Positions 1 to 45,349 of a stretch of 45,349 nucleotides of DNA are shown here, in pieces (within the stretch, counting starts at the first letter, position 1; each line of letters starts with the position of its first letter). The notes below the pieces were generated by a model. It had not been told where the DNA came from, made no database searches, and worked only from the letters and a program-made list of their open reading frames with translations. Source of the stretch: Escherichia coli (GTDB lineage: Bacteria > Pseudomonadota > Gammaproteobacteria > Enterobacterales > Enterobacteriaceae). The stretch is taken from the NCBI RefSeq assembly GCF_003334405.1, contig NZ_QOWM01000023.1; one strand, written 5' to 3'. The position numbers and the translations under genes were made by a program.

Positions 1-1
1 T

Positions 2-77
2 TGGTGGGTCGTGCAGGATTCGAACCTGCGACCAATTGATTAAAAGTCAACTGCTCTACCAACTGAGCTAACGACCC
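2..77 (-). tRNA. lysT: tRNA-Lys (anticodon UUU)
   Basis: Reverse complement is a 76-nt tRNA ending in CCA, with anticodon loop CUUUUAA and TTCGAATCC in the T-arm, matching E. coli tRNA-Lys. It sits just downstream of cpoB, as the first tRNA of the lysT-valT-lysW cluster does in K-12. Confidence 0.93.
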
Positions 78-127
78 ACTTTTTCGTTGCTTTCGGTTTG
101 TTTGATATCCCGTGGCAACGGCGGCAT

Positions 128-155
128 ATATTACTGATTTCAGACTTGAGCGCAA
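128..155 (-). promoter_or_regulatory. Candidate sigma70 promoter for the tRNA operon
   Basis: On the minus strand: TTGCGC (150-155), a 16-bp spacer, TAATAT (128-133), then a GC-rich discriminator (GCCGCCG), about 50 nt upstream of the mature tRNA 5' end. Typical layout for a stringent tRNA promoter; by eye only. Confidence 0.35.
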
Positions 156-198
156 CAAAAATTTCGATGTAGATCACTCAACTGCTTATGATTCGCAC

Positions 199-234
199 GA
201 CACGACCAGAAATAATGCGACTTCTGGTCGTGTG
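199..234 (-). terminator. Hairpin immediately downstream of cpoB (possible Tol-Pal operon terminator)
   Basis: Inverted repeat GACACGACCAGAA / TTCTGGTCGTGTG around a 10-nt loop, directly 3' of the cpoB stop codon. The U-tract is weak, so the call is tentative. Confidence 0.3.
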
Positions 235-241
235 TTATGCA

Positions 242-1033
242 TTACATCGCGTTCAGACGTTTTTGTGCCTGTTTAGCGCCATCAGTACCAGGGTATTTAC
301 TGATAACCTGCTGGTATACGGCTTTCGCTTTTGCGGTGTCACCTTTGTCCTGCATGATGACGCCGACTTTAAACATCGCATCTGCAGCCTTTGGTGACTT
401 CGGATAGTTTTTCACTACCGAAGCAAAATAGTACGCCGCATCATCTTTTTTACCCTTGTTGTAGTTTAACTGACCCAGCCAATAATTGGCGTTTGGCAGG
501 TAAGTTGAATCAGGGTAATTTTTGATGAAATTCTGAAATGCCACCATTGCGTCATCCTGGCGGGATTTATCCTGCACCAGCGCAATAGCTGCATTGTAAT
601 CCGTGTTTGCATTACCGCTTTTCACCGGCGCGCCAGCATTCGCAGTACCAGCATCAGCTGTCGGCGTCGTTGATGCCGCCGCACCGCTTTGATCGCCGCT
701 GGTTGATTGCGCCGCTGCACCACCGCTGCTGAGGCTGTCGATCTGCAACAGGATCTGCTTTTGCCGCTCCACGACCTGATTCAGTTGATACTGATTTTCC
801 TGAATCTGACCACGCAGGGAATCAATATCGGATTGATTATCAGAAAGTTGTTGCTGGAGTTGGGTTAAAAGCTGGCTGTGAGCATTAGAAATACGCTCAA
901 GTTGAGTGACGCGGTCTTCGACCGAGCCTGAGCCGACACTACTGATTGGTGCCTGAGCAAAAGCGGCCCAGGGGGCCGCTATACCAACCAGTAACGACAG
1001 ACTCAATAGTTGATGTCTGAAGTTACTGCTCAT
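242..1033 (-). CDS. cpoB: Cell division coordinator CpoB (YbgF), periplasmic TPR protein
   Basis: 263-aa ORF starting MSSNFRHQLLSLSLLVGIAAPWAAFA (signal peptide), with a Q/L-rich coiled coil and C-terminal TPR-like repeats. Last gene of the tol-pal cluster. Confidence 0.95.
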   Translation of the reverse strand: MSSNFRHQLLSLSLLVGIAAPWAAFAQAPISSVGSGSVEDRVTQLERISNAHSQLLTQLQQQLSDNQSDIDSLRGQIQENQYQLNQVVERQKQILLQIDSLSSGGAAAQSTSGDQSGAAASTTPTADAGTANAGAPVKSGNANTDYNAAIALVQDKSRQDDAMVAFQNFIKNYPDSTYLPNANYWLGQLNYNKGKKDDAAYYFASVVKNYPKSPKAADAMFKVGVIMQDKGDTAKAKAVYQQVISKYPGTDGAKQAQKRLNAM

Positions 1034-1042
1034 GCAATTCTC

Positions 1043-1588
<546 letters not shown>

Positions 1589-1598
1589 TTAATTATTA

Positions 1599-2891
1599 TC
1601 ACAGATACGGCGACCAGGCAGGGAATTTGACCTGTCCATCAGTTGCCGGAAGACGCGCTTTGAAACGCCCATCTGTAGAAACCAAATTCAGCACGGATCC
1701 CATCCCCTGAGAAGAGCTGTAGATTACCATAGTGCCGTTAGGTGCCAGACTTGGCGTTTCATCCAGGAACGTGGACGACAGAACTTGTACGCCTCCCGTT
1801 GCCAGATCTTGTTTGGCAATGTGCTGCTGCCCACCATTGGAGCTGACCATTACCATAAATTTACCGTCGCTGCTGACATCCGCATCCTGGTTCTGCGAAC
1901 CTTCCCAGGTAATACGTTGTGGCGCACCGCCGTTGATATTCACTTTATAAACCTGCGGACGACCGGCCTGGTCAGAAGTAAATGCCAGGTTCTGGCTATC
2001 CGGGAACCAGGTCGGTTCGGTATTGTTACTGCGACCATCAGTCACCTGGCGGATCTGACCAGAAGCCAAATCCATTACGTACAGGTTCAGACTACCGGTT
2101 TTCGACAAGGCGAATGCCAGTTTGCTGCCGTCTGGCGAGAATGCAGGTGCACCGTTGTGACGCGGGAATGAAGCCACCTGACGTACAGCGCCATTTGCCA
2201 GCGTCTGAATAACCAGCGCGGAACGACCGCTTTCGAAGGTCACATAAGCCAGTTTAGAACCGTCTGGTGACCACGCCGGAGACATCAGCGGCTGCGGTGA
2301 ACGGTGAACGACAAACTGGTTGTAACCGTCATAGTCAGATACGCGCAGTTCATACGGGAACTGACCGCCGTTGGTCTGAACAACGTAGGCAATACGAGTA
2401 CGGAACGCACCTTTAATGCCGGTCAGTTTTTCAAACACTTCATCACTGGCGGTATGACCAGCATAACGCAGCCACTGCTTGTTCACTTTGTACGAGTTCT
2501 GAGCAAGTACAGTACCCGGTGCGCCGCCAGTGTCAACAAGTTGATAAGCAACATTGTAAGAACCATCCGGATTCGGAGTGACCTGACCGACAACTACAGC
2601 GTCAATGCCCAGTGCGGACCATGCAGCTGGTTGTACTTCCTGCGCACTACCCGGCTGCTGTGGCAGACGAGCGCGATCTAACGGATTAAATTTACCGCTG
2701 TTACGCAAGTCAGCAGCAACGATGCCGCCAATATCTTCAGGTGCCGCACCAGGCCCCGCCCACTGGAAAGGAACAACACCAATAGGACGACCGGAATCTA
2801 CACCGCTGTCGATCACAATGCGGACTTCAGCATGCAGAACTGATGCCCACAGTATGAGAAAACCAAATGCTACTCGTAATGCCTGCTTCAT
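1599..2891 (-). CDS. tolB: Tol-Pal system periplasmic beta-propeller protein TolB
   Basis: 430 aa from [21 protein letters not shown]. The ORF track begins one Met earlier at 2894. Confidence 0.95.
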
Positions 2892-3023
2892 CATATCTCC
2901 CTTATCTGGACCGATGGCCCACGATAATTTAGCAGAATGTTAACAAACTAAAATACACAAAACTACCAGAACCCCGTGGCAACCGGTGCCTGATGTTGAC
3001 CGTCCGAACAGTCAACATCGCGA

Positions 3024-4289
3024 TTACGGTTTGAAGTCCAATGGCGCGTTTTTGAACACTTCATATACTGCCTGGCTTGGTGGTTTCGGGATCTTCGCAA
3101 GTTTAGCTGCTGCCAACGCAGCCTGACAAAGTGCGGGATCGCCACCTTCAGGTTTGATATCCAGTAACATACCATCGGGTGCCAGTTTTATGCGCAGCGT
3201 ACAGGTTTTGCCTGCATAGGACGATGCGTCATAGAACTTACTTTCGATAGCAGATTTAATCTGCCCGGCATAGTTATTGATATCGGCCCCTGATGCGCCA
3301 TTGTTTTTAGTATTACCACTCCCGGCAGGCGAAGCATTGTTCCCTTTCGCCCCTCCCCCCGTTTTCGGTGCATTCTTACCAGAGCTTAGCTCACCGAAAA
3401 TATCATCTGCCTCTGCGGCCGCTTTTGCTGCAGCGGCTTTTTCAGCTGCAGCTTTTGCCGCTGCCGCTTTTTTGTCTGCGGCGGCTTTTTCTGCCGCTGC
3501 TTTCTTATCAGCTGCTGCCTTTTCAGCAGCCGCTTTTTCTGCTGCTTTTTTGTCGGCTGCAGCTTTCTCTGCTGCCGCTTTCTTATCAGCTGCAGCCTTT
3601 TCAGCAGCCGCTTTCTTCTCAGCTTCTGCTTTGGCTTTTTCAGCAGCTTCAGTTGCCGCTTTCTTTCTTGCTTCAGCTGCAGCTGCTTCTGCCGCTTCCG
3701 CTTTCTTCTTCAGTGCCGCAGCGGCTGCCTCGGCTTTTTTCTGCGCTTCGGCTGCGGCTTTGGCGGCTTCTGCTTCTGCTTTTTTCTTTGCGTCTGCAGC
3801 CGCTTTCTTCGCTGCTTCTTCCGCAGCTTTAGCATCTGCTTCGGCCTTCGCTTTAGCATCTGCCGCCGCTTTCGCTGCCGCCTCTTCAGCTTGCTTCTGC
3901 TTTAACTCGGCCTGTTTTGCGGCTTCTTCAGCCTGCTTTTTCTGCTCCTGAGCCGCTAACCGCTCTTTCTCAAGTTGCTTCAGGCGTTCCTGTTCAGCCG
4001 CTTGTTTCTCACGCAGTTCTTCAGCAGCCTGCTGTTCCTTCATCTTGCGCTGTTCATCAGAACGCTTCGCGCTTGATTCCTGGCTTTGCATGCGTTTGTA
4101 CTGCTCAACTACCGCACCTGAATCAACCATGACAGCGTCGATGGACGAACCACCGCCGCCTCCGGCTGAAGCTTCTATATTCTCATCGAACGAACTCCAG
4201 ATCAGCGCCGCAAATAAGATGACATGCAGCACTGCTGAAATAATTATCGCCCGCTTGAGCTTGTCGTTTTGTTCGGTTGCCTTTGACAC
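3024..4289 (-). CDS. tolA: Tol-Pal system protein TolA
   Basis: 421 aa: MSKATEQNDKLKRAIIISAVLHVILFAALIW membrane anchor, long Ala/Lys/Glu-rich helical domain II, Gly-rich linker and C-terminal domain III. Confidence 0.96.
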   Translation of the reverse strand: MSKATEQNDKLKRAIIISAVLHVILFAALIWSSFDENIEASAGGGGGSSIDAVMVDSGAVVEQYKRMQSQESSAKRSDEQRKMKEQQAAEELREKQAAEQERLKQLEKERLAAQEQKKQAEEAAKQAELKQKQAEEAAAKAAADAKAKAEADAKAAEEAAKKAAADAKKKAEAEAAKAAAEAQKKAEAAAAALKKKAEAAEAAAAEARKKAATEAAEKAKAEAEKKAAAEKAAADKKAAAEKAAADKKAAEKAAAEKAAADKKAAAEKAAADKKAAAAKAAAEKAAAAKAAAEADDIFGELSSGKNAPKTGGGAKGNNASPAGSGNTKNNGASGADINNYAGQIKSAIESKFYDASSYAGKTCTLRIKLAPDGMLLDIKPEGGDPALCQAALAAAKLAKIPKPPSQAVYEVFKNAPLDFKP

Positions 4290-4353
4290 TCTCGGTTTCC
4301 AAAAACTGTTCGCCTGTTACCCGCTCTCTTTCAAGCAAGGGAAACGCAGATGT

Positions 4354-4782
4354 TTAGATAGGCTGCGTCATTAAACCAACCGATTTCACACCCGCACTAT
4401 GTAACAAGTTCAGTGCTTTAATTATTTCATCGTAAGGCACATCTTTTGCGCCACCGATCAGAAAGACCGTTTTCGGGTTGGCCTTGAAACGGCTGGACAC
4501 TTCCGCCACCACCTGCTCTGGTGGTAAACGCTCCAGGCGATCTTTCTCAACCACCACGGTGTACTGACCAATACCAGACACTTCAACAATCACTGGCGGA
4601 TTATCGTTACTGCTCACCGCCTGTGATTCAGTAGCGTCTGGCAGATCGACCTCCACGCTCTGGGTGATGATGGGCGCTGTCGCCATAAAGATCAGCAACA
4701 GCACCAGCAGTACGTCCAGCAACGGTACAATGTTGATTTCGGACTTGAGATCGCGACGACCTCGTCCACGCGCTCTGGCCAT
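4354..4782 (-). CDS. tolR: Tol-Pal system protein TolR (ExbD/TolR family)
   Basis: 142 aa, MARARGRGRRDLKSEINIVPLLDVLLVLLLIFM, single TM helix. Confidence 0.95.
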   Translation of the reverse strand: MARARGRGRRDLKSEINIVPLLDVLLVLLLIFMATAPIITQSVEVDLPDATESQAVSSNDNPPVIVEVSGIGQYTVVVEKDRLERLPPEQVVAEVSSRFKANPKTVFLIGGAKDVPYDEIIKALNLLHSAGVKSVGLMTQPI

Positions 4783-4785
4783 GGC

Positions 4786-5879
<1,094 letters not shown>

Positions 5880-5983
5880 TTTACATCCCGGTAATGCAAC
5901 AAAAGTTAGAGCTTTTAAACGCTGCTACTATACGCGCGCGATTGAGGTTTGGGAATGAGGGCAAGTTAAGGGAGCGTAAAAAT

Positions 5984-6013
5984 TTATGGGCCTGGAGCGG
6001 CCCATAATTTTTT
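5984..6013. terminator. Bidirectional intrinsic-terminator-like hairpin between ybgE and ybgC
   Basis: TTATGGGCCTGGAGCGGCCCATAA palindrome flanked by an A-run on one side and a T-run on the other. It is placed to terminate the cydAB-cydX-ybgE transcript on the minus strand. Confidence 0.45.
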
Positions 6014-6028
6014 AAAGAGAATTCTGAT

Positions 6029-6322
6029 TTAAAAGAAGAAGAAAATCAGCCCGACAATGAGAACAATATCGGCAAGCAATGGGCAAAAAATCCCTTGCCA
6101 AAGAACCTTCTGCGGACGAAAGCCCACGCCGTGAATCACACCAGCACAGACGGCCCACATCAGCAATAAACCATGCCAGATTTCCAGTTCACTGGTCTTC
6201 GCGGCAAAACGAGATGGGTCCCAAAACATACATCCTGCTAACAGAAGCGCCATCACGAAGGAAAGCGCCCGCAGGGGGCGCTTGTCCATTACCGCATACA
6301 AAGTCGCGATAATCTTACTCAT
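6029..6322 (-). CDS. ybgE: Small inner-membrane protein YbgE (cyd operon)
   Basis: 97 aa, hydrophobic, MSKIIATLYAVMDKRPLRALSFVMALLLAGCMFW. Confidence 0.9.
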   Translation of the reverse strand: MSKIIATLYAVMDKRPLRALSFVMALLLAGCMFWDPSRFAAKTSELEIWHGLLLMWAVCAGVIHGVGFRPQKVLWQGIFCPLLADIVLIVGLIFFFF

Positions 6323-6435
6323 CAGATGTCTTCTTGACCGGCTTTGCCTGATTCGACGTGTTCAAGCGCCAGCGCGGTGATTACCCCAAACGAACAGGCA
6401 AGAAGCGTTCCCAGAATCCATGCGAAATACCACAT
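6322..6435 (-). CDS. cydX: Cytochrome bd-I oxidase accessory subunit CydX (37 aa)
   Basis: Hand translation of the minus strand gives MWYFAWILGTLLACSFGVITALALEHVESGKAGQEDI followed by TGA. Absent from the ORF track because it is under 60 aa. Its stop overlaps the ybgE start, and it starts 11 bp after the cydB stop. Confidence 0.9.
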   Translation of the reverse strand: MWYFAWILGTLLACSFGVITALALEHVESGKAGQEDI

Positions 6436-6449
6436 TTTTAGCTCCTTAC

Positions 6450-7589
6450 TTAGTACAGAGAGTGGGTGTTACGTTCAATATCTTCTTTGGTGATACGACC
6501 GAACATTTTCCAGTAACACCAGGCGGTGTAGAGCAGAATGATCGGTACCAGAACCACCGCAACCCAGGTCATGACGTTAAGCGTCAGCTGGCTGGAAGTT
6601 GCATCCCACATTGTCAGACTTGCGTTCATCATGGTGCTGGACGGCATCACAAACGGGAACATTGCGATACCGGCTGTCAGGATGATGCAGGCCAGCGTCA
6701 GGGAGGAGAACACAAACGCCCACGCGGCTTTATCCATACGTGCAGTCAGGATGGTCAGCAGCGGCAGAACCACACCCAGTGCCGGAATAGCCCACAGAAT
6801 TGGCGTGTTGTTGAAGTTAACCAGCCATGCGCCAGCTTCACGAACCACTTCTTTATTCAGTGGGTTAGAGGCTGCGTAATGGTCCATTGTCGATTTCACG
6901 ACATAACCATCGATACCGTACATCACCCATACGCCAGCCAGTGCGAAACAGACCAGTGTCACCAGCGCAGCCACCTGAGCCGTTGCACGGGTACGCAGGT
7001 GCAGTTCGCCCACGGTACGCATTTGCAGATAGGTTGCGCCCTGAGTAATGATCATCCCTACGCTCACCACGCCTGCCAGCAGGCCGAACGGGTTAAGCAA
7101 CTGGAAGAAGTTACCGGTGTAGTACAGACGCAGATATTCATCAACGTTGAACGGTACGCCCTGCAACAGGTTACCGAACGCTACACCAATTACCAGCGGC
7201 GGAACGAAGCTACCAATGAAGATGCCCCAGTCCCACATGTTACGCCAGCGGGTTTCTTCAATCTTGGAGCGGTAGTCAAAACCGACCGGACGGAAGAACA
7301 AAGACGCCAGCACGAGGATCATCGCCACATAGAAGCCGGAGAACGCAGCGGCATAGACCATCGGCCAGGCAGCAAAGAGTGCGCCGCCCGCGGTGATCAG
7401 CCAAACCTGGTTACCGTCCCAGTGTGGTGCAATGGAGTTAATCATAATTCGACGCTCGGTGTCGTTACGACCGAGGAAACGGGTGAGCATGCCCACCCCC
7501 ATGTCGAAACCGTCAGTGACTGCAAAACCAATCAGCAGAACGCCAACCAGCAGCCACCAGATAAAACGCAATACTTCATAATCGATCAT
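6450..7589 (-). CDS. cydB: Cytochrome bd-I ubiquinol oxidase subunit II
   Basis: 379 aa polytopic membrane protein, MIDYEVLRFIWWLLVGVLLIGFAVTDGFDMGVGML. Confidence 0.96.
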   Translation of the reverse strand: MIDYEVLRFIWWLLVGVLLIGFAVTDGFDMGVGMLTRFLGRNDTERRIMINSIAPHWDGNQVWLITAGGALFAAWPMVYAAAFSGFYVAMILVLASLFFRPVGFDYRSKIEETRWRNMWDWGIFIGSFVPPLVIGVAFGNLLQGVPFNVDEYLRLYYTGNFFQLLNPFGLLAGVVSVGMIITQGATYLQMRTVGELHLRTRATAQVAALVTLVCFALAGVWVMYGIDGYVVKSTMDHYAASNPLNKEVVREAGAWLVNFNNTPILWAIPALGVVLPLLTILTARMDKAAWAFVFSSLTLACIILTAGIAMFPFVMPSSTMMNASLTMWDATSSQLTLNVMTWVAVVLVPIILLYTAWCYWKMFGRITKEDIERNTHSLY

Positions 7590-7604
7590 TTGACGACTCC
7601 TGTC

Positions 7605-9173
7605 TTAGCGTGCCGGCTGAGTAGTCGTGGAAGACTGCTCAAAGTGATAGCGACCGGTTTTCAGGCTGCTTGGGCCGAGGCGTGCAAACTTGAACATTAA
7701 GAACAATTCTGCCACCAGGAACAGGGTATACAGGCCGCAAATCAGCACCATTGAGAAGATGAGATCGCCTGCGGTCAGTGACGAGTTCGCCACAGCTGTC
7801 GGCAGCACTTCACCGATAGCCCACGGTTGGCGGCCATATTCAGCCACGAACCAGCCCGCTTCTACAGCAATCCACGGCAGCGGAATACCGTACAGCGCGG
7901 CGCGCAGAAGCCATTTTTTCTCGCCAATGCGGTTGCGGATGACACTCCAGAAAGAGAGCGCGATGATTGCCAGAAGCAGGAAGCCACACGCCACCATGAT
8001 ACGGAACGCAAAGTACAGCGGCGCTACACGCGGGATGGAGTCTTTGGTTGCCTGTTGAATCTGCGCTTCAGTCGCATCAGCCACGTTTGGCGTATAGCGT
8101 TTCAGCAGCAGACCGTAACCGAGGTCTTTCTTCATGCTATTGAACTGGTCACGAACCGCCTGGTCGGTAGAACCAGAACGCAGTTGTTCGAGCAGAGAGT
8201 ACGCCTTCATCCCGTTACGAATGCGTTCTTCATGCTGCACCATCAGCTCTTTCAGGCCGATAACCGGGGTATCCACGGAACGCGTTGCAATGATGCCCAG
8301 TGCGTAAGGGATCTGAATCGCAAATTTGTTCGTCTCCTCTTCCTGATCAGGAATGCCGAACAGAGTAAAGGCAGCAGGCGCAGGTTGCGTTTCCCACTCG
8401 GCTTCAATAGCAGCCAGTTTGGTTTTCTGCACGTCGCCCATTTCGTAGCCGGATTCATCACCCAGAACAATAACAGACAGAACAGCAGCCATACCGAAGC
8501 TGGCAGCGATAGCAAAGGAGCGTTTAGCGAAGGCGAAGTCACGACCTTTCAGCATATACCATGCGCTGATACCGAGGATGAACATCGCGCCAGTCACATA
8601 ACCAGACGCTACAGTGTGAACGAATTTCACCTGAGCAACCGGGTTAAGCACCAGCTCGGAGAAGCTCACCATCTCCATACGCATAGTTTCAAAGTTGAAA
8701 TCGGACGCGATTGGGTTTTGCATCCAGCCGTTCGCAACCAGAATCCACAGTGCGGACAGGTTTGAACCGAGCGCCACCAGCCAGGTGACACACATATGCT
8801 GAACTTTACCCAGACGATCCCAACCGAAGAAGAACAGACCTACAAAGGTGGATTCGAGGAAGAAGGCCATCAGACCTTCGATTGCCAGCGGCGCACCGAA
8901 GATATCCCCTACATAGTGGGAATAGTAAGACCAGTTAGTCCCGAACTGGAACTCCATGGTCAGACCGGTAGCCACACCCAGAGCGAAGTTGATACCAAAC
9001 AACTTGCCCCAGAACTTGGTCATATCTTTATAAATCTGTTTGCCGGAGAGGACGTAGACCGTTTCCATAATGGCCAGCAGGAACGCCATACCGAGCGTCA
9101 GTGGCACAAAAAGGAAGTGGTACATCGCGGTCAAGGCAAACTGTAAGCGCGACAGTTCGACTATATCTAACAT
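7605..9173 (-). CDS. cydA: Cytochrome bd-I ubiquinol oxidase subunit I
   Basis: 522 aa from [31 protein letters not shown], including the Q-loop. The ORF-track start at 9176 is one Met upstream. Confidence 0.96.
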
Positions 9174-9455
9174 CATGACTCCTTGCTCATCGCATGAAGA
9201 CTCCGAGAGTGAACCCCGTTAGAAAGGGTCACACGCATGCCCCAATAGAAATTTGTTTGAACACTTTCATCATACCATGTGAATGCACACAAAAACGGCG
9301 TAAAGAAAGGTTGCAAACATGTTAATAAAAACTCAAATTGATCCCACGTATATATTACGCCGCAAAATCCTTACAATAAACAGGTTTTTGTTGAAGCAAA
9401 TTTGCATTTTTCGACGGTGATCAATTTATAGCTAAATCACCGCCTTTCAGCCAAT

Positions 9456-9521
9456 TTGATCGAGAACAATTTATCTCTTTTTGATGCCCATTTCCAAGGC
9501 TTATACATTGATAAATATCAA
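9456..9521. promoter_or_regulatory. cydAB upstream control region with FNR-type palindromes
   Basis: TTGATAAATATCAA (9508-9521) matches the FNR consensus TTGAT-N4-ATCAA exactly. A second near-site, TTGATCGAGAACAA, lies at 9456-9469. Both are about 280-350 bp upstream of the cydA start in an AT-rich 846-bp leader. Confidence 0.45.
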
Positions 9522-10019
9522 TTCCTACAAATTATGTTAATCATGTTTCAATAAGGTAACTTTAGTGACATTTATGTTTAAAATGTGTGAGTTATAAGGC
9601 TGAAATTAGTTTCGGTTGGCAATTAAAGATAAAAAGAGACGAAGCAAAAACAGCACGGTTGACCTTAATTCTTTTTTTGGTCACTGGCTAATACGACGCA
9701 GAGTTTCAGGATTACTAATAAAGGCATAAATCCACCCCGCCAATATTAACATTTAGTTAACTTATAATTATATTATAATTAACTCACCCAGGGTTATTAT
9801 TTTGTTAAAAATAAAGCCACATATACGTGGCTTGAGAGTGAAGATAAACGCAAAATTACCTGATGCGCTACGCTTGCCAGTGTCTACATCATCTCTGCAA
9901 TATATTGAATTTGCCTGCTTTTGTAGACCGAATAAAGCGTTCATGCCGTATCCGGCATGAACAAAGCGCCCTTTGTCAACAATCTGGCCGCGCATATGTG
10001 GCTTCGGTTTGATTGCTAT

Positions 10020-12653
10020 TCAGGCAAGCCGGTAACTGAACGTCCGTGACTGGCCGGGTAAAAAAGGCCCCGATAGATTTGAACCTTGATTTTCCTCGGT
10101 GGTAATGTGTTCATCCATCATCGTTTCTGAGCAAGAAATCACCTCGCGACTGAAAGCAACAGTCGCATCACAGGTTGCTGATTCAGCCGGATTAAACAGC
10201 CGTAAAATCACTTCTTGTCGGTCTTCAGCTTTCTTAAGTGCGCTTATCAGGCATCCCACTGGGGGCATTTTCAACAAACTATAACTTTCCGGCACGTTGA
10301 ATCCGGCTTTGTTGAGCTTCATCACATCCCATGGGATTTTGTTGTAACACTGTACTGGAGTCAGCCATGCTCGCGCCTGCTGAGCTACACCAGCGGCGGT
10401 TGGCGTACCGGTATAACTCAATAAACTTAGGCGACAAGAAAGCAGACCACGTAGTTGTGAGTCCGGGACTGGCATTTTAATTCCCGAAGGCCGCCCAGGC
10501 CTTAAAAGCAGATCTTCTTTGCCCAGTAAGCCCACGCCACGCAGCAACGTAATGGCAAAGGTTTTCTTCTCTTCACCGATGACTTCAAATTCACGTAACC
10601 CTTCGCTAAAGACAGCCATGCCGTTACGCCCTTCCTGTAAGGCAACATAGTTGAGCATATTCCATACCGGAACCGGCGCTTCTTTCCAGCCTTCTTGCTG
10701 CCAGTTGTTCATTGCACTGTCGTTCACGGGGCGCGTTAGCGAACCAAACTGCGTATCTGCCAGAACACTGTCGGTGTTAAAAGGTGTAGGGACCAGGACA
10801 CGAAGGCGATGATCGTCAGCCTGGTTATCAAGATTGATATCCACATCAATACGCCTGCTGTTATGACTAAGAGTGACAACCAACACCACCCCTACTCTGC
10901 CAGTGGATTGCCGGGCGCTGCGTTCTGACAAATTGAGCGGCACTGCCATGTCATAGCGGATAACAGCCCTGCTCTGCCAGGCTTCATGAATAATATCGCA
11001 TTGCGGTTTCGCGTTCGCTGCGGTAATTACCCACTCTTCTTTTGCGGGTGAATAGTCATATTCATCACCATCATCAGAGCTTTCTTCAATTTGCAATACC
11101 CGGTCATAGCGCACACCGCTGTCTTTATCTACCAGTTGCAGAGAACCATCCTCATTGAGCGCAATTTGCCAGAAAGCATTTTCCAGTATCCCTTCAGCGT
11201 CACTTTTTGCCGCAATTACGTTGCCAGGCTGATTCGCTTCGATATAAAGCGTGCGATAGCCCATAGAAGGGACAATCTGGTTGATCTGTATATCAAACTC
11301 CATAAAGGGATCATAATTACCGTAATGAACTATTTGCCGATCGATTAGGCCTGGATCGATCTCACGGGCATGGCGAATAAAATACGGTACAGGCTGACCG
11401 CGATCGTCCCGCAAATTAAACTGGCTGGCGCGCAGCCGCACAGTGGTGTTGATAACTTCTTCACGCGGCCAGGGCATCAGGTTAAACAGGACGAGTTTGT
11501 CGGCGTCGCTCTGCGGCATGTTGTCGGCAATTTTGCGCATGTAGAAACGAATCAGATTATCCGCCATGTCTTCAGCCAGTTCGAAGCGGGCGACGATTTC
11601 GCGATGAACTTTGTCACTACAGCAGCAGCCGATACTGTCGTGGGCATGATTTTTTAAGATCTCTTTCCACATTTTCTCCAGCAAGCCGTGGTGGTATTCA
11701 AAACCCAACGTCCAGGCCAGTGTTGCCAGCGGTTCCAGCAGATTAACAATCTTATTTTCAATACGCGCGTGGGCAATTTTGATATCCATACGCGTAGAAC
11801 CGATGGTGCGATGCACGCGCATATATTTGCCATCAATAAATTCCCCTTTCAGGGTTGCCAGATTATCTCGCTGCGCTTCGATCTTCTCAAATACCTCTTC
11901 AAAGCGGCTCATCACAAACTTACGTTGAGGGTAGATCTCACGTAGCTTATCCATCACTTCGAAGATATTTTGCTGCAATGGCATCTGGTCATGCCCATTC
12001 GGCAGCAAAATCTCTTTGGTTACAGACGCTTTTTCCAGCACGTCAAAATAACTGTCGAGGCGTTTACGTAATCCGTTTTCGTCGGCAGGTAAGTACTTAC
12101 CGATGGCGTAGCCCAGCGGCAGCACCTGCGCCGTCACTTCGCTACCGTCACTGCTTTGCCACAAAAACTCGGTTTTATCAGTACCGTGGCGCTCCGAACA
12201 TCCGCGCCAGAACATGGTGCGGGTAATGCCAAATCCATTGTAGATATGCGGCAGTTGCCCGGACATGCCAAAGGAATCTGGTAAATAACCTATTTTCATC
12301 GGCTCGCCAAACGCGAGGCAGTCACGCATTCCGTACATCAGATTACGGACGATGGATTCCGCAGAAACAATCGTGGTATCGGTCTGGGTATACCAGGGGC
12401 CGATAATCAACTTGCCGGCTTCTACCTGTTTCTTCACACGGTCTTTGTTTTCCGGTTTCACCGCGAAATAATCTTCGAGGATCGCCGTTTGCCCGTCGAG
12501 TACGTAATATTTGTATTCGTTGTCCTGTTCCAGTCGGCACAGGATCTCTTCCATATTATTGACCAGCAGAATACGTGACTCTTCGGTGGTGAAATACCAC
12601 TCTCGATCCCAGTGCATATGCGGGGTGATGTGAACGCGAGATACTGCTTTCAT
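10020..12653 (-). CDS. mngB: Mannosylglycerate hydrolase (GH38 alpha-mannosidase)
   Basis: 877 aa, [30 protein letters not shown] (GH38 N-terminal motif); immediately downstream of mngA. Confidence 0.93.
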
Positions 12654-12670
12654 CGTCGTTTCCTTTTTGT

Positions 12671-14647
12671 TTATGGCATTACGCCATCAGTCAGATAGTT
12701 GCCATGCTTAACCGCGTGACGCCGCCACATCAGGAGAATTGCAGTCGAGATTGCAGCCCCCACCAATGCCGCGCCAAACCAGCCAATTGCCGCCATAACA
12801 CCGCCCGCGCCATTATCATGAAGTAAAAAGAGCGAGAAAATGCCGGCACCGGGTGTCGAAAGGCCGATATTCATCGCACCGACAATAGCGCCCGTTACCA
12901 TAGAGCCCAGCACAAACGAACCAATAACCCGCAGCGGATCTTCAATCGCCATCGGGATCGCCCCTTCGGTAATACCTGCCAGCCCTAACAGCCAGGTGGA
13001 TTTCCCGGTCTCAATTTCAAACTCTTTAAACAGGCGCGGTGCGAGCATCGTGGAAGCGGTTACGGTAAATGCCGAAACCATTTTGACGGAGGCGAAAATG
13101 GCATACGGGCCGTAAACGCCGTTCGCCATTGCGCCCAGGCAGAATGCATAAGCGGCTTTATTCACTGGCCCTCCAAGGTCAAAGGAACACATAAAACCGA
13201 GAATGGCACCCAGCAACAGCGCGTTACTTCCTGACAGACCGTTCAGCCAGGCGGTAAGCGAGTTATTGATCCAGGCGACAGGTTCCCCCACCACAAACAG
13301 CATCAGACTGCCCGCTCCCAACGTACCGAGCACCGGGTAGAGATAAAAAGTCAGGAATCCATTGAATTTACTGCTAAGACGCAAGTGATTTTTCACCCAG
13401 CGCATCAAGTAACCGGCTATCAATCCGCCAACGACCGCGCCGAGAAACCCGGAGCCGATCATGTTGGCGGCAAGTCCAGCCGCAAAGCCTGGCGCTAACG
13501 CCGGTTTATCTGCCAGAGAATAGGCGGTATAGGCCGCGAGCACCGGTACCATCAAAATTCCGAGCAGCCCGCCGCCCAGCTTGCGGTACATCCACAGCCA
13601 GGAGTTTTCTTCATTAAACAGATCTTGTAGCCCGAAGATTTGCGACAGTAATACCGCGACCGCCAGCACCGTGCCCCCCGCGACAATCAACGGTACGGCA
13701 AAAGAGATTCCGCTCAACAGTGCCTGTTTCAGCTCCGTTTTGACACTTTTCACCGGTTGCGTATCTTGCTGTACGGTACGCGTCTCATCGCTACGCTTGA
13801 GGGTAAGCGCTTGTTGGATCAACGCTTCTGCATGGCGAATCGGCTCGGCAACAGGCACTGAAAGCGCGGGAATGCCATTAAAACGCTCACTCTCCTTGAT
13901 GGCGACTTCAGCCGCAAAAATACAGGCGGTTGCACTATTGAGTTGATCCGCCGTTAAACGCCCTTCAATGCCGTTAGCGCCTTGTTTTTCAACGTAAACA
14001 TTTACGCCGAGTTTGCGTCCGGCTTTTTCCAGATATTCCGCAGCCATATAGGTGTGAGCAATACCCGCCGGACAGGCCGTTACGCAGACGATAGTTGGCG
14101 CGTTGGAAAAAGAGGCAGAAGGTTGCGTGCCTCCCTTGTCATCCAGCGCCGAGAGCAACTCATCAGGCGTCGTCGCCGACTGTATACGCGCCCGAATCTC
14201 ATCATCCGCAAGGCGCGTGGTCAGCGCTGTCAGCAGTTGCATATGCGTAGTACCCGCTTCATTGGGGGGAATCGCCAGCAGCACCACTAAATCAACTGCT
14301 TCCGGGCCATCAACGCCTTCCCACTGAAGCGGCTCGCTGAGTGTGGCGACCGCAAACGCCGCTTCTTTTACCGCAGCAGTTTTGCCATGCGGCACAGCCA
14401 ACCCTTCACCTAAGGCGGTCGGGCCAAGGCTTTCACGGCGATACACTTCTTCCAGAAATTGCTCAGTACTGGAAATTTTCCCCAGAGCAGCAAGACGTTG
14501 AGTCAACGCGTGGATGGCCTCTTCACGGCTGGTAAAGCGCGCATTCAGACACAACGCATCGCGGTGGGTCAGAGTCGTCAGATTCATCATGATCCTCACT
14601 TGATCGTTTTTATAGTCGCGCCAGTGTGCCCGATAAAACAATACCAT
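12671..14647 (-). CDS. mngA: PTS 2-O-alpha-mannosyl-D-glycerate-specific EIIABC component
   Basis: 658 aa with PTS EIIA(Fru)-like, EIIB and polytopic EIIC regions; fits the mngR/mngA/mngB context. Confidence 0.92.
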
Positions 14648-14755
14648 TATGTGATCAATTTCACTTGATTGAAATTATTTGTATTGTATTTGTATTATTT
14701 ACAGGATGAATTTATCGGGCATGATGGTTAAATTCGTATTAATGAGATACTAAAA
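14648..14755. promoter_or_regulatory. Divergent mngA / mngR promoter-operator region
   Basis: 108-bp AT-rich intergenic region containing the inverted repeat AATTTCA-N6-TGAAATT (14657-14676) and tandem TGTATT repeats (14681-14697). A candidate MngR (GntR/HutC-family) operator, by inference. Confidence 0.35.
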
Positions 14756-15478
14756 ATGGGACACAAGCCCTTATACCGGCAGATTGCCGATCGCATTCGT
14801 GAACAAATTGCGCGTGGCGAGCTTAAACCTGGCGATGCGTTACCCACTGAATCAGCGCTACAAACAGAGTTTGGCGTCAGCCGGGTTACGGTGCGTCAGG
14901 CTTTGCGCCAGCTAGTCGAGCAGCAGATCCTCGAAAGCATTCAGGGCAGCGGGACTTACGTCAAAGAAGAGCGGGTCAATTACGATATTTTTCAGTTAAC
15001 CAGTTTTGATGAAAAACTGTCGGACCGTCACGTCGATACACACAGTGAAGTTCTGATATTCGAAGTGATTCCGGCTGACGATTTTCTTCAGCAACAGCTA
15101 CAAATCACCCCGCAGGATCGTGTGTGGCATGTGAAGCGCGTGCGCTATCGCAAGCAAAAGCCAATGGCGCTGGAAGAAACCTGGATGCCGCTTGCGTTGT
15201 TCCCGGATCTCACCTGGCAGGTCATGGAAAATTCGAAATATCACTTTATCGAAGAAGTGAAGAAAATGGTTATCGATCGTAGCGAACAGGAAATCATTCC
15301 TCTGATGCCAACCGAAGAGATGAGCCGTCTGCTTAATATCAGCCAGACAAAGCCGATTCTTGAAAAAGTATCGCGTGGATATTTAGTTGATGGTCGGGTG
15401 TTTGAATATAGCCGCAACGCTTTTAATACCGATGACTATAAATTTACCCTGATAGCGCAGCGAAAATCATCGCGATAA
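14756..15478 (+). CDS. mngR: GntR/HutC-family transcriptional repressor MngR (FarR)
   Basis: 240 aa, N-terminal GntR-type HTH (ALPTESALQTEFGVSRVTVRQALRQLVEQQILESIQGSGTYV) and UTRA-type C-terminal domain. Confidence 0.93.
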   Translation: MGHKPLYRQIADRIREQIARGELKPGDALPTESALQTEFGVSRVTVRQALRQLVEQQILESIQGSGTYVKEERVNYDIFQLTSFDEKLSDRHVDTHSEVLIFEVIPADDFLQQQLQITPQDRVWHVKRVRYRKQKPMALEETWMPLALFPDLTWQVMENSKYHFIEEVKKMVIDRSEQEIIPLMPTEEMSRLLNISQTKPILEKVSRGYLVDGRVFEYSRNAFNTDDYKFTLIAQRKSSR

Positions 15479-15484
15479 GCACAA

Positions 15485-15581
15485 AAAAGGCCATCATACG
15501 ATGGCCAACCATGTCGAAACCGACAGCCCTTCGCCATTCCTGTAGAGGGAAGCGGCGAGGGCTATTTCTTATTACAGATAT
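15485..15581 (-). ncRNA. sdhX: SdhX (RybD) sRNA from the sucD 3' UTR
   Basis: The sequence directly 3' of the sucD stop ends in the intrinsic terminator GGCCAUCGUAUGAUGGCC followed by UUUUUU (15483-15510, minus strand). Position and terminator fit the known 3'-UTR-derived sRNA of the sdh-suc transcript. The 5' boundary is set by processing and not determinable here. Confidence 0.6.
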
Positions 15582-16451
15582 TTATTTCAGAACAGTTTTC
15601 AGTGCTTCACCGATATCCGCCAGGCTGCGAACGGTTTTCACGCCTGCGGCTTCCAGAGCAGCGAATTTCTCATCCGCAGTCCCTTTCCCACCGGCAATGA
15701 TGGCACCCGCGTGGCCCATACGTTTGCCTTTCGGCGCAGTCACACCAGCGATGTAACCCACAACTGGCTTGGTAACGTGCTCTTTGATGTACGCAGCTGC
15801 TTCTTCTTCAGCGCTACCGCCGATCTCACCGATCATCACGATCGCTTCGGTCTGCGGATCTTTTTCGAACATTTCGAGAATGTCGATAAAGTTAGAGCCC
15901 GGGATCGGGTCACCGCCGATACCGACACAGGTCGACTGACCGAAACCGTAATCCGTGGTCTGTTTAACCGCTTCATAGGTCAGTGTACCGGAACGGGAAA
16001 CGATACCCACTTTACCCGGTTTGTGAATGTGACCAGGCTGGATACCGATTTTGCATTCACCCGGAGTGATAACGCCTGGGCAGTTCGGGCCGATCATACG
16101 AACGCCTGCTTCATCCAGCTTCACTTTCACGGTCAGCATATCCAGCGTCGGGATGCCTTCAGTGATGGTGATAATCAGTTTGATGCCTGCGTCGATGGCT
16201 TCCAGAATGGAGTCTTTGCAGAACGGTGCTGGTACGTAGATAACAGAAGCGGTAGCGCCAGTGGCAGCAACGGCTTCACGCACGGTGTTGAACACCGGCA
16301 GGCCGAGGTGGGTGGTGCCGCCTTTACCTGGGGTTACGCCGCCAACCATTTTAGTGCCGTATGCAATGGCCTGTTCTGAGTGGAAAGTCCCCTGGCTACC
16401 GGTAAAGCCCTGGCAGATAACCTTGGTGTTTTTATCGATTAAAATGGACAT
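15582..16451 (-). CDS. sucD: Succinyl-CoA synthetase alpha subunit
   Basis: 289 aa, [45 protein letters not shown]. Confidence 0.97.
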
Positions 16452-17617
16452 TATTTCCCCTCCACTGCGGCAACAACCTGCTGAGCTGCATCCGTCAGAC
16501 CTTTTGCTGCAATAATATTCAGGCCGCTGTCAGCCAGTTTCTTCGCGCCGAGTTCGGCGTTGTTACCTTCCAGACGTACCACGACCGGTACGTTAACACC
16601 CACTTCTGCTACCGCGCCGATGATACCGTCAGCGATCAGGTCGCAACGAACGATACCGCCGAAGATGTTAACCAGAACGGCTTTCACTTTGTCGTCAGAG
16701 AGGATGATTTTGAACGCTTCGGTTACACGTTCTTTGGTTGCGCCGCCGCCAACGTCAAGGAAGTTAGCCGGTTCGCCGCCGTGCAGTTTAACGATGTCCA
16801 TCGTACCCATCGCCAGACCTGCGCCGTTAACCATACAACCGATGTTACCGTCCAGCGCAACGTAGTTCAGTTCCCACTGTGCAGCCTGTGCTTCACGCGG
16901 ATCTTCCTGCGACTGGTCACGCATTTCGCGCAGATCAGGCTGGCGGAACAGTGCGTTGCCGTCAGCGCCCAGTTTGCCGTCGAGGCAAATCAGATCGCCC
17001 TGTTTGGTGATGACCAGCGGGTTGATTTCGATCAACGCCAGGTCGCGCTCCAGGAAAATGGTCGCCAGGCCCATGAAGATTTTGGTGAACTGCTGAACCA
17101 GTTTACCTTCCAGACCCAGTTTGAACGCCAGCTCGCGTCCCTGATACGGCATCGGGCCAGTCAGCGGATCAAGCGCAACTTTATGGATCAGGTGCGGAGT
17201 TTCTTCCGCCACTTTTTCGATTTCCACGCCGCCTTCGGTGGAGGCCATAAAGACCACACGACGGGAACTACGGTCAACAACGGCACCGAGATACAGCTCT
17301 TTAGCGATATCGGTCGCTGCTTCAACCAGAATCTGGTTAACCGGTTGGCCATTGGCATCTGTTTGATACGTTACCAGACGCTTGCCCAGCCAGTTTTCTG
17401 CAAAAGCACGGATGTCTTCTTTGCTGTTTACAACTTTCACACCGCCCGCTTTACCGCGGCCACCAGCGTGAACCTGACATTTCACTACCCACGGACCGGC
17501 ACCGATTTTTGAAGCGGCTTCTTCTGCTTCGCGCGGAGTAGTACAGGCATAACCCACCGGTGCTGGTAAGCCATAGCGGGCAAAAAGTTGTTTTGCCTGA
17601 TATTCATGTAAGTTCAT
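16451..17617 (-). CDS. sucC: Succinyl-CoA synthetase beta subunit
   Basis: 388 aa, [39 protein letters not shown] (ATP-grasp); overlaps the sucD start by 1 nt. Confidence 0.97.
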
Positions 17618-17699
17618 GTGTTCTGTCCATCCTTCAGTAATCGTTATCTTTTAAACCGTAGACCGAATATTTCGTATCGCTTCCGGGCATTGTCGGTCA

Positions 17700-17960
17700 C
17701 CCGTAGGCCTGATAAGACACGTTAAACGTCACATCAGGCATCGCTTGTCGGATGCGGCGCTTGCGCCTTATCCGACCTACATTGGTGGTCCCCGTAGGCC
17801 TGATAAGACACGTTAACCGTCACATCAGGCATCGCTTGTCGGATGCGGCGCTAGCGCCTTATCCGACCTACATTGGTGGTCCCGTAGGCCTGATAAGACG
17901 CGTCAGCGTCGCATCAGGCTTCAATTGCCGGAGAAGGCGATAATGCCTTATCCGGTCTAC
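17700..17960. repeat. Tandem array of three ~90-bp BIME/REP units in the sucB-sucC intergenic region
   Basis: Units at 17700-17790 and 17791-17880 are near-identical (two substitutions and one indel by eye). A third, more diverged unit lies at 17881-17960. Each unit holds two REP-type palindromes (GCCTGATAAGAC...GTCACATCAGGC and GTCGGATGCGGCGC..GCGCCTTATCCGAC). Confidence 0.85.
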
Positions 17961-17982
17961 AGTGCAGGTGAAACTTAAACTA

Positions 17983-19200
17983 CTACACGTCCAGCAGCAG
18001 ACGCGTCGGATCTTCCAGCAACTCTTTGATCGTTACCAGGAAGCCCACGGATTCGCGACCATCGATCAGACGGTGATCGTAGGACAGCGCCAGGTACATC
18101 ATCGGCAGGATCTCAACCTGACCATTCACCGCCATCGGACGATCTTTGATAGCGTGCATACCCAGAATTGCGCTCTGCGGCGGGTTGATGATCGGCGTAG
18201 ACATCAGGGAACCGAACACACCACCGTTGGTGATGGTGAAGTTACCACCGGTCAGATCTTCAACGGTCAGCTTGCCGTCACGGCCTTTGACTGCCAGCTC
18301 TTTGATTTTCTTCTCGATGTCTGCCATGCCGAGGGTATCGACATCACGCAGAACCGGCGTCACCAGGCCGCGCGGCGTAGAAACCGCCATGCTGACGTCG
18401 AAATAGTTGTGGTAAACCACGTCATCGCCGTCGATAGAAGCGTTCACTTCCGGGTAACGTTTCAGGGCTTCAACCACCGCTTTCACGTAGAAGGACATAA
18501 AGCCCAGACGGATGCCGTGGCGTTTTTCAAACGCTTCACCGTACTGCTTACGCAGATCCATAATCGGCTTCATGTTGACTTCGTTGAACGTGGTCAGCAT
18601 GGCGGTGGAGTTTTTCGCTTCCAGCAGACGCTCTGCCACACGCTTACGCAGGCGAGTCATCGGGACACGTTTTTCACTACGTGCAGCCAGAGCCGGTTGC
18701 GCCGCCGGAGCAGCCGCTGCCGGAGCAGACTCTTTCGCCGGGGCTTTCGCCAGATGTTTTTCCACATCTTCACGAGTCAGACGACCACCCACACCGGTGC
18801 CTTTAATGGCGCTGGCGTCGAGATTGTGTTCAGCCAGCAGGCGACGGATCGCCGGGCTTAACGCATCGTTGTTTTGCTCTTCCAGAGACGCCTGCTGGCG
18901 TTGCGCCGGAGTGGACGCTTTCTCTTCAGATTTGGCGCTGGTTTCTTTACCGGCGCTGTTGCCTTCACGCAGGCGACCAAGGATCTGACGAGACGTTACC
19001 GTTGTACCTTCATCTTCCAGAACCGCATCCAGAATGCCGTCTGCTGATGCCGGTACTTCCAGTACCACTTTGTCAGTTTCGATTTCTACCAGCACTTCAT
19101 CACGTACGACTGCGTCGCCGGGTTTTTTATGCCAGGTTGCGACGGTGGCATCGGCTACGGATTCAGGCAGGTCAGGGACCAGAATATCTACGCTACTCAT
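17983..19200 (-). CDS. sucB: 2-oxoglutarate dehydrogenase E2 (dihydrolipoyllysine succinyltransferase)
   Basis: 405 aa, [49 protein letters not shown] (lipoyl domain), Ala/Pro linker, catalytic domain. Confidence 0.97.
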
Positions 19201-19214
19201 TGTGTATCCTTTAT

Positions 19215-22016
19215 TTATTCGACGTTCAGCGCGTCATTAACCAGATCTTGTTGCTGTTTCTGGTGAACGGACATATACCCTACCGCCGGAGAGGCGGAGG
19301 CCGGGCGGCCTGCATAACGCAGAGAAGCCCCAAACGGAATCACTTCACGGAAATGATGCTGGCTGCAGTACCATGCGCCCTGGTTGAGCGGCTCTTCCTG
19401 GCACCAGACAAAATCCTTGACGTGAGCAAACTGCTGCAACACTTCCTGCATCGCTTTATGCGGGAACGGGTAGAGTTGCTCGATACGCACAATGGCGACA
19501 TCGTGTTGATTGTTCTTACGACGCTGTTCCAGCAGGTCGTAATAAACCTTACCAGAACACATCACTACGCGCTTCACGCCCTTCGGATCAAGCTCGTCGA
19601 TTTCACCGATGGCTGGCAGGAAGGTGCCGTTCGCCAGTTCTTCGAGGCTGGAAACCGCCAGCGGATGACGCAGCAGGGATTTCGGCGACATCACGACCAG
19701 CGGACGACGCATCCCGCGCAGCGCCTGACGACGCAGCATGTGGTAAACCTGTGCCGGGGTAGACGGTACGCAAACCTGCATGTTTTGCTCAGCACAAAGT
19801 TGCAGATAACGTTCCAGACGCGCGGAGGAGTGCTCCGGCCCCTGCCCTTCGTAACCGTGCGGCAGCAACATCACCAGACCACACATCCGGCCCCATTTCT
19901 GTTCGCCAGAGGAGATGAACTGGTCGATAACCACCTGCGCACCGTTGGCGAAGTCACCGAACTGCGCTTCCCAGATGGTCAGAGTGCGTGGTTCTGCGGT
20001 GGCATAACCATATTCAAACGCCAGCACTGCTTCTTCAGACAGTACGGAGTCCCAGACACGGAACGCGCCCTGCCCGTTATGGATATGTTGCAGCGGCGTG
20101 TAAGTGGAACCGTTAGACTGGTTGTGGATCACCGCGTGGCGGTGGAAGAAGGTACCGCGACCGGAGTCTTCACCCGACAGGCGAACCGGAATGCCTTCAT
20201 CAACCAGCGTGGCGTAAGCGAGGTTTTCCGCACCGCCCCAGTCGAACAGTTTCTCACCGGCAGCCATCGCCTGGCGATCGCCATAAATCTTGGCAACGCG
20301 AGACTGCATTTCAACTGCTTCCGGCACCGTGCTGATGCGTTTCGCCAGCTCCTGCAGGCGCTTCATCTCAACTTTGTTCGGGTACTCTTCGTCCCATTCG
20401 TGGTTGAGGTACGGCGACCAGGTGAAAGAGTGCATGTTCATCGGACGCCACTCTGCCACTACGCAATCGCCAGCATCCAGCGCATCGCGGTACAGGTTAA
20501 CCATCTCGGTGGCATCTTCCAGCGTCGCCACTTTTTCCTGCTCCAGCTTGTCAGCGTAGATTTTGCGCGGTGTCGGATGTTTTTTGATTTTCTGATACAT
20601 CAGCGGCTGGGTTGCGCTCGGCTCGTCGGCTTCGTTGTGGCCGTGACGGCGGTAGCACACCAGGTCGATGAAGACATCACGTTTAAAGGTGTTACGGAAA
20701 TCGAGCGCCAGACGGGTCACAAAGGCAACGGCTTCCGGATCGTCCGCGTTAACGTGGAAAATCGGGGCCTGAACCATCTTACCGATATCAGTACAGTACG
20801 GCGTAGAACGGGCATCCAGCGGATTAGAGGTGGTGAAACCAACCTGGTTGTTGATAACGATACGTACCGTACCGCCAACTTCATAACCACGCGCTTTCGA
20901 CATGTTCAGGGTTTCCTGAACCACGCCCTGCCCGGTCACTGCGGCGTCACCGTGGATGGTGATTGGCAGCACTTTGTTGCTGCTCGGCTCATCAAGTCTG
21001 TCCAGACGGGCACGAACAGAACCGATAACTACCGGGCTTACAATCTCAAGGTGAGACGGGTTAAACGCCAGCGCCAGGTGCACCAGGCCGCCATCGGTCT
21101 GGAAGTCAGACGAGAAGCCCATGTGGTATTTCACGTCACCCGTGCCGAGGTGTTCTTTATGTTTACCGGCGAACTCGTCGAACAAGTCTTGCGGTTTTTT
21201 ACCCAGCACGTTCACCAGCACGTTCAGACGACCACGGTGCGCCATCCCGAGAACCACTTCGCGGGTGCCGCTGTTGCCAGCGTGGCGGATCATCTCTTTA
21301 AGCATCGGGATTAACGCGTCACCGCCTTCCAGCGAGAAGCGTTTTGCGCCAGGGAATTTTGCGCCGAGGTAACGTTCAAGACCTTCAGCGGCGGTCAGTT
21401 CGCTTAAGAAGCGTTTTTTCTCTTCGCTATTGAAAGTCGCGCGACCAGACTCGATACGCTGTTGGATCCAGCGTTTTTCTTCGGTGCTGGTAATGTGCAT
21501 ATACTCGGCACCAATCGGGCCGCAGTAGGTTTGCTTGAGGGCTTCCAGCAGCTCGCCGAGTTTCATGGTTTCTTTGCCGCTGGCAAATGAACCGACGTTG
21601 AAGGTCTCCTGGAAGTCTGCTTCGGTCAGATCGTGGAAAGACGGATCCAGATCGGCCACTTTATCTTGCTGCCACAGTCCCAGCGGATCGAGATTCGCAT
21701 GCTGGTGACCACGGAAGCGGTATGCGTTAATGAGCTGCAGGACTTTAACCTGCTTCACATTGGTGTCAGGGTCGGAGATCGTTGAAGAGTAACGTGAAGC
21801 GTCTTTCGCCAGGCGGCGGAAATATTCACGCGTTTGAGAGTGGAATTGATCCGGTTTGACTCCCGTACCAGGTAACTGCTGGAACGTCGAACGCCAGTTA
21901 GCGTCAACCGAGTCAGGATCGGTTAAGAAGTCTTCATAGAGCTGTTCTATCCAGCTCTGGTTTGCGCCAGAGAGGTAAGAAGAGTCCAACCAGGCTTTCA
22001 AAGCGCTGTTCTGCAT
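19215..22016 (-). CDS. sucA: 2-oxoglutarate dehydrogenase E1 component
   Basis: 933 aa, [38 protein letters not shown]. Confidence 0.97.
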
Positions 22017-22195
22017 CGTGATCCCTTAAGCATCTTTTTTATGCTTACTTCGCCGTGGATACTACCACGCACAGTGATGTGCGTGCCGGGGTTCACTTGC
22101 GAGCTCTTGTCTACGTAGTGGCTCGCGAAGGAACCTTTAAAAACTGTCTTAGTGTCAGGGGCAGTTTTTAAAGATTTCCTGCATTTCTTTGTTAC

Positions 22196-22316
22196 GCCTG
22201 ATGCGCTGCGCTTATCAGGCCTACGGGTAATGACTTGTAGGCCGGATAAGGCGTTCACGCCGCATCCGGCACTGGTTGCCTGATGCGACGCTTGCGCGTC
22301 TTATCAGGCCTACGGT
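22196..22316. repeat. REP (BIME) palindromic units in the sdhB-sucA intergenic region
   Basis: Three REP-type palindromes: GCCTGATGCGCTGCGCTTATCAGGCCTAC, GTAGGCCGGATAAGGCGTTCACGCCGCATCCGGC, GCCTGATGCGACGCTTGCGCGTCTTATCAGGCCTAC. They abut the sdhB stop codon. Confidence 0.85.
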
Positions 22317-23033
22317 TTACGCATTACGTTGCAACAACATCGACTTGATATGGCCGATGGCGCGCGTCGGGTTCAGCCCCTTCGGACATACACTGACGCA
22401 GTTCATGATGCTGTGACAGCGGAATACGCTGAATGCATCACTCAAACCGTCGAGGCGGCTGTCAGTCTCGGTATCACGGCTATCAATCAGGAAACGATAT
22501 GCCGCTAACAAGCCTGCCGGGCCGATAAACTTATCGGGATTCCACCAGAAAGACGGACAAGAGGTTGAACAACATGCGCAGAGAATACATTCATACAGCC
22601 CGTCGAGTTTTTCGCGCTGCTCTGGCATCTGTAAATGCTCGCGAGCTGGCGGATTTTGTCCATTATTCAACAGGTAAGGCTTAATTTTCTCATATTGCGC
22701 ATAGAATTGTCCCATGTCTACCACCAAATCGCGGATCACCGGTAAACCTGGCAGCGGGCGAATCACAATCTTCTTGCCCGGCTGGTTGAGTGCCGAAATC
22801 GGGGTAATACAGGCCAGACCATTCTTGCCGTTCATGTTCAGACCGTCGGAACCGCACACACCTTCACGGCAGGAGCGGCGGAACGACAGGCTGGGATCTT
22901 TCTCTTTTAGCTGGATAAGCGCATCCAGCAGCATCATGTCGCGACCTTCATCCGCTTCCAGGGTGTAATCCTGCATACGCGGAGCATCATCAACATCCGG
23001 GTTATAGCGATAAATTGAAAACTCGAGTCTCAT
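22317..23033 (-). CDS. sdhB: Succinate dehydrogenase iron-sulfur subunit
   Basis: 238 aa, MRLEFSIYRYNPDVDDAPRMQDYTLEADEGRDMMLLDALIQLKEKDPSLSFRRSCREGVCGSDG (2Fe-2S), plus 4Fe-4S Cys clusters. Confidence 0.97.
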   Translation of the reverse strand: MRLEFSIYRYNPDVDDAPRMQDYTLEADEGRDMMLLDALIQLKEKDPSLSFRRSCREGVCGSDGLNMNGKNGLACITPISALNQPGKKIVIRPLPGLPVIRDLVVDMGQFYAQYEKIKPYLLNNGQNPPAREHLQMPEQREKLDGLYECILCACCSTSCPSFWWNPDKFIGPAGLLAAYRFLIDSRDTETDSRLDGLSDAFSVFRCHSIMNCVSVCPKGLNPTRAIGHIKSMLLQRNA

Positions 23034-23048
23034 TTTCCTGTCTCCGCA

Positions 23049-24815
23049 TTAGTAAGTACGAATCTTCGGCGGGAATGCCGGGCGCAGTTTCGGTTCCATG
23101 TTGACGCTTCGGCGCGTCATGGATTCCGACTCTGGCAGATACAGGGAGTGGCACAGCCAGTTTTCATCATCACGATCCGGGAAGTCGAAGCGGCTATGCG
23201 CGCCACGGCTTTCGGTACGGAAGTTGGCAGAAACAGCCGTTGCATACGCCGTTTCCATCAGGTTATCCAGTTCCAGGCACTCAACGCGCTGGGTGTTGAA
23301 CTCGCTGGAAGTGTCATCCAGACGGGCATTTTTCAGACGCTCGCGGATCACTTTCAACTGCTCAAGCCCTTTCGCCATCGCATCACCTTCACGGAAGACC
23401 GAGAAGTTATGCTGCATACATTCTTGCAGCGCTTTACGGATCGCCACCGGATCTTCACCGTTACGATTATTGTTCCAGCGGTTCAGGCGATCCAGAGACG
23501 CTTCAACATCAGACTCGCTGGCATCGCGCAGTGCGCCCTGCTCGGCGATAGACTCTTGCAGATGCAGACCTGCCGCGCGACCAAAGACCACCAGGTCCAG
23601 CAGCGAGTTGCCGCCCAGACGGTTAGCGCCGTGTACCGATACACAAGCGATTTCACCAACGGCAAACAGTCCCGGAACAACCACATCTTCGCCTTTCTCA
23701 TTCACAGTCAGCGCCTGACCGGTAACTTTGGTCGGAATACCGCCCATCATGTAGTGACAGGTTGGGATAACCGGAATCGGCTCTTTCACCGGATCGACGT
23801 GAGCGAAGGTACGGGAAAGCTCCAGGATACCCGGCAGACGGGATTCGAGAACTTCTTTACCCAGGTGATCGAGTTTCAGTTTCGCGTGTGGCCCCCACGG
23901 ACCATCACAGCCGCGACCTTCACGGATTTCGATCATGATGGAACGCGCAACCACGTCACGGCCCGCCAGGTCTTTGGCGTTCGGCGCATAACGCTCCATA
24001 AAACGTTCGCCATGTTTGTTCAGCAGATAACCGCCTTCACCACGGCAACCTTCGGTGACCAGTACGCCCGCACCGGCAATGCCGGTCGGGTGGAACTGCC
24101 ACATTTCCATATCCTGCACCGGTACGCCGGCACGGATAGCCATGCCGACACCGTCGCCGGTGTTAATGTGGGCGTTGGTGGTGGACTGATAAATACGCCC
24201 TGCTCCGCCAGTCGCCAGCACGGTAGCGCGGGCTTTGAAATAAACCACTTCACCGGTTTCGATGCACAGTGCGGTACAACCCACCACCGCGCCATCCTGG
24301 TTTTTCACCAGATCCAGCGCATACCACTCGGAGAAAATGGTGGTGTGGTTTTTCAGGTTCTGCTGATAAAGCGTGTGCAACAGTGCGTGACCGGTACGGT
24401 CAGCTGCTGCCGCAGTGCGTGCCGCCTGCTCGCCGCCGAAGTTTTTCGACTGACCGCCAAACGGACGTTGATAGATACGACCATCATCGAGACGCGAGAA
24501 CGGCAGGCCCATGTGTTCGAGTTCCAGAATCGCTTCCGGCCCGGTTTTACACATATATTCAATCGCGTCCTGGTCACCGATATAGTCCGACCCTTTCACG
24601 GTGTCGTACATATGCCATTCCCAGTTATCTTCATGGGTATTACCCAGCGCAACGGTAATGCCGCCTTGCGCAGAAACGGTATGGGAACGGGTCGGGAAGA
24701 CTTTAGAGAGCAGCGCACAGGTCTGGCCGCTCTGGGAAATTTGCAGCGCCGCGCGCATACCTGCGCCACCGGCACCAATCACAACTGCATCAAATTCTCT
24801 GACTGGCAATTTCAT
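23049..24815 (-). CDS. sdhA: Succinate dehydrogenase flavoprotein subunit
   Basis: 588 aa from [25 protein letters not shown] (FAD-binding GxGxxG). The ORF-track start at 24827 is 4 codons upstream. Start overlaps the sdhD stop by 1 nt. Confidence 0.97.
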
Positions 24816-25162
24816 CACACACCCCACACCACAACGAATCCATAAATCACGTAAACCACCAGTGCAACGACAATCACCAGTTGCAGCATCAGGCGCAAAG
24901 CCAGCGGTTTAACGTAGTCGGTCAACACCTGCCACATGCCGATCCAGGCATGGATCAAGATAGAAAACAGCGCCAGCAGGGTGAACACTTTGGTGAACGC
25001 AGAGGCGAAGAAACCGATCCAGACTTCATATGTCAGCTCGCCACTGGTAGCGAAAAAACCGACCATATAAATGATGTAGAGCGTCAGGACGATAGCGGTA
25101 GCGCGAACGAGGATGAAATCATGTACGCCATTGCGTCCTAATGCGGAGGCGTTGCTTACCAT
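24815..25162 (-). CDS. sdhD: Succinate dehydrogenase membrane anchor subunit
   Basis: 115 aa hydrophobic protein, [37 protein letters not shown]. Confidence 0.95.
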
Positions 25163-25545
25163 ACGAGGACTCCTGCGAGAAGTGAAAGCACGACAGTAAT
25201 AACAAAGGAGATTTTGGCGGAGCGTTTACCCGCTTCGAATGTTTCTTCCAGATAGCCAAAATCCATCATCATGTGGCGAATACCTACGACGACGTGATAC
25301 GCCAGAGCGGTAAGGATGCCCCACATGATAAATTTGACGAAGAAGCTGCCCATAATCGCGGAAGCTTGCTCGAAACCTTCAGGGGAAGAGAGGCTGGTAC
25401 CCAGAAGCCACAGCAGGATGCCCACTGCAACAAAGGTGATCACACCGGAAACGCGATGGAGAATGGACGCTATCGCCGTGATGGGGAACCGGATGGTCTG
25501 TAGGTCCAGATTAACAGGTCTTTGTTTTTTCACATTTCTTATCAT
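25156..25545 (-). CDS. sdhC: Succinate dehydrogenase cytochrome b556 subunit
   Basis: 129 aa from [35 protein letters not shown]. The ORF track extends to 25560 from an upstream Met; overlaps sdhD by 7 nt. Confidence 0.93.
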
Positions 25546-26253
25546 GAATAACGCCCACATGCTGTTCTTATTATTCCCTGGGGACTACGGGCACAGAGGT
25601 TAACTTTCTGTTACCTGGAGACGTCGGGATTTCCTTCCTCCGGTCTGCTTGCGGGTCAGACAGCGTCCTTTCTATAACTGCGCGTCATGCAAAACACTGC
25701 TTCCAGATGCGAAAACGACACGTTACAACGCTGGGTGGCTCGGGATTGCAGGGTGTTCCGGAGACCTGGCGGCAGTATAGGCTGTTCACAAAATCATTAC
25801 AATTAACCTACATATAGTTTGTCGGGTTTTATCCTGAACAGTGATCCAGGTCACGATAACAACATTTATTTAATTTTTAATCATCTAATTTGACAATCAT
25901 TCAACAAAGTTGTTACAAACATTACCAGGAAAAGCATATAATGCGTAAAAGTTATGAAGTCGGTATTTCACCTAAGATTAACTTATGTAACAGTGTGGAA
26001 GTATTGACCAATTCATTCGGGACAGTTATTAGTGGTAGACAAGTTTAATAATTCGGATTGCTAAGTACTTGATTCGCCATTTATTCGTCATCAATGGATC
26101 CTTTACCTGCAAGCGCCCAGAGCTCTGTACCCAGGTTTTCCCCTCTTTCACAGAGCGGCGAGCCAAATAAAAAACGGGTAAAGCCAGGTTGATGTGCGAA
26201 GGCAAATTTAAGTTCCGGCAGTCTTACGCAATAAGGCGCTAAGGAGACCTTAA
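25546..26253. promoter_or_regulatory. Divergent gltA / sdhCDAB promoter region
   Basis: 708-bp non-coding, AT-rich region between divergent gltA and sdhC. Known from K-12 to carry the promoters and ArcA/CRP/Fur-type control of both operons; individual sites not resolved here. Confidence 0.6.
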
Positions 26254-27537
26254 ATGGCTGATACAAAAGCAAAACTCACCCTCAACGGGGATACAGCTGT
26301 TGAACTGGATGTGCTGAAAGGCACGCTGGGTCAAGATGTTATTGATATCCGTACTCTCGGTTCAAAAGGTGTGTTCACCTTTGACCCAGGCTTCACTTCA
26401 ACCGCATCCTGCGAATCTAAAATTACTTTTATTGATGGTGATGAAGGTATTTTGCTGCACCGCGGTTTCCCGATCGATCAGCTGGCGACCGATTCTAACT
26501 ACCTGGAAGTTTGTTACATCCTGCTGAATGGTGAAAAACCGACTCAGGAACAGTATGACGAATTTAAAACTACGGTGACCCGTCATACCATGATCCACGA
26601 GCAGATTACCCGTCTGTTCCATGCTTTCCGTCGCGACTCGCATCCAATGGCAGTCATGTGTGGTATTACCGGCGCGCTGGCGGCGTTCTATCACGACTCG
26701 CTGGATGTTAACAATCCTCGTCACCGTGAAATTGCCGCGTTCCGCCTGCTGTCGAAAATGCCGACCATGGCCGCGATGTGTTACAAGTATTCCATTGGTC
26801 AGCCATTTGTTTACCCGCGCAACGATCTCTCCTACGCCGGTAACTTCCTGAATATGATGTTCTCCACGCCGTGCGAACCGTATGAAGTTAATCCGATTCT
26901 GGAACGTGCTATGGACCGTATTCTGATCCTGCACGCTGACCATGAACAGAACGCCTCTACCTCCACCGTGCGTACCGCTGGCTCTTCGGGTGCGAACCCG
27001 TTTGCCTGTATCGCAGCAGGTATTGCTTCACTGTGGGGACCTGCGCACGGCGGTGCTAACGAAGCGGCGCTGAAAATGCTGGAAGAAATCAGCTCCGTTA
27101 AACACATTCCGGAATTTGTTCGTCGTGCGAAAGACAAAAATGATTCTTTCCGCCTGATGGGCTTCGGTCACCGCGTGTACAAAAATTACGACCCGCGCGC
27201 CACCGTAATGCGTGAAACCTGCCATGAAGTGCTGAAAGAGCTGGGCACGAAGGATGACCTGCTGGAAGTGGCTATGGAGCTGGAAAACATCGCGCTGAAC
27301 GACCCGTACTTTATCGAGAAGAAACTGTACCCGAACGTCGATTTCTACTCTGGTATCATCCTGAAAGCGATGGGTATTCCGTCTTCCATGTTCACCGTCA
27401 TTTTCGCAATGGCACGTACCGTTGGCTGGATCGCCCACTGGAGCGAAATGCACAGTGACGGTATGAAGATTGCCCGTCCGCGTCAGCTGTATACAGGATA
27501 TGAAAAACGCGACTTTAAAAGCGATATCAAGCGTTAA
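26254..27537 (+). CDS. gltA: Citrate synthase (type II)
   Basis: 427 aa, [78 protein letters not shown]. Confidence 0.97.
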
Positions 27538-27565
27538 TGGTTGATTGCTAAGTTGTAAATATTTT

Positions 27566-27598
27566 AACCCGCCGTTCATATGGCGGGTTGATTTTTAT
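27566..27598 (+). terminator. Rho-independent terminator of gltA
   Basis: AACCCGCCGTTCATATGGCGGGTT hairpin followed by a T-run, 29 bp after the gltA stop. Confidence 0.7.
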
Positions 27599-27926
27599 AT
27601 GCCTAAACACAAAAAATTGTAAAAATAAAATCCATTAACAGACCTATATAGATATTTAAAAAGAATAGAACAGCTCAAATTATCAGCAACCCAATACTTT
27701 CAATTAAAAACTTCATGGTAGTCGCATTTATAACCCTATGAAAATGACGTCTATCTATACCCCCCTATATTTTATTCATCATACAACAAATTCATGATAC
27801 CAATACTTTAGTTTTGCATTTAATAAAACTAACAATATTTTTAAGCAAAACTAAAAACTAGCAATAATCAAATACGATATTCTGGCGTAGCTATACCCCT
27901 ATTCTATATCCTTAAAGGACTCTGTT

Positions 27927-28493
27927 ATGTTTAAAGGACAAAAAACATTGGCCGCACTGGCCGTATCTCTGCTGTTCACTGCACCTGTTTATGCTGCTGA
28001 TGAAGGTTCTGGCGAAATTCACTTTAAGGGGGAGGTTATTGAAGCACCTTGTGAAATTCATCCAGAAGATATTGATAAAAACATAGATCTTGGACAAGTC
28101 ACGACAACCCATATAAACCGGGAGCATCATAGCAATAAAGTGGCCGTCGACATTCGCTTGATCAACTGTGATCTGCCTGCTTCTGACAACGGTAGCGGAA
28201 TGCCGGTATCCAAAGTTGGCGTAACCTTCGATAGCACGGCTAAGACAACTGGTGCTACGCCTTTGTTGAGCAACACCAGTGCAGGCGAAGCAACTGGGGT
28301 CGGTGTACGACTGATGGACAAAAATGACGGTAACATCGTATTAGGTTCAGCCGCGCCAGATCTTGACCTGGATGCAAGCTCATCAGAACAGACGCTGAAC
28401 TTTTTCGCCTGGATGGAACAAATTGATAATGCAGTCGATGTCACGGCAGGTGAAGTAACCGCTAACGCAACCTACGTGCTGGATTATAAATAA
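27927..28493 (+). CDS. ybgD: Fimbrial major subunit-like protein YbgD
   Basis: 188 aa with signal peptide MFKGQKTLAALAVSLLFTAPVYA, a Cys pair and C-terminal beta-strand motif typical of chaperone-usher pilins. First gene of the cluster, downstream of a 389-bp AT-rich region. Confidence 0.9.
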   Translation: MFKGQKTLAALAVSLLFTAPVYAADEGSGEIHFKGEVIEAPCEIHPEDIDKNIDLGQVTTTHINREHHSNKVAVDIRLINCDLPASDNGSGMPVSKVGVTFDSTAKTTGATPLLSNTSAGEATGVGVRLMDKNDGNIVLGSAAPDLDLDASSSEQTLNFFAWMEQIDNAVDVTAGEVTANATYVLDYK

Positions 28494-28552
28494 GTATTAT
28501 TTTGGCGGCATCATCGCCGCCTTTCATAAAATATTTATCAGGTATGGACACC

Positions 28553-31000
28553 GTGAATATTTATCGACTCTCTTTTGTATCCTGCCTGGTCATGGCGATG
28601 CCTTGCGCAATGGCGGTCGAATTCAATCTGAATGTTCTCGATAAATCAATGCGCGACCGCATTGATATTTCATTATTAAAGGAAAAAGGAGTCATTGCTC
28701 CCGGTGAATATTTTGTTAGCGTTGCGGTGAATAACAACAAAATCAGTAATGGGCAAAAAATTAACTGGCAAAAAAAGGGTGACAAAACCATTCCATGCAT
28801 CAATGATTCACTGGTCGATAAATTTGGTTTAAAACCAGATATCCGTCAGTCCTTGCCACAGATAGATCGGTGTATTGATTTCAGTTCCCGACCTGAAATG
28901 CTCTTCAATTTCGATCAAGCCAATCAGCAACTGAATATTAGTATTCCGCAAGCCTGGCTGGCGTGGCACTCAGAAAACTGGGCTCCCCCCTCTACATGGA
29001 AAGAAGGTGTTGCCGGTGTCCTGATGGATTACAACTTGTTTGCCAGCAGCTACCGCCCACAGGACGGCAGCAGCAGCACTAACCTGAATGCCTACGGTAC
29101 CGCCGGAATTAACGCCGGGGCATGGCGCTTACGCAGTGATTACCAGCTTAATAAGACCGATAGCGAAGATAACCATGACCAGTCAGGCGGAATATCGCGC
29201 ACCTATCTTTTTCGTCCATTACCGCAATTAGGCTCTAAGTTAACCCTCGGCGAAACCGATTTCAGTTCCAATATTTTCGATGGTTTTTCTTATACCGGCG
29301 CGGCACTGGCGAGTGACGATCGAATGTTACCGTGGGAGCTGCGTGGCTACGCCCCACAAATTAGCGGTATTGCACAGACCAATGCCACGGTGACGATCAG
29401 TCAATCAGGCCGCGTCATTTACCAGAAAAAAGTCCCGCCAGGCCCGTTTATTATTGATGACCTCAATCAGTCTGTTCAGGGCACGCTGGATGTCAAAGTG
29501 ACGGAAGAAGATGGTCGGGTGAACAATTTCCAGGTTTCGGCAGCATCGACGCCCTTCCTGACTCGCCAGGGACAGGTTCGCTATAAATTGGCCGCGGGTC
29601 AGCCACGGCCTTCCATGTCACATCAAACTGAAAATGAAACCTTTTTTAGCAATGAAGTTTCCTGGGGGATGCTCTCAAACACCTCGCTGTACGGCGGCCT
29701 GCTGATTTCTGATGATGACTACCATTCTGCCGCAATGGGTATCGGGCAAAATATGCTGTGGCTTGGCGCACTGTCCTTTGATGTCACCTGGGCCAGTAGC
29801 CATTTTGATACTCAGCAGGACGAGCGGGGCTTAAGCTACCGTTTTAATTACAGCAAACAAGTGGATGCCACCAACAGCACGATTTCGCTCGCCGCTTATC
29901 GCTTCTCAGATCGTCATTTTCACAGCTACGCCAACTATCTGGATCACAAATACAACGACAGCGATGCGCAGGACGAAAAACAGACGATCAGCTTATCCGT
30001 GGGCCAACCGATTACCCCACTAAACCTCAATCTTTACGCCAACCTGCTACATCAAACCTGGTGGAATGCAGACGCCTCCACGACCGCCAACATCACAGCA
30101 GGTTTTAATGTTGATATTGGTGACTGGAGAGATATCTCGATTTCGACGTCATTCAATACGACCCACTACGAAGATAAAGATCGCGACAACCAGATTTATC
30201 TGTCGATTTCGCTCCCCTTCGGTAACGGTGGTCGGGTTGGCTATGACATGCAAAACAGTAGCCACAGCACCATACACCGCATGTCGTGGAACGATACGCT
30301 GGATGAACGTAATAGCTGGGGCATGTCTGCCGGACTGCAATCCGATCGTCCGGACAATGGAGCCCAGGTGAGCGGTAACTATCAGCACCTGAGTTCAGCG
30401 GGTGAGTGGGATATTTCTGGTACCTATGCCGCCAGTGATTACAGTTCCGTCAGCAGCAGCTGGAGCGGTTCTTTCACCGCAACCCAATATGGTGCAGCAT
30501 TTCATCGCCGCAGCTCCACCAATGAACCACGCCTGATGGTCAGCACCGATGGCGTGGCAGATATTCCGGTTCAGGGCAATCTCGACTACACCAACCATTT
30601 TGGCATTGCGGTGGTGCCGTTGATTTCCAGTTACCAGCCTTCCACCGTGGCGGTGAACATGAATGACTTACCCGACGGCGTAACAGTTGCAGAAAACGTC
30701 ATCAAGGAAACATGGATTGAAGGCGCGATAGGTTACAAATCACTGGCTTCCCGTTCCGGTAAAGACGTTAACGTCATCATACGCAACGCCAGCGGTCAGT
30801 TCCCTCCCCTCGGTGCGGATATCCGCCAGGATGACAGCGGCATTAGCGTGGGTATGGTTGGCGAGGAAGGACATGCCTGGTTAAGCGGTGTCGCTGAAAA
30901 TCAACTGTTTACCGTGGTCTGGGGTGAGCAAAGCTGCATTATTCATCTGCCAGAACGTCTGGAAGACACGACCAAACGCCTGATTTTACCTTGTCATTAA
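28553..31000 (+). CDS. ybgQ: Fimbrial outer-membrane usher YbgQ
   Basis: About 815 aa PapC/FimD-type usher. Start taken at GTG 28553 to match the length I recall for K-12; in-frame ATGs at 28544 and 28502 are alternatives. Confidence 0.85.
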   Translation: MNIYRLSFVSCLVMAMPCAMAVEFNLNVLDKSMRDRIDISLLKEKGVIAPGEYFVSVAVNNNKISNGQKINWQKKGDKTIPCINDSLVDKFGLKPDIRQSLPQIDRCIDFSSRPEMLFNFDQANQQLNISIPQAWLAWHSENWAPPSTWKEGVAGVLMDYNLFASSYRPQDGSSSTNLNAYGTAGINAGAWRLRSDYQLNKTDSEDNHDQSGGISRTYLFRPLPQLGSKLTLGETDFSSNIFDGFSYTGAALASDDRMLPWELRGYAPQISGIAQTNATVTISQSGRVIYQKKVPPGPFIIDDLNQSVQGTLDVKVTEEDGRVNNFQVSAASTPFLTRQGQVRYKLAAGQPRPSMSHQTENETFFSNEVSWGMLSNTSLYGGLLISDDDYHSAAMGIGQNMLWLGALSFDVTWASSHFDTQQDERGLSYRFNYSKQVDATNSTISLAAYRFSDRHFHSYANYLDHKYNDSDAQDEKQTISLSVGQPITPLNLNLYANLLHQTWWNADASTTANITAGFNVDIGDWRDISISTSFNTTHYEDKDRDNQIYLSISLPFGNGGRVGYDMQNSSHSTIHRMSWNDTLDERNSWGMSAGLQSDRPDNGAQVSGNYQHLSSAGEWDISGTYAASDYSSVSSSWSGSFTATQYGAAFHRRSSTNEPRLMVSTDGVADIPVQGNLDYTNHFGIAVVPLISSYQPSTVAVNMNDLPDGVTVAENVIKETWIEGAIGYKSLASRSGKDVNVIIRNASGQFPPLGADIRQDDSGISVGMVGEEGHAWLSGVAENQLFTVVWGEQSCIIHLPERLEDTTKRLILPCH

Positions 31001-31014
31001 TTAAGGAAAAGAGA

Positions 31015-31743
31015 ATGACATTTATTAAAGGATTACCCTTAATGTTGTTAACCATCAGCTTGGGTTGCAATGCTGCGGTGCAACCCGATCGCACACGCAT
31101 TGTGTTTAACGCCAATGACAAAGCCACCAGCCTGCGTATCGAAAACCAAAGTGACAAACTGCCTTATCTTGCTTATTCCTGGATAGAAAATGAAAAAGGG
31201 GAGAAAAGCGATGCTCTTCTGGTCGCTTTGCCCCCTATTCAACGTCTGGAACCGAAAGCGACATCGCAGGTGCGGGTTGTGAAACAAGCCTCAACCACAC
31301 AATTACCTGGCGATCGCGAAACGCTATTTTTCTACAATATGCGCGAAATTCCTCCCGCTCCGGATAAAAGCAGCGACCATGCGATACTTCAGGTCGCTAT
31401 TCAAAGTCGTATTAAATTGTTCTGGCGACCGGCTGCATTACGCAAGAAAGCAGGAGAAAAGGTCGAACTGCAGTTACAGGTCAGCCAGCAGGGCAACCAA
31501 CTGACACTGAAAAATCCTACCGCGTATTATCTGACCATTGCCTATCTGGGGAGAAATGAAAAAGGCGTTCTCCCAGGCTTCAAAACCGTGATGGTTGCAC
31601 CTTTTAGTACGGTCAACACAAACACCGGAAGTTATAGCGGCAGCCAGTTTTATCTCGGTTACATGGATGATTACGGCGCATTACGCATGACGACGCTCAA
31701 CTGCAGCGGACAATGCCGTTTACAAGCAGTGGAGGCGAAATGA
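31015..31743 (+). CDS. ybgP: Fimbrial periplasmic chaperone YbgP (PapD-like)
   Basis: 242 aa from [36 protein letters not shown]. The ORF track starts 8 codons earlier at 30991. Confidence 0.88.
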
Positions 31744-32801
31744 GTGCTGGCAAGGGATTGTTGCTCGTCATCTGCCTGTTATTTCTGCCGTTGAAGTCTG
31801 CAATGGCGCTGAACTGCTATTTTGGTACATCTGGTGGCGCAGTAGAAAAATCAGAAGCGATTCAACCGTTTGCTGTACCAGGCAATGCCAAACCCGGTGA
31901 TAAGATCTGGGAATCTGACGATATTAAAATTCCCGTCTATTGTGACAACAATACCAACGGCAACTTTGAAAGCGAGCATGTCTACGCCTGGGTAAACCCC
32001 TATCCGGGGGTGCAGGATCGTTATTATCAACTCGGCGTGACATACAACGGTGTCGATTACGATGCCAGTCTGGGAAAAAGTCGCATCGACACTAACCAGT
32101 GTATCGACAGTAAGAACATTGATATTTATACCCCTGAGCAGATCATCGCGATGGGATGGCAGAACAAAATTTGCTCGGGCGATCCCGCTAATATTCATAT
32201 GTCGCGTACCTTTCTCGCTCGCATGCGGTTATACGTCAAAATACGAGAAATGCCGCCGCATGATTATCAAAGTACGCTTAGCGACTATATCGTCGTGCAA
32301 TTTGACGGTGCCGGTAGCGTTAACGAAGACCCTACTGCCCAAAACCTGAAATATCATATTACTGGTCTGGAAAACATTCGCGTGCTGGATTGCAGCGTCA
32401 ATTTTTCCATTTCACCGGAAACACAGGTGATTGATTTTGGTAAATTTAATTTGCTGGATATACGTCGCCACACAATGTCGAAAACGTTCAGTATTAAAAC
32501 GACCAAGAGCCAAAACGATCAATGCACCGACGGATTTAAAGTCAGTTCCTCCTTTTATACCGAAGAAACGTTGGTTGAAGAAGATAAAGCATTGTTGATT
32601 GGTAATGGTCTGAAGCTACGTTTACTGGATGAAAACGCCTCGCCTTATACCTTCAATAAATATGCTGAATACGCCGATTTCACCAGTGACATGTTGGTCT
32701 ACGAAAAAACCTATACGGCTGAACTTTCGTCCATTCCAGGCACCCCCATCGAGGCTGGCCCCTTCGATACAGTGGTGCTTTTTAAGATTAACTATAACTG
32801 A
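31740..32801 (+). CDS. ybgO: Fimbrial adhesin-like protein YbgO
   Basis: 353 aa from [23 protein letters not shown] (signal peptide). Start overlaps the ybgP stop (ATGA). Last gene of the chaperone-usher operon, so a putative tip adhesin. Confidence 0.85.
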
Positions 32802-32952
32802 TTTACCATGATGCCCTTTGCCGCCGGAAAGGGCATCTCTTTCAGAAAATTGCTGATTTTCCCCTTTTCCTTGATTGCTGTTATTTTTTCCTGGCCCAGC
32901 TTTCTTTATGCTGTATCGATACACCAAAGAGAAAATAATGAGGGAGCGAAGG

Positions 32953-33999
32953 ATGCCAGTTTTGCAGTGGGGAATGTTATGTGTGCTATCACTTCTCCTT
33001 TCTATTGGTTTCCTCGCGGTACATCTCCCGGCGGCGCTATTACTTGGGCCGATGATCGCCGGGATCATCTTTAGTATGCGCGGAATTACTCTGCAACTTC
33101 CCCGCTCTGCTTTTCTCGCCGCCCAGGCCATTCTTGGCTGCATGATTGCGCAAAACCTCACTGGTTCGATTCTCACCACCCTGGCCGTCAACTGGCCGAT
33201 CGTGCTTGCAATTTTACTGGTAACGCTGCTTTCCAGCGCCATTGTGGGTTGGTTATTGGTGCGCTATAGCTCATTGCCTGGAAATACCGGTGCCTGGGGC
33301 TCCTCTCCTGGCGGCGCGGCGGCAATGGTCGCTATGGCGCAAGATTACGGCGCAGATATTCGCCTGGTGGCGTTTATGCAATATCTGCGAGTGCTGTTCG
33401 TCGCGGGGGCCGCTGTTCTGGTCACCCGCATGATGCTGGGCGATAACGCTGAAGCGGTTAACCAGCATATCGTCTGGTTCCCGCCAGTGAGCATTAATCT
33501 CCTGCTTACTATTTTGCTCGCGGTCGTTGCCGGTACAGTGGGATGCCTGCTGCGTCTTCCTTCCGGCACGATGCTCATCCCGATGCTGGCGGGCGCAGTG
33601 CTCCAGTCTGGTCAGCTCATCACCATCGAACTACCGGAATGGCTGCTGGCGATGGCGTATATGGCAATTGGCTGGCGGATTGGTCTTGGTTTCGATAAAC
33701 AAATCTTACTGCGGGCACTACGCCCGCTACCGCAAATCCTGCTGTCGATTTTTGCTCTGCTGGCTATTTGTGCGGGTATGGCGTGGGGGCTGACCCGGTT
33801 TATGCACATTGATTTTATGACTGCCTACCTCGCCACCAGCCCCGGCGGGCTTGATACCGTGGCGGTCATCGCCGCAGGGAGCAATGCCGATATGGCGCTC
33901 ATTATGGCGATGCAAACCCTACGCCTGTTCAGTATTTTGCTGACAGGGCCTGCCATTGCGCGGTTTATTTCAACCTATGCGCCGAAGCGGTCGGCCTAG
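32953..33999 (+). CDS. abrB: AbrB-family putative membrane transporter (regulator of aidB expression)
   Basis: 348 aa polytopic membrane protein from [26 protein letters not shown]. The ORF track extends 26 codons upstream to 32875. Confidence 0.85.
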
Positions 34000-34787
34000 T
34001 GCTGGCAGCCAGGGCACCAGTAAAACGGGCGAGATGACAGCGTGGTTTTCTCAATGATGCTGCCACAACGTTCGCACGGTTCGCCATCTCGATGAAAAAC
34101 CTTAAAGCGAAACAGCGCCCCATGATGCTTATTCTCATCCACCTGCCCCCGCGTAGCGTAGGAAAATCGAGGAATCTCCAGTAACGCGTGTGCGAGTGCA
34201 TCCAGTTGCGCCGCATTGAGATCTTTCGCTTTATGATTTCCAGTCAACCCAACCTGCCAGAGGATCTCCACCCGCAAATAATTGCCAAGCCCAGCCAGAA
34301 ACGCCTGATCGAGCAGTAATCCAGCAAACTGACGGTTACGAAAGCGCGGCGACAATAATCGTTCTTTCACCACCTCCGGCGTCAGATTCGGATCCAGCAC
34401 ATCGGGACCAACGCGTTGTAAAAACGGATGCGTGGTCAGTTGTTCCGGGGTCAACATCTCAATATCCGAGGCGCTATAAAGCAGAATGGTTTTGTCAGCC
34501 GTTTGCAGTTTTACCCGCAATACTCGCGTGGTCTGCGGCTCTTCGCCGGTATCAACCACGCGCCAGACGCCGTAAAGCTGATTATGGCTGTAGAGCGTTA
34601 AGTCGTTGGAAAAATGAGTTAACAACGCCTTACCACGCGTTTCCACATGGGTAACGTGTTGACCGATAAGTTGTGATTGATAAGGTTTTAACTGCGGGAA
34701 GGCAAACCAGACATCAGTTAGTGGTTTGCCTTTGATCGCCGCCTCCAGGTTATCCGCTGCACGGCGGATCTCCGGGCCTTCAGGCAT
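33996..34787 (-). CDS. nei: Endonuclease VIII (Fpg/Nei-family DNA glycosylase)
   Basis: 263 aa, [21 protein letters not shown] (catalytic N-terminal Pro), C-terminal zinc finger [24 protein letters not shown]. Confidence 0.96.
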
Positions 34788-34822
34788 GGTGATATCCTTT
34801 TTTCATTCTTTATTAATCGGGG

Positions 34823-35557
34823 TTATGCTGCGACAACAATCCCCTTTTCGGCAAATGCAGAGCGTAGTCGGCGGGCGAACGCCAGTGCGTGCTCGCCGTC
34901 GCCATGCAGGCAGACCGTTTGCGCCGCGACCGTTGCCCATTCGCCGGTGATACTTTTGACTCTGCCGTGTTGCACCATCTCCAGCGTTTGCGCCAGCGCC
35001 TGTTCTTCGTTTTCAATCAACGCGCCTGACTGGCTTCGCGGCACCAGCGAGCCGTCAGCCTGATAACCGCGATCGGCAAACACTTCCTCGCGCGTTGTCA
35101 GACCATATTGCTTGCCTGCACGAATCAGCTCGCTTCCCGCCAGCCCGACGAGAATCAATGCTGGATCGCAAGCGTATACCGCTCTGGCGATGGCGTCTGC
35201 CAGTTGTGCTTCTTTCGCCGCCTGGTTGTACAACATGCCGTGCGGTTTGACATGACGCATTACGCCGCCTTGCGCACGGGCAATCGTTGCCAGCGCGCCA
35301 ATTTGATACAGCGTCTGGGCGTAAACGGTTTCTGGCGGCAGCTGCATGGCGCTGCGACCAAAATTTTCCCTGTCGGGAAAACTCGGGTGAGCGCCAATCG
35401 CGACACCATTTTTTATTGCTTCACGCACGCAAGCCTGCATGATTTGCGCATCGCCTGCATGAAATCCACAGGCAATATTGGCAGAGGAAACCAGCGTTAA
35501 TAGCTCTGCGTCGCTGGCGCAGCCTTCGCCCAGATCGGCGTTCAGGTCAATTTTCAT
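34823..35557 (-). CDS. pxpA: 5-oxoprolinase subunit A (LamB/YcsF family)
   Basis: 244 aa, [36 protein letters not shown]. Confidence 0.93.
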
Positions 35558-36479
35558 TGTGCAGCCGCCACGCTAATTGTTCAAAATAACGTTGCTGATC
35601 TTGCCGTGCTTTTAGTGCCTCTTCCAGTGAACACTGGACAAAATGAATCGGCTGACCGAGCGGAATTTGCGCCAGATGGTACATATCAGCCTCAATGATA
35701 CAGGCAATACGCGGGTAACCACCGGTGGTCTGTGCGTCGTTCATCAACACAATCGGCTGCCCGTTATGTGGCACCTGCACCACGCCCGGTAACAAACCGT
35801 GAGATAACAGTTCGCGATCGGTGGTGCGTTTTAAAATTTGCCCCTGTAAGCGATAGCCCATGCGGTTACTTTGCGAGCTAAGCTGCCAGGGCGAACGCCA
35901 GAATGCATCCTGCGAGGCGCGATCGAACTCATGATATTCCGGCCCCGGCAAGGCGCGAATGCGGTTGCCCCACAGCAGCTGTTTAACGCCCTGCGCTTCC
36001 ATAGAATCACGCTTCGATTTGCCAATCGGGAGTCGGTCACCATCCTTCAGTAAACGGCCTTCCAGCCCGCCAATCCCCACTTTGAGATCGGTGCTGCATG
36101 AGCCCATTACCGGCGGAACATCAATACCACCCGCGACCGCCAGATAACTGCGCATCCCGTGCTGCGGGCGTTTAAGCGTTAAACGCTGGCCTGCTTTCAT
36201 CGGCAATCGCCAGCCGGTCCAGACGGCATTATCATCCAGCCGCGCTTCGCAACCGGCACCCGTCAGAGCAAACCACCCATCAGTTTCGAACTCAACAGTT
36301 AACTGACCGAGCGTGATCTCCAGCGCGGGGGCATTGGCGTCATTACCCACCAGTAGGTTAGCAATGCGTAACGCGGGCATATCCAGTGCGCCGCAGTGGC
36401 TGATACCCGACTGGCGAAAACCGTGACGACCGCCATCCTGCACAGTGGTATACATGCCCGCACGAATAATCTTCAGCAT
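35547..36479 (-). CDS. pxpC: 5-oxoprolinase subunit C (allophanate hydrolase subunit 2-like)
   Basis: 310 aa, [33 protein letters not shown]; overlaps pxpA and pxpB. Confidence 0.92.
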
Positions 36480-37129
36480 ACTCCCTCCTTCTGCGGTACA
36501 AAGCGCACGCTGTCTCCCGGACGTAATAAGATGGGTTCGTCACGCGCCGGATCAAACAGGCTGAGTGAGGTATGACCAATCAACTGCCAGCCACCCGGCG
36601 TTGCCAGCGGATAAACACCAGTCTGCGGCCCGCCGATCCCGACAGAACCTGCCGGAACGAGTAAGCGCGGTTCAGCGCGCCGTGGCGTGTGTAGTTGTTC
36701 CGGCAAACTCCCGAGATACGGGAAGCCCGGTTGAAAACCTAAAAACCAGACCACGTATTCCACGGAGGAGTGCAATTCAACAACCTGTTTTTCGCTCAAC
36801 CCGCAATGCGCCGCGACCACCGCCAAATCCGGTCCGCCTGCACCACCGTAAACCACCGGAATTTCAATAAAGCGAGACTCCGGCTCCAGCGCCTCGCTCT
36901 CCTCCCACCAGCGTTGCAAACGCTCTATGGCATCCAGCGCCAGCGACTCAGGATTACGCAAAATCACCGTGATATTGTTCATGCCGGGAATGGCTTCAAC
37001 CACATTCGGCATATCCACCAGACGCTGCGCCAGTCGCCAGATCCGTTTCTGGCTAGCCAGCGTCACCGGCGGTTCCAGTTCCAGCACTACCGCCGTTTCA
37101 CCTATCAGATAACAACGCGCTCGTTGCAC
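36473..37129 (-). CDS. pxpB: 5-oxoprolinase subunit B (allophanate hydrolase subunit 1-like)
   Basis: 218 aa, [31 protein letters not shown]. Confidence 0.92.
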
Positions 37130-37151
37130 TTTCGATCCCTCTGATTATTCG

Positions 37152-37895
37152 TTATGCAGGATTAGGAATATCAATAAAGGTCACATCAAGATCGGTATTT
37201 TCATTCAGCCACTCGCTCAATGCGCGAATACCACCACGTTCAGTGGCATGGTGACCTGCAGCATAAAAATGCAATCCCTGCTCGCGGGCTGAATGAATGG
37301 TCTGTTCAGAAACTTCGCCAGTAATAAAAGCATCCACGCCAAAACGCGCGGCGCTATCGATAAAACTTTGCCCGCCGCCCGTGCACCAGGCGACGCGCTG
37401 GACCACCTCAGGTCCGGTATCGCCACACCATAACGGCTTACGTCCCAGACGCGCTTCAATCCAGGAAGCCAGCTCCAGTCCCGGCACAGGCATGGTCAGT
37501 TCGCCCCACGGCACCAACGGCTCAATTTCGCCCATGACCGTGATCCCCAGTAACGCCGCCAGCTGTGCGTTATTGCCCAGCTCAGGATGTGCGTCAAGCG
37601 GCAAATGCCAGCCATACAGGTTGATATCATTCGCCAGCAACGTTTTTAAACGGTTACGCTTCATTCCGCGAATGACCGGAGACTCTCCTTTCCAGAAGTA
37701 GCCATGATGCACAATGACCGCATCCGCGCCCAGACGCACTGCCTCATCGAGCAAAGCCTGGCTGGCGGTGACACCGGTAACAATTTTTTGCACCGTCTCT
37801 TTGCCTTCCACCTGCAAACCATTCGGCGCGTAATCACTAATCGCCGCGCTGTTCAGTTTTTCGTTAATCAGTTGTTCCAGTTCGGTGTTTTTCAT
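37152..37895 (-). CDS. ybgI: Nif3-family metal-binding protein YbgI (GTP cyclohydrolase 1 type 2 homologue)
   Basis: 247 aa, MKNTELEQLINEKLNSAAISDYAPNGLQVEGKETVQKIVTGVTASQALLDEAVRLGADAVIVHHG. Confidence 0.93.
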   Translation of the reverse strand: MKNTELEQLINEKLNSAAISDYAPNGLQVEGKETVQKIVTGVTASQALLDEAVRLGADAVIVHHGYFWKGESPVIRGMKRNRLKTLLANDINLYGWHLPLDAHPELGNNAQLAALLGITVMGEIEPLVPWGELTMPVPGLELASWIEARLGRKPLWCGDTGPEVVQRVAWCTGGGQSFIDSAARFGVDAFITGEVSEQTIHSAREQGLHFYAAGHHATERGGIRALSEWLNENTDLDVTFIDIPNPA

Positions 37896-37982
37896 CTTCG
37901 CGCCTTCCGTATTCTGATAGCTACACCGTTAACATAGCGTTACCTCGCCAGTTCGTCGATAGCCAATCTTTTGACATATTAA

Positions 37983-39647
<1,665 letters not shown>

Positions 39648-39662
39648 TAGGCCAGCACCGAT

Positions 39663-39770
39663 GCCTGATGCGACGCTTGACGCGTCTTATCAGGCCTACG
39701 TATTTCCTGCAATTTATTGAATTTGCACAAATTTGTAGGCTGGATAAGGCGTTCACGCCGCATCCGGCAT
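39663..39770. repeat. REP (BIME) palindromic units between dtpD and phr
   Basis: GCCTGATGCGACGCTTGACGCGTCTTATCAGGCCTAC and the inverted GTAGGCTGGATAAGGCGTTCACGCCGCATCCGGC, separated by an AT-rich spacer. Confidence 0.85.
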
Positions 39771-39796
39771 CTGGGCTCGATTGCCTGACGCGTCTG

Positions 39797-41215
39797 TTAT
39801 TTCCCCTTCCGCGCCGCCTCATACGCTGCCAACGTTTGTACTCTCGCTTCTTTGTGCTCGACTATCGGTTGCGGATAATCCAGCGTCACACCTGCTTTCT
39901 GCGCCCACTTCCACGGCTCATGCACCACTTTCCCTGGCACATCGCGCAGTTCCGGTAGCCACTGGCGGATAAACTCGCCCTCATGATCAAATTTCTCGCC
40001 CTGGGTTGTCGGGTTGAAAATACGAAAATACGGCGCTGCATCGGTTCCGGTTGAAGCGGCCCACTGCCAGCCACCGTTATTGGCTGCCAAATCACCATCA
40101 ATCAGCTGCGACATGAAATATCGCTCGCCTTCGCGCCAGTCGATCAATAAATCTTTCACCAGAAAACTGGCTGTAATCATCCGTAGCCTGTTATGCATCC
40201 AGCCAGTGCTGTTAAGCTGACGCATAGCGGCATCAACAATCGGGTATCCCGTTTTGCCTTCCTGCCAGGCCTGTAAATGTGCGGGATTGCTCTGCCACTG
40301 TACACGATCCGTCCAGGCAATAAATGGACGATGTTTACACAACGAGGGGTGATACGTTATCAGGTGACGGTAAAACTCGCGCCAGATCAGCTCATTAAGC
40401 CAGACACTACCGGCCCCACCGTCCAGCGCCTGCGGCTGTTCAGCCAACAAGCGATGCAAGCACTGGCGAGGCGATAACCCGCCCGTTGCCAGGCTGGCCG
40501 ACAAACGGCTGGTGCCTTCCACTGCCGGAAAATCTCGTTGTTGCTCATATTCTCCGGCACCGTTCTGGCAAAACTGGCGTAATTGCGCAATCGCCGCTTT
40601 TTCTTCCACCGGAAAATGCGCAGTATCGAAAGACTGACGAGGATAATTCAGCGTAATGGATGGCGAGGGCTCTATCGATCCGCTACTACGAACTTTTGGC
40701 GCAGCGACGCACTCCGGCATCCCTTCCCGCAGCCGTTTCAGCCAGGCATTCTTAAAAGGCGTAAAGACTTTGTACATCTCGTGATTACCGGTCATCACCG
40801 CGCCAGGCGGCAGGATCACGCTGTCATCAAATCCTTCACACACCACGTTACGCAGCGCTCTTTCAACTTCCACATCCCGCGCCCGCTCATTCACTTCATA
40901 CTGATAGTTATAAAACAGGTGGGTAACGCTGTTTTCCGCGCACACCTGTTTAACTATTTCGACACTGGCGACAAAGTCATCCACTTCACGGAACAATAAA
41001 GGAATACCTTTTTCCGCAAGCGCTATTTGTAGCCCATTCAGTTGAGCATTGATAAGTTCAGCCTGACGCGGCGACATGTTATGCGTCGCCCACTGGCGTG
41101 GTGTAGCGATATACAACGCCAGCACGCGTGCAGACGAATTGCGGCAGGCGGCAGCCAGTGCGAGATTATCGTGCAGACGTAAATCCTGGCGAAACCAGAC
41201 CAGATGGGTAGTCAT
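39797..41215 (-). CDS. phr: Deoxyribodipyrimidine photolyase
   Basis: 472 aa, MTTHLVWFRQDLRLHDNLALAAACRNSSARVLALYIATPRQW, FAD-binding C-terminal domain. Confidence 0.97.
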   Translation of the reverse strand: MTTHLVWFRQDLRLHDNLALAAACRNSSARVLALYIATPRQWATHNMSPRQAELINAQLNGLQIALAEKGIPLLFREVDDFVASVEIVKQVCAENSVTHLFYNYQYEVNERARDVEVERALRNVVCEGFDDSVILPPGAVMTGNHEMYKVFTPFKNAWLKRLREGMPECVAAPKVRSSGSIEPSPSITLNYPRQSFDTAHFPVEEKAAIAQLRQFCQNGAGEYEQQRDFPAVEGTSRLSASLATGGLSPRQCLHRLLAEQPQALDGGAGSVWLNELIWREFYRHLITYHPSLCKHRPFIAWTDRVQWQSNPAHLQAWQEGKTGYPIVDAAMRQLNSTGWMHNRLRMITASFLVKDLLIDWREGERYFMSQLIDGDLAANNGGWQWAASTGTDAAPYFRIFNPTTQGEKFDHEGEFIRQWLPELRDVPGKVVHEPWKWAQKAGVTLDYPQPIVEHKEARVQTLAAYEAARKGK

Positions 41216-41721
41216 AAAACTCCTGAATGGCGCAAGTTAATCACACGCGGCCAAAGTTCGAAATAACGCTGCCCTGAAAGCCAGGCGTCAGGATAAAGCG
41301 CCATATAGTGTTTGATACGCATCAGCGGCGCAAGAAGTGGTTGCTCGCCACGGCGATAACTGTCGATAAGCGCAGCCAGCTGCTGGCGTTCTGTGGAATC
41401 AATATGCGGGCGAAAATAACCCTGAACGTGCATCAAAACATTGGTGTGATCGCGCGGGTTGGCGGGGTGAGAAAGCAAAACAACTACGCGTTGGCGGTAC
41501 TGGTTGTAATAGTCATCCAGATTTTGCCACTGGTGAATATCAGCCACGAACGGGCCAAGTTTGCGGTACTCCGGCTGAGAATGCGCCAGAAAGACGAGTT
41601 TATAGCGGCTGTGATAATCGAGAAGCGCCCCGCGCGTTAAGCCATGTTCTTTCAGTCGATGTAACTCATGAAGGGCAAAGATACGGATTAGGGTGCTGTC
41701 ATCAAATCGTTGTAGATTCAT
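41212..41721 (-). CDS. ybgA: DUF1722-family protein YbgA
   Basis: 169 aa, MNLQRFDDSTLIRIFALHELHRLKEHGLTRGALLDYHSRYK. Its stop overlaps the phr start (ATGA). Confidence 0.9.
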   Translation of the reverse strand: MNLQRFDDSTLIRIFALHELHRLKEHGLTRGALLDYHSRYKLVFLAHSQPEYRKLGPFVADIHQWQNLDDYYNQYRQRVVVLLSHPANPRDHTNVLMHVQGYFRPHIDSTERQQLAALIDSYRRGEQPLLAPLMRIKHYMALYPDAWLSGQRYFELWPRVINLRHSGVL

Positions 41722-41868
41722 TACTGCTCCTGAGCGGTTTACAGGAGTAAGTGTAGACGTTGAGAAATGATATTTGTGAAGTTAATCCTGTTGTAGCAGG
41801 ACAAATTTACGAAAGCCTGCTCCCCGCAAGGACTGACGTCAGGTAGTTTCTAACCATAGCTGCCCTTT

Positions 41869-42630
41869 CTATTCAAACGTGAAATCAATAAGCTCATCAG
41901 GGACATCGCAAACAATATGAAGACGGGTTTCTTCTCTGCCGTGACTCTTTTCACTAATTGCGTAACTGTCATGCTTGGGATTATTTAATTCTTTCAGCGG
42001 AAATTTTTCCTCGAAGGCTTTATTTAGCCGCCCCTGGTTTCCTTTTACAGCGAATAAATAATCACCTCCCTGTTTTTGTATCTTCTCTGCAATATCTTTC
42101 TGGCAACCCATCGCATCAGTTGTGATGATTTTTCCTTTAATATCCAGCATGTTAAGAAGTTCTGGGATAGCTGTAATCTCATTAGATTTCTCATCCGTCT
42201 TGATCTGTCCGATGACCAGACTGTGCATTGTTGAGAACGCACTAATGACATGAATCGCTCCCCTGCGGCGACTCTTGTCATAAGAGTGCCGGAGCGTTTT
42301 TCCATCAATTGCAATGACGTCTTTATCATCTGAAGAATGGCAGTCACGCATCCAGTTAATAAAGCACTCGTGAAATTTTGCAGGACTGATACAGGATACA
42401 ACTCTGGCAATGGTATCGTGAACAGGAATACCATTTTCAAAATCACCATATTGCTTCAAAAAATCGGGATGTGTTTCCCCAAAATCCTCTATATCTTCCC
42501 AGCCTTCTGCACCAGAAATAACGGCACAAATAGTCAACAGTAGAATATCCGATAACTTATGTTCCATTTTCCAGGCTTGTCTGTAATCGGGGATAATAGA
42601 AATATGTCCCATCAATTTTTTAAGTTCCAT
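41869..42630 (-). mobile_element. ybfD: H-repeat-associated ISAs1-family transposase, N-terminal 253-aa fragment
   Basis: 253-aa [24 protein letters not shown]...[24 protein letters not shown]. Paralogous to the adjacent copy and ends where a full-length ISAs1 transposase would continue, so C-terminally truncated. Confidence 0.85.
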
Positions 42631-42869
42631 TTTGTTCTCCTTAATTATGTAAGGAGTATTTGATCATGTGTAAGCAATAAAAAACAGCTTTAGGTAATAA
42701 GGAATATCTCAATTTTTAAACATAAAATGCGAATTGTTTAGTACAAAAAGTGAACTTCTGATGATCTTTCCCTGTGTTTAACGCAGCCTTCTTTCTTTTC
42801 CTCTTCACCCTTAATGTCTTTGCAATCTCTTAATAAATTCAGTGCCATCTTCTTTATTCCAGATATTAT

Positions 42870-43860
42870 TTAGGCTGCGTTTCCTCTTCTTATCCGGCTG
42901 GCATCTTCATTCATTTTTACATCTAACACCCAATGAAGACTGTGCTCGATCAGCCAGTGCGCTCTGATAGCATGTGCAAATTCTTTAGCATCCATATCCT
43001 TTGATGAAATATAATATCGGATGCTTACACCTTCTGCTGATTTATCTTCTTTCTTCTGCCTGAATGACAATGCTACACAAAGCTTTTTTAATCCCTTCCA
43101 TTCGAATTCAAAATCACAAAAGTTCAGGCGTTACGTTACTGACAATATGCAAACGTGTTTCTTTTCTTCCATGACTTATCTCCTGCGTACTAAACGAATC
43201 GCCTTTATAATTAGAAAACACATTTACAGGAAATTTTTCCTCGAATGCATGATGTAATTTCCCCTGATTGCCTTTTACTGCCAGAAGATAATCTGCTTTT
43301 TTATCTTTGATCTTCGAAGCGATATCTTTCTGACAGCCCATAGCATCAATGGTTATCAAATTTTTCTTTAAATACAGTAGGTTAAGCAACTCTGGAATGG
43401 CTGTAATCTCATTACTTTTGGCTTCCGTTTTCACCTGCCCCAGTACAACACCATTTTCGTTCGAGAATGCACTCACCATATGGATTGCTCCTTTTCTTTT
43501 TCCCTTATCAAAGGAGCCTCTTATGGTCTTTCCATCTATTGCTATAATTTCACCATCAGTGATTTCATGGCACTCCTGCATCCATTCAATAAACATCTTT
43601 TCAAAGGCCAAACTGTCAATGTTACTCACAACGCGTGCAATGGTGTCATCGACCGGAATGCCATTATCAAAATCACCATATTTCTTTAGCCATTCAAGTC
43701 TTTCATGTCCAAAATCTTCAATTTCCTGCCACTCATCGGCACCTGCAATTACTGCACATACGGTGAGAAACAAAATAGCAGATAATTTATGTTTAACCTT
43801 TCCTTGTTGTCGTATATCAGGGGTCACTGAAATATAATCAAGCAAACTTTGAATACTCAC
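42870..43860 (-). pseudogene. ybfL: Frameshifted, C-terminally truncated ISAs1-family (H-repeat) transposase
   Basis: The N-terminal part (43114-43860, 248 aa, MSIQSLLDYISVTPDIRQQGK...) stops at 43114. The continuation (...[65 protein letters not shown]) lies in another frame at 42870-43070 and ends short of the family's usual C-terminus. Confidence 0.8.
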
Positions 43861-44041
43861 CTGGCGTCCTTTTTTATCTTTTTAGTTATTCCAAAGGTTA
43901 AATTTTGATCACCTGTAGGCGTTAAAGCAAAGATGAAAATCGTGATTTACATCACAATTTTCATGATCTTGCCCTGCCCCGTCCCTTGCTCTCATGTCTT
44001 TCTGTATGTATTTTATATTTTTCTCTTTCTGGTGTTGTTCA

Positions 44042-44500
44042 TTATGACCATTTACCAATCCAGTCAAAAACTTCATTTTTCAAATTGTTATCATAATAAT
44101 CAACATCATAATAGTCTCCATAATTAATTATTTTATAACTAGCCTTCTTGTTTTTATCACTAAAATACACCCGTTGTTTTGTAGCGCAGAACTCCATATT
44201 CTCCAGTTTACTAATGTTTTTTAATCGCACGCTATAAAGAATATCATTGAAAAAATTAAGATTTATATCAACCACTCCACAGTGCGTCCTGTAATTATTA
44301 ACCATTATACTTATAAAATGACCATTCCCTCTACTAATTTTTTGGTCATTAATTATTTTATAAATAATATTTTTTTCAGAAAGATATATCTCAACGCTCT
44401 TTGGTGTTTTATGTCCATAAAATACGATGTCAGAATTTGAATTGTTATCAAACCCAAGGTAAACAACAAATAAACAAAGGGTAATTAAAAAAAATGACAA
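44042..44500 (-). CDS. Candidate Rhs-tip immunity protein (AT-rich ORF with N-terminal hydrophobic segment)
   Basis: 152-codon ORF beginning 8 bp after the Rhs-tip stop, with an apparent TTG start (the ORF-track 'M'). Strongly AT-rich with Asn/Ile/Lys/Tyr-rich composition and MSFFLITLCLFVVYLGF at the N-terminus. May correspond to K-12 ybfC; start codon uncertain. Confidence 0.6.
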   Translation of the reverse strand: MSFFLITLCLFVVYLGFDNNSNSDIVFYGHKTPKSVEIYLSEKNIIYKIINDQKISRGNGHFISIMVNNYRTHCGVVDINLNFFNDILYSVRLKNISKLENMEFCATKQRVYFSDKNKKASYKIINYGDYYDVDYYDNNLKNEVFDWIGKWS

Positions 44501-44508
44501 GTTTGCCT

Positions 44509-45349
44509 CTAATAATTTGAAGCATCTGAACTCCCTTGCTTTGCTTTTATTGGATTATCTGCTTTTATACCATCTAACCCGAAGAGTTGCCCAGTGTTAT
44601 ATTTTTCAATACATGCATCGCTACATTTGGCAGAAAAATCGCCACAAGCAATACCGACAGTGTTATTTTTAAGATCCATGATTCTTTCTTTAGCTGGCTG
44701 ACCTTGTCTATCCCCTGCCGCCTCATGATTTTTACCTATCACGTCAGCTATTGTTGATCCAAATGTCTTAGTCATTCGACACATCAAGTAACAATGTCTC
44801 ATTGCATCGGCGGCCCCATTATGAGCTCCGCCAACAATAGCATCCATATCATAACCGAACTGGTAAGCACTGTTAGTAATGCTGTTTGCAGCAATCAATC
44901 CAGGTACACCAGATACGGCATAAATTAGTCCACCTGATGTCATATTCTCAATCGCATCTAACCCCATTGGGTCTATCACTTGTATGGGATTCAACGGATA
45001 CTGATACATATTCCATCCACCTCTCAACCCAATCGGGTCCGGGGTGATATACCGCCCCTGCAACGGATCGTAGTGCCGGTGACGGTTATAGTACAGCCCC
45101 GACTCCTCATCATGCTGCTGCCCTGGCAGACGGTACGGCTGGTGCAGGTGATGCGGGTTCTCCTCATTAAGCTGGTTGCCCCATTCATCATACTCCCCGC
45201 GCCACGCCGTATTGCCGTCTTCGCTGATGAGCGCCAGCGGCAGGCCCCGGTGGTCGCAGTGGTAAAAATGAACTTTTCGCGCCGGTGTGTATTCCGGCTC
45301 CACCTGTCTGGCCAGTTGCTCCACCGTCAGCCCGCACTGCGCAAGCCAC
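44509..45349 (-). CDS. Rhs-family protein C-terminal region (partial; 5' end beyond the window): end of Rhs core plus variable toxin-like tip
   Basis: Reading frame is open to the window edge (...[37 protein letters not shown]...). It contains the core-terminal motif [27 protein letters not shown] (PxxxxDPxGL), then about 149 aa of unrelated AT-rich sequence to the stop at 44509. The ORF-track 'M' at 45324 is an internal GTG. May be K-12 ybfO. Confidence 0.8.

Follow-up and report, generated by a model that had tools for sequence, protein, structure and literature searches.

Does the repetitive DNA that encodes the long helix of TolA gain and lose units among strains of Escherichia coli, and by which route do such changes arise? 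The question was raised by a first-pass annotation of a 45,349-nucleotide stretch of E. coli DNA (hereafter the window), which described imperfect direct repeats at 3400-3950 in minus-strand coding sequence for TolA domain II, expected them to undergo slipped-strand indels, and proposed an alignment of tolA in which in-frame indels of domain II would be scored. TolA conveys force from the TolQR motor of the inner membrane to the outer membrane and is the entry route for colicins and filamentous phages; its domain I makes contact with the motor, and its domain III with TolB, colicins, and the phage protein g3p. Besides the paper cited below, a further study of the intragenic tandem repeats of E. 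coli tolA was reportedly made by Zhou, Vanoirbeek, Aertsen, and Michiels in 2012 (Res Microbiol 163:316). The repeat tract is the subject of Zhou, Michiels, and Aertsen (2012, PLoS One 7:e47766; PMC3477136). Repeat-number variation in tolA was already published in 2012 (PMC3477136), and our finding of it is correct and ordinary. The agreement between a prediction of length variation made from sequence alone and the published biology provides a clean positive control. The present analysis adds a sample drawn from 5,426 complete genomes and shows that length changes recur on identical haplotypes. In addition, the last six repeat units (TR8-TR13) appear not to vary, and two more small arrays, located in the predicted first helix of domain II, are polymorphic as well.

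Gene identity and protein architecture

The identification of the open reading frame at 3024..4289 on the minus strand (GTG start, 421 aa, stop codon at 3026..3024) as tolA is secure, and nothing contradicts it. The gene is 100% identical over its full length to annotated tolA in K-12-type E. coli genomes, and a nucleotide search of the complete-genome collection returned a tolA match in 5426/5426 E. coli genomes. The product scores 554 bits against the NCBIfam equivalog NF007065 (cutoff 213) and 308 bits against TIGR02794 (cutoff 59.45). Additionally, it matches full-length TolA chains in the PDB over aa 1-421 (E=2.6e-227) and the solved domain III structures over aa 292-421. The open reading frames of the window follow the order ybgC-tolQ-tolR-tolA-tolB-pal on the minus strand, and by operon position they comprise ybgC (5475-5879), tolQ (4786-5478), tolR (4354-4782), tolB (1599-2894), and pal (1043-1588). 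The same neighbors, tolR and tolB, are annotated adjoining tolA in all 15 of the variant loci fetched for comparison. A scan of the tolA-tolB spacer of the window for a promoter or terminator found none. A mobile, plasmid-borne tolA was considered and rejected; the PLSDB records with tolA are 0.28-5.4 Mb in size and non-mobilizable, indicating pieces of chromosome filed as plasmids.

Three domains can be assigned along the protein. Domain I is a transmembrane helix whose SHLS residues (S18, H22, L29, and S33) are readable in the translation, domain II is a long helix of ~aa 60-302, and domain III covers ~aa 334-421. Window positions 3400-3950 encode residues 114-297, which make up most of the Ala/Lys/Glu-rich domain II, as had been proposed at first pass. 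A single-sequence AlphaFold2 model predicts an alpha/beta domain at aa 334-414 and three helices (aa 3-34, 60-200, and 204-302), the last two of which are separated by a break at aa 201-203; the global confidence of the model is low (pTM 0.25), and its secondary-structure boundaries alone were used. The predicted two-helix layout with its break at 201-203 agrees with the published domain II, a helical hairpin ~220 Å long (PMC8928145). A structured domain II is required for outer-membrane stabilisation and for efficient colicin import (PMC10666116).

A tandem-repeat tract in the predicted second helix

The canonical tract, TR1-TR13, occupies 3411..3617 on the minus strand (aa 225-293) and comprises 13 imperfect units in head-to-tail arrangement, each 15 or 18 nt long, a multiple of three. 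A unit corresponds to five or six residues that follow the pattern K(K)AAA(E/D/A), and the series reads KKAAAE KAAAD KKAAAE KAAAD KKAAE KAAAE KAAAD KKAAAE KAAAD KKAAAA KAAAE KAAAA KAAAE. The tolA gene of MG1655 was likewise described as containing 13 imperfect repeats of 15 or 18 bp (PMC3477136). Degenerate units lie directly 5' of TR1 at 3618..3665 on the minus strand (aa 209-224; KKAATEAAEKAKAEAE). Superimposed on the single units is a higher-order 78-nt duplication at 3461..3616 on the minus strand, with copy 1 at 3616..3539 and copy 2 at 3538..3461, in which 69 of 78 positions are identical and one period equals five TR units (15+18+15+15+15 nt). Tandem Repeats Finder resolved nested periods of 15, 30, 33, 45, and 78 nt over 3412-3632, and its top array was 3461-3619 (period 78, 2.0 copies, 88% matches, score 255). 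The same program found two smaller minus-strand arrays, a 24-nt array encoding ADAKAKAE (3812..3876, ~2.2 copies) and a hexamer micro-array (3766..3781, 2.7 copies), which reads GCTTCT on the plus strand and AAGCAG/GAAGCA on the minus strand. According to the AlphaFold2 layout, the TR tract would lie wholly within the second helix of domain II, and the 24-nt and 6-nt arrays would lie in the first.

The repetition exceeds what an Ala/Lys/Glu-rich composition yields. The 39-mer that the first-pass annotation had quoted is exact at 3571-3609 on the plus strand, and a second copy with 3 mismatches is found 78 nt away at 3493-3531, compared with a shuffle expectation of 0 matches. Within the coding sequence of aa 114-297, 20 repeated 15-mers were observed versus a mean of 1.6 in codon-order shuffles, of which 0/1000 reached 20. 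The best 78-nt self-match (69/78) was likewise reached in 0/1000 codon-order shuffles (mean 51.6, maximum 61). When the protein was held fixed and synonymous codons were shuffled, 69/78 was reached in 5/1000, suggesting that the 78-nt copies are slightly more alike in DNA than the protein repeat demands. Exact repeats in the tract reach 20 nt at most. Thus, the direct repeats reported for 3400-3950 are real, as the 39-mer copy, Tandem Repeats Finder, and the shuffles indicate, but the true tandem tract is confined to ~3411-3665. The remainder of 3400-3950 is low-complexity A/K/E/Q coding sequence with small arrays only.

Natural alleles differ by whole repeat units

Two evenly spaced draws down the ranking of the 5,426 complete E. 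coli genomes yielded 116 distinct genomes with a full-length tolA match. The 1266-nt allele was present in 79 of them (68%), and the other 37 fell into 14 length classes of 1185-1311 nt, giving 15 classes in all. The commonest non-modal lengths were 1311 nt (nine genomes), 1299 nt (six), 1185 nt (four), 1251 nt (three), and 1290 nt (three). The difference from 1266 was a multiple of three for 36/37 non-modal lengths (P ~2e-16 under random indel lengths). The expectation that TolA length varies between strains was therefore borne out, and the alignment proposed at first pass did recover in-frame indels of domain II in E. coli. The published survey of 234 isolates reported 8-16 repeat copies, with 13 copies in 66% (PMC3477136); our modal share of 68% agrees with that value, and proteins of 394-436 aa correspond to ~8-16 units.

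Fifteen variant alleles (L001-L015) were fetched, 14 of which are annotated as intact CDSs of 394-436 aa. Protein and DNA alignments of these alleles placed every mapped indel in domain II (gene nt 429-786), and domains I and III showed no length change. The indels of the repeat tract are located in TR1-TR7 (3617..3507 on the minus strand), which vary between strains, or in the degenerate units just upstream (aa 209-224), and TR8-TR13 (3506..3411 on the minus strand) are complete in each of the 14 intact variants examined. Single-event indels in or across the tract measure 15, 30, 33, 45, 63, and 81 nt, i.e., whole numbers of 15/18-nt units; the 63-nt deletion is represented by L014. Copy number thus varies between strains with the reading frame kept. 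The degenerate units at 3618..3665 are lost or swapped for canonical units in four natural alleles (L004, L007, L009, and L012). The replacement of this segment by canonical units in L004, L009, and L012 needs several events or a conversion-like exchange and is not explained by one unit gain or loss. Projected onto the AlphaFold2 boundaries, the natural alleles would shift the second helix from ~99 residues to ~72-114.

Length changes were also observed in the two small arrays of the predicted first helix. The L005 insertion, after gene nt 429, comprises 24 nt that are 100% identical to the adjacent array copy and produces the 1290-nt allele; this length occurs in 3/116 genomes, with the site sequenced in L005 and assumed for the other two. 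L015 carries 6 additional nt (AAGCAG) after gene nt 508, within the hexamer array. No mention of either array was found in the available portion of the 2012 paper (PMC3477136).

A single allele is annotated as frameshifted. L013 (1310 nt) has lost 1 nt in a G6 run of the domain II/III linker (window 3360..3355), and this loss may be a sequencing (homopolymer) error. A repeat-driven frameshift was rejected for L013, as the G6 run lies outside the repeats. All repeat indels of tolA keep the frame, and the only frameshifted allele is mutated elsewhere in the gene. Changes of the kind that define an on/off phase-variable locus, in which a change in length shifts the reading frame or the spacing of a promoter, are thus not what the repeats of tolA undergo.

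Route of unit gain and loss

The region at 3411-3665 on the minus strand is almost certainly an intragenic, in-frame tandem-repeat tract of E. coli tolA, composed of 13 imperfect 15/18-nt units, a few degenerate upstream units, and a 78-nt higher-order period, in which the gain or loss of whole units alters only helix length, mostly via RecA-dependent recombination, and natural TolA measures ~394-436 aa. In the proposed mechanism, misalignment between diverged units would delete or duplicate whole units, which would leave the reading frame and the heptad-free helical K/A/E pattern unaltered and change only the length of the periplasm-spanning helix. Domain I, domain III, and the last six units would stay constant, and the 421-aa, 13-unit form would be carried by about two thirds of strains within the natural range. 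By the published genetics, recombination dependent on RecA would be the main route, and RecA-independent events would make up a minor share.

The junctions of the natural alleles provide a record of these events. The deletions L002, L003, L006, and L007 share 5-12 nt of exact homology at their junctions, as do the insertions of 45 and 33 nt in L010 and L011. Exact homology reaches 38-39 nt for the perfect duplications L001 and L008 and 35 nt for the separate 24-nt duplication of L005 in the 24-nt array. The perfect adjacent duplications among natural insertions measure 30, 33, and 24 nt. The RecA route has a weak point in that exact repeats do not exceed 20 nt and junction homology is 5-12 nt for most events. 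Homologies of this size are short for efficient RecA-mediated exchange.

The first-pass annotation had attributed the indels to slipped strands. Replication slippage, i.e., RecA-independent slipped-strand mispairing between neighboring short repeats, finds typical substrates in a tract whose longest exact repeat is 20 nt and most of whose junctions share 5-12 nt, and in several natural alleles 24, 30, or 33 nt have been duplicated perfectly next to the original copy. As the main source of the indels, however, we consider slippage unlikely in view of the published genetics. A stop-codon reporter allele of tolA contracted at a frequency of 6.9e-5, with contractions that pre-existed according to a fluctuation test (PMC3477136). 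Contraction fell to 15% of the wild-type level in a recA mutant, a residue that slippage could supply, but rose 3.3-fold in the absence of the UvrD anti-recombinase and was unchanged in mutS (PMC3477136). These effects indicate homologous recombination between units as the main route, and the authors read recombination as the primary mechanism (PMC3477136). The RecA dependence was determined solely for the contraction of a single engineered allele, the stop-codon reporter, with detergent as the selecting agent (PMC3477136). Recombination rather than simple slippage thus appears to be the main route of contraction, and the slipped-strand mechanism retains at most the minor RecA-independent share. 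For the natural alleles, sequence by itself cannot separate slippage from recombination.

A 5-unit deletion predominated among the laboratory contractions (PMC3477136), and the 78-nt period, which equals five units, would offer a simple reason for this predominance. Deletions may reach the less conserved upstream units, and TR12-13 were never involved (PMC3477136). Expansions numbered 0 among 150 PCR-screened colonies (PMC3477136).

Recurrence of the length changes

The age of the length differences was assessed on haplotypes defined by the 903 nt of flanking tolA sequence that never carry indels. Identical K-12-type flanks carry TolA of 410, 421, and 431 aa, and identical O157-type flanks carry 394, 404, and 424 aa. 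Two B2-like haplotypes with identical flanks are associated with 416/429 aa and 420/436 aa, respectively. Additionally, a single indel, accompanied by zero substitutions, separates each of L001 and L003 from the window allele. The presence of different lengths on identical flanks and the lack of substitutions in L001 and L003 indicate that length changes are repeated and recent relative to point substitutions. The 421-aa length is retained in alleles down to 98.3% identity, which is consistent with a favored modal length.

This persistence of the 421-aa form, and the fact that the common classes (1311, 1299, and 1185 nt) accompany particular substitution backgrounds, could also suggest that the length classes are old, stable alleles spread by descent or horizontal exchange and that the tract is not unusually mutable. 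Such a history is very unlikely, as two or three lengths occur on identical flanks in four separate backgrounds, single indels unaccompanied by substitutions separate L001 and L003 from the window allele, and the contraction frequency of 6.9e-5 was obtained in clonal culture (PMC3477136).

Antisense open frames and the reality of the length classes

The strand opposite tolA contains two long stop-free open reading frames, at 3277..3951 (plus strand, 224 aa, low complexity, AAFSAAAF...) and 3368..3832 (plus strand, 154 aa), and all three antisense frames of the region are open for 171-225 codons. The open antisense runs of 143/168/183 codons compare with codon-order shuffle means of 66/121/159. 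The frames are open largely because GCN, AAR, and GAR codons contain no stop when reverse-complemented, and codon composition contributes to the antisense open reading frames no less than repetition does. The first-pass annotation had regarded these frames as spurious products of the repeats; they are indeed real as open frames and are by-products of the coding sequence, but the shuffles assign codon composition an equal part.

The length of the two frames (224 and 154 aa), together with the openness of all three antisense frames, might be taken to indicate real overlapping genes for whose sake the repeats are kept. We regard this as extremely improbable, since the products are low-complexity A/F/S/L strings, the openness follows from GCN/AAR/GAR usage and survives shuffling of codon order, and natural indels respect both the reading frame of tolA and the integrity of its repeat units. 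The frames were rejected as genes on their low-complexity composition and on the shuffles that retained long open frames, and antisense open reading frames within tolA should not be called genes in annotation.

There is practically no chance that the length classes are assembly or sequencing artefacts of a repetitive, low-complexity region, for although the region is repetitive and the 1-nt loss of L013 resembles a homopolymer error, nearly all non-modal lengths (36/37) keep the multiple of three, the classes recur in independent genomes (1311 nt in nine, 1299 nt in six, 1185 nt in four), sequencing reads greatly exceed the repeat units (15-78 nt) in length, the mapped repeat indels are all whole units with the lone frameshift outside the repeats, and PCR sizing and sequencing of 234 isolates gave an equal range and an equal modal frequency (PMC3477136). 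The differences in tolA length between strains are genuine alleles, not annotation errors.

Function of the tract

Published experiments connect repeat number with the performance of the cell envelope. At least partial complementation of a tolA deletion was seen in every isogenic strain, whether it had 2, 6, 8, 13, 26, or 39 units (PMC3477136). Deoxycholate tolerance increased with repeat number, tolerance of 0.6 M NaCl at pH 5 had its optimum at 6-13 units, and plating of phage fd was optimal at 13 units (PMC3477136). The constructs that define these phenotypes have 2, 6, 8, 26, and 39 units (PMC3477136), and the natural differences amount to 5-27 residues. By these experiments, all tested lengths would work, and repeat number would tune deoxycholate tolerance, salt tolerance at low pH, and fd plating. 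The selected property may be helix length, i.e., reach or stiffness across the periplasm. A mutable in-frame tract lets a clonal population vary its envelope robustness and its susceptibility to phages and colicins with the gene retained, as has been demonstrated experimentally (PMC3477136).

It is possible, though less likely than not, that the tract is functionally split. TR8-TR13 (3506..3411) may form a fixed module, perhaps a CpoB/YbgF-binding surface, and TR1-TR7, the degenerate upstream units, the 24-nt array (3812-3876), and the 6-nt array (3766-3781) may together serve as an adjustable spacer. A CpoB/YbgF-binding surface was proposed by the authors of the 2012 study for TR12-13 (PMC3477136). 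If the split holds, several sites, spread over the two arms of the predicted hairpin, would be open to independent tuning of helix length by selection. The lengths of individual lineages, such as the O157-type 394/404/424 aa, would then reflect niche-specific envelope stress or phage/colicin pressure.

Relation to other repeat-bearing loci

The closest counterpart is the tract of the 2012 study, which is the same locus in the same K-12/MG1655-type allele, with 13 imperfect units located C-terminally within domain II (PMC3477136). Both data sets share the participation of degenerate upstream units in deletions and the exclusion of the last units from them (PMC3477136). They differ in extent, as the invariance observed here covers TR8-TR13 in 14 intact variant alleles, whereas the paper reports it for TR12-13 only (PMC3477136). 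Repeats in tolA also serve as MLVA markers in other species, namely the Salmonella Enteritidis VNTR SENTR1/SE-10 with a 45-bp unit (PMC2430564) and Klebsiella pneumoniae VNTR locus 53, whose unit is listed as 11 bp (PMC3948817). These loci resemble the E. coli tract in being VNTRs in the Ala/Lys-rich-helix part of tolA that are polymorphic between isolates, but they differ in species and stated unit size, and they are likened here by description, not by sequence.

As a spacer, TolA domain II is comparable to TonB domain II, with its Glu-Pro/Lys-Pro repeats, and to the length variants of Lpp, in which the length or rigidity of a simple spacer sets periplasmic reach. The spacer of TonB, a polyproline-type helix, shares no sequence similarity with that of TolA, and the Lpp length variants were engineered and are not natural.

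The term "contingency locus" was applied to tolA by the authors of the 2012 study (PMC3477136). The tract shares with the contingency loci of Neisseria, Haemophilus, and Campylobacter hypermutable intragenic repeats that generate heritable, reversible variation within a clone. Classical contingency loci, however, have units of 1-7 nt and switch on and off by slippage frameshift, whereas changes of the 15/18-nt tolA units invariably keep the frame and leave the gene on, with protein length as the graded outcome. Rearrangement in tolA is also mostly RecA-dependent and mutS-independent, unlike that of contingency loci. Thus, the tolA tract is an in-frame intragenic VNTR, not an on/off phase-variable locus.

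Length variation of tolA

The length of tolA varies even inside an O157:H7-type background, since three O157-type alleles (L007, L009 and L012) share identical flanks (903 nt of flanking gene sequence without indels) and an A-to-D change in 'EADDKAAEE', yet encode TolA proteins of three lengths, 394, 404 and 424 aa. Apart from the main repeat tract, domain II contains in its first helix another polymorphic array, the 24-nt mini-array encoding ADAKAKAE (window 3812-3876, minus strand), which shows a perfect 24-nt duplication in allele L005. The length class of this allele, 1290 nt, accounted for three of the 116 complete E. coli genomes sampled, with the duplication site sequenced in L005 only. 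In the sections consulted, the 2012 PLoS One article on tolA repeats (PMC3477136) makes no mention of this mini-array. A hexamer micro-array, AAGCAG in 2.7 copies (window 3766-3781, minus strand), carries one extra unit in the allele of strain Combat11I9 (L015), adding 6 nt and 2 aa.

Losing tolA is costly to the cell. Therefore, the frameshift of L013 (NZ_CP146588.1), annotated as a tolA pseudogene, is probably a homopolymer sequencing error; it stems, in this one genome, from the loss of one G in the G6 run of the Gly-rich linker between domains II and III (window 3355-3360, minus strand).

Genomic context of tolA

Directly 3' of the tolA stop codon, the tolA-tolB spacer contains a strong RNA stem-loop with a stem of 12 bp and a loop of 4 nt (window 2992-3019, minus strand); the minimum free energy is -22.8 kcal/mol for the fold of 2975-3035 (minus strand), with a z-score of -2.87 against shuffled sequences. 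The stem-loop lacks a U-tract, and a simple scan did not identify it as a terminator or as a promoter; it might influence how the mRNA is processed, or how stable it is, between tolA and tolB. Nine PLSDB 'plasmid' records (0.28-5.4 Mb, all non-mobilizable) also contain tolA; these are chromosome sequences or chromosome fragments filed as plasmids, and a mobile tolA was rejected.

Apparent constancy of the last six repeat units

The unit order of the last six repeats, TR8-TR13 (window 3411-3506, minus strand), was constant in 14/14 intact variant alleles, a small sample, and all length changes in these alleles fell upstream of them. The 2012 paper (PMC3477136) states such constancy for TR12-13 only, tying it to YbgF/CpoB binding.

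What the first reader, a model, noticed from the sequence alone, without database searches (positions are those of the whole stretch)
6322..6435. 37-aa CydX missed by the ORF track, with stop overlapping the ybgE start
Seen: hand translation of the minus strand between cydB and ybgE yields MWYFAWILGTLLACSFGVITALALEHVESGKAGQEDI, a single hydrophobic helix, ending in a TGA that overlaps the ybgE start codon (ATGA). Established: CydX is a small subunit needed for cytochrome bd-I activity. It shows the window can hide functional ORFs below the 60-aa cutoff.
Basis: partly seen in the sequence, partly recalled or inferred. Interest (0 to 1): 0.3.

Follow-up and report, generated by a model that had tools for sequence, protein, structure and literature searches.

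The report
Known E. coli cydX small gene
The 37-codon reading frame is the well-known E. coli gene cydX, a tiny membrane subunit of the cytochrome bd-I respiratory oxidase; it was skipped only because the ORF list ignored frames shorter than 60 codons, so the finding is correct but ordinary.

Summary
Confirmed and already known. Window 6322..6435 (minus strand) encodes MWYFAWILGTLLACSFGVITALALEHVESGKAGQEDI with no internal stop. An AAGGAG ribosome-binding site lies 6 nt upstream, and the frame sits 14 nt after the cydB stop. The peptide is 37/37 identical to chain X of the solved E. coli cytochrome bd-I structure (PDB 6RKO). It scores 70.7 bits against NCBIfam TIGR02106 'CydX' (cut-off 31.6) and matches Pfam PF08173. 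At this position cydX is nucleotide-identical to K-12 b4515, and every record listed or fetched from the 5,426 complete E. coli genomes, all of which hold the region, annotates it. The four divergent E. coli alleles fetched differ only by synonymous third-position changes. More distant homologues (47-63% identity) keep the cydA-cydB-cydX-ybgE order and the published YxxWxxGx15E/D motif. One detail needs correcting. The stop/start overlap with ybgE is one base (TGATG), not a four-base ATGA overlap. 'Missed by the ORF track' is simply the 60-aa cut-off; ybgU (35 aa) and ybgV (10 aa) elsewhere in the window fall under the same cut-off. Off-window by-product: a conserved family of about 197-aa proteins in Methylococcales and other Gammaproteobacteria genomes assembled from metagenomes fuses a CydX helix to a degenerate GGDEF domain, directly after cydB. 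Nothing in the searched literature described this fusion.

The parts
6322..6435 (-). cydX (ybgT) coding sequence, 37 aa plus TGA stop
   Evidence: Translation. Identical to PDB 6RKO chain X. TIGR02106 70.7 bits. PF08173. Nucleotide-identical to K-12 b4515.
6442..6447 (-). Shine-Dalgarno sequence AAGGAG, 6 nt upstream of the cydX ATG (6435..6433)
   Evidence: Read directly from the sequence. GGAG or GGAGG also lies shortly upstream of the start, within the 25 nt shown, in homologue loci L008-L011.
6450..7589 (-). cydB, cytochrome bd-I subunit II (379 aa); its stop lies 14 nt before the cydX start
   Evidence: NF011579 867.9 bits against a cut-off of 718. RefSeq annotation.
7605..9173 (-). cydA, cytochrome bd-I subunit I (start as annotated in K-12; the open frame extends one ATG codon further, to 9176)
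   Evidence: ORF. K-12 coordinates mapped through the colinear alignment.
6029..6322 (-). ybgE (97 aa, function unknown); its ATG 6322..6320 shares one base with the cydX stop TGA 6324..6322
   Evidence: NF007881 185.2 bits against a cut-off of 116. Sequence. Annotation.
5984..6007 (-). terminator-like G+C-rich hairpin followed by a T run, 21 nt after the ybgE stop; probable end of the cydABX-ybgE transcript
   Evidence: Consensus scan. This is a pattern match only; function is inferred.

Best explanation
This is the E. coli gene cydX (formerly ybgT, b4515). It is the third gene of the cydA-cydB-cydX-ybgE operon and is translated from its own AAGGAG ribosome-binding site 14 nt after cydB ends. 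Its 37-aa product is a single transmembrane helix. In the solved bd-I structures this helix packs against transmembrane helices of CydA near haem b558. It acts as a structural or assembly subunit, and without it the oxidase loses activity: deletion gives slow growth, mixed colonies, reductant sensitivity and reduced oxidase activity. Shown here: the ORF, its exact identity to the crystallised/cryo-EM subunit, family membership, operon position, and conservation. Taken from the literature: physical association with CydAB and the requirement for activity. Inferred: that the 1-nt stop/start overlap couples ybgE translation to cydX.
For: The ORF is intact with the stated translation. It is 37/37 identical to chain X of PDB 6RKO/6RX4 and 7 more entries, E 8.9e-22. 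NCBIfam equivalog TIGR02106 'cytochrome bd-I oxidase subunit CydX' gives 70.7 bits against a cut-off of 31.6. Pfam PF08173 gives E 1.9e-14. The region is present in 5,426/5,426 complete E. coli genomes, and every listed or fetched record annotates cydX there. It is nucleotide-identical to K-12 b4515. The four divergent E. coli alleles fetched differ only at the third positions of codons 20 and 25 and encode the same WP_000270282.1. 87 cluster representatives among 1.84 billion proteins match at E<=1e-3, and 77 of them carry YxxWxxGx15[E/D]. This is the family motif defined in PMC4325964, and the window peptide has it. Homologues at 47% and 63% identity lie in cydA-cydB-cydX-ybgE order, one of them followed by ybgC-tolQ-tolR-tolA as in the window. 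Function comes from PMC4325964, PMC6005532 and PMC8951039.
Against: Nothing found here contradicts it. No expression data for this particular strain were available. Single alanine substitutions in CydX are tolerated (PMC6005532), so the sequence constraint is distributed across residues, but this does not bear on identity.
Confidence: 0.99

Rival explanations
1. It is a chance open reading frame in a non-coding cydB-ybgE spacer and is not translated.
For: ORFs of this size are frequent by chance: 36 ORFs of at least 20 aa lie in the surrounding 2 kb, several of them overlapping this one.
Against: It is identical to a subunit seen in solved bd-I structures and scores above the cut-off in a curated family. 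It has a canonical SD at the right spacing. The E. coli alleles fetched vary only synonymously. The frame, motif and position are conserved in homologues down to 47% identity.
Confidence: 0.003
2. It is the paralogous small subunit of cytochrome bd-II (AppX/CbdX) rather than CydX.
For: It shows weak N-terminal similarity to AppX: PDB 7OSE chain C at E 0.015 and NF011333 CbdX at 21.7 bits.
Against: The CbdX score of 21.7 bits is far below its cut-off of 57. The neighbours are cydA/cydB (bd-I equivalogs), not appCB. The sequence is identical to bd-I subunit X.
Confidence: 0.002
3. The gene is present but is an inactive or divergent allele in this strain.
For: The window is not K-12 (99.87% identity overall), so strain-specific changes were conceivable.
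Against: The cydX nucleotide sequence, SD and junctions are identical to K-12, and cydB and ybgE pass their full-length equivalog models.
Confidence: 0.005

Closest known systems
E. coli K-12 CydX (YbgT, b4515; PDB 6RKO/6RX4 chain X)
   Same: It is identical in protein (37/37) and nucleotide sequence, with the same position after cydB and the same 1-nt overlap with ybgE.
   Different: Nothing differs. Only the host strain does: the window is 99.87% identical to K-12 overall.
AppX / CbdX, small subunit of E. coli cytochrome bd-II (PDB 7OSE, 7OY2)
   Same: It is a paralogous single-helix subunit with the same MWY..W..G N-terminus. According to PMC8951039 it binds AppC in nearly the same way that CydX binds CydA.
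   Different: Only about 23 N-terminal residues align, and the score is below the family cut-off (21.7 against 57 bits). It is encoded in the appCBX operon, not here.
CydS of Geobacillus thermodenitrificans bd oxidase (PDB 5DOQ)
   Same: It is a small single-helix third subunit occupying an equivalent site on CydA (PMC8951039).
   Different: No detectable sequence match was found in the PDB search at E<=1. It is tilted relative to CydX and belongs to a different clade (PMC8951039).
CydH / CydY (YnhF), fourth subunit of E. coli bd-I
   Same: It is another sub-40-aa single-helix subunit of the same enzyme (PMC8951039).
   Different: The sequence is unrelated and the gene lies elsewhere on the chromosome, not in this window. 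It binds a different cleft (CydA TM1/TM9) and blocks an O2 access site (PMC8951039).

Membership tests
CydX (NCBIfam TIGR02106 / Pfam PF08173 YbgT_YccB) | Score above the curated whole-protein cut-off of the equivalog model | tested here: met
   TIGR02106 gives 70.7 bits against a cut-off of 31.6, E 9.1e-20. PF08173 gives 53.8 bits, E 1.9e-14.
CydX (NCBIfam TIGR02106 / Pfam PF08173 YbgT_YccB) | Small protein (about 30-50 aa) made of one hydrophobic transmembrane helix with a polar C-terminal tail | tested here: met
   It has 37 aa. Mean hydropathy is +1.80 for residues 1-24 and -1.21 for residues 25-37. It is identical to the single-helix chain X of 6RKO.
CydX (NCBIfam TIGR02106 / Pfam PF08173 YbgT_YccB) | Sequence motif YxxWxxGx15E/D (Y3, W6, G9, E/D25), reported to span 97% of homologues (PMC4325964) | tested here: met
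   The regex matches residues 3-25. The same motif occurs in 77 of 87 independent cluster representatives.
CydX (NCBIfam TIGR02106 / Pfam PF08173 YbgT_YccB) | Encoded immediately downstream of cydB in a cydAB operon | tested here: met
   The start is 14 nt after the cydB stop, and cydA and cydB are identified by equivalog models and annotation. The order is the same in homologue loci L009-L011.
CydX (NCBIfam TIGR02106 / Pfam PF08173 YbgT_YccB) | Co-occurrence with the long-Q-loop form of CydA (PMC4325964) | not tested
   Q-loop length was not measured here. The window's cydA region is nearly identical to K-12, and K-12 bd-I is the reference long-Q-loop enzyme (own knowledge).
CydX (NCBIfam TIGR02106 / Pfam PF08173 YbgT_YccB) | Physical subunit of the CydAB complex, required for oxidase activity | not testable with these tools
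   This is established for the identical protein. It is chain X in solved bd-I structures, and deletion phenotypes and the activity requirement are reported in PMC4325964, PMC6005532 and PMC8951039.
CbdX / AppX (NCBIfam NF011333, bd-II small subunit) | Score above the curated cut-off and location in the appCB operon | tested here: not met
   It scores 21.7 bits against a cut-off of 57, and its neighbours are the bd-I genes cydA and cydB.

The most novel reading that the evidence does not exclude
cydX itself offers nothing new. The most novel reading still open concerns its neighbour. The cydX stop and the ybgE start overlap or abut in E. coli (TGATG) and in a 63%-identical homologue (TAATG). 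In a 47%-identical homologue the called genes overlap by 8 nt, although that start rests on an automatic gene call. If this reflects obligatory translational coupling, YbgE (function unknown, no hit among solved-structure sequences) would be made in fixed proportion to CydX. It might then act on bd-I assembly or on CydX insertion. Separately, natural CydX-GGDEF fusions in Methylococcales-type genomes suggest that the cytoplasmic tail of CydX can carry a regulatory domain.
Probability: 0.25. Interest if true: 0.35.

Novelty: already known. Interest (0 to 1): 0.04.

Why it matters
As a discovery it does not matter. cydX has been annotated in E. coli for years, its product is visible in cryo-EM structures of cytochrome bd-I, and its requirement for oxidase activity is published. 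Its value here is methodological. It is a clean positive control showing that a 60-aa ORF cut-off hides real genes. This window holds at least three (cydX 37 aa, ybgU 35 aa, ybgV 10 aa). It also shows that a reader working from raw sequence can recover such a gene correctly.

Tried and rejected
(2) The primary paper on CydX function that I recalled as PMC3754557 is not held. Function is therefore cited from PMC4325964, PMC6005532 and PMC8951039. (3) A literature search for 'ybgT' plus 'ribosome profiling' returned one paper, on a small-protein annotation tool, which I did not read. No ribosome-profiling evidence could be cited from the library. (4) YbgE has no relative among solved-structure sequences at E<=1, so its relationship to bd-I could not be assessed structurally. 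(5) The chance-ORF, AppX-paralogue and inactive-allele readings were considered and rejected (see the rival explanations). (6) Overlapping alternative frames (6362..6433 minus, 23 aa; 6344..6493 plus, 49 aa; 6358..6441 plus, 27 aa; 6282..6380 plus, 32 aa) were not pursued. The region's coding content is fully explained by cydX, and the E. coli changes seen are silent in the cydX frame. (7) The longer 'CydX' hits such as P0005 (126 aa) read as CydX joined to YbgE sequence through a frameshift. Others carry N-terminal extensions from miscalled starts. I treated these as assembly or gene-calling artefacts, not new architectures. The GGDEF fusions are different, because they recur on many independent contigs.

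Full report
**Observation.** On the minus strand, ATG at 6435..6433 opens a 37-codon frame that ends at TGA 6324..6322. The cydB stop (TAA 6452..6450) lies 14 nt upstream. Within that spacer AAGGAG (6447..6442) sits 6 nt before the ATG, a textbook ribosome-binding site. The ybgE start is ATG 6322..6320, so the two genes share one base (5'-TGATG-3'). The ATGA string at 6322..6319 is the ybgE ATG plus the next base, and its TGA is out of frame with cydX. RefSeq annotation shows the same 1-nt sharing. A 37-codon ORF is not remarkable by itself, since 36 ORFs of at least 20 aa lie in the surrounding 2 kb. The case therefore rests on what the ORF matches.

**Identity.** The peptide is 37/37 identical to 'Cytochrome bd-I ubiquinol oxidase subunit X', chain X of PDB 6RKO and eight further entries (E 8.9e-22). 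It scores 70.7 bits against the NCBIfam equivalog TIGR02106, 'cytochrome bd-I oxidase subunit CydX', whose cut-off is 31.6. It scores only 21.7 bits against the bd-II paralogue model CbdX, whose cut-off is 57. Pfam gives PF08173 YbgT_YccB at E 1.9e-14. The flanking ORFs pass the full-length equivalog models for CydB (867.9 bits) and YbgE (185.2 bits).

**Genomic setting.** The window is an E. coli chromosome segment. It is the reverse complement of K-12 MG1655 from roughly 738 to 780.6 kb, at 99.87% identity. On the minus strand the order is cydA, cydB, cydX, ybgE, a terminator-like hairpin at 6007..5984, then ybgC, tolQRA, tolB, pal and cpoB. cydX and ybgE are nucleotide-identical to K-12 b4515 and b0735.

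**Conservation within E. coli.** The region is present in 5,426 of 5,426 complete E. coli genomes, and cydX is annotated under the match in every listed or fetched record. The four divergent alleles I fetched differ inside the ORF only at the third positions of codons 20 and 25. All four encode the same protein, WP_000270282.1, and keep the SD; three keep the TGATGA junction exactly and one (L005) changes a base in the second ybgE codon, leaving the overlap intact. Two variable sites give little statistical power on their own, but both changes are silent in this frame.

**Conservation beyond E. coli.** An exhaustive HMMER scan of 1.84 billion cluster representatives found 87 relatives at E<=1e-3. 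Of these, 77 carry the motif YxxWxxGx15[E/D]. Allen et al. report that this motif spans 97% of CydX homologues (PMC4325964), and the window peptide has it at residues 3-25.

I looked up the contigs that encode three divergent homologues.
- The 47%-identical P0086 lies in cydA-cydB-cydX-ybgE-ybgC-tolQ-tolR-tolA order, as in the window.
- The 63%-identical P0015 lies in cydA-cydB-cydX-ybgE order with the same kind of 1-nt stop/start overlap, TAATG.
- The 55%-identical P0065 sits on a 1.1-kb contig between two genes without a Pfam record.
- All three have GGAG or GGAGG shortly upstream of the ATG, within the 25 nt shown.
- Against the two 37-codon homologues, amino-acid identity is concentrated in residues 1-26: 19/26 and 15/26, against 3/11 and 1/11 in the tail.

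That distribution agrees with the published finding that the N-terminal part is the functionally important one and the C-terminal residues are dispensable (PMC4325964, PMC6005532).

**Mechanism.** This part comes from the literature and was not tested here. [quoted passage not shown] No single alanine substitution abolishes function, but replacing residues 2-11, or combining Y3/W6/G9 mutations, does (PMC6005532). In the solved structures the helix lies alongside CydA and contacts TM helices 1, 4, 5, 6 and 7 near haem b558. Its role is considered mainly structural: it supports stable assembly and hence activity. Hoeser et al. [quoted passage not shown] The 1-nt overlap with ybgE suggests translational coupling, which is my inference. 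A cassette inserted between cydX and ybgE gives no bd-I phenotype (PMC6005532), and YbgE has no hit among the sequences of solved structures.

**Verdict on the finding.** The only error is the description of the overlap. The gene is already known in every respect, and it was 'missed' only because of the 60-aa threshold. Two other K-12-annotated small CDS lie in the window with identical sequence, ybgU (35 aa, 25941..26048 +) and ybgV (10 aa, 26032..26064 +).

**By-product outside the window.** Several CydX relatives are about 197-212 aa long. P0087 has PF08173 at residues 1-27 and a GGDEF domain (PF00990, E 1.6e-15) at residues 36-179. A homologue search found 290 clusters at E<=1e-5, and 119 of the 120 listed carry both Pfam domains. 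On eight contigs, some of them Mb-scale, the gene sits 9-15 nt after cydB, in the position of cydX. No called gene downstream on these contigs has a YbgE (PF09600) hit. Across 118 members the CydX part is highly conserved. The GGDEF signature is degenerate, mostly G[E/D][E/D]DF, and no canonical GG[D/E]EF appears among the 25 commonest variants listed. The few names available are 'cytochrome bd-I oxidase subunit CydX' from Methylococcales and Gammaproteobacteria genomes assembled from metagenomes. Neither Allen et al. 2014 nor a full-text search for CydX plus GGDEF turned up a description of this architecture. It is a lead, not part of the finding, and I have not tested what the domain does.

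Noticed in passing
L012:1180-1773, L013:724-1317, L014:6001-6594, L015:1391-1984, L016:6001-6618, L017:6001-6618, L018:6001-6588, L019:6001-6588 (metagenome and MAG contigs, not the window): A conserved family of about 197-205-aa proteins joins a CydX transmembrane helix (PF08173) to a C-terminal GGDEF domain (PF00990). The GGDEF signature is degenerate (mostly G[E/D][E/D]DF). The gene lies directly after cydB, where cydX normally sits, and no gene with a YbgE hit follows. There are 290 clusters at E<=1e-5. The few named members come from Methylococcales and Gammaproteobacteria MAGs and are labelled simply 'CydX'. No description was found in the searched literature.
   Followed up: partly
window 25941..26048 (+) and 26032..26064 (+): Two more K-12-annotated CDS below the 60-aa cut-off are present with identical sequence in the gltA-sdhC intergenic region: ybgU (35 aa) and ybgV (10 aa, GTG start). 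They overlap each other by 17 nt.
   Followed up: partly
window 15481..15581 (-): The small RNA SdhX (3' UTR of sucD) is nucleotide-identical to K-12 b4764, yet no Rfam family reported it at gathering threshold.
   Followed up: no
window 42750..45349 (junction region 41000..44500): Past ybgA and an ISAs1/H-repeat transposase (41869..42630, minus strand), the window leaves the K-12 RhsC arrangement. It continues with DNA at or near 100% identity to a locus that other E. coli genomes, K-12 derivatives among them, annotate as ydcC / yncO / ydcD / RHS core (the RhsE locus, from my own knowledge). This junction is found in one piece at >=80% coverage in only 3 of 5,426 complete E. coli genomes, with best identity 98.4%. 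This suggests a rare Rhs/H-repeat recombination variant, and a source strain that is not in that collection.
   Followed up: partly
window 17706..17868 (-) and 22240..22310 (+): Three REP-derived naRNA4 (CssrE) matches were found. The sucB-sucC intergenic REP array is about 90 nt shorter than in K-12: the BLAST segments overlap at window 17780..17875, against 186 nt in K-12.
   Followed up: no
window 1004..1142 (-), 5..77 (-), 39692..39734 (-): Rfam matches above the gathering score: the CpoB/ybgF intercistronic RNA thermometer (142 bits), a tRNA (79.2 bits) at the position of lysT in the K-12 map, and the ES036/CssrF sRNA (75 bits).
   Followed up: no
E. coli genome collection (not the window): The cydB-cydX-ybgE segment matches at two places located on records labelled as plasmids, and some genomes hold two copies. 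I did not examine which records these are.
   Followed up: no
P0005, P0006, P0011, P0014 and other hits: Many metagenome 'proteins' of 55-126 aa begin with a CydX sequence and run on into YbgE-like or out-of-frame sequence. Others carry spurious N-terminal extensions. These look like frameshifts or miscalled starts at the tight cydX/ybgE junction, and they show how gene callers mishandle this small gene.
   Followed up: partly

Follow-up and report, generated by a model that had tools for sequence, protein, structure and literature searches.

The stretch of DNA between mngB and cydA in Escherichia coli raises the question of how much of a long, AT-rich, non-coding spacer is devoted to the regulation of cydAB, and whether the FNR-like motifs that can be read in it are genuine binding sites or chance matches. 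The spacer was analysed within a window of 45,349 nucleotides (the whole stretch of DNA considered here), which runs reverse to K-12 numbering and is nearly identical to K-12 around cydA, with only four differing positions in its first 17.7 kb and ~99.87% identity beyond them. On the minus strand, cydB (6450-7589), cydA (7605-9173, or 9176 if an upstream in-frame ATG is taken), mngB (10020-12653) and, alongside mngB, mngA were identified with NCBIfam equivalog models and the MG1655 RefSeq annotation, which is collinear. The intergenic spacer on the same strand (9174-10019), as delimited by open reading frames and the RefSeq annotation, measures 846 bp with the RefSeq cydA start at 9173 and 843 bp with the in-frame ATG at 9176. 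The original prediction, made from the letters of the sequence, had described an 846-bp non-coding region in front of cydA that is AT-rich and contains multiple A/T tracts, and this description is borne out: the GC content is 36.9% in the spacer and 32.5% in its core (9251-9840) versus 50.5% in the window, and the spacer holds nine A/T runs of at least five bases, or 10.6 per kb versus 3.7 per kb. The analyses below indicate that the spacer is almost certainly a composite of the control region through which the cydABX-ybgE operon responds to oxygen and, adjoining it, the 3' end of the mngAB operon.

Read in the direction of cydA, the spacer consists of the mngB stop codon, a pair of REP elements, the mngB terminator and ~640 bp of AT-rich regulatory DNA; it is, in other words, the cydAB regulatory region plus the 3' flank of mngB. 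Because both the REP pair and the intrinsic terminator of mngB lie in the distal ~200 bp, this portion is the end of the mngAB operon and is situated outside the cydA leader. The earlier description of the whole region as a long cydAB leader consequently holds for the part downstream of the promoters but not for these distal ~200 bp. The terminator (9814-9833, minus strand) was found by a terminator scan and has a 7-8 bp stem (AAGCCAC/GUGGCUU) followed by UUUAUUUUU, with a free energy of -10.2 kcal/mol (z = -6.1). The REP-like palindromes that had been noticed at the distal end, at about 9840-10000, turned out to be a real Y/Z pair of the BIME type (9859-9956). It comprises a Y-type REP on the minus strand (9956-9923), which matches 29 of 34 consensus positions, and a Z-type REP on the plus strand (9859-9887), which matches the consensus with one indel and three substitutions. 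The two are arranged tail to tail (inverted), with the mngB stop codon on one side of the pair and the terminator on the other, and the 35-bp linker that separates them (9888-9922) holds TGCAATATATTGAATTTGC, a motif also present beside another REP at 39708-39726. The REP consensus was validated in the window itself, where it is matched exactly, as at 22198-22270 and 39735-39768, or with one mismatch. As in the BIME/REP elements of E. coli generally, inverted Y and Z REPs with a linker that resembles the L type in sequence occupy an extragenic position after a stop codon; in contrast to a typical BIME, both REPs here are decayed, the Y-type by five transitions and the Z-type by the changes noted above. 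Y and Z REPs with an L-type linker form the BIME class reported to bind IHF. A scan of positions 8800-10400 against Rfam (E up to 1) assigned no family, and its sole hit, a sub-threshold match to ES036 that scored 21.9 bits where the family's gathering score is 37.6, is located in the BIME linker. Shimada et al. (2014) assigned a 'constitutive promoter', TCTACA-17-TATATT, inside this REP pair element.

Within the AT-rich DNA, two FNR boxes stand out. The first, Fnr-1 (9508-9521; TTGATAAATATCAA, or TTGATATTTATCAA in the cydA sense), matches the consensus at ten of ten half-site bases, and the second, Fnr-2 (9456-9469; TTGATCGAGAACAA, or TTGTTCTCGATCAA in the cydA sense), at nine of ten; their centres are 52 bp apart. 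Both positions had been predicted exactly. The characterization of Fnr-1 as a perfect FNR consensus palindrome is correct insofar as both half-sites are consensus, but the site is not a perfect palindrome, because its AAAT spacer is not self-complementary. Allowing at most one mismatch, TTGATNNNNATCAA has six matches in the window where 1.67 would be expected, a count reached in 0 of 100 shuffles, and two of these six matches are the ones lying 52 bp apart within the spacer. A weight matrix was then constructed from 61 ChIP-bound FNR sites (Myers et al. 2013, Table S6), with the two cydA sites left out. With this matrix Fnr-1 scores 17.0 bits and Fnr-2 13.5 bits, ranking second and fourth in the 45 kb; the former outscores 47 of the 61 bound sites and the latter 11.

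Since the region is AT-rich and TTGAT and ATCAA are themselves AT-rich words, the two motifs might be thought functionless chance matches to local base composition. Consistent with such caution, a consensus sequence inside sucC (17022-17035) scores above the cydA sites and nevertheless appears in Table S6 of Myers et al. (2013) as a site without FNR binding in vivo, so that motif quality alone is no proof of binding. Against chance, simulated sequence of matched composition and 843 bp in length would contain two or more sites of this quality with a probability of only 0.0015. More directly, Table S6 of Myers et al. (2013) lists two FNR sites for cydA in K-12, at 770333 (TTGATATTTATCAA) and 770385 (TTGTTCTCGATCAA), and flags each of them as situated at an FNR ChIP-seq peak. 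By the coordinate rule derived from the ArcA box sequences of Park et al. (2013), under which subtracting the window coordinate from 779854 yields the U00096.2 coordinate, these are the reverse complements of TTGATAAATATCAA and TTGATCGAGAACAA at the same coordinates, and the ChIP summit at 770404/5 falls at window position ~9450. Comparison with the mapped sites thus places the predicted motifs on the published FNR sites, under the ChIP-seq peak, and not on unbound sequence beside footprints located elsewhere. Fnr-1 and Fnr-2 are therefore occupied by FNR in vivo, as judged from published K-12 data on identical sequence.

Conservation provides a second line of evidence that bears on the same alternative. 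Loci encoding close CydA relatives (80 in total) were collected from species-representative genomes. Among the 40 from Enterobacterales, 36 show an FNR site that scores 11.5 bits or more and lies 200-450 bp upstream of cydA, and 25 have a second site 50-52 nt away; the density of FNR sites upstream of cydA in this group is 5.4 per kb, compared with 0.05 per kb in the remainder of these loci, an approximately 100-fold enrichment that is difficult to reconcile with chance. All nine Vibrionaceae loci contain an FNR site, and six of the nine contain the pair. In an alignment of 14 upstream regions from multiple genera of Enterobacteriaceae, the conserved islands are the two FNR boxes, the cores of the promoters P1 and P2 described below, and the ArcA boxes. 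The FNR half-sites are nearly invariant in these 14 sequences while their inner spacers vary, and the same pattern, half-sites kept while spacers change, is seen between alleles of E. coli; the Fnr-2 block TTG[TC]NNNNGATCAA is present in 14 of the 14 aligned genera and alleles. Taken together, the published ChIP data and this conservation already refute the chance-match explanation, to which we assign next to no probability.

How FNR acts from these boxes depends on their position relative to the promoters. Myers et al. (2013, Table 1) placed an FNR site at -53.5 of the cydAB transcription start and classed cydAB as directly repressed by FNR. Because this published distance belongs to Fnr-1, whose centre is 341.5 bp upstream of the cydA ATG, the coordinate map sets the start of promoter P1 (9461-9497, minus strand) at 9461, giving a leader of 288 nt. 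The putative hexamers of P1, read from the sequence, would be a -35 element TTGGAA (9497-9492) and a -10 element TAAATT (9473-9468) with 18-bp spacing, and both blocks are kept across genera. Given -53.5 for Fnr-1 and the 52-bp spacing, the centre of Fnr-2 must lie at -1.5, where it overlaps the start and the -10 region of P1, a location that fits repression. One of the two cydA sites is presumably essential and the other auxiliary.

A second promoter, P2 or cydAp2 (9345-9357, minus strand), starts at 9345 with a 172-nt 5' UTR and a -10 element TAATAT (9357-9352). It is documented by several published datasets: Kim et al. (2012) reported a transcription start at 770509 together with its flanking sequence, corresponding to window position 9345 or -172; Mendoza-Vargas et al. 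(2009), using 5' RACE, reported a start at -174 labelled 'Known cydAp2'; and an anaerobic sigma-70 ChIP peak, also at 770509, coincides with the P2 start. The aerobic sigma-70 ChIP peak maps elsewhere, to ~9815. The P2 block is almost invariant across genera. Additionally, Shimada et al. (2014) reported that the mngB-cydA spacer has five promoters and multiple peaks of RNA polymerase binding. Relative to P2 the FNR boxes are located at approximately -117 and -169, so simple occlusion cannot account for any repression of this promoter.

The tandem arrangement of the boxes has parallels in yfiD and ompW, which have two FNR sites 53 bp and 45 bp apart, respectively (Myers et al. 2013, Table S6). 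In these genes, as in cydAB, a strong consensus box is accompanied, at a distance of about five helical turns, by a weaker one, with co-regulation by ArcA and an expression peak at low oxygen. They differ in that the promoter-proximal box of cydAB sits on the start (-1.5) and the net effect of FNR is repression, rather than activation from -41.5. A rival idea is that FNR has a dual role at cydAB, with at least one of the sites also activating a downstream promoter. In our own reading of the sequence, a conserved promoter-like element, TTGGCT-18-TATAAA, is present at 9454-9425, and its expected start would leave Fnr-2 ~43-45 bp upstream; furthermore, the ompW paper refers to cydAB as a promoter with site-dependent FNR effects. 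However, this spacing differs from the canonical -41.5, the start-site datasets of Kim et al. (2012) and Mendoza-Vargas et al. (2009) contain no start for the element, and the published net effect of FNR on cydAB is repression. We consequently regard a dual role as quite unlikely and retain direct repression at P1 as the preferred reading. Two further candidates from this part of the spacer were discarded: a Cra half-site at ~9437-9453, which was a match by eye and is not conserved across genera, and the conserved words TTGATC/GATCAA at ~9420 and ~9338, which were considered as extra FNR half-sites and lack a second half-site.

The other major component of the region is ArcA. Park et al. (2013) provided sequences and U00096.2 coordinates for three ArcA ChIP-seq sites upstream of cydA, and reported that the ArcA ChIP-seq peaks agree with earlier DNase I footprints. 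Site cydA1, mapped from the sequence in their Tables S2-S4, lies at 9743-9773 on the minus strand and contains three direct repeats. Among the ArcA ChIP-seq peaks in front of cydA, the one at this site is the strongest (Park et al. 2013), and the top match in the window to an ArcA weight matrix built without the cydA boxes (20.3 bits, 9746-9763) is located within the site. Site cydA2, a cluster on the plus strand just upstream of Fnr-1 (9543-9594; predicted site 770260-770311 of Park et al. 2013), has matches of 13.0, 12.4 and 10.5 bits, and both the other E. coli allele and other genera have ArcA boxes at this distance from cydA. Site cydA3 (9298-9328, plus strand; Park et al. 2013) scores 14.9 bits and lies downstream of P2, ~152 bp upstream of the ATG; an ArcA box is found at -150 to -156 in every enterobacterial sequence scanned. 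Altogether, the spacer makes up 1.9% of the sequence and holds six of the window's 24 ArcA matches of at least 10 bits. ArcA-P boxes are TGTTA-like direct repeats ~11 bp apart, and the sites here combine a match to the ArcA box matrix with published ChIP-seq occupancy. With regard to H-NS, Shimada et al. (2014) flagged the mngB-cydA spacer 'HNS' and reviews credit Govantes et al. (2000) with H-NS repression of cydAB; H-NS enrichment is not recorded over the two cydA FNR boxes in Table S6 of Myers et al. (2013).

The prediction that cydAB is transcribed from multiple promoters under FNR and ArcA control thus agrees with published ChIP-seq and promoter data, and the weight-matrix scans, both of which were built without the cydA sites, recovered all of the published FNR and ArcA sites. 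It should be noted that the FNR sites, ArcA sites and multiple promoters of cydAB have been known since the 1990s and are confirmed by ChIP-seq; hence this finding is not new. The locus serves instead as a positive control, in which motif reading alone found real sites to the base.

These observations can be assembled into a model of oxygen-dependent control, in which phosphorylated ArcA binds the direct-repeat boxes at approximately -590, -420 to -380, and -152 from the ATG, and FNR dimers with an intact iron-sulfur cluster bind at -53.5 and -1.5 of P1, with transcription proceeding from P1 (288-nt leader), P2 (172-nt leader) and the further published promoters. Under anoxia, FNR positioned over the P1 start and -10 may block RNA polymerase; a box at -1.5 must overlap the footprint of the polymerase at P1, and steric occlusion, which is our own suggestion, is therefore the natural mechanism at this promoter. 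Summing up earlier work, Park et al. (2013) stated that ArcA activates cydAB microaerobically, mainly through disruption of H-NS, and that FNR represses it under anoxia; the same account is given in other papers. In keeping with this literature, ArcA-P would counter H-NS silencing of the AT-rich DNA as oxygen falls, and the combination of FNR repression with ArcA-P anti-silencing would produce the expression peak at low oxygen.

The length and AT-richness of the spacer might alternatively reflect an island junction, that is, an H-NS-silenced recombination scar rather than a large dedicated regulatory region. The gene content of the sucD-cydA interval does vary by lineage (mngRAB, a TPR gene or a methylaspartate island), homology between the two E. 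coli alleles described below is lost beyond ~-375, and the distal 200 bp are taken up by the REP pair and the mngB terminator. Nevertheless, the two E. coli alleles and several other Enterobacteriaceae have recurrent ArcA boxes at approximately -590, -420 to -380, and -152, even where their sequences can no longer be aligned, and of the ArcA ChIP peaks it is the distal one that is strongest. This recurrence and the position of the strongest peak mean that ~600 bp of the spacer does carry regulatory sites. A junction as the main explanation is thus unlikely, and we favour a large control region for cydABX-ybgE, with the qualification that the two views are partly compatible.

The comparison between lineages revealed that the regulatory region exists as two distinct alleles in E. 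coli. The spacer analysed here is found at 99% identity or more in 3,172 of 5,426 complete E. coli genomes. In ~2,245 complete genomes only the cydA-proximal 300-370 bp matches, at ~80% identity, and the upstream neighbour is a TPR gene or a methylaspartate-pathway island, not mngB. The leader is identical between the alleles up to -77, ~80% identical beyond this point and unalignable past ~-375, and the two are as distant from each other as either is from Citrobacter; the coding DNA of cydAB is 96-100% identical between the two types. In both alleles the FNR half-sites are preserved, as are the cores of P1 and P2, and the other allele has stronger ArcA boxes than the K-12-type allele. This pattern looks like the replacement of regulatory DNA in linkage with a variable island, which as a general phenomenon is known as the regulatory switching of intergenic regions.

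The window carries the K-12-type allele, and its spacer corresponds to the same locus as the K-12 cydAB promoter region studied previously (Cotter et al. 1997; Govantes et al. 2000; Myers et al. 2013; Park et al. 2013). Relative to K-12, 841 of 843 bases are identical, and the differences leave intact both FNR boxes, all three regions with ArcA boxes and the promoters P1 and P2. The two single-base differences, at 9438 (P1 +24, A to G) and 9499 (P1 -38, T to C), occur in 0 of 3,179 complete E. coli genomes with this allele. Although private, they were rejected as marks of something special: the alignment columns concerned are variable between genera, and both positions lie outside every mapped site; for these reasons they are probably neutral.

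A separate set of observations concerns the 5' UTR of cydA, where a conserved hairpin, H1 (9209-9234, minus strand; GUGUGACCC...GGGGUUCAC), was detected. The segment between the anchors GGGGCAUGCG and CUCUCGGAGUCUUC contains one hairpin of 6-10 bp in 14 of 14 distinct Enterobacteriaceae sequences. Its z-scores range from -2.7 to -4.1, with a mean of -3.37 versus -0.18 in upstream control segments. The stems themselves vary, with GUGACCC/GGGUUCAC in place of the GCGGAGCAC/GUGUUCUGC or GCGAAGCUU/AAGUUUUGC of other sequences. In a covariance-model alignment, double changes are seen at nine of nine H1 pairs, in an alignment that is fitted to the structure and hence biased towards it; long loop insertions make its rows from outside the Enterobacteriaceae unreliable. 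The many G-U pairs in H1 point to the sense RNA. The hairpin is visible only by the anchor-delimited segment test and the covariance-model alignment. RNAalifold applied to MAFFT alignments missed it, because MAFFT mis-registers the variable stems; folding energies of whole segments of 62-175 nt were not unusual (z -0.7 to +0.7); and the Rfam scan described above (8800-10400, E up to 1) gave no match to H1.

The ~40 nt that follow H1 are almost invariant across Enterobacterales. They include the near-invariant segment GUCUUCAUGCGAUGAGCAAGGAGUC (9177-9201, minus strand), in which a CUUC.UGC/GCA.GGAG pairing could cover the Shine-Dalgarno sequence. This pairing is the RNAalifold consensus of 17 sequences, among which there is no variation and hence no covariation, and it is kept in 34 distinct Enterobacterales sequences. 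The segment contains two GGA motifs ~24 nt apart, which could be candidate CsrA contacts. In Salmonella, CsrA has been reported to raise cydABX translation 3.5-fold, a finding that concerns the effect and not binding; a paper on E. coli CsrA transcriptomics does not mention cydA. The mini-ORF AUG-CGA-UGA (9195-9187), which has a GGAG of its own, was rejected as a conserved feature, as its start codon is CUG in Yersinia, Serratia and others. In its organization the cydA leader resembles leaders in which the Shine-Dalgarno sequence is occluded or CsrA is bound, with a covarying hairpin followed by a conserved helix covering the GGAG and two GGA motifs. Unlike those known leaders, it has no Rfam family, its occluding helix shows no covariation and the CsrA contact is putative. 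We tentatively propose, while considering it rather doubtful, that the last ~75 nt of the cydA 5' UTR form an undescribed post-transcriptional control element.

The covarying leader hairpin suggests a layer of control that has so far been unstudied, and if this proposal is true, the synthesis of cytochrome bd-I would be adjusted at the translational level in addition to its control by FNR and ArcA. With respect to transcription, we would like to emphasize that all mechanistic work on cydAB has been carried out on the K-12 allele, while in ~41% of complete E. coli genomes the upstream region is only ~80% identical to it and has stronger ArcA boxes. Lineages of E. coli, including B2 and O157/O145-type strains, may therefore differ in how cytochrome bd-I is tuned to oxygen.

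The cydA upstream region of E. coli exists as two deeply diverged alleles, as seen when window positions 9250-10019 were compared with the corresponding regions of five other loci (L005, L006, L007, L088 and L089). The K-12-like allele, with mngB upstream, is carried by ~58% of complete E. coli genomes, and the second allele, which has another upstream neighbour, by ~41%. The second allele shares only ~80% identity with that of the window from -77 to about -375 relative to the cydA start, whereas the cydAB genes of the two types match at 96-100% identity. The positions of the FNR and ArcA sites are common to both alleles.

Over the first 17.7 kb, only four differences from K-12 were found, three of which are intergenic. 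Two of these, both single-base changes, flank the start of the cydA promoter P1, at 9438 (P1 +24) and 9499 (P1 -38), and the third (14723) falls where the divergent mngA and mngR promoters lie. Neither the 9438 nor the 9499 variant was found in any of the 3,179 complete genomes carrying the window's allele. Collinearity with K-12 is lost at ~17780-17870, through an indel in the REP-rich sucB-sucC spacer, and a second time beyond 42750, at the window end that carries ISAs1/rhs. These two breaks indicate that the source strain is near K-12, yet is not K-12.

Weight matrices built without the cydA sites also returned matches outside the published cydA sites. The highest-scoring FNR consensus of the window, TTGATTTCGATCAA (17022-17035, 18.1 bits), lies within sucC; this site (762819) is listed as not bound in vivo, with overlapping H-NS and Fis enrichment (Myers 2013, Table S6). 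A predicted ArcA box, GGGTTATTATTTTGTTAA (9791-9808, plus strand, 16.1 bits), adjoins the mngB terminator and has no counterpart among the published cydA boxes.

The distal part of the spacer contains several further features around the REP pair (9859-9956). An 18-nt inverted repeat, with arms at 9814-9831 and 9987-10004 that are 89% complementary, encloses this pair; the first arm is the stem of the mngB terminator and the second lies just past the mngB stop codon. The repeat may be a trace of the insertion of the REP pair. A 75-codon minus-strand ORF at 9768-9995 is a hypothetical protein (WP_001324497.1) in the RefSeq annotation of many E. coli genomes, with no such annotation in MG1655. 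This ORF is probably a spurious call, since both REPs and the hairpin of the terminator lie within it. Published promoter signals also map to this segment: an aerobic sigma-70 ChIP peak (770039; Myers 2013, Table S2) corresponds to ~9815, beside the mngB terminator, and upstream of that terminator the REP pair includes the 'constitutive promoter' of Shimada, TCTACA-17-TATATT (9899-9927, minus strand).

Closer to the gene, a two-codon minus-strand mini-ORF, AUG CGA UGA (9187-9195), lies 13-21 nt before the cydA start, with its own GGAG five bases upstream. It is found in Escherichia, Citrobacter and Enterobacter and is absent in Yersinia and Serratia, which have CUG instead. Term-seq reportedly places a 3' end at -21 (Adams 2021). 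The cydA 5' UTR also contains a conserved minus-strand hairpin (9209-9234; flanks 9171-9247) whose stem sequence covaries across Enterobacteriaceae, and no Rfam family matched it. After the hairpin comes a near-invariant 40-nt stretch that contains two GGA motifs and can pair over the Shine-Dalgarno sequence. In Salmonella, translation of cydABX is reportedly raised by CsrA.

Follow-up and report, generated by a model that had tools for sequence, protein, structure and literature searches.

TGTATT boxes, rather than the neighbouring palindrome, as the predicted MngR operator of the divergent mngR/mngAB control region of Escherichia coli

Which sequence does MngR read in the interval that separates its own gene from mngA? 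This interval occupies positions 14648-14755 of a 45,349-nt stretch of Escherichia coli DNA, hereafter the window, and the region contains two candidates: an inverted repeat, AATTTCA-N6-TGAAATT, and a series of TGTATT repeats. The first-pass annotation of this DNA had proposed that one or both of them are MngR sites, and had considered that the operator could not be chosen from sequence alone. The analysis reported here favours a definite answer, namely that the region controls mngR and mngAB divergently, that MngR reads the TGTATT boxes and not the palindrome, and that a putative CRP-type activator site serves mngAB. I put the probability of this reading at about 0.85.

That the interval is the mngR/mngA divergent region, as first proposed, was borne out by the profile matches of the flanking genes. 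The 658-codon open reading frame on the minus strand (12671-14647) matches the NCBIfam equivalog for the PTS 2-O-alpha-mannosyl-D-glycerate transporter MngA with 1286 bits, and the open reading frame that follows it (10020-12653, minus strand) matches the equivalog for the mannosylglycerate hydrolase MngB with 1509 bits. On the other side, the 240-codon open reading frame at 14756-15478 (plus strand) encodes a GntR/HutC-family regulator that matches PRK09764, which corresponds to MngR, with 524 bits. The two divergent frames are 108 bp apart, and the same 108-bp gap is annotated in K-12 MG1655. The 241 bases around the interval are present, and annotated as mngR/mngA, in 3868 of 5426 complete E. 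coli genomes; across this 241-bp region, the window allele differs from that of MG1655 by a single base.

MngR, formerly named FarR, belongs to the HutC subfamily of the GntR family. The regulators of the HutC family mostly bind palindromic operators, with the consensus GTMTAKAC and a GT-N4-AC core (PMC4494728). FarR is an exception within the subfamily: its sites are made of TGTATTAWTT in direct repeat (Quail, Dempsey and Guest 1994, as cited in PMC4494728). MngR is described as repressing mngA and mngB only (Sampaio et al. 2004, as quoted in secondary sources), and mngRp as being regulated by MngR via two binding sites placed around the promoter (bioRxiv 10.1101/2024.12.09.627516).

Comparison with the published MngR/FarR sites, which the first-pass annotation had suggested as a check, showed that the TGTATT repeats match TGTATTAWTT. 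The string of repeats, TTGTATTGTATTTGTATT, occurs once, at 14679-14696; it had been correctly noticed, although its coordinates (14680-14697) were placed one base too far to the right. The perfect match to TGTATTAWTT at 14691-14700 is the only one in the 45-kb window, and three matches with two mismatches (8 of 10 positions) lie at most 110 bp from it, at 14680-14689, at 14735-14744 and, on the minus strand, at 14636-14645. The arrangement TTTGTATT-N3-TTTGTATT is likewise unique in the window, where 0.05 occurrences are expected, and it is conserved across genera.

Conservation was assessed in a comparative data set. A scan of representative genomes for MngR yielded 38 loci, in all of which mngA is divergent from mngR; they come from Citrobacter, Enterobacter, Kluyvera, Buttiauxella, Pluralibacter, Pseudocitrobacter, Lelliottia, Leclercia, Atlantibacter, Superficieibacter, Serratia, Edwardsiella and others. 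Together with the window and a second, 90%-identical E. coli allele, they gave an alignment of 40 mngA/mngR intergenic regions from more than 15 enterobacterial genera. Five blocks are conserved in this alignment: AATAC at 14640-14644, TTATGTGATCA-n-TTTCAC at 14647-14664, ATTTGTATT-nn-ATTTGTATT-r-TTTAC at 14677-14702, GCATAAT at 14719-14725 and GGTATTA at 14735-14741. The lowest conservation of the region is found at 14666-14675, a stretch that holds the right arm of the palindrome. Several distances are also kept. AATAC and TGTGA are separated by a fixed 10 bp in all sequences where this was scored, the two TGTATT boxes stand 11 bp apart in 40 of 40, the second TGTATT box lies 7 bp from TTTAC wherever TTTAC is present, and a 16-nt spacer separates TTTACA from CATAAT. 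By contrast, the TCAC half-site is separated from the first TGTATT box by anything from 12 to 14 bp in the same set, and the sequence in between is unconstrained.

The TGTATT repeats therefore combine the published motif with the strongest phylogenetic footprint of the region. Their conserved unit consists of two boxes, both on the plus strand. The first direct repeat, box B, lies at 14677-14686 (ATTTGTATTG), with its TGTATT core at 14680-14685, at about -52 to -47 of the predicted mngR promoter described below; its TTTGTAT core is invariant in 40/40. The second, box C, lies at 14688-14700 (ATTTGTATTATTT), includes the perfect motif TGTATTATTT at 14691-14700, and abuts and overlaps the mngR -35 element. 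A PWM built only from the two boxes of the other species was scanned over both strands of the 45-kb window. Its best match in the whole window is box C (14688-14699), with 20.6 of 20.6 possible bits, and its second best is box B (14677-14688), with 19.3 bits.

The string in the window can also be read as TGTAT-TGTAT-T-TGTAT, that is, as three tandem TGTATT hexamers with a period of 5-6 bp forming the recognized unit in place of two boxes spaced by 11 bp. The middle TGTAT of this reading (14685-14689, plus strand) coincides with the variable linker between boxes B and C. A GTA linker, which generates the middle repeat, recurs in a few of the sequences (Atlantibacter, Edwardsiella and one Enterobacter), and Quail is said to have described, in 1994, sites with two or three repeats. 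Yet the linker is TAA, AAA, CTA or similar in about 30 of the 40 divergons, which leaves no third hexamer, while the two ATTTGTATT boxes keep their exact 11-bp spacing in 40/40. Moreover, the middle register scores 8.3 bits with the PWM, against 19-21 bits for the boxes that flank it. I therefore regard the three-hexamer unit as improbable: the window looks like three hexamers because its 3-nt linker happens to be GTA, and the conserved unit is not three hexamers. The two-box TGTATT repeats are the already published MngR (FarR) operator and, as such, known; that MngR protects them here is predicted from the match. What is added amounts to modest, curatorial refinements: the conserved 11-bp two-box core, additional boxes, a predicted class II CRP promoter and a probably mis-annotated K-12 start codon. 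Neither the CRP-type site nor the question of the start codon had been raised in the first-pass annotation, which had also passed over two further MngR boxes.

Outside the intergenic region, the MngR repeat is weakly matched by CGTAATATTT and TGTATTCGTT, which overlap each other at 12503-12521 in the 5' part of mngB, on the strand opposite to the gene. A PWM match at 12509-12520 (13.4 bits) was considered as an MngR site and set aside: a similar string is partly kept at this place in three other species, but coding constraint is the simplest explanation for that.

The inverted repeat AATTTCA-N6-TGAAATT is located exactly where it had been reported, at 14657-14676. A genuine operator at this place, for MngR or for another dimeric regulator and acting on mngA in E. 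coli, would account for its perfect 7+7 symmetry around a 6-bp spacer and for its position between the two divergent promoters; palindromes are, besides, what most HutC-family regulators bind (PMC4494728), and the allele that carries this one is the majority allele of E. coli, found with at least 99% identity in 2557 of the 3868 genomes. Conservation argues strongly against such a role. The palindrome is missing from every one of the 38 other species and also from the second E. coli allele, whose annotation shows both mngR and mngA to be intact: at the homologous position, the arms are complementary at 7 of 7 bases only in the window/K-12 allele, and at no more than 5 of 7, with a median of 3, in the 39 others. 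The right arm falls in the sole unconstrained stretch of the region, and the left arm owes its conservation solely to its overlap with TTTCAC, one half of the adjacent conserved block. Nor is such a repeat statistically remarkable, since 18-23% of random 165-mers of matching composition (the G+C content of the region is 31.5%) harbour a perfect inverted repeat with 7-nt arms and a spacer no longer than 12 nt, which amounts to a chance expectation of about 20% of comparable sequences. Finally, AATTTCACTTGATTGAAATT does not contain the GT-N4-AC core of HutC operators (GTMTAKAC) and is not conserved in both arms, and the published MngR motif, as cited in PMC4494728, is a direct repeat of another sequence. 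An operator function of the palindrome is accordingly very improbable, and I judge this repeat to be a lineage-specific feature that probably arose by chance, its right arm being, by all appearances, an unconstrained linker. A structured RNA or DNA element was also considered and rejected: no Rfam family matches the region, the hairpin that the palindrome could form as single-stranded DNA is weak (-3.2 kcal/mol, z = -0.99), and the element lies outside both predicted transcripts. The proposal that one or both repeats are MngR sites thus holds for the TGTATT repeats and fails for the inverted repeat, and the view that sequence could not decide between them was too pessimistic, given that comparative sequence and the published motif together do so.

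The position of these elements relative to mngA depends on where translation of mngA starts. The statement that the inverted repeat lies about 10 bp upstream of the mngA start applies only to the start of the 658-codon frame, at 14647; the conserved start, an ATG at 14590 or 14587 (minus strand), is about 67-70 bp away. Several observations support the latter. The match to the NCBIfam MngA profile sets in only at residue 20 of the 658-aa frame; in three other E. coli genomes, PGAP chooses the ATG at 14587 for mngA; tblastn alignments with 38 orthologues extend no further than the MMNL... N-terminus (14590 or 14587); and in nearly all genomes the short start comes directly after a Shine-Dalgarno sequence, GAGGA (14593-14597 in the window). 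Conversely, the 19-codon extension has no ATG in the second E. coli allele and meets in-frame stops 4-8 codons upstream in many genera. The mngA start is therefore probably at 14590 or 14587, which would place the K-12 annotation 57-60 nt too early. With the short start, the region between the genes becomes a real non-coding region of about 14591-14755, and the repeats come to lie 67-105 bp upstream of the mngA start codon, in ordinary promoter and operator territory. In the K-12 annotation, mngA starts 19-20 codons upstream of the conserved start (14588-14647 in the window, 765984-766043 in MG1655). The extension is not conserved and no Shine-Dalgarno sequence precedes it; it runs across the predicted mngA promoter, the real ribosome-binding site and one of the MngR boxes.

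On the mngR side, a consensus scan identified a putative promoter at 14698-14725 (plus strand), composed of a -35 element TTTACA (14698-14703), a 16-nt spacer and a -10 element CATGAT (14720-14725), with a predicted start at about 14732. The pattern TTTAC(A/T)-16-CATAAT is kept in about 35 of 40 sequences, CATAAT being the form found in K-12 and most species. Relative to the predicted start, the paired boxes B and C extend from -52 to -32 and overlap the -35 element, while a further single box occupies +4 to +13. This is box D (14735-14744, plus strand; CGTATTAATG), whose (C/G)GTATTA is shared by most species and lies 16-18 bp past the mngR -10 element; it scores 12.7 bits with the PWM (14732-14743) and ranks fifth in the window. 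Box D is likely to be a second autoregulatory site. The presence of boxes on either side of the mngR promoter fits the two binding sites reported around it (bioRxiv 10.1101/2024.12.09.627516), and I infer that the paired boxes and box D correspond to the published footprints.

A different mngR promoter, TTGAAA-18-TATTAT, was proposed from sequence by Shimada et al. (2014). The consensus scan also finds this arrangement, at 14669-14698, where its -35 element overlaps the right arm of the palindrome. It was rejected as the main mngR promoter, as its -35 element is not conserved; it could at most be a secondary promoter specific to E. coli.

Some variation was noticed around the mngR promoter and in its leader. 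Position 14722, the one base at which the 241-bp region departs from MG1655, is a G in the window and an A in K-12 and nearly all other species, so that the -10 element reads CATGAT instead of CATAAT; the exact window allele is also found in the pig isolate YSP8-1, in which mngA is annotated as frameshifted. In four loci of the comparative set (L009, L021, L029 and L036), an extra inverted box, AATACAAAA, follows the GGTATTA box, about 22 bp 5' of the mngR ATG. In several genera, which have longer mngR leaders, the extra inverted box creates a GTATT...AATAC palindromic pair in the 5' UTR, and E. coli has a shorter version of this pair, GTATTAATGAGATAC, at 14736-14750. A perfect 11-nt inverted repeat, TGCCCGATAAA at 14627-14637 and TTTATCGGGCA at 14711-14721, has its arms 73 bp apart, an arrangement that arises in about 0.6% of shuffles. 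Each arm begins just upstream of the -10 element of one of the divergent promoters and runs into it. This repeat is partly kept in Citrobacter, and only the GGCA beside the -10 element is widely conserved.

What drives mngAB? The conserved block next to the palindrome contains a CRP-type site, TGTGATCAATTTCACT, at 14650-14665; the corresponding 22-mer (14647-14668) is centred at 14657.5 and includes the left arm of the palindrome, which coincides with its promoter-distal half. This sequence agrees with the CRP core TGTGA-N6-TCACA at 9 of 10 positions, and the lac CRP site has an identical TGTGA-N6-TCACT core. Across genera, GTGATCA and TTTCAC are both conserved while the base between them varies. 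The half-site that faces mngA is a perfect TCACA, and in 40/40 sequences it is followed, after exactly 21 nt, by a hexamer that has the properties of a -10 element. In the window this hexamer is CACACT (14628-14623, minus strand), with a predicted transcription start at about 14616. Elsewhere it is CACAAT (14/40), TATGAT, TAAAAT, CATGAT or CAGGAT, with an A at position 2 and a T at position 6 in 40/40, and it is usually preceded by TGn, the G at -14 being found in 38/40 and the T at -15 in 31/40. The invariance of A2 and T6 together with the upstream TGn is the signature of a -10 element, often of an extended one; the window version, a poor CACACT, does not have the TG. Relative to the start at 14616, itself predicted from the conserved -10-like hexamer, the CRP-type site is centred at -41.5. 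Class II CRP promoters, such as galP1, have CRP centred at -41.5. Species differ by up to 2 bp in how far the CRP-type site stands from the mngR promoter, whereas its distance to the mngA hexamer is fixed, which indicates that the site is phased with mngA and not with mngR. A TATAAA hexamer (14614-14609) was examined as an alternative mngA -10 element and discarded: no positions are invariant at a fixed offset elsewhere, and CRP would sit at a non-canonical -55.5.

Squeezed between the CRP-type site and the predicted mngA -10 element is the fourth MngR box, box A (14636-14646, minus strand; TGGTATTGTTT), which is inverted with respect to boxes B to D and spans about -30 to -20. The bases G, T, A, T and T at -28 to -24 are conserved in 36-40 of 40 sequences at a fixed offset. 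The window allele reads TGGTATT and is a weak match (8.1 bits with the PWM), while most other genera have TGTATT. Box A is the likely operator for mngAB.

Should the TGTGATCAnTTTCAC block nevertheless be ascribed to something other than CRP? It might be part of an extended MngR operator, box A being only 10 bp away, or a site for another regulator, for example of the FNR type. The spacer of the CRP-type site is conserved beyond the needs of CRP alone, its GATCA and TTT positions being kept better than in typical CRP sites, and in about one third of the species GTGATCAC is a perfect GT-N4-AC palindrome. Furthermore, the literature searched, including the CRP genomic SELEX paper and its supplements, yielded no link between CRP and mngA or mngAB, though RegulonDB, EcoCyc or the primary papers may record one. 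On the other hand, variation within GTGATCA(A/C/T) is confined to its eighth base, while the TCAC six bases further on is conserved, so that the palindrome is not what is kept. The core matches that of CRP at 9 of 10 positions and resembles that of lac, whereas an FNR reading of the same block (TTGAT-N4-ATCAA) fits at only 7 of 10 and was dropped. The predicted -41.5 geometry relative to a hexamer with invariant A2 and T6 likewise fits class II activation. The reading of GTGATCAC as a HutC-type GT-N4-AC palindrome was rejected on account of its variable eighth base and because its inner bases misfit GTMTAKAC (PMC4494728). A role other than CRP binding is thus unlikely, if less so than an operator role of the neighbouring palindrome, and the block is best described as a conserved and apparently unrecorded CRP-type activator site, which predicts a class II CRP-dependent mngA promoter. 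The full proposal is that mngAB is driven by a hitherto unrecorded class II cAMP-CRP promoter (site 14650-14665, -10 element 14628-14623, start at about 14616), that a single inverted MngR box lies in between, and that the curated 658-aa start makes the protein 19-20 codons too long, the extension containing promoter and operator. Taken as a whole, it is advanced tentatively, its chances being a little under even. One more match to the CRP core with at most one mismatch exists in the window, CGTGATTTACATCACA at 43941-43956, in AT-rich surroundings.

The arrangement of these sites suggests a scheme for the regulation of the locus. MngR bound to the paired boxes (14677-14700) and to box D (14735-14744) would bracket the mngR promoter and repress its own synthesis. 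MngR bound to the inverted box A, in the spacer of the mngA promoter, would exclude RNA polymerase from mngAB; the occupancy of this box may be helped by the paired boxes 40 bp away, across the CRP site. Mannosylglycerate, or its phosphate, would release MngR and thereby cause induction, after which cAMP-CRP would still be needed for full transcription of mngAB. The operon mngAB would then be a sugar-PTS operon activated by cAMP-CRP in the class II mode and repressed by MngR.

How does this arrangement compare with known systems? The closest is the FarR/MngR operator of E. coli K-12, which is the same locus with one base different; it has direct repeats and sites on both sides of the mngR promoter and, as far as it is described in the sources cited here, nothing essential differs. 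Additions to that picture are the core of two boxes spaced by 11 bp, the box in inverted orientation on the side of mngA and the conservation across genera, although the primary papers may already describe them. NanR, with TGGTATAW repeats, and NagQ, with TGGTATT repeats, resemble MngR in that they use tandem short GTAT boxes and not a palindrome (PMC4494728), but they are other regulators with other regulons, the sequence and spacing of their boxes differ, and NanR belongs to the FadR subfamily. The likeness to the palindromic operators of the HutC family, for example the dre sites of NagR/DasR, is limited to the presence of an inverted repeat in the control region of a HutC-type regulator, since that of the window lacks both conservation and a GT-N4-AC core and is statistically ordinary. 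With class II CRP promoters that are coupled to a specific repressor, as in sugar-PTS operons, the predicted mngA promoter shares the TGTGA-N6-TCAC(T) core, a promoter-proximal half-site that abuts the missing -35 element, an extended -10 TG in most species and a fixed distance to the -10 element; it differs from them, as predicted from its sequence, by a repressor box squeezed between the CRP-type site and the -10 element.

The outcome is mainly corrective. For a characterised, single-target repressor of E. coli, sequence combined with comparison suffices to assign the operator, and the palindrome does not merit annotation as a binding site. The 5' end of mngA that is annotated as coding in K-12 probably holds a promoter, an MngR box and a ribosome-binding site, which matters for the design of deletions, fusions and reporters. 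From the conserved CRP-type site, one would expect the use of mannosylglycerate to be under catabolite control, and the mngA side would offer a compact natural example in which an activator site, a repressor box and a -10 element fit within about 45 bp.

The distribution of the locus within E. coli deserves a comment. The mngR-mngA control region is missing from 1558 of the 5426 complete genomes, and the second allele, 90-95% identical, is found in about 600 genomes, which makes the locus both accessory and dimorphic within the species. In strain 1217KP (L003, 1528-1566), neither predicted promoter, nor the CRP-type site, nor any MngR box has survived a natural deletion of about 158 bp, corresponding to about 14621-14778 of the window, which has also taken the first mngR codons and leaves 37 bp between the annotated mngR and mngA.

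Follow-up and report, generated by a model that had tools for sequence, protein, structure and literature searches.

The sucD-mngR interval

The window analysed here is a 45,349-nucleotide stretch of the Escherichia coli chromosome in which sucD and mngR converge, with a gap of 103 bp between them. sucD (15582..16451, minus strand; 289 amino acids; stop codon TAA at 15582-15584) is the last gene of the sdhCDAB-sucABCD operon and belongs to the parental mRNA of the small RNA discussed below; mngR (14756..15478, plus strand; 240 amino acids; stop codon TAA at 15476-15478) is its convergent neighbour and lies outside the small RNA. Both genes come from the list of open reading frames, and they are named after 100%-identical E. 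coli records annotated in RefSeq. After its stop codon (15584-15582), sucD is succeeded on the minus strand by AUAUCUGUAAUAAGAAAUAGCCCUCGCCGCUUCCCUCUACAGGAAUGGCGAAGGGCUGUCGGUUUCGACAUGGUUGGCCAUCGUAUGAUGGCCUUUUUUGU. Each of the 5426 complete E. coli genomes contains a match to a 321-nt query that bridges the gap between the two genes.

The gap contains sdhX (formerly rybD; b4764), the full 101-nt form of which occupies 15481..15581 on the minus strand and begins with the base that follows the sucD stop codon; nucleotides of SdhX are numbered such that nucleotide n lies at window position 15582 - n. Over these positions the window is identical to sdhX of E. coli K-12 MG1655 (101/101; NC_000913.3 765050..765150), and an alignment of 15470-15600 (minus strand) against K-12, which includes all 101 nt of b4764, shows 100% identity over 131 columns. 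The NC_000913.3 annotation places the ncRNA sdhX ("small regulatory RNA SdhX") at 765050..765150, between the end of sucD (765049) and mngR (765153..765875). The element is on the same strand as sucD, directly downstream of its stop codon, at the 3' end of sdhCDAB-sucABCD, and it contains both G62 and C34, the positions mutated in earlier work and counted there from the end of the sucD coding sequence (PMC6393394). The preliminary description, which had assigned 15483-15581 to the SdhX sRNA of the sucD 3' UTR and had proposed alignment to the published SdhX sequence as a check, is borne out by this base-for-base identity to K-12 sdhX, together with G62 and C34, the published seed and the terminator. 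No difference from K-12 SdhX was found in the 101 nt, the position after sucD, the seed, the terminator or the neighbouring mngR.

The same description called the feature invisible to ORF-based annotation, and this proved correct: in 24 of the 25 RefSeq records listed, automatic annotation has no feature under the sdhX match. No SdhX/RybD family was returned from Rfam 15, either for the whole window at the gathering threshold or for 15350-15750 at E<=10; Rfam 15 has no such family, so that covariance models give no confirmation. One terminator-like match, to isrD, reached 17.3 bits where the gathering score is 37, and the remaining sub-threshold matches were noise. A peptide-coding, dual-function sRNA was considered and rejected: the open reading frame at 15436..15537 (minus strand) begins within SdhX and passes the 3' end of the RNA without a stop codon, so that it is not translatable from SdhX.

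Several other structured elements were recognized in the window by Rfam. Two naRNA4 matches (REP-type nucleoid-associated RNA) at 17706..17777 and 17797..17868 (minus strand; 59.8 and 59.5 bits, gathering threshold 59.5) form a tandem pair just upstream of the sucC reading frame (16451..17617, minus strand), which corresponds to the sucB-sucC intergenic region of K-12, and a third, stronger match (88.4 bits) lies at 22240..22310 on the plus strand. The others are a CpoB/ybgF ICR RNA thermometer (1004..1142, minus strand; 142 bits), a tRNA (5..77, minus strand; 79 bits) and the ES036 (CssrF) sRNA (39692..39734, minus strand; 75 bits).

Terminator, seed and target pairing

The minimum free energy fold of the 101-nt SdhX has -41.3 kcal/mol (z = -4.7), and none of 200 shuffled sequences was as stable. 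It includes a long, imperfect 5' hairpin (nt 19-57; 15525..15563, minus strand), which is the Escherichia-specific variable part and is absent from Franconibacter SdhX, and a Rho-independent terminator hairpin, GGCCAUC-GUAU-GAUGGCC (nt 76-93; 15489..15506, minus strand), recognized by terminator scanning, folding and conservation of its stem. The terminator stem, read from 15506 to 15489, has 7 pairs, 5 of them G-C, and a loop of 4 nt, and is followed by TTTTTTGT; folded alone, the hairpin has -12.7 kcal/mol (z = -5.0; 0/200 shuffles as good). A terminator scan of 14500-16500 gave one site, on the minus strand, against 2.5 expected in shuffled sequences, which is no enrichment. The hairpin is completed by a U6 tail (15483..15488, minus strand), the presumed Hfq-binding 3' end of the RNA, which ends at 15483. 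The earlier statement that the ~100 nt after the sucD stop codon end in a strong minus-strand intrinsic terminator is therefore correct, given the hairpin at 15489..15506 and its six uridines.

The 3' end agrees with published, curated Term-seq ends (Adams et al., eLife 2021, supplementary file 1, PMC7815308). A dominant one at K-12 765148 (+), scored 19841.8 and 34703.6 in two table rows, corresponds to window position 15483. The flanking sequence given there puts the end on the last U of GGCCUUUUUU, and it coincides exactly with the start of the feature as first described (15483); the K-12 annotation of sdhX reaches 15481, 2 nt beyond it. In the Term-seq table the end is labelled "antisense to mngR" because sdhX was absent from the annotation used (PMC7815308). 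The TERMITe supplements yielded no entry for the sdhX locus.

A conserved seed, UUCGACAUGGU (nt 64-74; core CGACAU), lies just 5' of the terminator at 15508..15518 (minus strand) and pairs with the start-codon region of ackA. This 11-mer has a single exact match in the window, where none is expected by chance. The preliminary description had left the seed unconfirmed, and the published one (PMC6393394) is now found at this position. In the fold of the 101-nt form, the seed part CGAC is contained within a weak 4-bp helix. A short form of approximately 38 nt would span 15483..15520 (minus strand), its 5' end being placed by homology to Salmonella SdhX2; in a fold of the 38 nt ending at the Term-seq 3' end, nt 1-14 are unpaired, leaving the seed free, and are followed by the terminator hairpin.

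Pairing was recomputed with K-12 target sequences, both as seed-window duplexes and as counts of contiguous complementarity. Positions -2..+7 of ackA (CCAUGUCGA) form 9 contiguous Watson-Crick pairs with SdhX nt 65-73 (seed-window duplex, -17.1 kcal/mol), and this site, which spans the start codon and the second codon, has the complementarity expected of an SdhX target. For fdoG, the pairing stretch of SdhX is GUUUCGACAU (nt 62-71; 15511..15520, minus strand), which includes the E. coli-specific G62 and was identified from recomputed pairing and published compensatory mutants; it forms 10 Watson-Crick pairs with fdoG -22..-13 (AUGUCGAAAC), G62 standing opposite C-13. The katG-pairing region, GCUUCCCUCUACAG (nt 29-42; 15540..15553, minus strand), is an E. 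coli-specific anti-Shine-Dalgarno element that contains C34 and was delimited by recomputed pairing; 10 contiguous Watson-Crick pairs connect its nt 33-42 to katG -20..-11 (CUGUAGAGGG), in the Shine-Dalgarno region. E. coli yfbV forms only 6 contiguous pairs with SdhX, which fits the reported loss of its regulation.

When 100-nt segments from elsewhere in the 45-kb window were compared with the whole of SdhX, a contiguous run of 9 occurred in 2.9% of them and a run of 10 in 0.8%. Against this background the ackA, fdoG and katG sites are unusual, not extreme, and proof of their function rests on published mutants and on RIL-seq and CLASH chimeras. Compensatory mutations have demonstrated base-pairing regulation of all three mRNAs, the mutants including G62 with fdoG C-13 and C34G for katG (PMC6393394), and the recomputed ackA, fdoG (G62:C-13) and katG sites agree with these data. 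Chimeras of the sucD 3' UTR with ackA, fdoG and katG have been reported from Hfq RIL-seq and CLASH. Full-length RNAduplex calculations, pairing the 101-nt SdhX with 100-nt targets, were no better than shuffled ones (for ackA, -42.0 against a mean of -41.6), a result that is uninformative because intramolecular structure is ignored.

The cydB mRNA (6450..7589, minus strand) contains, at 7499..7512 (minus strand), an exact same-sense copy of SdhX nt 60-73 (CGGUUUCGACAUGG; 14 nt), which covers most of the seed and codes for D-G-F-D-M-G near the CydB N-terminus. Being same-sense, this copy has no possibility of pairing with SdhX. It is probably a coincidence, the rough chance expectation being ~0.03 such repeats per 45 kb.

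Conservation and the mngR side of the locus

The 101 nt of sdhX are present in all 5426 complete E. coli genomes, and in 5425 of them at least 80% of the query is covered; of the 5427 records with a match, 4086 are at least 99% identical and a further 1334 are 95-99% identical, which makes 5420 at 95% or more. A pattern scan (CTGAAATAA-N35-65-TTCGACATGG) of one genome per prokaryotic species gave 66 loci. Seven follow a sucD C-terminus. The other ~59, among them a locus in Erwinia with no sucD before it, lie in unrelated taxa and were discarded as matching by chance. The scan did not recover Salmonella or Klebsiella, presumably as the pattern does not fit the spacing or the 3' codons of sucD in these genera, and its cross-species view is narrower than that of the published alignment. 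The same 99-101-nt element is found in E. coli, E. albertii, E. whittamii, Escherichia sp. E1V33 and a metagenome-assembled genome (MAG) labelled Citrobacter. In two Franconibacter species the 3' UTR is shorter (77-80 nt) and its 5' part unrelated, and the identical stretch UUUCGACAUGGUU is kept.

Across Escherichia and Franconibacter the seed UUCGACAUGGU is invariant, and in the terminator stem 100% of cells are paired among 5 distinct sequences. Compensatory changes are seen in the 5' hairpin of E. albertii (C28U/G47A) and, with one pair altered from U-A to C-G, in the terminator stem of Franconibacter. Judged from these few species, covariation is thin, with one compensatory pair per hairpin, in agreement with the published conservation of only the seed and U-tail. 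In the MAG labelled Citrobacter sp. (HRGM_Genome_0066), sdhX and the 3' end of sucD belong to the Escherichia type, only one loop base differing from the window, and the downstream flank matches that of the E. coli neighbourhood with the RtcB-family gene, so that either the bin or its label would seem to be Escherichia in reality.

Salmonella SdhX1 (87 nt) and SdhX2 (38 nt) share with the E. coli RNA the origin at the sucD 3' end, the conserved seed, the terminator architecture and the ackA target. However, the 5' part is longer and different in E. coli, where it bears the katG-pairing stretch, and E. coli has G62 where Salmonella has U, by which fdoG was gained as a target. CpxQ, SroC, NarS, MalH and GlnZ resemble SdhX in being 3' UTR-derived RNAs that are cleaved from a parental mRNA, processed by RNase E and dependent on Hfq, in using the intrinsic terminator of the mRNA as the Hfq-binding 3' end and in having the seed just upstream of it. 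Unlike these, SdhX forms the end of a very long, eight-gene operon and is unusually poorly conserved outside the seed and U-tail.

The last U of the U-tract (15483) is separated from the mngR stop codon by 4 nt (15479-15482), and the base of the terminator stem (15489) by 10 nt. The preliminary description put the mngR stop codon 5 bp beyond the hairpin, which is right only when the hairpin is taken to include the U-tract and wrong when the distance is measured from the stem base. It also had the terminator region shared with mngR, and here the abutting of the genes stands, but the sharing needs qualification. A bidirectional terminator for sucD and mngR, the sequence of which would be maintained by this shared role, would suit the convergence of two genes only 103 bp apart, the nearly equal folding of the hairpin on both strands (-13.0 kcal/mol on the plus and -12.7 on the minus strand) and the A6 run that precedes it on the plus strand. 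On the mngR strand, however, the hairpin runs into AACCAUGUCG (AACCAUG) without a U-tract, UUUUUU being present only on the minus strand; the terminator scan found no plus-strand terminator; and a search of the Term-seq tables of Adams et al. (2021) showed no mngR-strand 3' end listed here (PMC7815308). The hairpin is not a canonical bidirectional terminator.

The neighbourhood itself also speaks against a shared role. In 1543 of the 5426 complete E. coli genomes (~28%), less than 80% of the 321-nt sucD-sdhX-mngR query is covered, and the three non-mngR neighbourhoods examined indicate that mngR is replaced in these genomes, synteny being broken near the U-tract. In O157:H7 SS52, homology stops a few bases from the U-tract and is followed by a LysR-family gene, cobO and a fumarate hydratase gene; in another E. 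coli strain it likewise stops a few bases from the U-tract, where a convergent RtcB-family gene ends. The hairpin is intact in both of these, the two neighbourhoods that have no IS insertion, from which it follows that the terminator belongs to sdh-suc and SdhX; a joint role with mngR is thus very unlikely. In the third, FDAARGOS_944, an IS1 element is inserted after the GG of the seed and splits it from the terminator, which amounts to a natural disruption of sdhX.

On the plus strand, the complement of the SdhX 5' hairpin (15525-15562; -23.7 kcal/mol) is followed by UAUUUCUUAUU, giving a terminator-like signal that spans 15525..15573 and was missed by the simple scan because its stem is imperfect. 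It is conceivable, if unlikely, that mngR transcripts run past the SdhX hairpin to this second hairpin. In that case the 3' UTR of every mngR mRNA would be antisense to nearly all of SdhX, with ~90 nt of perfect complementarity, and SdhX could be sponged or destroyed when mngR is expressed, for instance via RNase III. In the opposite direction, mngR could be suppressed by strong transcription of sdh-suc, whether through collision or through antisense pairing. Either route would connect the utilisation of mannosylglycerate to the TCA/acetate switch. A Rho termination region at ~15027 (minus strand), antisense inside mngR (K-12 765604 (+); Rho score 2.86), has been reported (Adams et al., 2021, supplementary file 2, PMC7815308). 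It suggests that part of the sdh-suc transcription continues past the SdhX terminator, antisense to mngR, until Rho stops it, and such read-through is compatible with crosstalk of mngR with SdhX. Among the RIL-seq partners given for the sucD 3' UTR, mngR does not appear.

Biogenesis and role of SdhX

SdhX (formerly RybD) was found as an Hfq-bound RNA, and co-purification, CLIP, RIL-seq and CLASH document its association with Hfq. What is said here of Hfq binding, of processing by RNase E and of in vivo repression comes from the literature, the present analysis providing identity, seed, terminator, structure, target complementarity and conservation; the primary E. coli SdhX paper (De Mets et al., 2019, PNAS) is cited through PMC6393394 and PMC9438474. 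The RNA occurs in forms of ~101 or 87 nt and of 38 nt, the latter being enough for ackA repression, and an rne-ts strain of Salmonella lacks both species at the non-permissive temperature (PMC6393394). The short form depends on the 5' sensor of RNase E.

According to the mechanism that these data point to, SdhX would have no promoter of its own but would constitute the last ~100 nt of the ~10-kb sdhCDAB-sucABCD mRNA, ending at the intrinsic terminator (15483-15506). RNase E would cut near the sucD stop codon to release the ~101-nt form, and a second cut just 5' of the seed would yield the ~38-nt form. The single-stranded seed UUCGACAUGGU would then pair with the ackA start-codon region and lower the synthesis of acetate kinase, leaving pta unaffected. 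In E. coli, the seed extended by G62 would in addition repress fdoG, and the anti-Shine-Dalgarno element in the 5' hairpin would repress katG. SdhX would in this way couple expression of the TCA-cycle operon to acetate and acetyl-phosphate metabolism. Published work agrees on each of the targets: ackA translation is repressed via start-codon pairing with pta spared, which ties TCA-cycle expression to acetate and acetyl-phosphate metabolism (PMC9438474), and in E. coli fdoG is repressed via the G62-extended seed and katG via the variable 5' region (PMC6393394). The link between TCA-cycle expression and acetate metabolism, given as established in the preliminary description, accords with Miyakoshi et al. 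(2019) and with the review PMC9438474.

Transcription from an independent promoter inside sucD, as for MicL in cutC, would help to account for the report that SdhX and SucD levels are not always parallel (PMC6393394), and a weak promoter-like match (9/12) does exist at 16027..16000 (minus strand), ~420 nt upstream of SdhX. However, a consensus scan of the minus strand, a method that does not prove absence, found no promoter-like site by the SdhX 5' end or within ~400 nt upstream, the literature reports no transcription start site there, and both SdhX species vanish in the rne-ts strain (PMC6393394), so that an own promoter is very unlikely. Alternatively, the region might be only a passive sucD 3' UTR that ends transcription and shields the mRNA from 3' exonucleases with no trans-acting role. 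The terminator is real and ends the operon, as found by scanning and Term-seq, and removal of the complete 3' UTR in Salmonella lowers SucD, hence also a role in cis (PMC6393394). Yet Escherichia and Franconibacter share, in UTRs otherwise unrelated, an invariant 11-nt unpaired stretch just 5' of the terminator, compensatory mutations have been published for ackA, fdoG and katG (PMC6393394), and Hfq RIL-seq and CLASH chimeras have been reported; a purely passive role is thus exceedingly unlikely. The locus is, with a probability of about 0.97, sdhX, the gene of the Hfq-dependent SdhX (RybD), a 3'-end product of the sdhCDAB-sucABCD mRNA; none of the present results speaks against this.

As described here, sdhX is an already known and experimentally characterised sRNA gene at its known locus, with nothing new. 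Its value is that of a positive control, a real non-coding gene located from sequence alone and missed by ORF-based annotation, and it brings no new biology. SdhX is a textbook case of an operon mRNA whose 3' end has given it a regulatory function: it connects the expression of TCA-cycle genes with acetate kinase and, through this enzyme, with the level of acetyl-phosphate.

Follow-up and report, generated by a model that had tools for sequence, protein, structure and literature searches.

Bacterial interspersed mosaic elements of type 2 (BIME-2) are defined in the Gilson/Bachellier classification, together with the types of REP palindrome of which they are made (PMC3333891, PMC1187871). They hold y and z2 REPs in alternating orientation with short linkers, in multiple tandem pairs that are extragenic and dispersed around the chromosome. 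The number of their copies at the same locus differs among strains (PMC3333891; PMC1187871), and strain-to-strain length polymorphism of BIME-2 has been on record since 1997, as relayed in PMC1187871 and PMC3333891. In E. coli K-12 one such array lies between sucB and sucC, which are co-transcribed in a long operon mRNA that is known to be processed (PMC6393394). This K-12 array is a binding and cleavage site for DNA gyrase (PMC6379681), and a REP decay intermediate derived from it builds up in rhlB pcnB mutants (PMC4372235). The most closely studied relative, REP325 in yjdMN, acts as a partly Rho-dependent attenuator and as a stabiliser of upstream mRNA, and yields a ladder of truncated, hairpin-ended transcripts (bioRxiv 10.64898/2026.03.23.713779); the same 2026 preprint contests the HU binding and nucleoid role of its RNA, naRNA4. 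The element considered here, its locus and the length polymorphism of BIME-2 are all already described in the literature, so that our analysis carries little weight as discovery. One point of practical use is that the K-12 reference most likely holds a derived, shortened allele, whereas three units are present in E. coli B and in E. coli C, as well as in roughly 1,000 other sequenced strains.

The window is the whole 45,349-nt stretch of E. coli DNA that was analysed; it carries the sdh-suc genes on its minus strand. The sucB-sucC spacer occupies 17618..17982 and is 365 bp long, as the sequence-only reading of this DNA had stated. The sucB product ends in ...LLLDV, followed by TAG; two consecutive in-frame TAG stops (17980-17985, minus strand) close the gene. 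The array is wholly extragenic, between the sucB stop and the sucC start. The features of the locus are as follows, the genes and the sucC leader first and then the array in the direction of transcription.

16451..17617, minus strand: sucC, open reading frame; downstream gene, in the same operon as sucB
17983..19200, minus strand: sucB (odhB), open reading frame and annotation of matching records; upstream gene
17618..17657, minus strand: invariant sucC leader GGTTTAAAAGATAACGATTACTGAAGGATGGACAGAACAC with the Shine-Dalgarno sequence, from invariant alignment columns
17927..17960, minus strand: REP a, y-like, GTAGACCGGATAAGGCATTATCGCCTTCTCCGGC, first of the array (parse; hairpin -16.4 kcal/mol)
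17884..17919, minus strand: REP b, z2-type, inverted, ending in CTAC (parse; hairpin -21.4 kcal/mol)
17794..17883, minus strand: unit 2, 90 nt, with linker GGGACCACCAAT first (MG1655 alignment and marker parse)
17838-17871, minus strand: y REP of unit 2 (REP c), loop CTAGCG, followed by the 7-nt linker AAGCGAT
17794-17830, minus strand: z2 REP of unit 2 (REP d), loop GGTTAAC (parse)
17797-17868: RF02564 match of unit 2 (Rfam, 59.5 bits)
17703..17793, minus strand: unit 3, 91 nt, with linker GGGGACCACCAAT first (parse and alignment)
17747-17780, minus strand: y REP of unit 3 (REP e), loop CAAGCG, followed by AAGCGAT
17703-17739, minus strand: z2 REP of unit 3 (REP f), loop GTTTAAC (parse)
17706-17777: RF02564 match of unit 3 (Rfam, 59.8 bits)
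17658..17688, minus strand: element g, remnant of a degenerate REP in inverted orientation, GCCCGGAAGCGATACGAAATATTCGGTCTAC (from aligning the 93-bp allele)

Tandem Repeats Finder reported a single array at 17688..17961 with a period of 91, 3.0 copies, 87 % matches and a score of 385, in agreement with the parse and with the earlier description of a tandem BIME/REP array of three units of about 90 bp with two palindromes each. Every unit contains one y-type and one z2-type REP, giving six REPs in the array. The y palindromes, beginning with GTAG, alternate with the z2 palindromes, ending in CTAC; the linkers measure 7 nt where two palindromes stand head to head and 12-13 nt where they stand tail to tail. 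Two mismatches in 91 positions (98 % identity) separate 17700-17790 from 17791-17881, slightly above the 97 % that had been judged by eye; the remaining unit was likewise found to be the more diverged one (75 % identity over 63 nt). This diverged, sucB-proximal unit consists of REP a, whose stem is imperfect and which starts 22 nt past the stop codon of sucB, and REP b, an exact match to the GCCTGATGCGACGC core; a 7-nt linker separates the two. The last 85 nt before sucC hold element g and the sucC ribosome-binding site. Element g alone forms only a weak hairpin (-3.4 kcal/mol). In the minimum-free-energy fold the CGGTCTAC at its end and the GTAGACCG with which REP a starts form an outer stem that closes the array.

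No promoter was found in a scan of the spacer, and a scan for intrinsic terminators (GC-rich hairpin plus U-run) gave no site in the array; its sole hit was a weak 7-pair stem overlapping the sucB stop, which did not rise above shuffled sequences. A 63-codon open reading frame on the plus strand (17752..17943) was dismissed as spurious, being antisense to the operon and built from the repeat units themselves.

Matches to the core of z2 REPs, GCCTGATGCGACGC, and to that of y REPs, GCCGGATGCGGCG, had no more than two mismatches. REP-core patterns occurred 10 and 13 times in the window, compared with 0.46 and 1.9 expected from shuffles. The Rfam model RF02564 (naRNA4), which represents one y hairpin plus one z2 hairpin and was built from the REP325 pair, was spanned in full by all three units, each of them thus containing a y and a z2 REP. 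On the operon strand unit 3 scored 59.8 bits, unit 2 59.5 bits and the sucB-proximal unit, whose match includes REP a, 56.4 bits. With a gathering threshold of 59.5 bits these matches sit right at the threshold or just below it, and the model essentially picks up any pair of y and z2 REPs; the reverse strand scored 33-50 bits. Compensatory pairs were seen in the y stem when the units were aligned to the model. The linker lengths are unlike the long IHF-binding L linker of BIME-1, the y-z2 pair is repeated in tandem (3.0 copies here; 2, 3 or 4 in other genomes), and the array is matched at a median of eight places per E. coli genome, with further copies in the window at about 22.2 and 39.7 kb. 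On the strength of the y/z2 anatomy, the RF02564 alignment, the core enrichment and the dispersal, the element is the BIME-2 of the sucB-sucC spacer, in the sense defined in PMC3333891 and PMC1187871.

Several other features of the window were recorded in passing. The sdhB-sucA spacer (22196-22310, plus strand) carries a second REP cluster, in which lies the best naRNA4 match of the window (22240-22310, plus strand, 88.4 bits; antisense to the operon). A further REP pair at 39663-39768 coincides with a match to the Rfam sRNA ES036 (CssrF; 39692-39734, minus strand, 75.1 bits). At the left end of the window, matches were also obtained to the CpoB/ybgF RNA thermometer (1004-1142, minus strand, 142 bits) and to a tRNA (5-77, minus strand) that is lysT by its position in K-12.

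In MG1655 (NC_000913.3) the spacer between the end of sucB (762,739) and the start of sucC (763,014) measures 274 bp and holds two units with four REPs. The sequence-only reading had given this length correctly, and no 365-bp spacer that would have removed the difference was found in MG1655; its coordinates (761,962 and 762,237) did not agree with the current record, from which they differ by a constant offset of 777 that presumably reflects an older numbering. Alignment bore out the proposed difference of one unit of about 91 bp: apart from one additional 91-bp period, the window is identical to MG1655 in the spacer and in the 200-nt flanks. Nothing in MG1655 corresponds to the extra period, which is taken here as unit 2, although its exact phase is arbitrary within an identical interval of 27 nt. 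The one distal unit that MG1655 has is identical to unit 3 apart from GGG in its linker. Over positions 1..42,100 of the window the comparison with MG1655 showed six substitutions, all outside the array (9438, 9499, 11313, 14723, 23712 and 27806), and the 91-bp unit was the only indel; the earlier observation that the other intergenic lengths match K-12 was consistent with this. The source strain is extremely close to K-12 across this part of the window. Identity to MG1655 breaks down in 42118-45349, with 26 SNPs clustered at 42118-42736 and, beyond 42750, no match in the compared MG1655 segment (735,000-781,000). The open reading frames there encode two transposases of the ISAs1 family (H-repeat), one protein of the YdcD family and the C-terminal tip of an RHS core protein, which identifies the segment as a variable Rhs region.

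The locus was surveyed in 5426 complete E. coli genomes, in all of which the flanks match. The array was scored as present where a 525-nt query was covered to at least 80 %, and allele classes were derived from coverage thresholds together with rank bracketing of evenly spaced samples, so that rare classes (one unit, IS insertions) could be hidden in the counts that follow. By this measure the array was present in 2015 genomes. The other 3411 (63 %), including O157:H7, O26, O145, ST131 and CFT073, have a 93-bp spacer and no array. With the MG1655 allele as query, for which three-unit alleles reach only 77 % coverage, 933 genomes (17 %) were assigned to two-unit types with spacers of 274 or 261 bp; the 261-bp spacer of KE41, LF82 and 3-72 has a z2 REP that is 13 nt shorter. 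Subtraction of these 933 from the 2015 array-bearing genomes leaves about 1082 (20 %) with three or four units. Rank bracketing placed the near-identical three-unit allele in 1016-1108 genomes, among them E. coli C and an E. coli B derivative, whilst the exact K-12 allele accounted for roughly the first 370-460 ranks, where all five genomes sampled look like K-12 laboratory derivatives. A synthetic four-unit query identified four units in exactly three genomes (A23, J3 and MB10) and more than four in none of the 5426. The three-unit allele is therefore real but ordinary, a common form that some 20 % of the sequenced strains have. The sucC leader (17618..17657) showed no differences across all the aligned E. 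coli alleles of the main alignment; in a separate comparison, the allele of O157:H16 98-3133 had one C-to-T change at the last base of the leader.

Three markers distinguish units 2 and 3, namely the linker G-run (3 or 4), a base in the y loop (T or A) and a base in the z2 loop (G or T). In this notation the window reads (GGG, T, G)(GGGG, A, T) and MG1655 reads (GGG, A, T). A second two-unit type, found in GF4, 914033 and O157:H16 98-3133, reads (GGG, T, T) and is a hybrid of units 2 and 3. The four-unit allele of A23 reads (GGG, T, G)(GGGG, A, G)(GGGG, A, T), its middle unit being the reciprocal hybrid, and that of MB10 has the same markers with, in addition, GTAG changed to GTTG in both of the y(A) copies. 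Starting from the three-unit allele, a single in-register unequal exchange suffices to give the allele of K-12, the two-unit allele of GF4 type or a four-unit allele, whereas the three-unit allele is not obtainable from either two-unit allele without new mutations. Units 2 and 3 moreover differ by two substitutions and a 1-nt indel. A duplication that followed the split from K-12 would predict about 0.01 differing sites rather than three, an expectation that is based on the six SNPs in about 42 kb between the window and MG1655 and that assumes uniform mutation rates. Taken together, the single-exchange derivations and the excess of differences between units 2 and 3 lead us to conclude that a unit was most likely lost in K-12 rather than recently gained in the window; we put the probability of this reading at roughly 85 %.

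The sequence-only reading had instead proposed a recent tandem duplication of one unit, by which the lineage of the window would have gained a copy of a K-12-like distal unit. The adjacency and 98 % identity of units 2 and 3 speak for such a gain, as do the otherwise complete identity of the allele to MG1655 and the presence of two units in E. whittamii. It would, however, need two substitutions and one indel within 91 new bases, whilst none of 674 flanking bases has changed and only six SNPs are found in 42 kb, and duplication of the K-12 unit cannot supply the marker states GGTTAAC (z2 loop) and GGGG (linker), which are absent from the K-12 allele. The near-identical three-unit allele is, furthermore, present in about 1000 genomes, and all sampled carriers of the exact K-12 allele look like laboratory strains of K-12, so that a recent gain appears very improbable and the proposal of a recent duplication is not upheld. 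Short-read assemblers can miscount tandem repeats of about 90 bp, and the third unit might on that ground be taken for an error made in assembling or sequencing repetitive DNA; since numerous independent complete genomes share an identical stretch of 765 bp, with the distinguishing markers of the units in fixed order, this explanation can be practically dismissed. Several observations qualify the reading of a loss in K-12. E. whittamii, a close relative, has two units, and a two-unit state may be older still, the three-unit allele having come from an ancient duplication. The hairpin loops of unit 2 look hypervariable (STEC276, B-RalR) and the copies may be diverging faster than the flanks, and gene conversion between units could mimic hybrid units. 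In a distant clade (APEC37, Santai) the three units are closer to one another than to the units of the window, a pattern indicative either of concerted evolution or of units gained and lost repeatedly. The substitutions of STEC276 and B-RalR lie in or beside the hairpins of unit 2, the loops of which may be mutational hot spots.

As to mechanism, the K-12 allele would have lost one period in a homologous exchange with units 2 and 3 misaligned, or by slippage between these units during replication, and the GF4-type two-unit allele and the four-unit alleles would be products of the same process with other crossover points. An alternative is that units are gained and lost through the action of the REP-associated tyrosine transposase TnpA-REP (RAYT), which cuts REPs at their GTAG/CTAC feet. 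In vitro this enzyme both cleaves BIMEs and recombines them, and it is a proposed driver of BIME-2 copy-number change (PMC3333891; PMC2817692). The K-12 crossover interval, ACCACCAATGTAGGTCGGATAAGGCGC, does contain GTAG, and TnpA-REP is a possible agent of that event. The GF4-type deletion and the A23 duplication, in contrast, have their crossovers in the 35-nt stretch between the y-loop and z2-loop markers, in which no GTAG or CTAC was found, and their products are reciprocal, as unequal exchange or in-register slippage predicts. For these two events homology-driven misalignment seems to fit better than transposase cutting at the REP feet, and we regard the transposase as unlikely to be the general cause.

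The spacer RNA is predicted to fold with -168 kcal/mol (z = -7.9), and individual REP hairpins with -15 to -21 kcal/mol, so that the sense transcript would carry stable hairpins between two co-transcribed genes, as in REP elements that stabilise mRNA or attenuate transcription. Predicted folding energies for zero, two, three and four units were -41, -126, -175 and -223 kcal/mol, or about -48 kcal/mol for each added unit. Predicted accessibility of the sucC Shine-Dalgarno sequence remained at 0.55-0.57 for zero, two, three and four units in this lineage, irrespective of copy number, and because accessibility of the ribosome-binding site is constant in the model no direct effect of copy number on the initiation of sucC translation is expected. 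At the level of DNA, the array would be a strong site of gyrase binding and cleavage, as reported for the K-12 allele. In the sdhCDAB-sucABCD transcript its hairpins would block 3'-to-5' exonucleases, stabilising the upstream sucAB segment and leaving small REP fragments, and would probably also attenuate in part the read-through into sucCD. With an extra unit, a further barrier to exonucleases would be expected, together with a further pause site and a further gyrase site. That copy number influences the sucAB/sucCD ratio is plausible from the analogy with REP325, and would fit the published work on the K-12 array and on REP325. The stronger proposal, that the number of units (0, 2, 3 or 4) is a heritable dial for the sucAB:sucCD mRNA ratio and/or local gyrase loading, seems to us doubtful. 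If it were true, K-12 with its derived two units would be unrepresentative, as the majority of strains with an array carry three units and the majority of E. coli carry none. Any role of the sucB-sucC BIME-2 in operon expression or chromosome topology must be dispensable and lineage-specific, because 63 % of the E. coli genomes surveyed here have no array. The series of alleles with zero, two, three and four units and identical flanks offers a natural allelic series for effects of REP copy number on neighbouring genes.

The 93-bp allele (for example in FDAARGOS_1280, positions 301-393 of its extracted locus) has a hairpin of GTAGACCG, 15 nt and CGGTCTAC exactly at the site of the array. The two 8-bp arms frame the 15 nt in a hairpin of 12 pairs (-15.7 kcal/mol), and in the array-bearing alleles the same GTAGACCG...CGGTCTAC frame surrounds the whole array. 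Neither form is derivable from the other by a simple indel, as the 15-nt loop is unique to the short allele. Beyond E. coli, a scan of outgroup contigs recovered E. whittamii, Salmonella, Citrobacter and others but neither E. albertii nor E. fergusonii, and was thin within Escherichia, where the locus of Escherichia sp. E1V33 ends 75 bp upstream of sucC; among the genomes recovered, the tandem array was found in Escherichia only. A GTAG...CTAC frame before the conserved GGTTTAAAGATAACGATTAC is kept across Citrobacter, Salmonella, Klebsiella, Raoultella and Enterobacter, holding a short hairpin, one REP or one REP pair. Judged by these sequences, the site looks like an old REP slot with turnover of its content.

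Compared with known systems, the BIME-2 of MG1655 shares with the array of the window its locus, flanks and palindromes, and the 274 bases common to both are identical. MG1655 lacks the added period of the window, which carries two loop substitutions and has a linker one G shorter than that of the neighbouring unit. REP325/naRNA4 (yjdM-yjdN) resembles the array in being a tandem repeat of y and z2 REPs inside an operon, but has six units rather than three, and the y-z2 linker of the window array is 6 nt shorter than that of REP325. Other Enterobacteriaceae and the 93-bp E. coli allele share the frame CACCTGC..GTAG[...]CTAC-GGTTTAAAGATAACGATTAC upstream of sucC. Within this frame C. braakii, C. 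portucalensis, Enterobacter and the 93-bp allele have only a short hairpin, and Salmonella arizonae and diarizonae, C. youngae and Raoultella have one y/z REP pair with no tandem array, whereas the window has the tandem array.

Follow-up and report, generated by a model that had tools for sequence, protein, structure and literature searches.

What does a fimbrial operon that is silent in the laboratory offer the bacterium that carries it? In the 45,349-nt stretch of Escherichia coli DNA analysed here (contig NZ_QOWM01000023.1, hereafter the window), the genes ybgD, ybgQ, ybgP and ybgO follow gltA, and they could encode a working fibre held in check, a phase-variable one, export machinery in reserve or a relic on its way to being lost. 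The region 27538–32801 runs exactly from the first base past gltA through the ybgO stop codon (Table 1), with coordinates taken from an ORF listing and from the RefSeq annotation of a 100%-identical genome. The gene junctions comprise a 50-nt gap between ybgD and ybgQ, a 14-nt gap between ybgQ and ybgP and a 4-nt overlap (ATGA) of ybgP with ybgO, so that an earlier note on this DNA, which had described four co-directional fimbrial genes with tight or overlapping junctions behind a 389-bp AT-rich intergenic region and the gltA terminator, is matched to the base. Pfam, NCBIfam and PDB searches back the identities of all four genes, and their family and domain matches agree with the pilin, usher, chaperone and adhesin roles that the same note had assigned. 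Taken together, the evidence set out below makes it very probable that this is an intact, minimal four-gene operon for a Pap-like (π) fimbria, and that it is normally kept silent by H-NS coating an AT-rich control region. Earlier publications already cover the operon, the class to which it belongs, its silence, the spacer with its bound H-NS and the candidate promoter, and the adhesin domain has already been crystallised.

Table 1. Features of the gltA–ybg region, in window coordinates
Feature	Position	Strand	Basis and remarks
gltA	26254–27537	+	ORF listing and RefSeq annotation; stop at 27537
AT-rich gltA–ybgD spacer, operon regulatory region	27538–27926	+	389 bp, G+C 0.293; published promoter island, H-NS-bound
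gltA intrinsic terminator	27564–27591	+	Terminator scan; 12-pair hairpin followed by T run
Sigma-70 promoter-like site TAAACA-16-TAAAAT	27604–27631	+	Consensus scan; ~296 nt 5' of ybgD ATG
ybgD, major pilin, 188 aa	27927–28493	+	ORF listing and RefSeq annotation
GC hairpin GGCGGC-ATCATC-GCCGCC, ybgD–ybgQ gap	28504–28521	+	Fold -16 kcal/mol, z -3.1
ybgQ, outer-membrane usher, 818 aa	28544–31000	+	ORF listing and RefSeq annotation
ybgP, periplasmic PapD-like chaperone, 242 aa	31015–31743	+	ORF listing and RefSeq annotation
ybgO, two-domain tip adhesin, 353 aa	31740–32801	+	ORF listing and RefSeq annotation
Terminator-like hairpin, 10-pair stem GAUGCCCUUU/AAAGGGCAUC	32810–32837	+	Sequence and fold; 9 nt past ybgO stop, weak T tail

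The class of the operon is most readily read from its assembly proteins. YbgQ possesses the N-terminal domain, β-barrel with plug and C-terminal domain of an usher (Pfam PapC_N at residues 26–165, 2e-34; Usher at 183–733, 6e-189; PapC_C at 746–801, 3e-11) and matches PapC over its full length. PapC is also the closest solved usher (1.7e-155, 522 bits), far ahead of the more distant FimD (5e-80, 267–273 bits), whilst the best NCBIfam model is StdB; by score, YbgQ thus belongs to the π clade of Nuccio and Baumler. YbgP has the two domains of a periplasmic chaperone (Pfam PapD_N and PapD_C), with PapD as its closest solved relative (3e-51), and in alignment it keeps PapD residues Arg8 (within DRTR) and Lys112 (within IKLF). 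Judged by these scores rather than by a tree, and in line with the listing of ybgDQPO as π class (PMC3032704 Table 5), the operon is a member of the Pap-like chaperone–usher class.

Comparison with known systems shows how little else the operon carries. The P (Pap) pili of uropathogenic E. coli, also of the π clade, supply the closest solved usher and chaperone and share with Ybg a two-domain tip adhesin (PapG and YbgO, respectively) and a stem–loop after the major pilin gene, but pap has eleven genes to the four of ybg, which lacks the PapE/F/K/H adaptor, terminator and minor tip subunits as well as the papI/papB regulators and the GATC switch. The same four-gene order of pilin, usher, chaperone and adhesin is found in ygiL-yqiGHI (Yqi, or ExPEC adhesin I) and related π operons of Enterobacteriaceae, and in one study the ybg genes were automatically annotated as ygiL/yqiG; ygiL-yqiGHI lies, however, at a chromosomal site other than the gltA–abrB interval that houses ybg in Escherichia. 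Among curated families the best NCBIfam matches are to Salmonella Std, Ste and Stf proteins (StdB for the usher; SteC, StfD and StdC for the chaperone), but these are relatives and not orthologues, since the scores fall far below the equivalog cut-offs (642 versus 1289 bits, for example), and ybg has no regulator genes of the stdE/F type. Type 1 fimbriae (fim) share the chaperone–usher mechanism and an upstream H-NS-bound promoter island, and fimA resembles ybgD in its conserved termini, hypervariable centre and discrete allele classes; fim is nevertheless of the γ1 clade, with an invertible fimS element and the FimB/FimE recombinases, whereas ybg has no such switch. At 45–50% G+C against 50.5% for the whole window, the ybg genes offer only a weak case for recent transfer argued from foreign base composition.

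The two structural subunits are equally recognisable. YbgD has the features of a major pilin: a signal peptide, an N-terminal donor strand in which hydrophobic residues alternate, a variable centre and a conserved C-terminal strand with a penultimate Tyr (...VYA/ADEGSGEIHFKGEVIEAPC..., ending ...TYVLDYK), both termini being kept in an alignment across allele classes. It matches NCBIfam fimbrial major-subunit models and, in the PDB, FimA and PapA, and near-identical relatives in its cluster carry a precomputed PF00419 assignment. YbgO consists of a signal peptide (residues 1–23), a receptor-binding domain (~24–217; nt 31809–32390) and a pilin domain (~218–353), and is built as a two-domain tip adhesin in which the N-terminal domain binds receptor and the C-terminal pilin domain lacks a donor strand. 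Crystal structures of residues 24–217/222 have been deposited (9RWW, 9RX0), and the prediction of a YbgO structure in search of a lectin domain is superseded by them; our literature search found no publication for PDB entries 9RX0, 9RWW, 9RWU, 9RWV or 9RWE. Nor did it find a published receptor for YbgO, in agreement with the earlier note, which had described the receptor as not known. At the sequence level no similarity to PapG is detectable in the receptor-binding domain, and the remaining adhesin-family homologues in E. coli share only ~37% identity with YbgO (P0107). The nearest homologues outside Escherichia (60–63% amino acid identity) lie beside ribB, ubiK, hldE and glnE, a neighbourhood that we take to be the yqi locus on the K-12 map.

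Once the operon is transcribed, YbgD and YbgO would be exported by the Sec pathway, and YbgP, acting by donor-strand complementation, would catch both in the periplasm and hand them to the YbgQ usher. YbgO would enter the usher first and end at the tip, since its receptor-binding domain replaces the donor strand, and donor-strand exchange would then add YbgD subunits beneath it as a growing polymer; we infer this order, tip before shaft, from the domain make-up of the two proteins. A different use for the export machinery has been hypothesised for S. flexneri, which has a disrupted fimD but retains ybgQ and ybgP (PMC6854044): YbgQ and YbgP might export the subunits of other fimbrial operons that have a defective usher or chaperone of their own, with no Ybg fibre being made. 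However, ybgD and ybgO are constrained to the same degree as ybgQ and ybgP and co-vary with them in allele classes, which fits a self-contained system. Usher–subunit specificity is, moreover, usually high in the Pap and Fim systems, and we regard service as reserve machinery as very improbable.

Two hairpins may shape the transcript of the operon. The stem of the hairpin between ybgD and ybgQ is constant and its loop variable in all E. coli alleles, and the homologous operons of Salmonella and Enterobacter have hairpins of other sequence at the same place. The element is likely to be a partial terminator or an mRNA stabiliser that sets the ratio of pilin to machinery, and it probably holds pilin mRNA above that of the usher and chaperone. 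It would fall within ybgQ if the longer reading frame from TTG 28502 were used, but that frame was dropped in favour of the RefSeq start, ATG 28544, which leads into a hydrophobic stretch read here as a putative signal peptide. The second hairpin, just beyond ybgO, was missed by the consensus scan because T fills only 4 of 8 positions in its tail; its form suggests that it may serve as the terminator of the operon. A search of the spacer and operon returned no Rfam RNA element at gathering thresholds.

Control of the operon presumably resides in the gltA–ybgD spacer. Set against a G+C of 0.505 for the whole window, the spacer falls in the lowest 0.75% of windows of its length: only 338 of 44,961 are equally AT-rich, and these are confined to two spots, the spacer itself and a second near 43.7–44.2 kb. 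Low G+C (0.26–0.33) is found in all allele classes despite an identity of only 45–75%. Three of the nine promoter-like matches that the consensus scan found in 5.7 kb fall inside it, and with at least 300 bp of markedly AT-rich DNA and several overlapping promoter-like sites the spacer has the make-up of a promoter island, as which it is indeed catalogued (751980_413; PMC3661553 Table 1). At its left, the gltA terminator marks the edge of the variable block, its stem (CCCGCC/GGCGGG) and T run being kept in all six aligned allele classes. The sole well-conserved block of the spacer, at 27598–27630, is where the predicted promoter sits, and genomic SELEX identified the same hexamers as a constitutive RpoD promoter of ybgD, flagged HNS (PMC3946193). 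SELEX and consensus prediction thus suggest that this is the promoter actually used.

That the spacer would be an H-NS target, as the earlier note had proposed from its base composition, is borne out by the H-NS code 'A' given to the island, meaning bound in all compiled ChIP studies (PMC3661553), and by the HNS flag of the SELEX survey. The description of the operon as cryptic in K-12 likewise holds, ybg being among seven operons poorly expressed in the laboratory that were tested by forced expression (Korea et al. 2010, as cited in PMC5797941, PMC6805351 and PMC3559732). According to secondary citations of that study, six of the seven proved functional, the non-functional one was not ybg, and ybg was credited with greater adherence to bladder cells. 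H-NS repression is stated in the literature for elf, sfm, yad and yeh, and our literature search found no source in which loss of hns derepresses ybg itself. Overproduction of SlyA raised four other cryptic operons, ybg not being among those named, whilst overexpression of BolA induced ybgD, and expression of the operon was higher in HUS-associated STEC isolates. We therefore propose that the operon is normally silenced at its AT-rich, H-NS-coated control region and that this silencing may be relieved by factors such as BolA.

Many fimbriae are phase-variable, and with a Pap-like usher and chaperone ybg might be expected to be so too, either by the Dam methylation/Lrp/PapI–PapB route of Pap or by an invertible promoter as in type 1 fimbriae, rather than simply silenced. 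A Pap-type switch would call for two GATC sites and papI/papB-like genes, yet no GATC occurs anywhere between 27433 and 28085, spacer included, and the 389-bp spacer holds no ORF of at least 60 aa and therefore no papI/papB-like or recombinase gene. For a fim-type inversion the locus has no recombinase gene and only AT-only inverted repeats of 11 nt, short enough to be expected by chance. One such pair, 27556–27566 and 28527–28537, brackets the divergent block of spacer and ybgD; we attribute it to coincidence in DNA so rich in A and T, and as a switch it would make no functional sense. The sequence of the locus thus largely refutes phase variation by either route, which we consider extremely improbable. 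With no dedicated regulator, Dam/GATC switch or invertible element, control of the silenced operon must rest on global factors.

Is the silent operon simply decaying? A relic would be permanently silent, without a role in nature and in the course of being lost, its intact frames reflecting too little time, and signs of loss are readily found. A ybgD match is absent in ~23% of 5,426 genomes, and in 1,271 genomes coverage of the 5.5-kb region stays below 80%; all that B2/APEC strains retain of the operon is a 396-nt 3' stump of ybgO, the O157 usher is a pseudogene with an internal stop and S. flexneri ybgO carries a pseudogene annotation. Laboratory cultures leave the operon silent, and one study saw MG1655 grow better once it was deleted (PMC8174762). 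Absence or truncation in about a quarter of genomes, together with the O157 usher pseudogene, shows that the operon is dispensable. All four genes are, however, intact in this window and in the majority of sampled genomes, and across alleles their dN/dS is 0.02–0.13, at dS of 0.2 to more than 2, where unconstrained sequence would give about 1; the genes are thus constrained and evolve under purifying selection. The receptor-binding domain of YbgO is the most constrained part (97–98% amino acid identity at dS 0.28–0.40). Retention of the ribosome-binding site, promoter block and intercistronic hairpin argues for maintained expression signals, and the adhesion on forced expression and the raised expression in HUS-associated isolates cited above also speak against a relic. 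On balance we think decay an unlikely explanation, and favour an intact operon that is silenced.

How such an operon is maintained may be reflected in its alleles. Across the 5,426 genomes the spacer and ybgD are of K-12 type in 930 and only 60–80% identical to it in 3,264, with none between and 1,232 without a match. Control region and ybgD together form K-12, common and O157 types, with 72–79% protein identity and saturated synonymous sites. Discrete old alleles combined with a near-invariant receptor domain are what would be expected of an expressed fibre that is seen by host immunity or phages and binds one conserved receptor. Our tentative suggestion, which we would put at well short of even, is that diversifying or balancing selection has long acted on this cryptic locus in nature; as part of the same tentative reading, the spacer–ybgD classes may have been shuffled by recombination against the remainder of the operon, with the YbgO receptor-binding domain staying near-invariant.

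These observations bear on a wider puzzle, the retention of a dozen silent fimbriae by E. coli. With control regions only 45–75% identical, the allele classes are possibly regulated differently, so the silence seen in K-12 may be unrepresentative, and work confined to the K-12 allele could overlook allele-specific regulation. Old, discrete alleles of pilin and control region, a receptor domain under strong constraint and the clean loss of the operon from B2 strains together provide a testable argument that the ybg fimbria is used in nature.

A sequence search found many complete E. coli genomes that match the 5.5 kb around the ybg operon at 100% identity, and the RefSeq annotation of one of these agrees with the ORF list of the window for the region. 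Every detail of the four-gene, co-directional layout with tight junctions described in the earlier note is borne out by both sources: gaps of 50 and 14 nt separate ybgD from ybgQ and ybgQ from ybgP, respectively, and ybgP and ybgO overlap by 4 nt. Beyond ybgO, the abrB ORF can be lengthened at its 5' end by 26 codons to a TTG (32875–33999, + strand), RefSeq placing the start at 32953.

Features of the ybg region and of compared loci (window coordinates unless a locus is named)
Feature	Locus	Coordinates	Strand	Length	Remarks
gltA	window	26254–27537	+	427 aa	ORF list, RefSeq
gltA terminator	window	27564–27591	+		12-pair hairpin with T run; terminator scan
ybgD	window	27927–28493	+	188 aa	ORF list, RefSeq
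GC hairpin GGCGGC-ATCATC-GCCGCC	window	28504–28521			between ybgD stop and ybgQ start; T-rich stretch follows
ybgQ	window	28544–31000	+	818 aa	ORF list, RefSeq
ybgP	window	31015–31743	+	242 aa	ORF list, RefSeq
ybgO	window	31740–32801	+	353 aa	ORF list, RefSeq
YbgO residues 24–222	window	31809–32405	+		domain with PDB structures 9RX0, 9RWW
10-pair hairpin	window	32810–32837			9 nt 3' of ybgO stop; weak T tail
abrB	window	32953–33999	+	348 aa	ORF list, RefSeq
ybgO 3' remnant	L002, APEC O1:K1:H7	6265–6660		396 nt	between gltA and abrB
TRAP-transporter/UxaA-hydrolase/dehydrogenase block	L003, strain AVS0753	7182–14010			directly after gltA
O157 ybg allele	L004, strain ATCC 43894	2127–7392			whole operon

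Pfam, NCBIfam, PDB and fold searches likewise support the pilin, usher, chaperone and adhesin identities. YbgQ has the full usher architecture in Pfam (PapC_N, Usher at 6e-189 and PapC_C) and, in a PDB sequence search, matches solved PapC over its full length (1.7e-155) and FimD much more weakly (5e-80). YbgP comprises PapD_N and PapD_C domains (Pfam) and aligns with PapD at 3e-51, keeping Arg8 and Lys112, the two residues of the PapD cleft to which the C-terminus of the subunit is anchored. For YbgD, NCBIfam and PDB searches gave models of fimbrial major subunits and FimA/PapA, respectively; the protein possesses a signal peptide, an alternating-hydrophobic N-terminal strand and the usual C-terminal strand with its penultimate tyrosine. 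The ranking of the YbgQ and YbgP matches is consistent with the listing of ybgDQPO under the pi clade in a published table (PMC3032704).

For YbgO, the Pfam Fimbrial domain match is confined to the C-terminal third and no NCBIfam family was matched. An AlphaFold2 model built with 29 homologues (pLDDT 88, pTM 0.79) shows two beta-rich domains, and its top Foldseek matches are the two-domain tip adhesins CupB6, LpfD, CsuE, FimH, PapG and CfaE. The isolated domain of a near-identical YbgO (residues 24–217/222) has been solved in crystal structures 9RWW and 9RX0, and more distant relatives are found in 9RWU/9RWV and 9RWE (PDB sequence search); our literature search found no accompanying paper. Most likely, assembly would be of the standard Pap-like chaperone-usher type, with YbgD forming the fibre and YbgO at its tip.

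The spacer between gltA and ybgD is exactly the 389 bp claimed and lies, as proposed, behind a gltA terminator; its G+C is 0.293, against 0.505 for the window. Equally AT-rich 389-bp windows make up only 0.75% of all and lie in two places, the spacer itself and a second locus close to 44 kb. Other strongly AT-rich stretches are 43690–44777 (minimum 389-bp G+C 0.262, exceeding the ybg spacer in AT-richness), 9182–9966 (0.308) and 42328–43061 (0.329). The AT-rich sdhC–gltA spacer holds a 35-aa hypothetical protein (RefSeq WP_001305582.1; 25941–26048, +), conserved across all loci compared. Away from ybg, Rfam matches lie at 5–77 (-), 1004–1142 (-), 17706–17868 (-), 22240–22310 (+) and 39692–39734 (-); they comprise one tRNA, the thermometer of CpoB/ybgF, three REP-type elements (naRNA4) and the ES036 sRNA.

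The ybg spacer contains no Rfam match, no ORF of at least 60 aa wholly inside it (ORF list), no GATC site and no long inverted repeats, and there is no adjacent recombinase or papI/papB-like gene. The sequence thus excludes both a Pap-type and a fim-type phase switch. The proposal that the spacer is an H-NS target agrees with published data: in K-12, ybgD/gltA (751980, 413 bp) is a promoter island with H-NS code 'A', that is, bound in every compiled ChIP study, and three of five predictors flag it as horizontally acquired (PMC3661553, Table 1). A constitutive RpoD promoter of ybgD, TAAACA-16-TAAAAT, carries an HNS flag (PMC3946193), and our consensus-scan match at 27604–27631 is exactly this promoter. 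Across six allele classes only three parts of the spacer are conserved, namely the gltA terminator, a block at 27598–27630 with the predicted promoter, and the ribosome-binding site TAAAGGAC; the rest shows 45–75% identity between classes, yet a G+C of 26–33% in each. Transcripts of ybgD increase when BolA is overproduced (PMC4337573). In summaries of Korea et al. 2010, repression by H-NS is ascribed to elf, sfm, yad and yeh; our literature search found no source showing that loss of hns derepresses ybg. The operon would most likely be silenced by H-NS at the AT-rich promoter island, without a dedicated switch.

Crypticity in K-12 also finds support, ybg being one of seven operons poorly expressed in the laboratory according to summaries of Korea et al. 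2010. By these accounts six of the seven are functional if constitutively driven, ybg being placed among the six by secondary citations only, and two papers cite the study for ybg promoting bladder or epithelial cell adherence. As far as the summaries report, the forced-expression test named in the earlier note has thus in essence been done.

The hairpin between ybgD and ybgQ folds at -16 kcal/mol (z -3.1), and its stem is invariant and its loop variable across E. coli alleles, even the highly divergent one of O157. In the homologous Salmonella and Enterobacter operons the equivalent position after the pilin gene is likewise occupied by a hairpin, of different sequence. Stem-loops are present after papA and fimA and, by analogy, the ybg hairpin may raise the ratio of pilin to machinery message. 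The hairpin beyond ybgO is a plausible operon terminator.

A sensitive search of 5,426 complete E. coli genomes with spacer plus ybgD (27600–28493) gave a bimodal distribution of identity to the window: at least 95% in 930 genomes, 80–95% in none and 60–80% in 3,264, with no match in 1,232. The minority class is the K-12 type. The protein sequences of the three YbgD classes sampled (K-12, common and O157 types) differ by 21–28%; conservation covers the signal peptide, donor strand and C-terminal strand, and the centre is variable. In sliding-window comparison, divergence sets in abruptly just past the gltA stop codon and continues as far as the ybgO–abrB spacer; it is raised in the 5' part of abrB beside the ybg block, and in O157 it fades gradually into abrB. 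Strain KL53 combines a ybgD of another class (74.5% DNA and 78% protein identity to the window) with ybgP, ybgO and abrB that are 99.7–100% identical, and the locus is therefore a recombinational mosaic. A perfect 11-nt inverted repeat (TAAATATTTTA, 27556–27566; TAAAATATTTA, 28527–28537) almost exactly brackets the divergent spacer–ybgD block; being AT-only, it is probably a chance match.

At least 80% of the 5.5-kb region is carried by 4,155 of the 5,426 genomes. In B2/APEC strains, all that is left of ybg between gltA and abrB is a 396-nt 3' stump of ybgO, and in at least one strain a TRAP-transporter/UxaA island adjoins gltA in place of ybg. The O157 whole-operon allele is 77.5% identical to K-12, and its usher, annotated as a pseudogene, has an internal stop. 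Outside Escherichia, the YbgO homologues nearest in sequence (60–63% aa identity; L009 3165–8062 and L010 3179–8074) lie in the same pilin-usher-chaperone-adhesin order and adjoin ribB/ubiK/hldE/glnE, not gltA, a neighbourhood that we take to be that of the yqi locus on the K-12 map. Ybg has been described as core-associated, yet not intact in many strains, and as found mainly in commensal and diarrhoeagenic strains (Wurpel et al. 2013).

Synonymous divergence is saturated in ybgD (dS 1.2–1.7 in every comparison) and across the whole O157 operon against the window (1.6–2.2). Flanking dS is low (gltA 0.04–0.11, nei 0.03–0.10; both 0.06–0.11 in O157 strain ATCC 43894). dN/dS is 0.09–0.13 for ybgD and 0.02–0.06 for ybgO, and the YbgO receptor-binding domain keeps 97–98% protein identity despite a dS of 0.28–0.40. 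For ybgP, a high density of variants was also recorded, independently, in a 2025 study of STEC. The feature is real and the earlier interpretation of it is supported, at a locus previously known, annotated and partly characterised; the discrete ancient spacer–pilin allele classes, the strong receptor-domain constraint and the conserved intercistronic hairpin are only mildly new. The ybg genes are under purifying selection and are not decaying, though whole lineages can dispense with the operon.

Follow-up and report, generated by a model that had tools for sequence, protein, structure and literature searches.

The locus described here lies in a 45,349 nt stretch of Escherichia coli DNA, analysed over its full length and referred to below as the window, in which the genes abrB and nei meet tail to tail. 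The abrB coding sequence (32953..33999, plus strand; 348 aa) was delimited by its open reading frame, by RefSeq mapping and by matches to TIGR03082 and PF05145, while nei (33996..34787, minus strand), which encodes the 263 aa endonuclease VIII, was assigned by NF007763 and by annotation. The list of open reading frames gives 32875..33999 (+) for the abrB frame and 33996..34787 (-) for nei. Direct reading of the junction (...gtcggCCTAGtgctgg...; in frame layout ...gcg gtc ggC CTA Gtg ctg gca...) places C at 33996, T at 33997, A at 33998 and G at 33999. The abrB frame is closed by the TAG at 33997-33999 and the nei frame by a TAG which is the reverse complement of the CTA at 33996-33998. The two stop codons are thus contained in one shared tetranucleotide, CTAG (33996..33999, not assigned to either strand), a member of the [C/T]TA[A/G] or YTAR class. 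The initial annotation had described overlapping TAG stops within a CTAG and zero intergenic space, and this description holds in the sequence read, in the list of open reading frames and in the RefSeq annotation.

Both proteins are complete at their carboxy termini. Nei matches the NCBIfam equivalog NF007763 with 504.8 bits (cut-off 252) over positions 1-263 of the 263 of the model, and the last cysteine of its zinc finger (CPGCQH*) is found three residues before the stop. AbrB scores 286.8 bits against NCBIfam TIGR03082 (“membrane protein AbrB duplication”) and is matched by Pfam PF05145 (E = 1.7e-97), which spans residues 29-339 of its 348, the Pfam and TIGR domains reaching residue 339-340 of 348. 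From these models, and from the conservation of the stop positions among relatives reported below, both stops are genuine protein ends, and the overlap withstands the possibility, raised with the initial annotation, that a wrong start or stop call had produced it. All defining features of the 4-nt convergent stop-stop overlap class are present, i.e., facing coding sequences, true protein ends and a [C/T]TA[A/G] tetramer.

Its domain matches place AbrB in the Gram-negative AbrB-duplication family of polytopic membrane proteins. The RefSeq product name “AbrB family transcriptional regulator” contrasts with the duplicated membrane-protein domain models and with a strongly hydrophobic sequence, and looks misleading. 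In the annotated gene order nei closes the same-strand run ybgI-pxpB-pxpC-pxpA-nei; its position as terminal gene of an operon is indicated by this order together with the title of Gifford and Wallace (2000) as cited in PMC6467930. Both frames have in-frame back-up stops shortly beyond the junction, a TAG at 33975-33977 (-) seven codons on for nei and a TAA at 34021-34023 (+) eight codons on for abrB, which means that a single mutation of the TA core abolishing both stops would add just seven to eight residues to each protein.

Overlap class and conservation of the junction

CTAG is a rare word in this DNA, with seven occurrences in the window (the junction being one of them) against 92.5 +/- 10.4 in dinucleotide-preserving shuffles. 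Its depletion and avoidance in E. coli is a well known, classic observation. The tetramer is rare, yet the geometry is unsurprising. Between convergent stop codons an overlap of one, two or three nucleotides is impossible, and one of four can arise solely as CTAG, CTAA, TTAG or TTAA. The 4-nt convergent overlaps, with these four tetramers named, form a jump in the length distribution of overlaps reported by Lillo and Krakauer (2007; PMC2174442), and from Tables 2 and 3 of that survey we computed that they make up 36% of convergent overlaps in 58 genomes ((1890-1218)/1890 = 672/1890). For E. coli K-12, where the frequencies are literature figures and not a genome-wide count of our own, 58 (PMC2174442) or 75 (Huvet and Stumpf, 2014; PMC4161906) convergent overlaps have been given. 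The nei/abrB pair, whose stops share the TA core of YTAR, is like the members of the 4-nt class in these two surveys and is one of the 58-75 in K-12. Nothing substantial sets it apart, except that it uses CTAG, the rarest tetramer of E. coli, and that this choice is not fixed within the species. It is an ordinary case of the commonest and smallest possible tail-to-tail overlap, and one which is already annotated and catalogued.

The junction is near universal in E. coli. The same 4-nt nei/abrB overlap is found in the RefSeq/PGAP annotation of eight out of eight strains examined (300709, AR_0055, MS20677, MG1655 and four more), and the observation is thus already part of public annotation. In MG1655 nei spans 745935..746726 (+) and abrB 746723..747769 (-). 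Of 5426 complete E. coli genomes, 5419 have the 122-nt junction at 90% identity or more and 5425 have a 2.1-kb segment surrounding the site, which is 100% identical in several. Taken as a whole, the window aligns in reverse complement with about 735.4-780.6 kb of MG1655, with 99.87% identity; a position-for-position correspondence was rejected on account of small indels and of divergence beyond 42750, so that MG1655 coordinates were mapped by anchoring on the junction itself. In E. coli O43 strain RM10042 the site homologous to window position 33996 reads TTAG. Here nei ends in TAA, and the final codon of abrB is GCT in place of GCC, a synonymous change since both encode alanine; the overlap is kept. 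The species is accordingly polymorphic, CTAG versus TTAG, with C or T as first base. In the O157:H7 strain 3-5-1 nei is annotated as a frameshifted pseudogene, with abrB and the 4-nt overlap intact.

The distribution among relatives was addressed by a scan for Nei with one genome per species, which returned 80 loci with both stops located in each. The nei stop occupies the same codon position in all 80 loci and Nei is 263 aa long throughout. A convergent abrB with the 4-nt overlap was present in 13 of the 80 species representatives, namely E. coli, E. whittamii, two other Escherichia lineages, E. albertii, seven Citrobacter and one metagenome-assembled genome labelled Raoultella. Read on the nei strand, the overlapping loci include all four tetramers (CTAG, CTAA, TTAG and TTAA) with an invariant TA core, E. 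albertii and Citrobacter supplying the CTAA, TTAG and TTAA variants of the homologous site. In other relatives the two genes are separated by spacers of 54 nt (Salmonella diarizonae), 6 nt (S. arizonae), 25 nt (C. sedlakii) and 75 nt (a C. amalonaticus relative), and 60 of the 80 Enterobacteriaceae species lack abrB in the 2.5 kb that follow nei. In both spaced Salmonella the carboxy terminus of AbrB falls at the alignment position that it has in the overlapping loci. Since the length of this end is unchanged, the overlap represents the absence of a spacer and not a lost stop. An origin of the overlap through loss of a stop codon or carboxy-terminal extension was rejected, as both proteins are equally long in overlapping and spaced relatives.

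Within the spacers of S. enterica subsp. diarizonae (L010 3293-3346) and of the C. amalonaticus relative (L023 3293-3367) stable hairpins were detected in the nei sense (z -2.24 and -2.29, respectively). By eye the former resembles a REP-type palindrome, and no Rfam match (E <= 0.1) was found in the Salmonella and Citrobacter nei-abrB spacers.

Transcript ends downstream of nei and abrB

As each mRNA must contain its own stop codon, the nei and abrB transcripts share at least 4 nt. In practice they share far more. A consensus scan of the window found no intrinsic-terminator-like site just past either stop, no stable hairpin spans the junction, where the RNA folds no better than shuffled sequence (z 0.0 to +1.3), and there was no Rfam match at gathering threshold near 33996. 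Among relatives, a terminator-like hairpin followed by a T-tract within 90 nt of the nei stop occurred in 0 of 16 overlapping loci. An intrinsic or bidirectional terminator at the junction was rejected on the basis of the scan, of the junction fold and of these 16 loci. The nei genes without an adjacent abrB are different in this respect; of 63 such loci about 26 carry a strong intrinsic terminator after nei, with a stem of 7-12 bp and a T-tract. The bidirectional intrinsic terminators described for other convergent pairs (Ju/Wang/Liu; bioRxiv 10.1101/2022.10.23.513370) serve genes of the same orientation that face the same problem of converging transcripts. In contrast to these, nei/abrB has no hairpin flanked by A- and T-tracts, while in genera without the adjacent abrB such a terminator is often present after nei, e.g., AAAACGGTAACCCGAAGGTTACCGTTTT.

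Ratios of C to G were calculated in 78-nt windows and ranked against the whole 45,349 nt. Past the nei stop, antisense to abrB, a C-rich and G-poor stretch extends from 180 to 360 nt (33638..33815, -) and is a candidate rut site; within it the ratio is 1.53 at 33815-33738 (-), the 90th percentile of the window, and 1.93 at 33715-33638 (-), the 97.5th percentile. Past the abrB stop, antisense to nei, similar stretches located 80-300 nt on (34080..34297, +), recognised by C/G ratio and by the GC-skew profile, would be sites of Rho loading; here the ratio is 2.07 at 34080-34157 (+) and 2.15 at 34220-34297 (+), corresponding to the 98.3th and 98.7th percentiles. C-rich, G-poor composition is associated with Rho loading, and the sequence signature of a Rho-dependent terminator (untranslated, C-rich and G-poor RNA, at least about 70 nt past the stop) is found on both sides of the junction.

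For the nei direction this signature coincides with published data. A Rho termination region at MG1655 747036 (+), labelled “antisense abrB”, is reported by Adams et al. (2021; PMC7815308, supplementary file 2), its Rho score being 2.87 (p = 7.6e-5). The underlying reads, from one dataset and low in number, are 68/30 untreated versus 75/95 with bicyclomycin, and the coordinate denotes a region derived from 800-nt windows and not a mapped 3' end. By anchoring on the junction, this coordinate corresponds approximately to window position 33686 (-), which is 310 nt downstream of the nei stop and inside the second of the C-rich stretches after nei. The case is like the Rho-dependent read-through and antisense termination of that study, with a bicyclomycin-sensitive region past the nei stop within C-rich, G-poor sequence, but it is documented for the nei direction alone and as a region. 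In the tables of the same work no Rho region or 3' end for the abrB direction was found, nor are Term-seq 3' ends listed on either strand in the interval 7458xx-7469xx of MG1655, a dominant end being absent within about 1 kb. Both absences fit low expression.

A further source is the catalogue of excludons obtained with ExcludonFinder (2025; PMC12288877), where nei-abrB is one of 165 convergent excludons detected in at least 50% of 58 MG1655 RNA-seq samples (Table 1); each of the two genes is named once in that paper, in Table 1 only. Taken together, the 4 nt that are necessarily shared, the lack of a terminator after either stop, the Rho region 310 nt on and the excludon listing bear out the statement of the initial annotation that the two transcripts overlap at their 3' ends. 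The interpretation given there is thereby supported in part, antisense interference being a putative consequence. At low expression the overlap of the transcripts is most likely a tolerated by-product. Neither the arrangement nor its transcription is new, as RefSeq annotates the overlap in E. coli, surveys have described its class since the 2000s and a published catalogue of excludons lists the pair itself.

Origin of the overlap and alternative explanations

We consider it probable that the junction is the end-state of compaction and holds no regulatory device: a spacer was lost, the genes abut in a YTAR tetramer which drifts neutrally, read-through is ended by Rho and the overlap of the transcripts is a by-product. 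On this model the unrelated convergent genes nei and abrB would have lost all of their spacer, coming to abut in the sole minimal overlap allowed (YTAR, here CTAG) with both protein lengths remaining normal. Deletion would stop at this point because any further loss cuts into the zinc finger of Nei or the fixed-length tail of AbrB. At each outer position of the tetramer the stop-codon wobble of one gene coincides with a third codon position of its partner, and changes there are silent in both, which leaves the tetramer free to drift among CTAG, TTAG, CTAA and TTAA. The substitution patterns at about 20 loci fit such neutral drift at two doubly silent positions. As the junction leaves no space for an intrinsic terminator, RNA polymerases from both sides would run into the partner gene in antisense; the resulting RNA, being untranslated, would be ended by Rho within a few hundred nucleotides, as has been reported for the nei direction and as we infer for abrB.

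The alternative that survives best, though we regard it as unlikely, is that of a functional convergent excludon, in which ybgI-pxpBCA-nei and abrB would be mutually antagonistic by collision of RNA polymerases, by RNase III cleavage of the duplex or by both, with the absence of a spacer being selected. The pair does belong to the E. coli “excludome” (PMC12288877, Table 1), and it resembles the convergent excludons of that work in its overlapping tail-to-tail transcription. Nei-sense transcripts reach about 300 nt into abrB in antisense before Rho acts (PMC7815308), the geometry of the overlap is conserved in Escherichia and in several Citrobacter, and excludon pairs are in general more syntenic (PMC12288877). 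The retained overlap and the listing are compatible with selection for transcriptional coupling as well as with compaction. The adjacency, however, is not conserved, with 60 of 80 species having no abrB within 2.5 kb and many of them a plain intrinsic terminator instead, and spacers of 6-75 nt occur in Salmonella and some Citrobacter. The listing is itself near-automatic, because the coding sequences overlap and both genes are expressed, and the read counts are low. The products of nei and abrB have no functional link, and a search of the literature found no report on reciprocal expression, RNase III processing or promoter knockout for nei-abrB. Reciprocal expression and processing by RNase III are seen in characterised excludons, whereas nei-abrB is known from a listing and is non-syntenic in most Enterobacteriaceae. 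A specific working form of this putative excludon, in which reciprocal repression would tie the operon of an oxidative-damage glycosylase, ybgI-pxpBCA-nei, to AbrB (named as a regulator of aidB) and the overlap would be kept by selection in Escherichia and Citrobacter, is in our judgement decidedly improbable. Were reciprocal interference true, the locus would be one more validated excludon, a result of modest interest.

Less probable still, to the point of being a marginal candidate, is bidirectional termination driven by collision, whereby the converging nei and abrB polymerases would end each other at the junction. Such a mechanism has been documented for convergent pairs of E. coli that share a bidirectional terminator (bioRxiv 10.1101/2022.10.23.513370), and nei and abrB are placed exactly tail to tail; the same work, however, indicates that defined end positions require a stem-loop in the nascent RNA, and the nei/abrB junction contains no hairpin or terminator-like element. 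The sole mapped signal is Rho-dependent and lies about 310 nt downstream. Since both genes appear weakly expressed, simultaneous arrival of two convergent polymerases would be rare.

An annotation artefact, with one of the stops not being a real protein end owing to a mis-called frame or a decaying gene, could draw on the doubtful product name of abrB and on the frameshifted nei of one O157:H7 assembly, but it is largely refuted and hardly credible, given the full-length equivalog match of Nei with its carboxy-terminal CPGCQH following the last zinc ligand, the AbrB domains that reach residue 339-340 of 348, the conservation of the AbrB tail length across genera, and the fact that re-annotation moves starts and never stop codons.

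Under the compaction model, which we prefer, the nei/abrB junction may serve as a textbook example in three respects. It illustrates that convergent genes overlap minimally by 4 nt, in the form YTAR, that doubly silent outer positions let the tetramer drift while the geometry stays, and that two genes with no space for an intrinsic terminator resort to Rho inside the partner gene.

Other features of the window

Another convergent pair in the window, phr/dtpD, contrasts with nei/abrB in having a 149-nt spacer, which contains a match to the Rfam sRNA family ES036 (CssrF) at 39692-39734 (-) with 75.1 bits. Three matches to the Rfam family naRNA4, a REP-derived nucleoid-associated RNA, are located in intergenic regions of the sucAB/sucCD and sdh/suc operons, at 17706-17868 (-) and 22240-22310 (+), with scores of 59.5-88.4 bits. 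At 1004-1142 (-) there is a full-length match (142 bits) to the CpoB/ybgF intercistronic RNA thermometer family, and the edge of the window at 5-77 (-) carries a tRNA, lysT in MG1655.

The right end of the window (42750-45349) departs from the tail of rhsC in MG1655 (ybfO/ybfC/ybfL). This segment is 100% identical to loci annotated as an ISAs1-family transposase, an RHS core protein, a YdcD-family protein and YncO, and when used as a query it gave a median of five matching places per genome, as is typical of the variable tips of Rhs elements.

Follow-up and report, generated by a model that had tools for sequence, protein, structure and literature searches.

In Escherichia coli, ybgI, the 5-oxoprolinase genes pxpB, pxpC and pxpA, and the endonuclease VIII gene nei very probably owe their common place in one transcription unit to the history of the locus, and not to a shared biochemistry. 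This historical explanation is favoured because pxp can be found without nei and nei without pxp. The ybgI-pxpBCA-nei operon itself, its enzymes and its transcription are already known, and have been in the literature and databases for years.

Results

Gene Order and Junctions

The window, by which we mean the whole stretch of DNA analysed (45,349 nt, E. coli contig NZ_QOWM01000023.1), carries five genes on its minus strand in the order ybgI, pxpB, pxpC, pxpA and nei. The genes, and the junctions as read from the sequence, are as follows.

37895..37152, minus strand: ybgI, ATG start, 247 aa, encoding the Nif3/DUF34 dinuclear-metal protein YbgI; heads the string
37130..37151, minus strand: ybgI-pxpB spacer, 22 nt, with a Shine-Dalgarno-like AGAGGGA ahead of the GTG
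37129..36473, minus strand: pxpB (ybgJ), GTG start, 218 aa
36473..36479, minus strand: pxpB/pxpC overlap, 7 nt (ATGCTGA)
36479..35547, minus strand: pxpC (ybgK), ATG start, 310 aa
35547..35557, minus strand: pxpC/pxpA overlap, 11 nt (ATGAAAATTGA)
35557..34823, minus strand: pxpA (ybgL), ATG start, 244 aa
34788..34822, minus strand: pxpA-nei spacer, 35 nt, carrying the ribosome-binding site AAAGGA
34787..33996, minus strand: nei, ATG start, 263 aa, encoding endonuclease VIII; last gene of the string

From ybgI to nei, the junctions measure +22, -7, -11 and +35 nt in turn, and GAAGGAGGGAG lies within pxpB just ahead of its overlap with pxpC. The initial annotation, which described four same-strand genes followed by nei, had given these junctions exactly to the base; the placement on the minus strand is absent from it. 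Since bacterial operons normally have short or overlapping junctions, those of this string are statistically unremarkable. The 3' end of nei is overlapped by 4 nt by the convergent abrB.

Positions 33900-38200 of the window are 100% identical to the DNA of E. coli K-12, and the RefSeq annotation of that identical DNA agrees in gene ends and product names, with no difference in the region from the K-12 ybgI-ybgJ-ybgK-ybgL-nei operon (now ybgI-pxpBCA-nei). In comparison with the MG1655 record CP032667.1, the window has 91 extra bases in the sucB-sucC spacer, outside this region, and so probably comes from a different strain. The region was found under these gene names in 5423 of 5426 complete E. 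coli genomes. GC content is uniform across the string (53.5-57.5%), with no discontinuity along it pointing to recent horizontal transfer. Rfam gave no match in the region at its gathering thresholds, nor when E-values up to 1 were allowed.

Products of the Five Genes

All five proteins scored above the NCBIfam curated cut-offs (YbgI/Nif3, PxpB, PxpC, PxpA and endonuclease VIII), confirming the gene identities assigned initially. YbgI, identical to PDB 1NMO/1NMP, gave 276.9 bits on TIGR00486 (cut-off 130.55) over residues 1-246, a full-length Nif3/DUF34 match, and belongs to the YbgI type of this family, without the YqfO insert. The dinuclear metal site, for which the residue set is given in PMC8469502, has its His, Asp and Glu ligands in place: among 52 homologues, down to 35% identity, H64, H215 and E219 were invariant and H63, H97 and D101 were at least 90% conserved. 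The best 120 matches of a protein word-index search with YbgI were all relatives of at least 75% identity; diverse homologues were taken from a representative-library search, and an alignment of 15 closer YbgI sequences was used in the genome scan for ybgI loci. YbgI also gave 531.6 bits on NF008064 (cut-off 414), the name of which is type 2 GTP cyclohydrolase I. We did not adopt this name, since, according to PMC8469502, ybgI fails to complement folE mutants and the name is over-propagated. Two apparent fusions were likewise set aside as Rosetta-stone evidence: a YbgI-PxpB protein (P0002), which is an in-frame deletion in a single record, and a YbgI-Rep chimera (P0008), also seen in one record only, both with 97-100% identity to E. 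coli.

The three separate subunits of 5-oxoprolinase were each recognised: PxpB as subunit B (355.6 bits on TIGR00370, cut-off 145.55), PxpC as subunit C (591.8 bits on NF045499, cut-off 500) and PxpA, of the LamB/YcsF family, as subunit A (511.8 bits on NF003812, cut-off 378). The earlier statement that PxpABC form the bacterial 5-oxoprolinase is correct. PxpA is identical to PDB 1XW8, and PxpB residues 1-218 are identical to chain B of PDB 5DUD, named YbgJ. The latter entry is the YbgJ-YbgK complex, that is, PxpB and PxpC co-crystallised; the complex and the clustering of the genes with 7- and 11-nt overlaps agree with membership of PxpABC. The enzyme converts 5-oxo-L-proline to L-glutamate in an ATP-dependent manner, according to the summary of Niehaus et al. 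2017 contained in PMC13274462, where the roles of PxpA, PxpB and PxpC are also described. We assume that 5-oxoproline is phosphorylated at the expense of ATP by PxpB and PxpC, and that PxpA opens the ring to give glutamate. The same 7-nt pxpB/pxpC overlap recurred in 26 of 27 related loci and is the sole constrained junction of the string; the pxpC/pxpA junction varied among relatives (11-nt overlap, 8-nt overlap or small gap). Through their overlapping stop and start codons, pxpB, pxpC and pxpA may be translationally coupled, an arrangement that suits subunits of one enzyme.

Nei gave 504.8 bits on NF007763 (cut-off 252). Its translation begins with MPEGPE, including the catalytic Pro2-Glu3 of the Fpg/Nei proteins, and has a C-terminal CxxC...CxxC zinc finger (...CERCGS...WCPGCQH).

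Transcription Unit and Upstream Region

The five genes share one strand, have junctions too short for promoters and have no terminators between them. A consensus promoter/terminator scan detected nothing promoter- or terminator-like at any junction, and its counts did not exceed those of shuffled sequences (terminator-like, 11 versus 6.2 +/- 2.9). That ybgI-pxpB-pxpC-pxpA-nei is co-transcribed is taken from the literature: the title of Gifford & Wallace 2000 (NAR 28:762) describes the transcription of nei as the last gene of an operon, and the operon table in PMC4448311 lists nei, ybgI, ybgJ, ybgK and ybgL as one unit. The operon mapping suggested in the initial annotation had, going by that title, already been published.

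Transcription of the unit would start in the divergent dtpD-ybgI intergenic region, and nei would be its last gene, without a promoter of its own. Two features of this region may be relevant.

37931..37959, minus strand: candidate sigma-70 promoter, -35 TCGACG (37959-37954), 17-nt spacer, -10 TATGTT (37936-37931)
38043..38076, no strand assigned: perfect 12-nt inverted repeat, TATTTATGCAAT-N10-ATTGCATAAATA

Both hexamers of the candidate promoter lie in blocks invariant across nine Enterobacteriaceae genera, and the spacer varies. It matches the consensus at 8 of 12 positions and was missed by the scan because the threshold was 9/12. The inverted repeat, a candidate operator, also lies within a block invariant across the nine genera and is at least 99% identical in 5260 of the 5423 E. 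coli genomes. We found no further copies of the palindrome, as a possible regulon would have, across E. coli genomes, in which it is single-copy.

Comparison of ybgI Loci

We mapped the neighbours of ybgI in 80 gammaproteobacterial loci, 34 from Enterobacterales and 46 from other orders. The sampling was centred on ybgI; outside Enterobacterales, pxp-centred loci were taken from published accounts of B. subtilis and C. glutamicum. The genes pxpB-pxpC were found downstream of ybgI in 27 loci, all from Enterobacterales (27/34), and pxpA in 22. They were within 8 kb of ybgI in none of the 46 loci from Pasteurellales, Vibrionales, Alteromonadales, Aeromonadales and Orbales, and near none of four more distant YbgI homologues (37-41% identity), whose neighbours were unrelated. 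The linkage described initially as conserved is thus confined to part of one order. Nor did ybgI and pxp show a phyletic correlation across the sampled genomes, because ybgI was present in every sampled locus and pxp was patchy. A comparative study of DUF34 gives COG1579 as the commonest neighbour and leaves the Pxp COGs unmentioned. The 'Beyond BLAST' paper (PMC10926702) contains no statement about pxp neighbours.

Elsewhere, the neighbours of ybgI were gltA, DegP-like proteases, TrkH and TolQRA. In 12 Vibrionaceae loci, a convergent gltA, with sdhC and sdhA behind it, lay 87-243 nt from ybgI, and the distance to gltA was 0.35-2.3 kb in four Morganellaceae loci. The orthologous ybgI of these two families (55-71% identity) has no pxp, pcp, nei or phrB beside it, and we take this arrangement, next to gltA-sdhCDAB, as the backbone state. 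In 17 of the Enterobacterales loci with pxp, the string ends directly, or nearly so, before gltA.

The content of the string varied among Enterobacterales. Seven loci had pxp without nei (L014, L016, L023, L024, L026, L031 and L033), two had nei without pxp (L013 and L040), and four lacked both (L022, L025, L027 and L030). The ybgI-pxpB gap was 14-46 nt in Enterobacteriaceae. Wider gaps were seen in Erwiniaceae, Pectobacteriaceae and Serratia (106-227 nt), Yersinia (about 420 nt) and Rahnella (1.8 kb). In Citrobacter, Pseudocitrobacter, Enterobacter sp., Pantoea and Serratia, three genes lie between pxpA and nei, encoding DUF969 (PF06149, E 8.6e-89), DUF979 (PF06166, E 3.7e-118) and pyroglutamyl-peptidase I (pcp; 330 bits); DUF969/DUF979 is a probable 5-oxoproline transporter (PMC12795558, PMC6904757). 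Immediately upstream of nei, 21 loci had pcp (12), pxpA (5), pxpC (2) or ybgI (2). The adjacency of pxpA and nei seen in E. coli is a minority state, and by this comparison of gene orders a derived one.

The fullest locus, ybgA-phrB-ybgI-pxpB-pxpC-pxpA-DUF969-DUF979-pcp-nei, occurs for example in Citrobacter werkmanii (L002), Pantoea stewartii (L017) and Serratia plymuthica (L020). It resembles that of E. coli in order, strand and pxpB/pxpC overlap, with ybgI first and nei last and then a convergent gltA or other genes. Unlike it, the E. coli locus lacks DUF969, DUF979 and pcp; its phrB and ybgI are separated by dtpD, inserted on the other strand, and its nei and gltA by abrB and the ybgOPQD fimbrial genes. 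The Gram-positive clusters (C. glutamicum pxpR / pxpTABC and B. subtilis pxpA-ycsG...) contain the same three subunits with a 5-oxoproline transporter, but differ from E. coli in their A-B-C order, an APC/YcsG-type transporter and a dedicated GntR regulator, PxpR; their description in PMC13274462 mentions no Nif3 gene or glycosylase.

Discussion

The initial annotation regarded the linkage of pxp to ybgI and nei as unexplained, while allowing that it may reflect only operon history. The comparison of loci bears out the latter suggestion and offers an explanation for the former. An old backbone, with ybgI convergent to gltA-sdhCDAB as in Vibrionaceae and Morganellaceae, would have had its gap downstream of ybgI filled in an ancestor of Enterobacteriaceae, Erwiniaceae, Pectobacteriaceae and Yersiniaceae. 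The filler would have been a pyroglutamate-salvage module (pxpBCA, the putative 5-oxoproline transporter DUF969/DUF979 and the pyroglutamyl peptidase pcp) plus nei, with ybgA-phrB directly upstream of ybgI on the same strand. The Escherichia lineage probably then lost DUF969-DUF979-pcp, which would account for the 35-nt pxpA-nei junction, and dtpD would have been inserted between phrB and ybgI in the Escherichia/Citrobacter/Kluyvera group. This order of events is a parsimony reading of the 80 loci, made without an explicit species tree. PxpB, PxpC, PxpA, Nei and PhrB diverge in step with YbgI (Spearman 0.75-0.96); this and the uniform GC content agree with a locus that was assembled once and then inherited vertically. 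That four families have kept the string, and that its ybgI-pxpB gap has shrunk to 14-46 nt in Enterobacteriaceae, is compatible with some selective benefit of co-expression.

An alternative, which we consider unlikely though not negligible, is that the real association is ybgA-phrB-ybgI-nei, joining photolyase, YbgI and endonuclease VIII in response to DNA damage, and that the pyroglutamate module is an interloper between ybgI and nei. The genes phrB-ybgI-nei are contiguous without pxp in Budvicia (L040) and Klebsiella sp. BIGb0407 (L013), with gaps of 16-90 nt. In addition, 29 Enterobacterales and two Alteromonadaceae loci (L066 and L073) have a same-strand phrB upstream of ybgI, and in 15 of these the two genes adjoin directly (13-71 nt). 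However, both pxp-less loci are equally explicable as secondary losses, and the Budvicia ybgA-phrB-ybgI-nei order could, on this comparison, represent such a loss instead of a pre-insertion state; moreover, in most sampled Gammaproteobacteria ybgI adjoins none of phrB, nei and ybgA. RefSeq names the product 'radiation resistance protein YbgI', and the DUF34 review cites reports of ssDNA binding and a UV-damage context, but according to the same review the ssDNA-binding reports 'came under scrutiny', and a literature search for ybgI and radiation returned nothing useful, including no accessible primary paper for the radiation phenotype. Such an association would be compatible with a historical explanation of the pxp linkage. 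Slightly more doubtful is its fuller form, a genuine Enterobacterales DNA-damage-tolerance string in which YbgI would work with photolyase and endonuclease VIII, for instance as a supplier of metal or cofactor or through an action of its own on damaged nucleic acid; the pyroglutamate module would have been inserted later, and the invariant dtpD-ybgI palindrome would serve as the operator of the unit's regulator.

Functional coupling appears improbable. Under this proposal, YbgI would load metal into PxpA and/or the zinc finger of Nei as part of a shared pathway. A role as metal chaperone or insertase has been proposed for DUF34, with metal-dependent proteins enriched among its neighbours (PMC8469502); Nei does possess a CxxC...CxxC zinc finger, and 27 Enterobacterales loci retain the string, in Enterobacteriaceae with very little space between ybgI and pxpB. 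Against this, the linkage is absent from all 46 other gammaproteobacterial loci and the four distant homologues, ybgI keeps different company there (gltA, proteases, TrkH and TolQRA), the wider gaps outside Enterobacteriaceae leave space for a separate pxp promoter, and the lone YbgI 'fusion' is a single-record deletion.

That ybgI, pxpBCA and nei are merely adjacent units, each with its own promoter inside the upstream coding sequence, is highly improbable: although the consensus scan gave no strong promoter upstream of ybgI either and weak promoters could hide anywhere, there is no room for intergenic promoters in the overlaps or in the gaps of 22 and 35 nt, the junctions have no terminator-like site, nei lies at most 90 nt behind whichever gene precedes it in 19 of 21 loci, as a terminal gene with no promoter of its own would, and both the title of Gifford & Wallace and the published operon table speak for a single unit.

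With operon history as the preferred explanation, the neighbours of ybgI in E. coli are lineage-specific fillers of a variable gap, so that inferring the function of YbgI from them would be unwise; they are a poor guide to the role of this uncharacterised Nif3 protein. The E. coli locus is, in turn, a trimmed form of a fuller pyroglutamate-salvage locus, which elsewhere includes the transporter and the peptidase.

Organization of the ybgI-pxpBCA-nei string

Five consecutive genes were placed by listing ORFs and reading the sequence directly:

37895..37152, minus strand: ybgI, start ATG, 247 aa
37129..36473, minus strand: pxpB, start GTG, 218 aa
36479..35547, minus strand: pxpC, start ATG, 310 aa
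35557..34823, minus strand: pxpA, start ATG, 244 aa
34787..33996, minus strand: nei, start ATG, 263 aa

The junctions described in the initial annotation, which was silent on the minus-strand orientation of these same-strand genes, are exact: a gap of 22 nt between ybgI and pxpB, overlaps of 7 nt (ATGCTGA) at pxpB/pxpC and 11 nt (ATGAAAATTGA) at pxpC/pxpA, and a gap of 35 nt between pxpA and nei. On sequence reading, purine-rich elements resembling Shine-Dalgarno sequences lie 5' of pxpB (AGAGGGA), pxpC (GAAGGAGGGAG) and nei (AAAGGA), and GGAAGG precedes ybgI; none was evident upstream of pxpA, which starts within the pxpC 3' end. Positions 33900-38200 match E. coli K-12 and other strains at 100% identity, and of 5426 complete E. 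coli genomes, 5423 carry this stretch at no less than 95% identity. The RefSeq gene ends agree with those listed above, and the names given there are ybgI ("radiation resistance protein YbgI"), pxpB, pxpC, pxpA and nei. All five proteins pass the NCBIfam curated cut-offs, and three have PDB entries of identical sequence: YbgI (1NMO), PxpA (1XW8) and PxpB (5DUD chain B). In both sequence and annotation, the string is the same as the E. coli ybgIJKL-nei (ybgI-pxpBCA-nei) operon already known, and PxpABC is an established enzyme, the 5-oxoprolinase, as had been stated.

The string is flanked by the convergent abrB, which overlaps the 3' end of nei by 4 nt (33996-33999), and by dtpD, divergent from ybgI across a 270-nt spacer; phrB and ybgA also adjoin the region in E. 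coli. No terminator-like site was found on the nei strand in the ~300 nt scanned past the nei stop (33700-33995), and the nei and abrB transcripts must therefore enter each other's coding sequence.

Transcription of the string and candidate control sites

Because the genes overlap or lie so close together, there is no intergenic space for promoters, and a consensus scan found no promoter- or terminator-like sites at the junctions; its count of terminator-like sites, 11, was not above that in shuffled sequences (6.2 +/- 2.9). A search of Rfam with E-values of up to 1 matched nothing in this region. The genes nei, ybgI, ybgJ, ybgK and ybgL form a single unit in a published operon table (PMC4448311). 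Operon mapping of the string is already in the literature. When the dtpD-ybgI spacer was aligned across nine Enterobacteriaceae genera, two invariant blocks holding the hexamers TCGACG and TATGTT were found, with 17 variable bases between them. We propose these hexamers as the predicted promoter of the string; they match 8/12 consensus positions, which is under the threshold of the consensus scan. The spacer also holds a perfect inverted repeat, within a block of ~32 nt that is invariant in the nine genera and single-copy in E. coli genomes.

37959-37931, minus strand: candidate ybgI promoter, hexamers TCGACG and TATGTT
38043-38076, dtpD-ybgI divergent spacer: perfect 12-nt inverted repeat, TATTTATGCAAT-N10-ATTGCATAAATA
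39692-39734, minus strand, between dtpD and phrB: match to the ES036 (CssrF) sRNA, Rfam 75.1 bits vs threshold 37.6

The inverted repeat looks like a candidate operator through which a regulator would act on dtpD, the ybgI operon or both. Elsewhere in the window, the sucC-sucB/odhB spacer (17618-17982) is 365 nt long, but the MG1655 record CP032667.1 has 274 nt there; the 91-nt difference falls among REP/naRNA4 units (Rfam matches at 17706-17777 and 17797-17868). On this ground the window probably comes from a strain other than MG1655.

Extent of the ybgI-pxp linkage

YbgI was searched against a 50%-identity representative library, and an alignment of 15 homologues (46-100% identity) was scanned on one genome per GTDB species. 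This gave 80 loci with 8-kb flanks, on which the E. coli neighbours were placed by tblastn and all flanking ORFs were clustered. The linkage, which the initial annotation had called conserved, is confined to part of Enterobacterales: pxpB-pxpC lie downstream of ybgI in 27 of the 80 loci (Enterobacteriaceae, Erwiniaceae, Pectobacteriaceae and Yersiniaceae), and pxpA in 22. Within the 8-kb flanks, pxp genes were absent at ybgI in Photorhabdus, Xenorhabdus and Providencia (L022, L025, L027, L030), Budvicia (L040), Klebsiella sp. BIGb0407 (L013) and one Enterobacterales-labelled MAG (L036), and in all 46 loci of Pasteurellales, Vibrionales, Alteromonadales, Aeromonadales and Orbales. Four YbgI homologues of 37-41% identity have unrelated neighbours (a DegP-like protease, TrkH, TolQRA), and no Pfam domains of Pxp, Fpg/Nei or photolyase were found beside them. 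In a published DUF34 neighbourhood study, COG1579 is the most frequent partner, and the Pxp COGs are not mentioned.

Five loci (L006, L012, L014, L031, L033) carry pxpB-pxpC downstream of ybgI and no pxpA; the missing gene may be located at another site in the genome, or else the enzyme lacks a subunit. In two of the five, L006 and L012, pxpC is directly followed by nei.

Layout of the locus in relatives

Twelve Vibrionaceae loci have a convergent gltA 87-243 nt downstream of ybgI, with sdhC and sdhA beyond it; Morganellaceae share the ybgI-gltA layout, with 0.35-2.3 kb between. We take ybgI convergent with gltA-sdhC-sdhA as the probable backbone. In pxp-bearing Enterobacterales, the ybgI-gltA gap holds pxpB-pxpC-pxpA and up to three further genes before nei, co-directional with ybgI. 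These encode a DUF969 protein (PF06149, E 8.6e-89), a DUF979 protein (PF06166, E 3.7e-118) and pyroglutamyl-peptidase I (pcp; NF009676, 330 bits). DUF969/DUF979 form a probable 5-oxoproline transporter co-occurring with bacterial oxoprolinase (PMC12795558; also PMC6904757), a C. jejuni mutant lacking them does not use 5-oxoproline (PMC12795558), and pyroglutamyl peptidase frees 5-oxoproline from peptides (PMC13274462). Given these roles, pxpBCA-DUF969-DUF979-pcp makes a coherent module for pyroglutamate salvage. In E. coli and E. albertii, DUF969, DUF979 and pcp are all missing, and their loss is the probable reason that nei stands 35 nt after pxpA there.

The upstream neighbour of nei in 21 loci is pcp (12), pxpA (5), pxpC (2) or ybgI (2), with a gap of at most 90 nt in 19, the behaviour expected of a promoter-less terminal gene. 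Seven loci have pxp without nei, two nei without pxp, and four neither. Spacers as short as 14-46 nt between ybgI and pxpB are confined to Enterobacteriaceae. Erwiniaceae, Pectobacteriaceae and Serratia have 106-227 nt there, Yersinia has ~420 nt, and Rahnella has 1.8 kb, which includes an opposite-strand MFS transporter gene. On the other side, 15 Enterobacterales loci have ybgA-phrB 13-71 nt upstream of ybgI and co-directional with it, and dtpD intervenes in the Escherichia/Citrobacter/Kluyvera group alone. The E. coli locus further has abrB and the fimbrial genes ybgOPQD between nei and gltA.

In six loci of Serratia, Yersinia and Rahnella (L015, L020, L023, L024, L028, L029), phrB and ybgI are separated by one more gene on their strand. 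Its product of ~350-400 aa has an HAHLDH motif, as is typical of the metallo-beta-lactamase fold. In a Kluyvera locus (L004, 11256-12149), ORFs of 118 and 163 aa, neither with an NCBIfam match, fill the pxpA-nei gap instead of DUF969-DUF979-pcp.

Coupling of pxpB and pxpC

Of the 27 loci, 26 share the 7-nt pxpB/pxpC overlap, and the remaining one, in Yersinia aldovae (L023), has a disrupted pxpB; the pxpC/pxpA junction varies among an 11-nt overlap, an 8-nt overlap and small gaps. The pxpB/pxpC overlap looks to be the one junction of the string under constraint, and it fits translational coupling of two subunits. Entry 5DUD is PxpB (YbgJ) crystallised together with PxpC (YbgK). The two are assumed to carry out the ATP-dependent step jointly (PMC13274462). 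In the Y. aldovae locus, the tblastn matches of phrB and pxpB are split (5363-6445 and 9161-9810), and both are probably pseudogenes.

History or function

One functional explanation is that phrB-ybgI-nei is a DNA-damage string and pxp an interloper. The three genes are contiguous in Budvicia and L013, and RefSeq calls YbgI a radiation resistance protein; overall, this explanation has little support. The idea that YbgI is a metal insertase for its neighbours (from PMC8469502) likewise finds little. The label "type 2 GTP cyclohydrolase I" does not suit YbgI, as ybgI did not complement a folE mutant (PMC8469502). Two chimeric database proteins retrieved with YbgI are each a single record: one joins it in frame to a truncated PxpB (P0002, 425 aa), the other joins it to a plasmid Rep-like tail (P0008, 360 aa). 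They look like deletions or assembly/cloning artefacts, not natural fusions.

Divergence of PxpB, PxpC, PxpA, Nei and PhrB follows that of YbgI (Spearman 0.75-0.96), and GC content is even (53.5-57.5%), both as expected if the locus was assembled once and then inherited vertically. The ybgI-pxp and pxp-nei links are best read as history. The earlier guess of operon history proved sound on mapping of neighbours in the 80 loci: a variable gap beside ybgI would have been filled, and the filled gap later trimmed in Escherichia.
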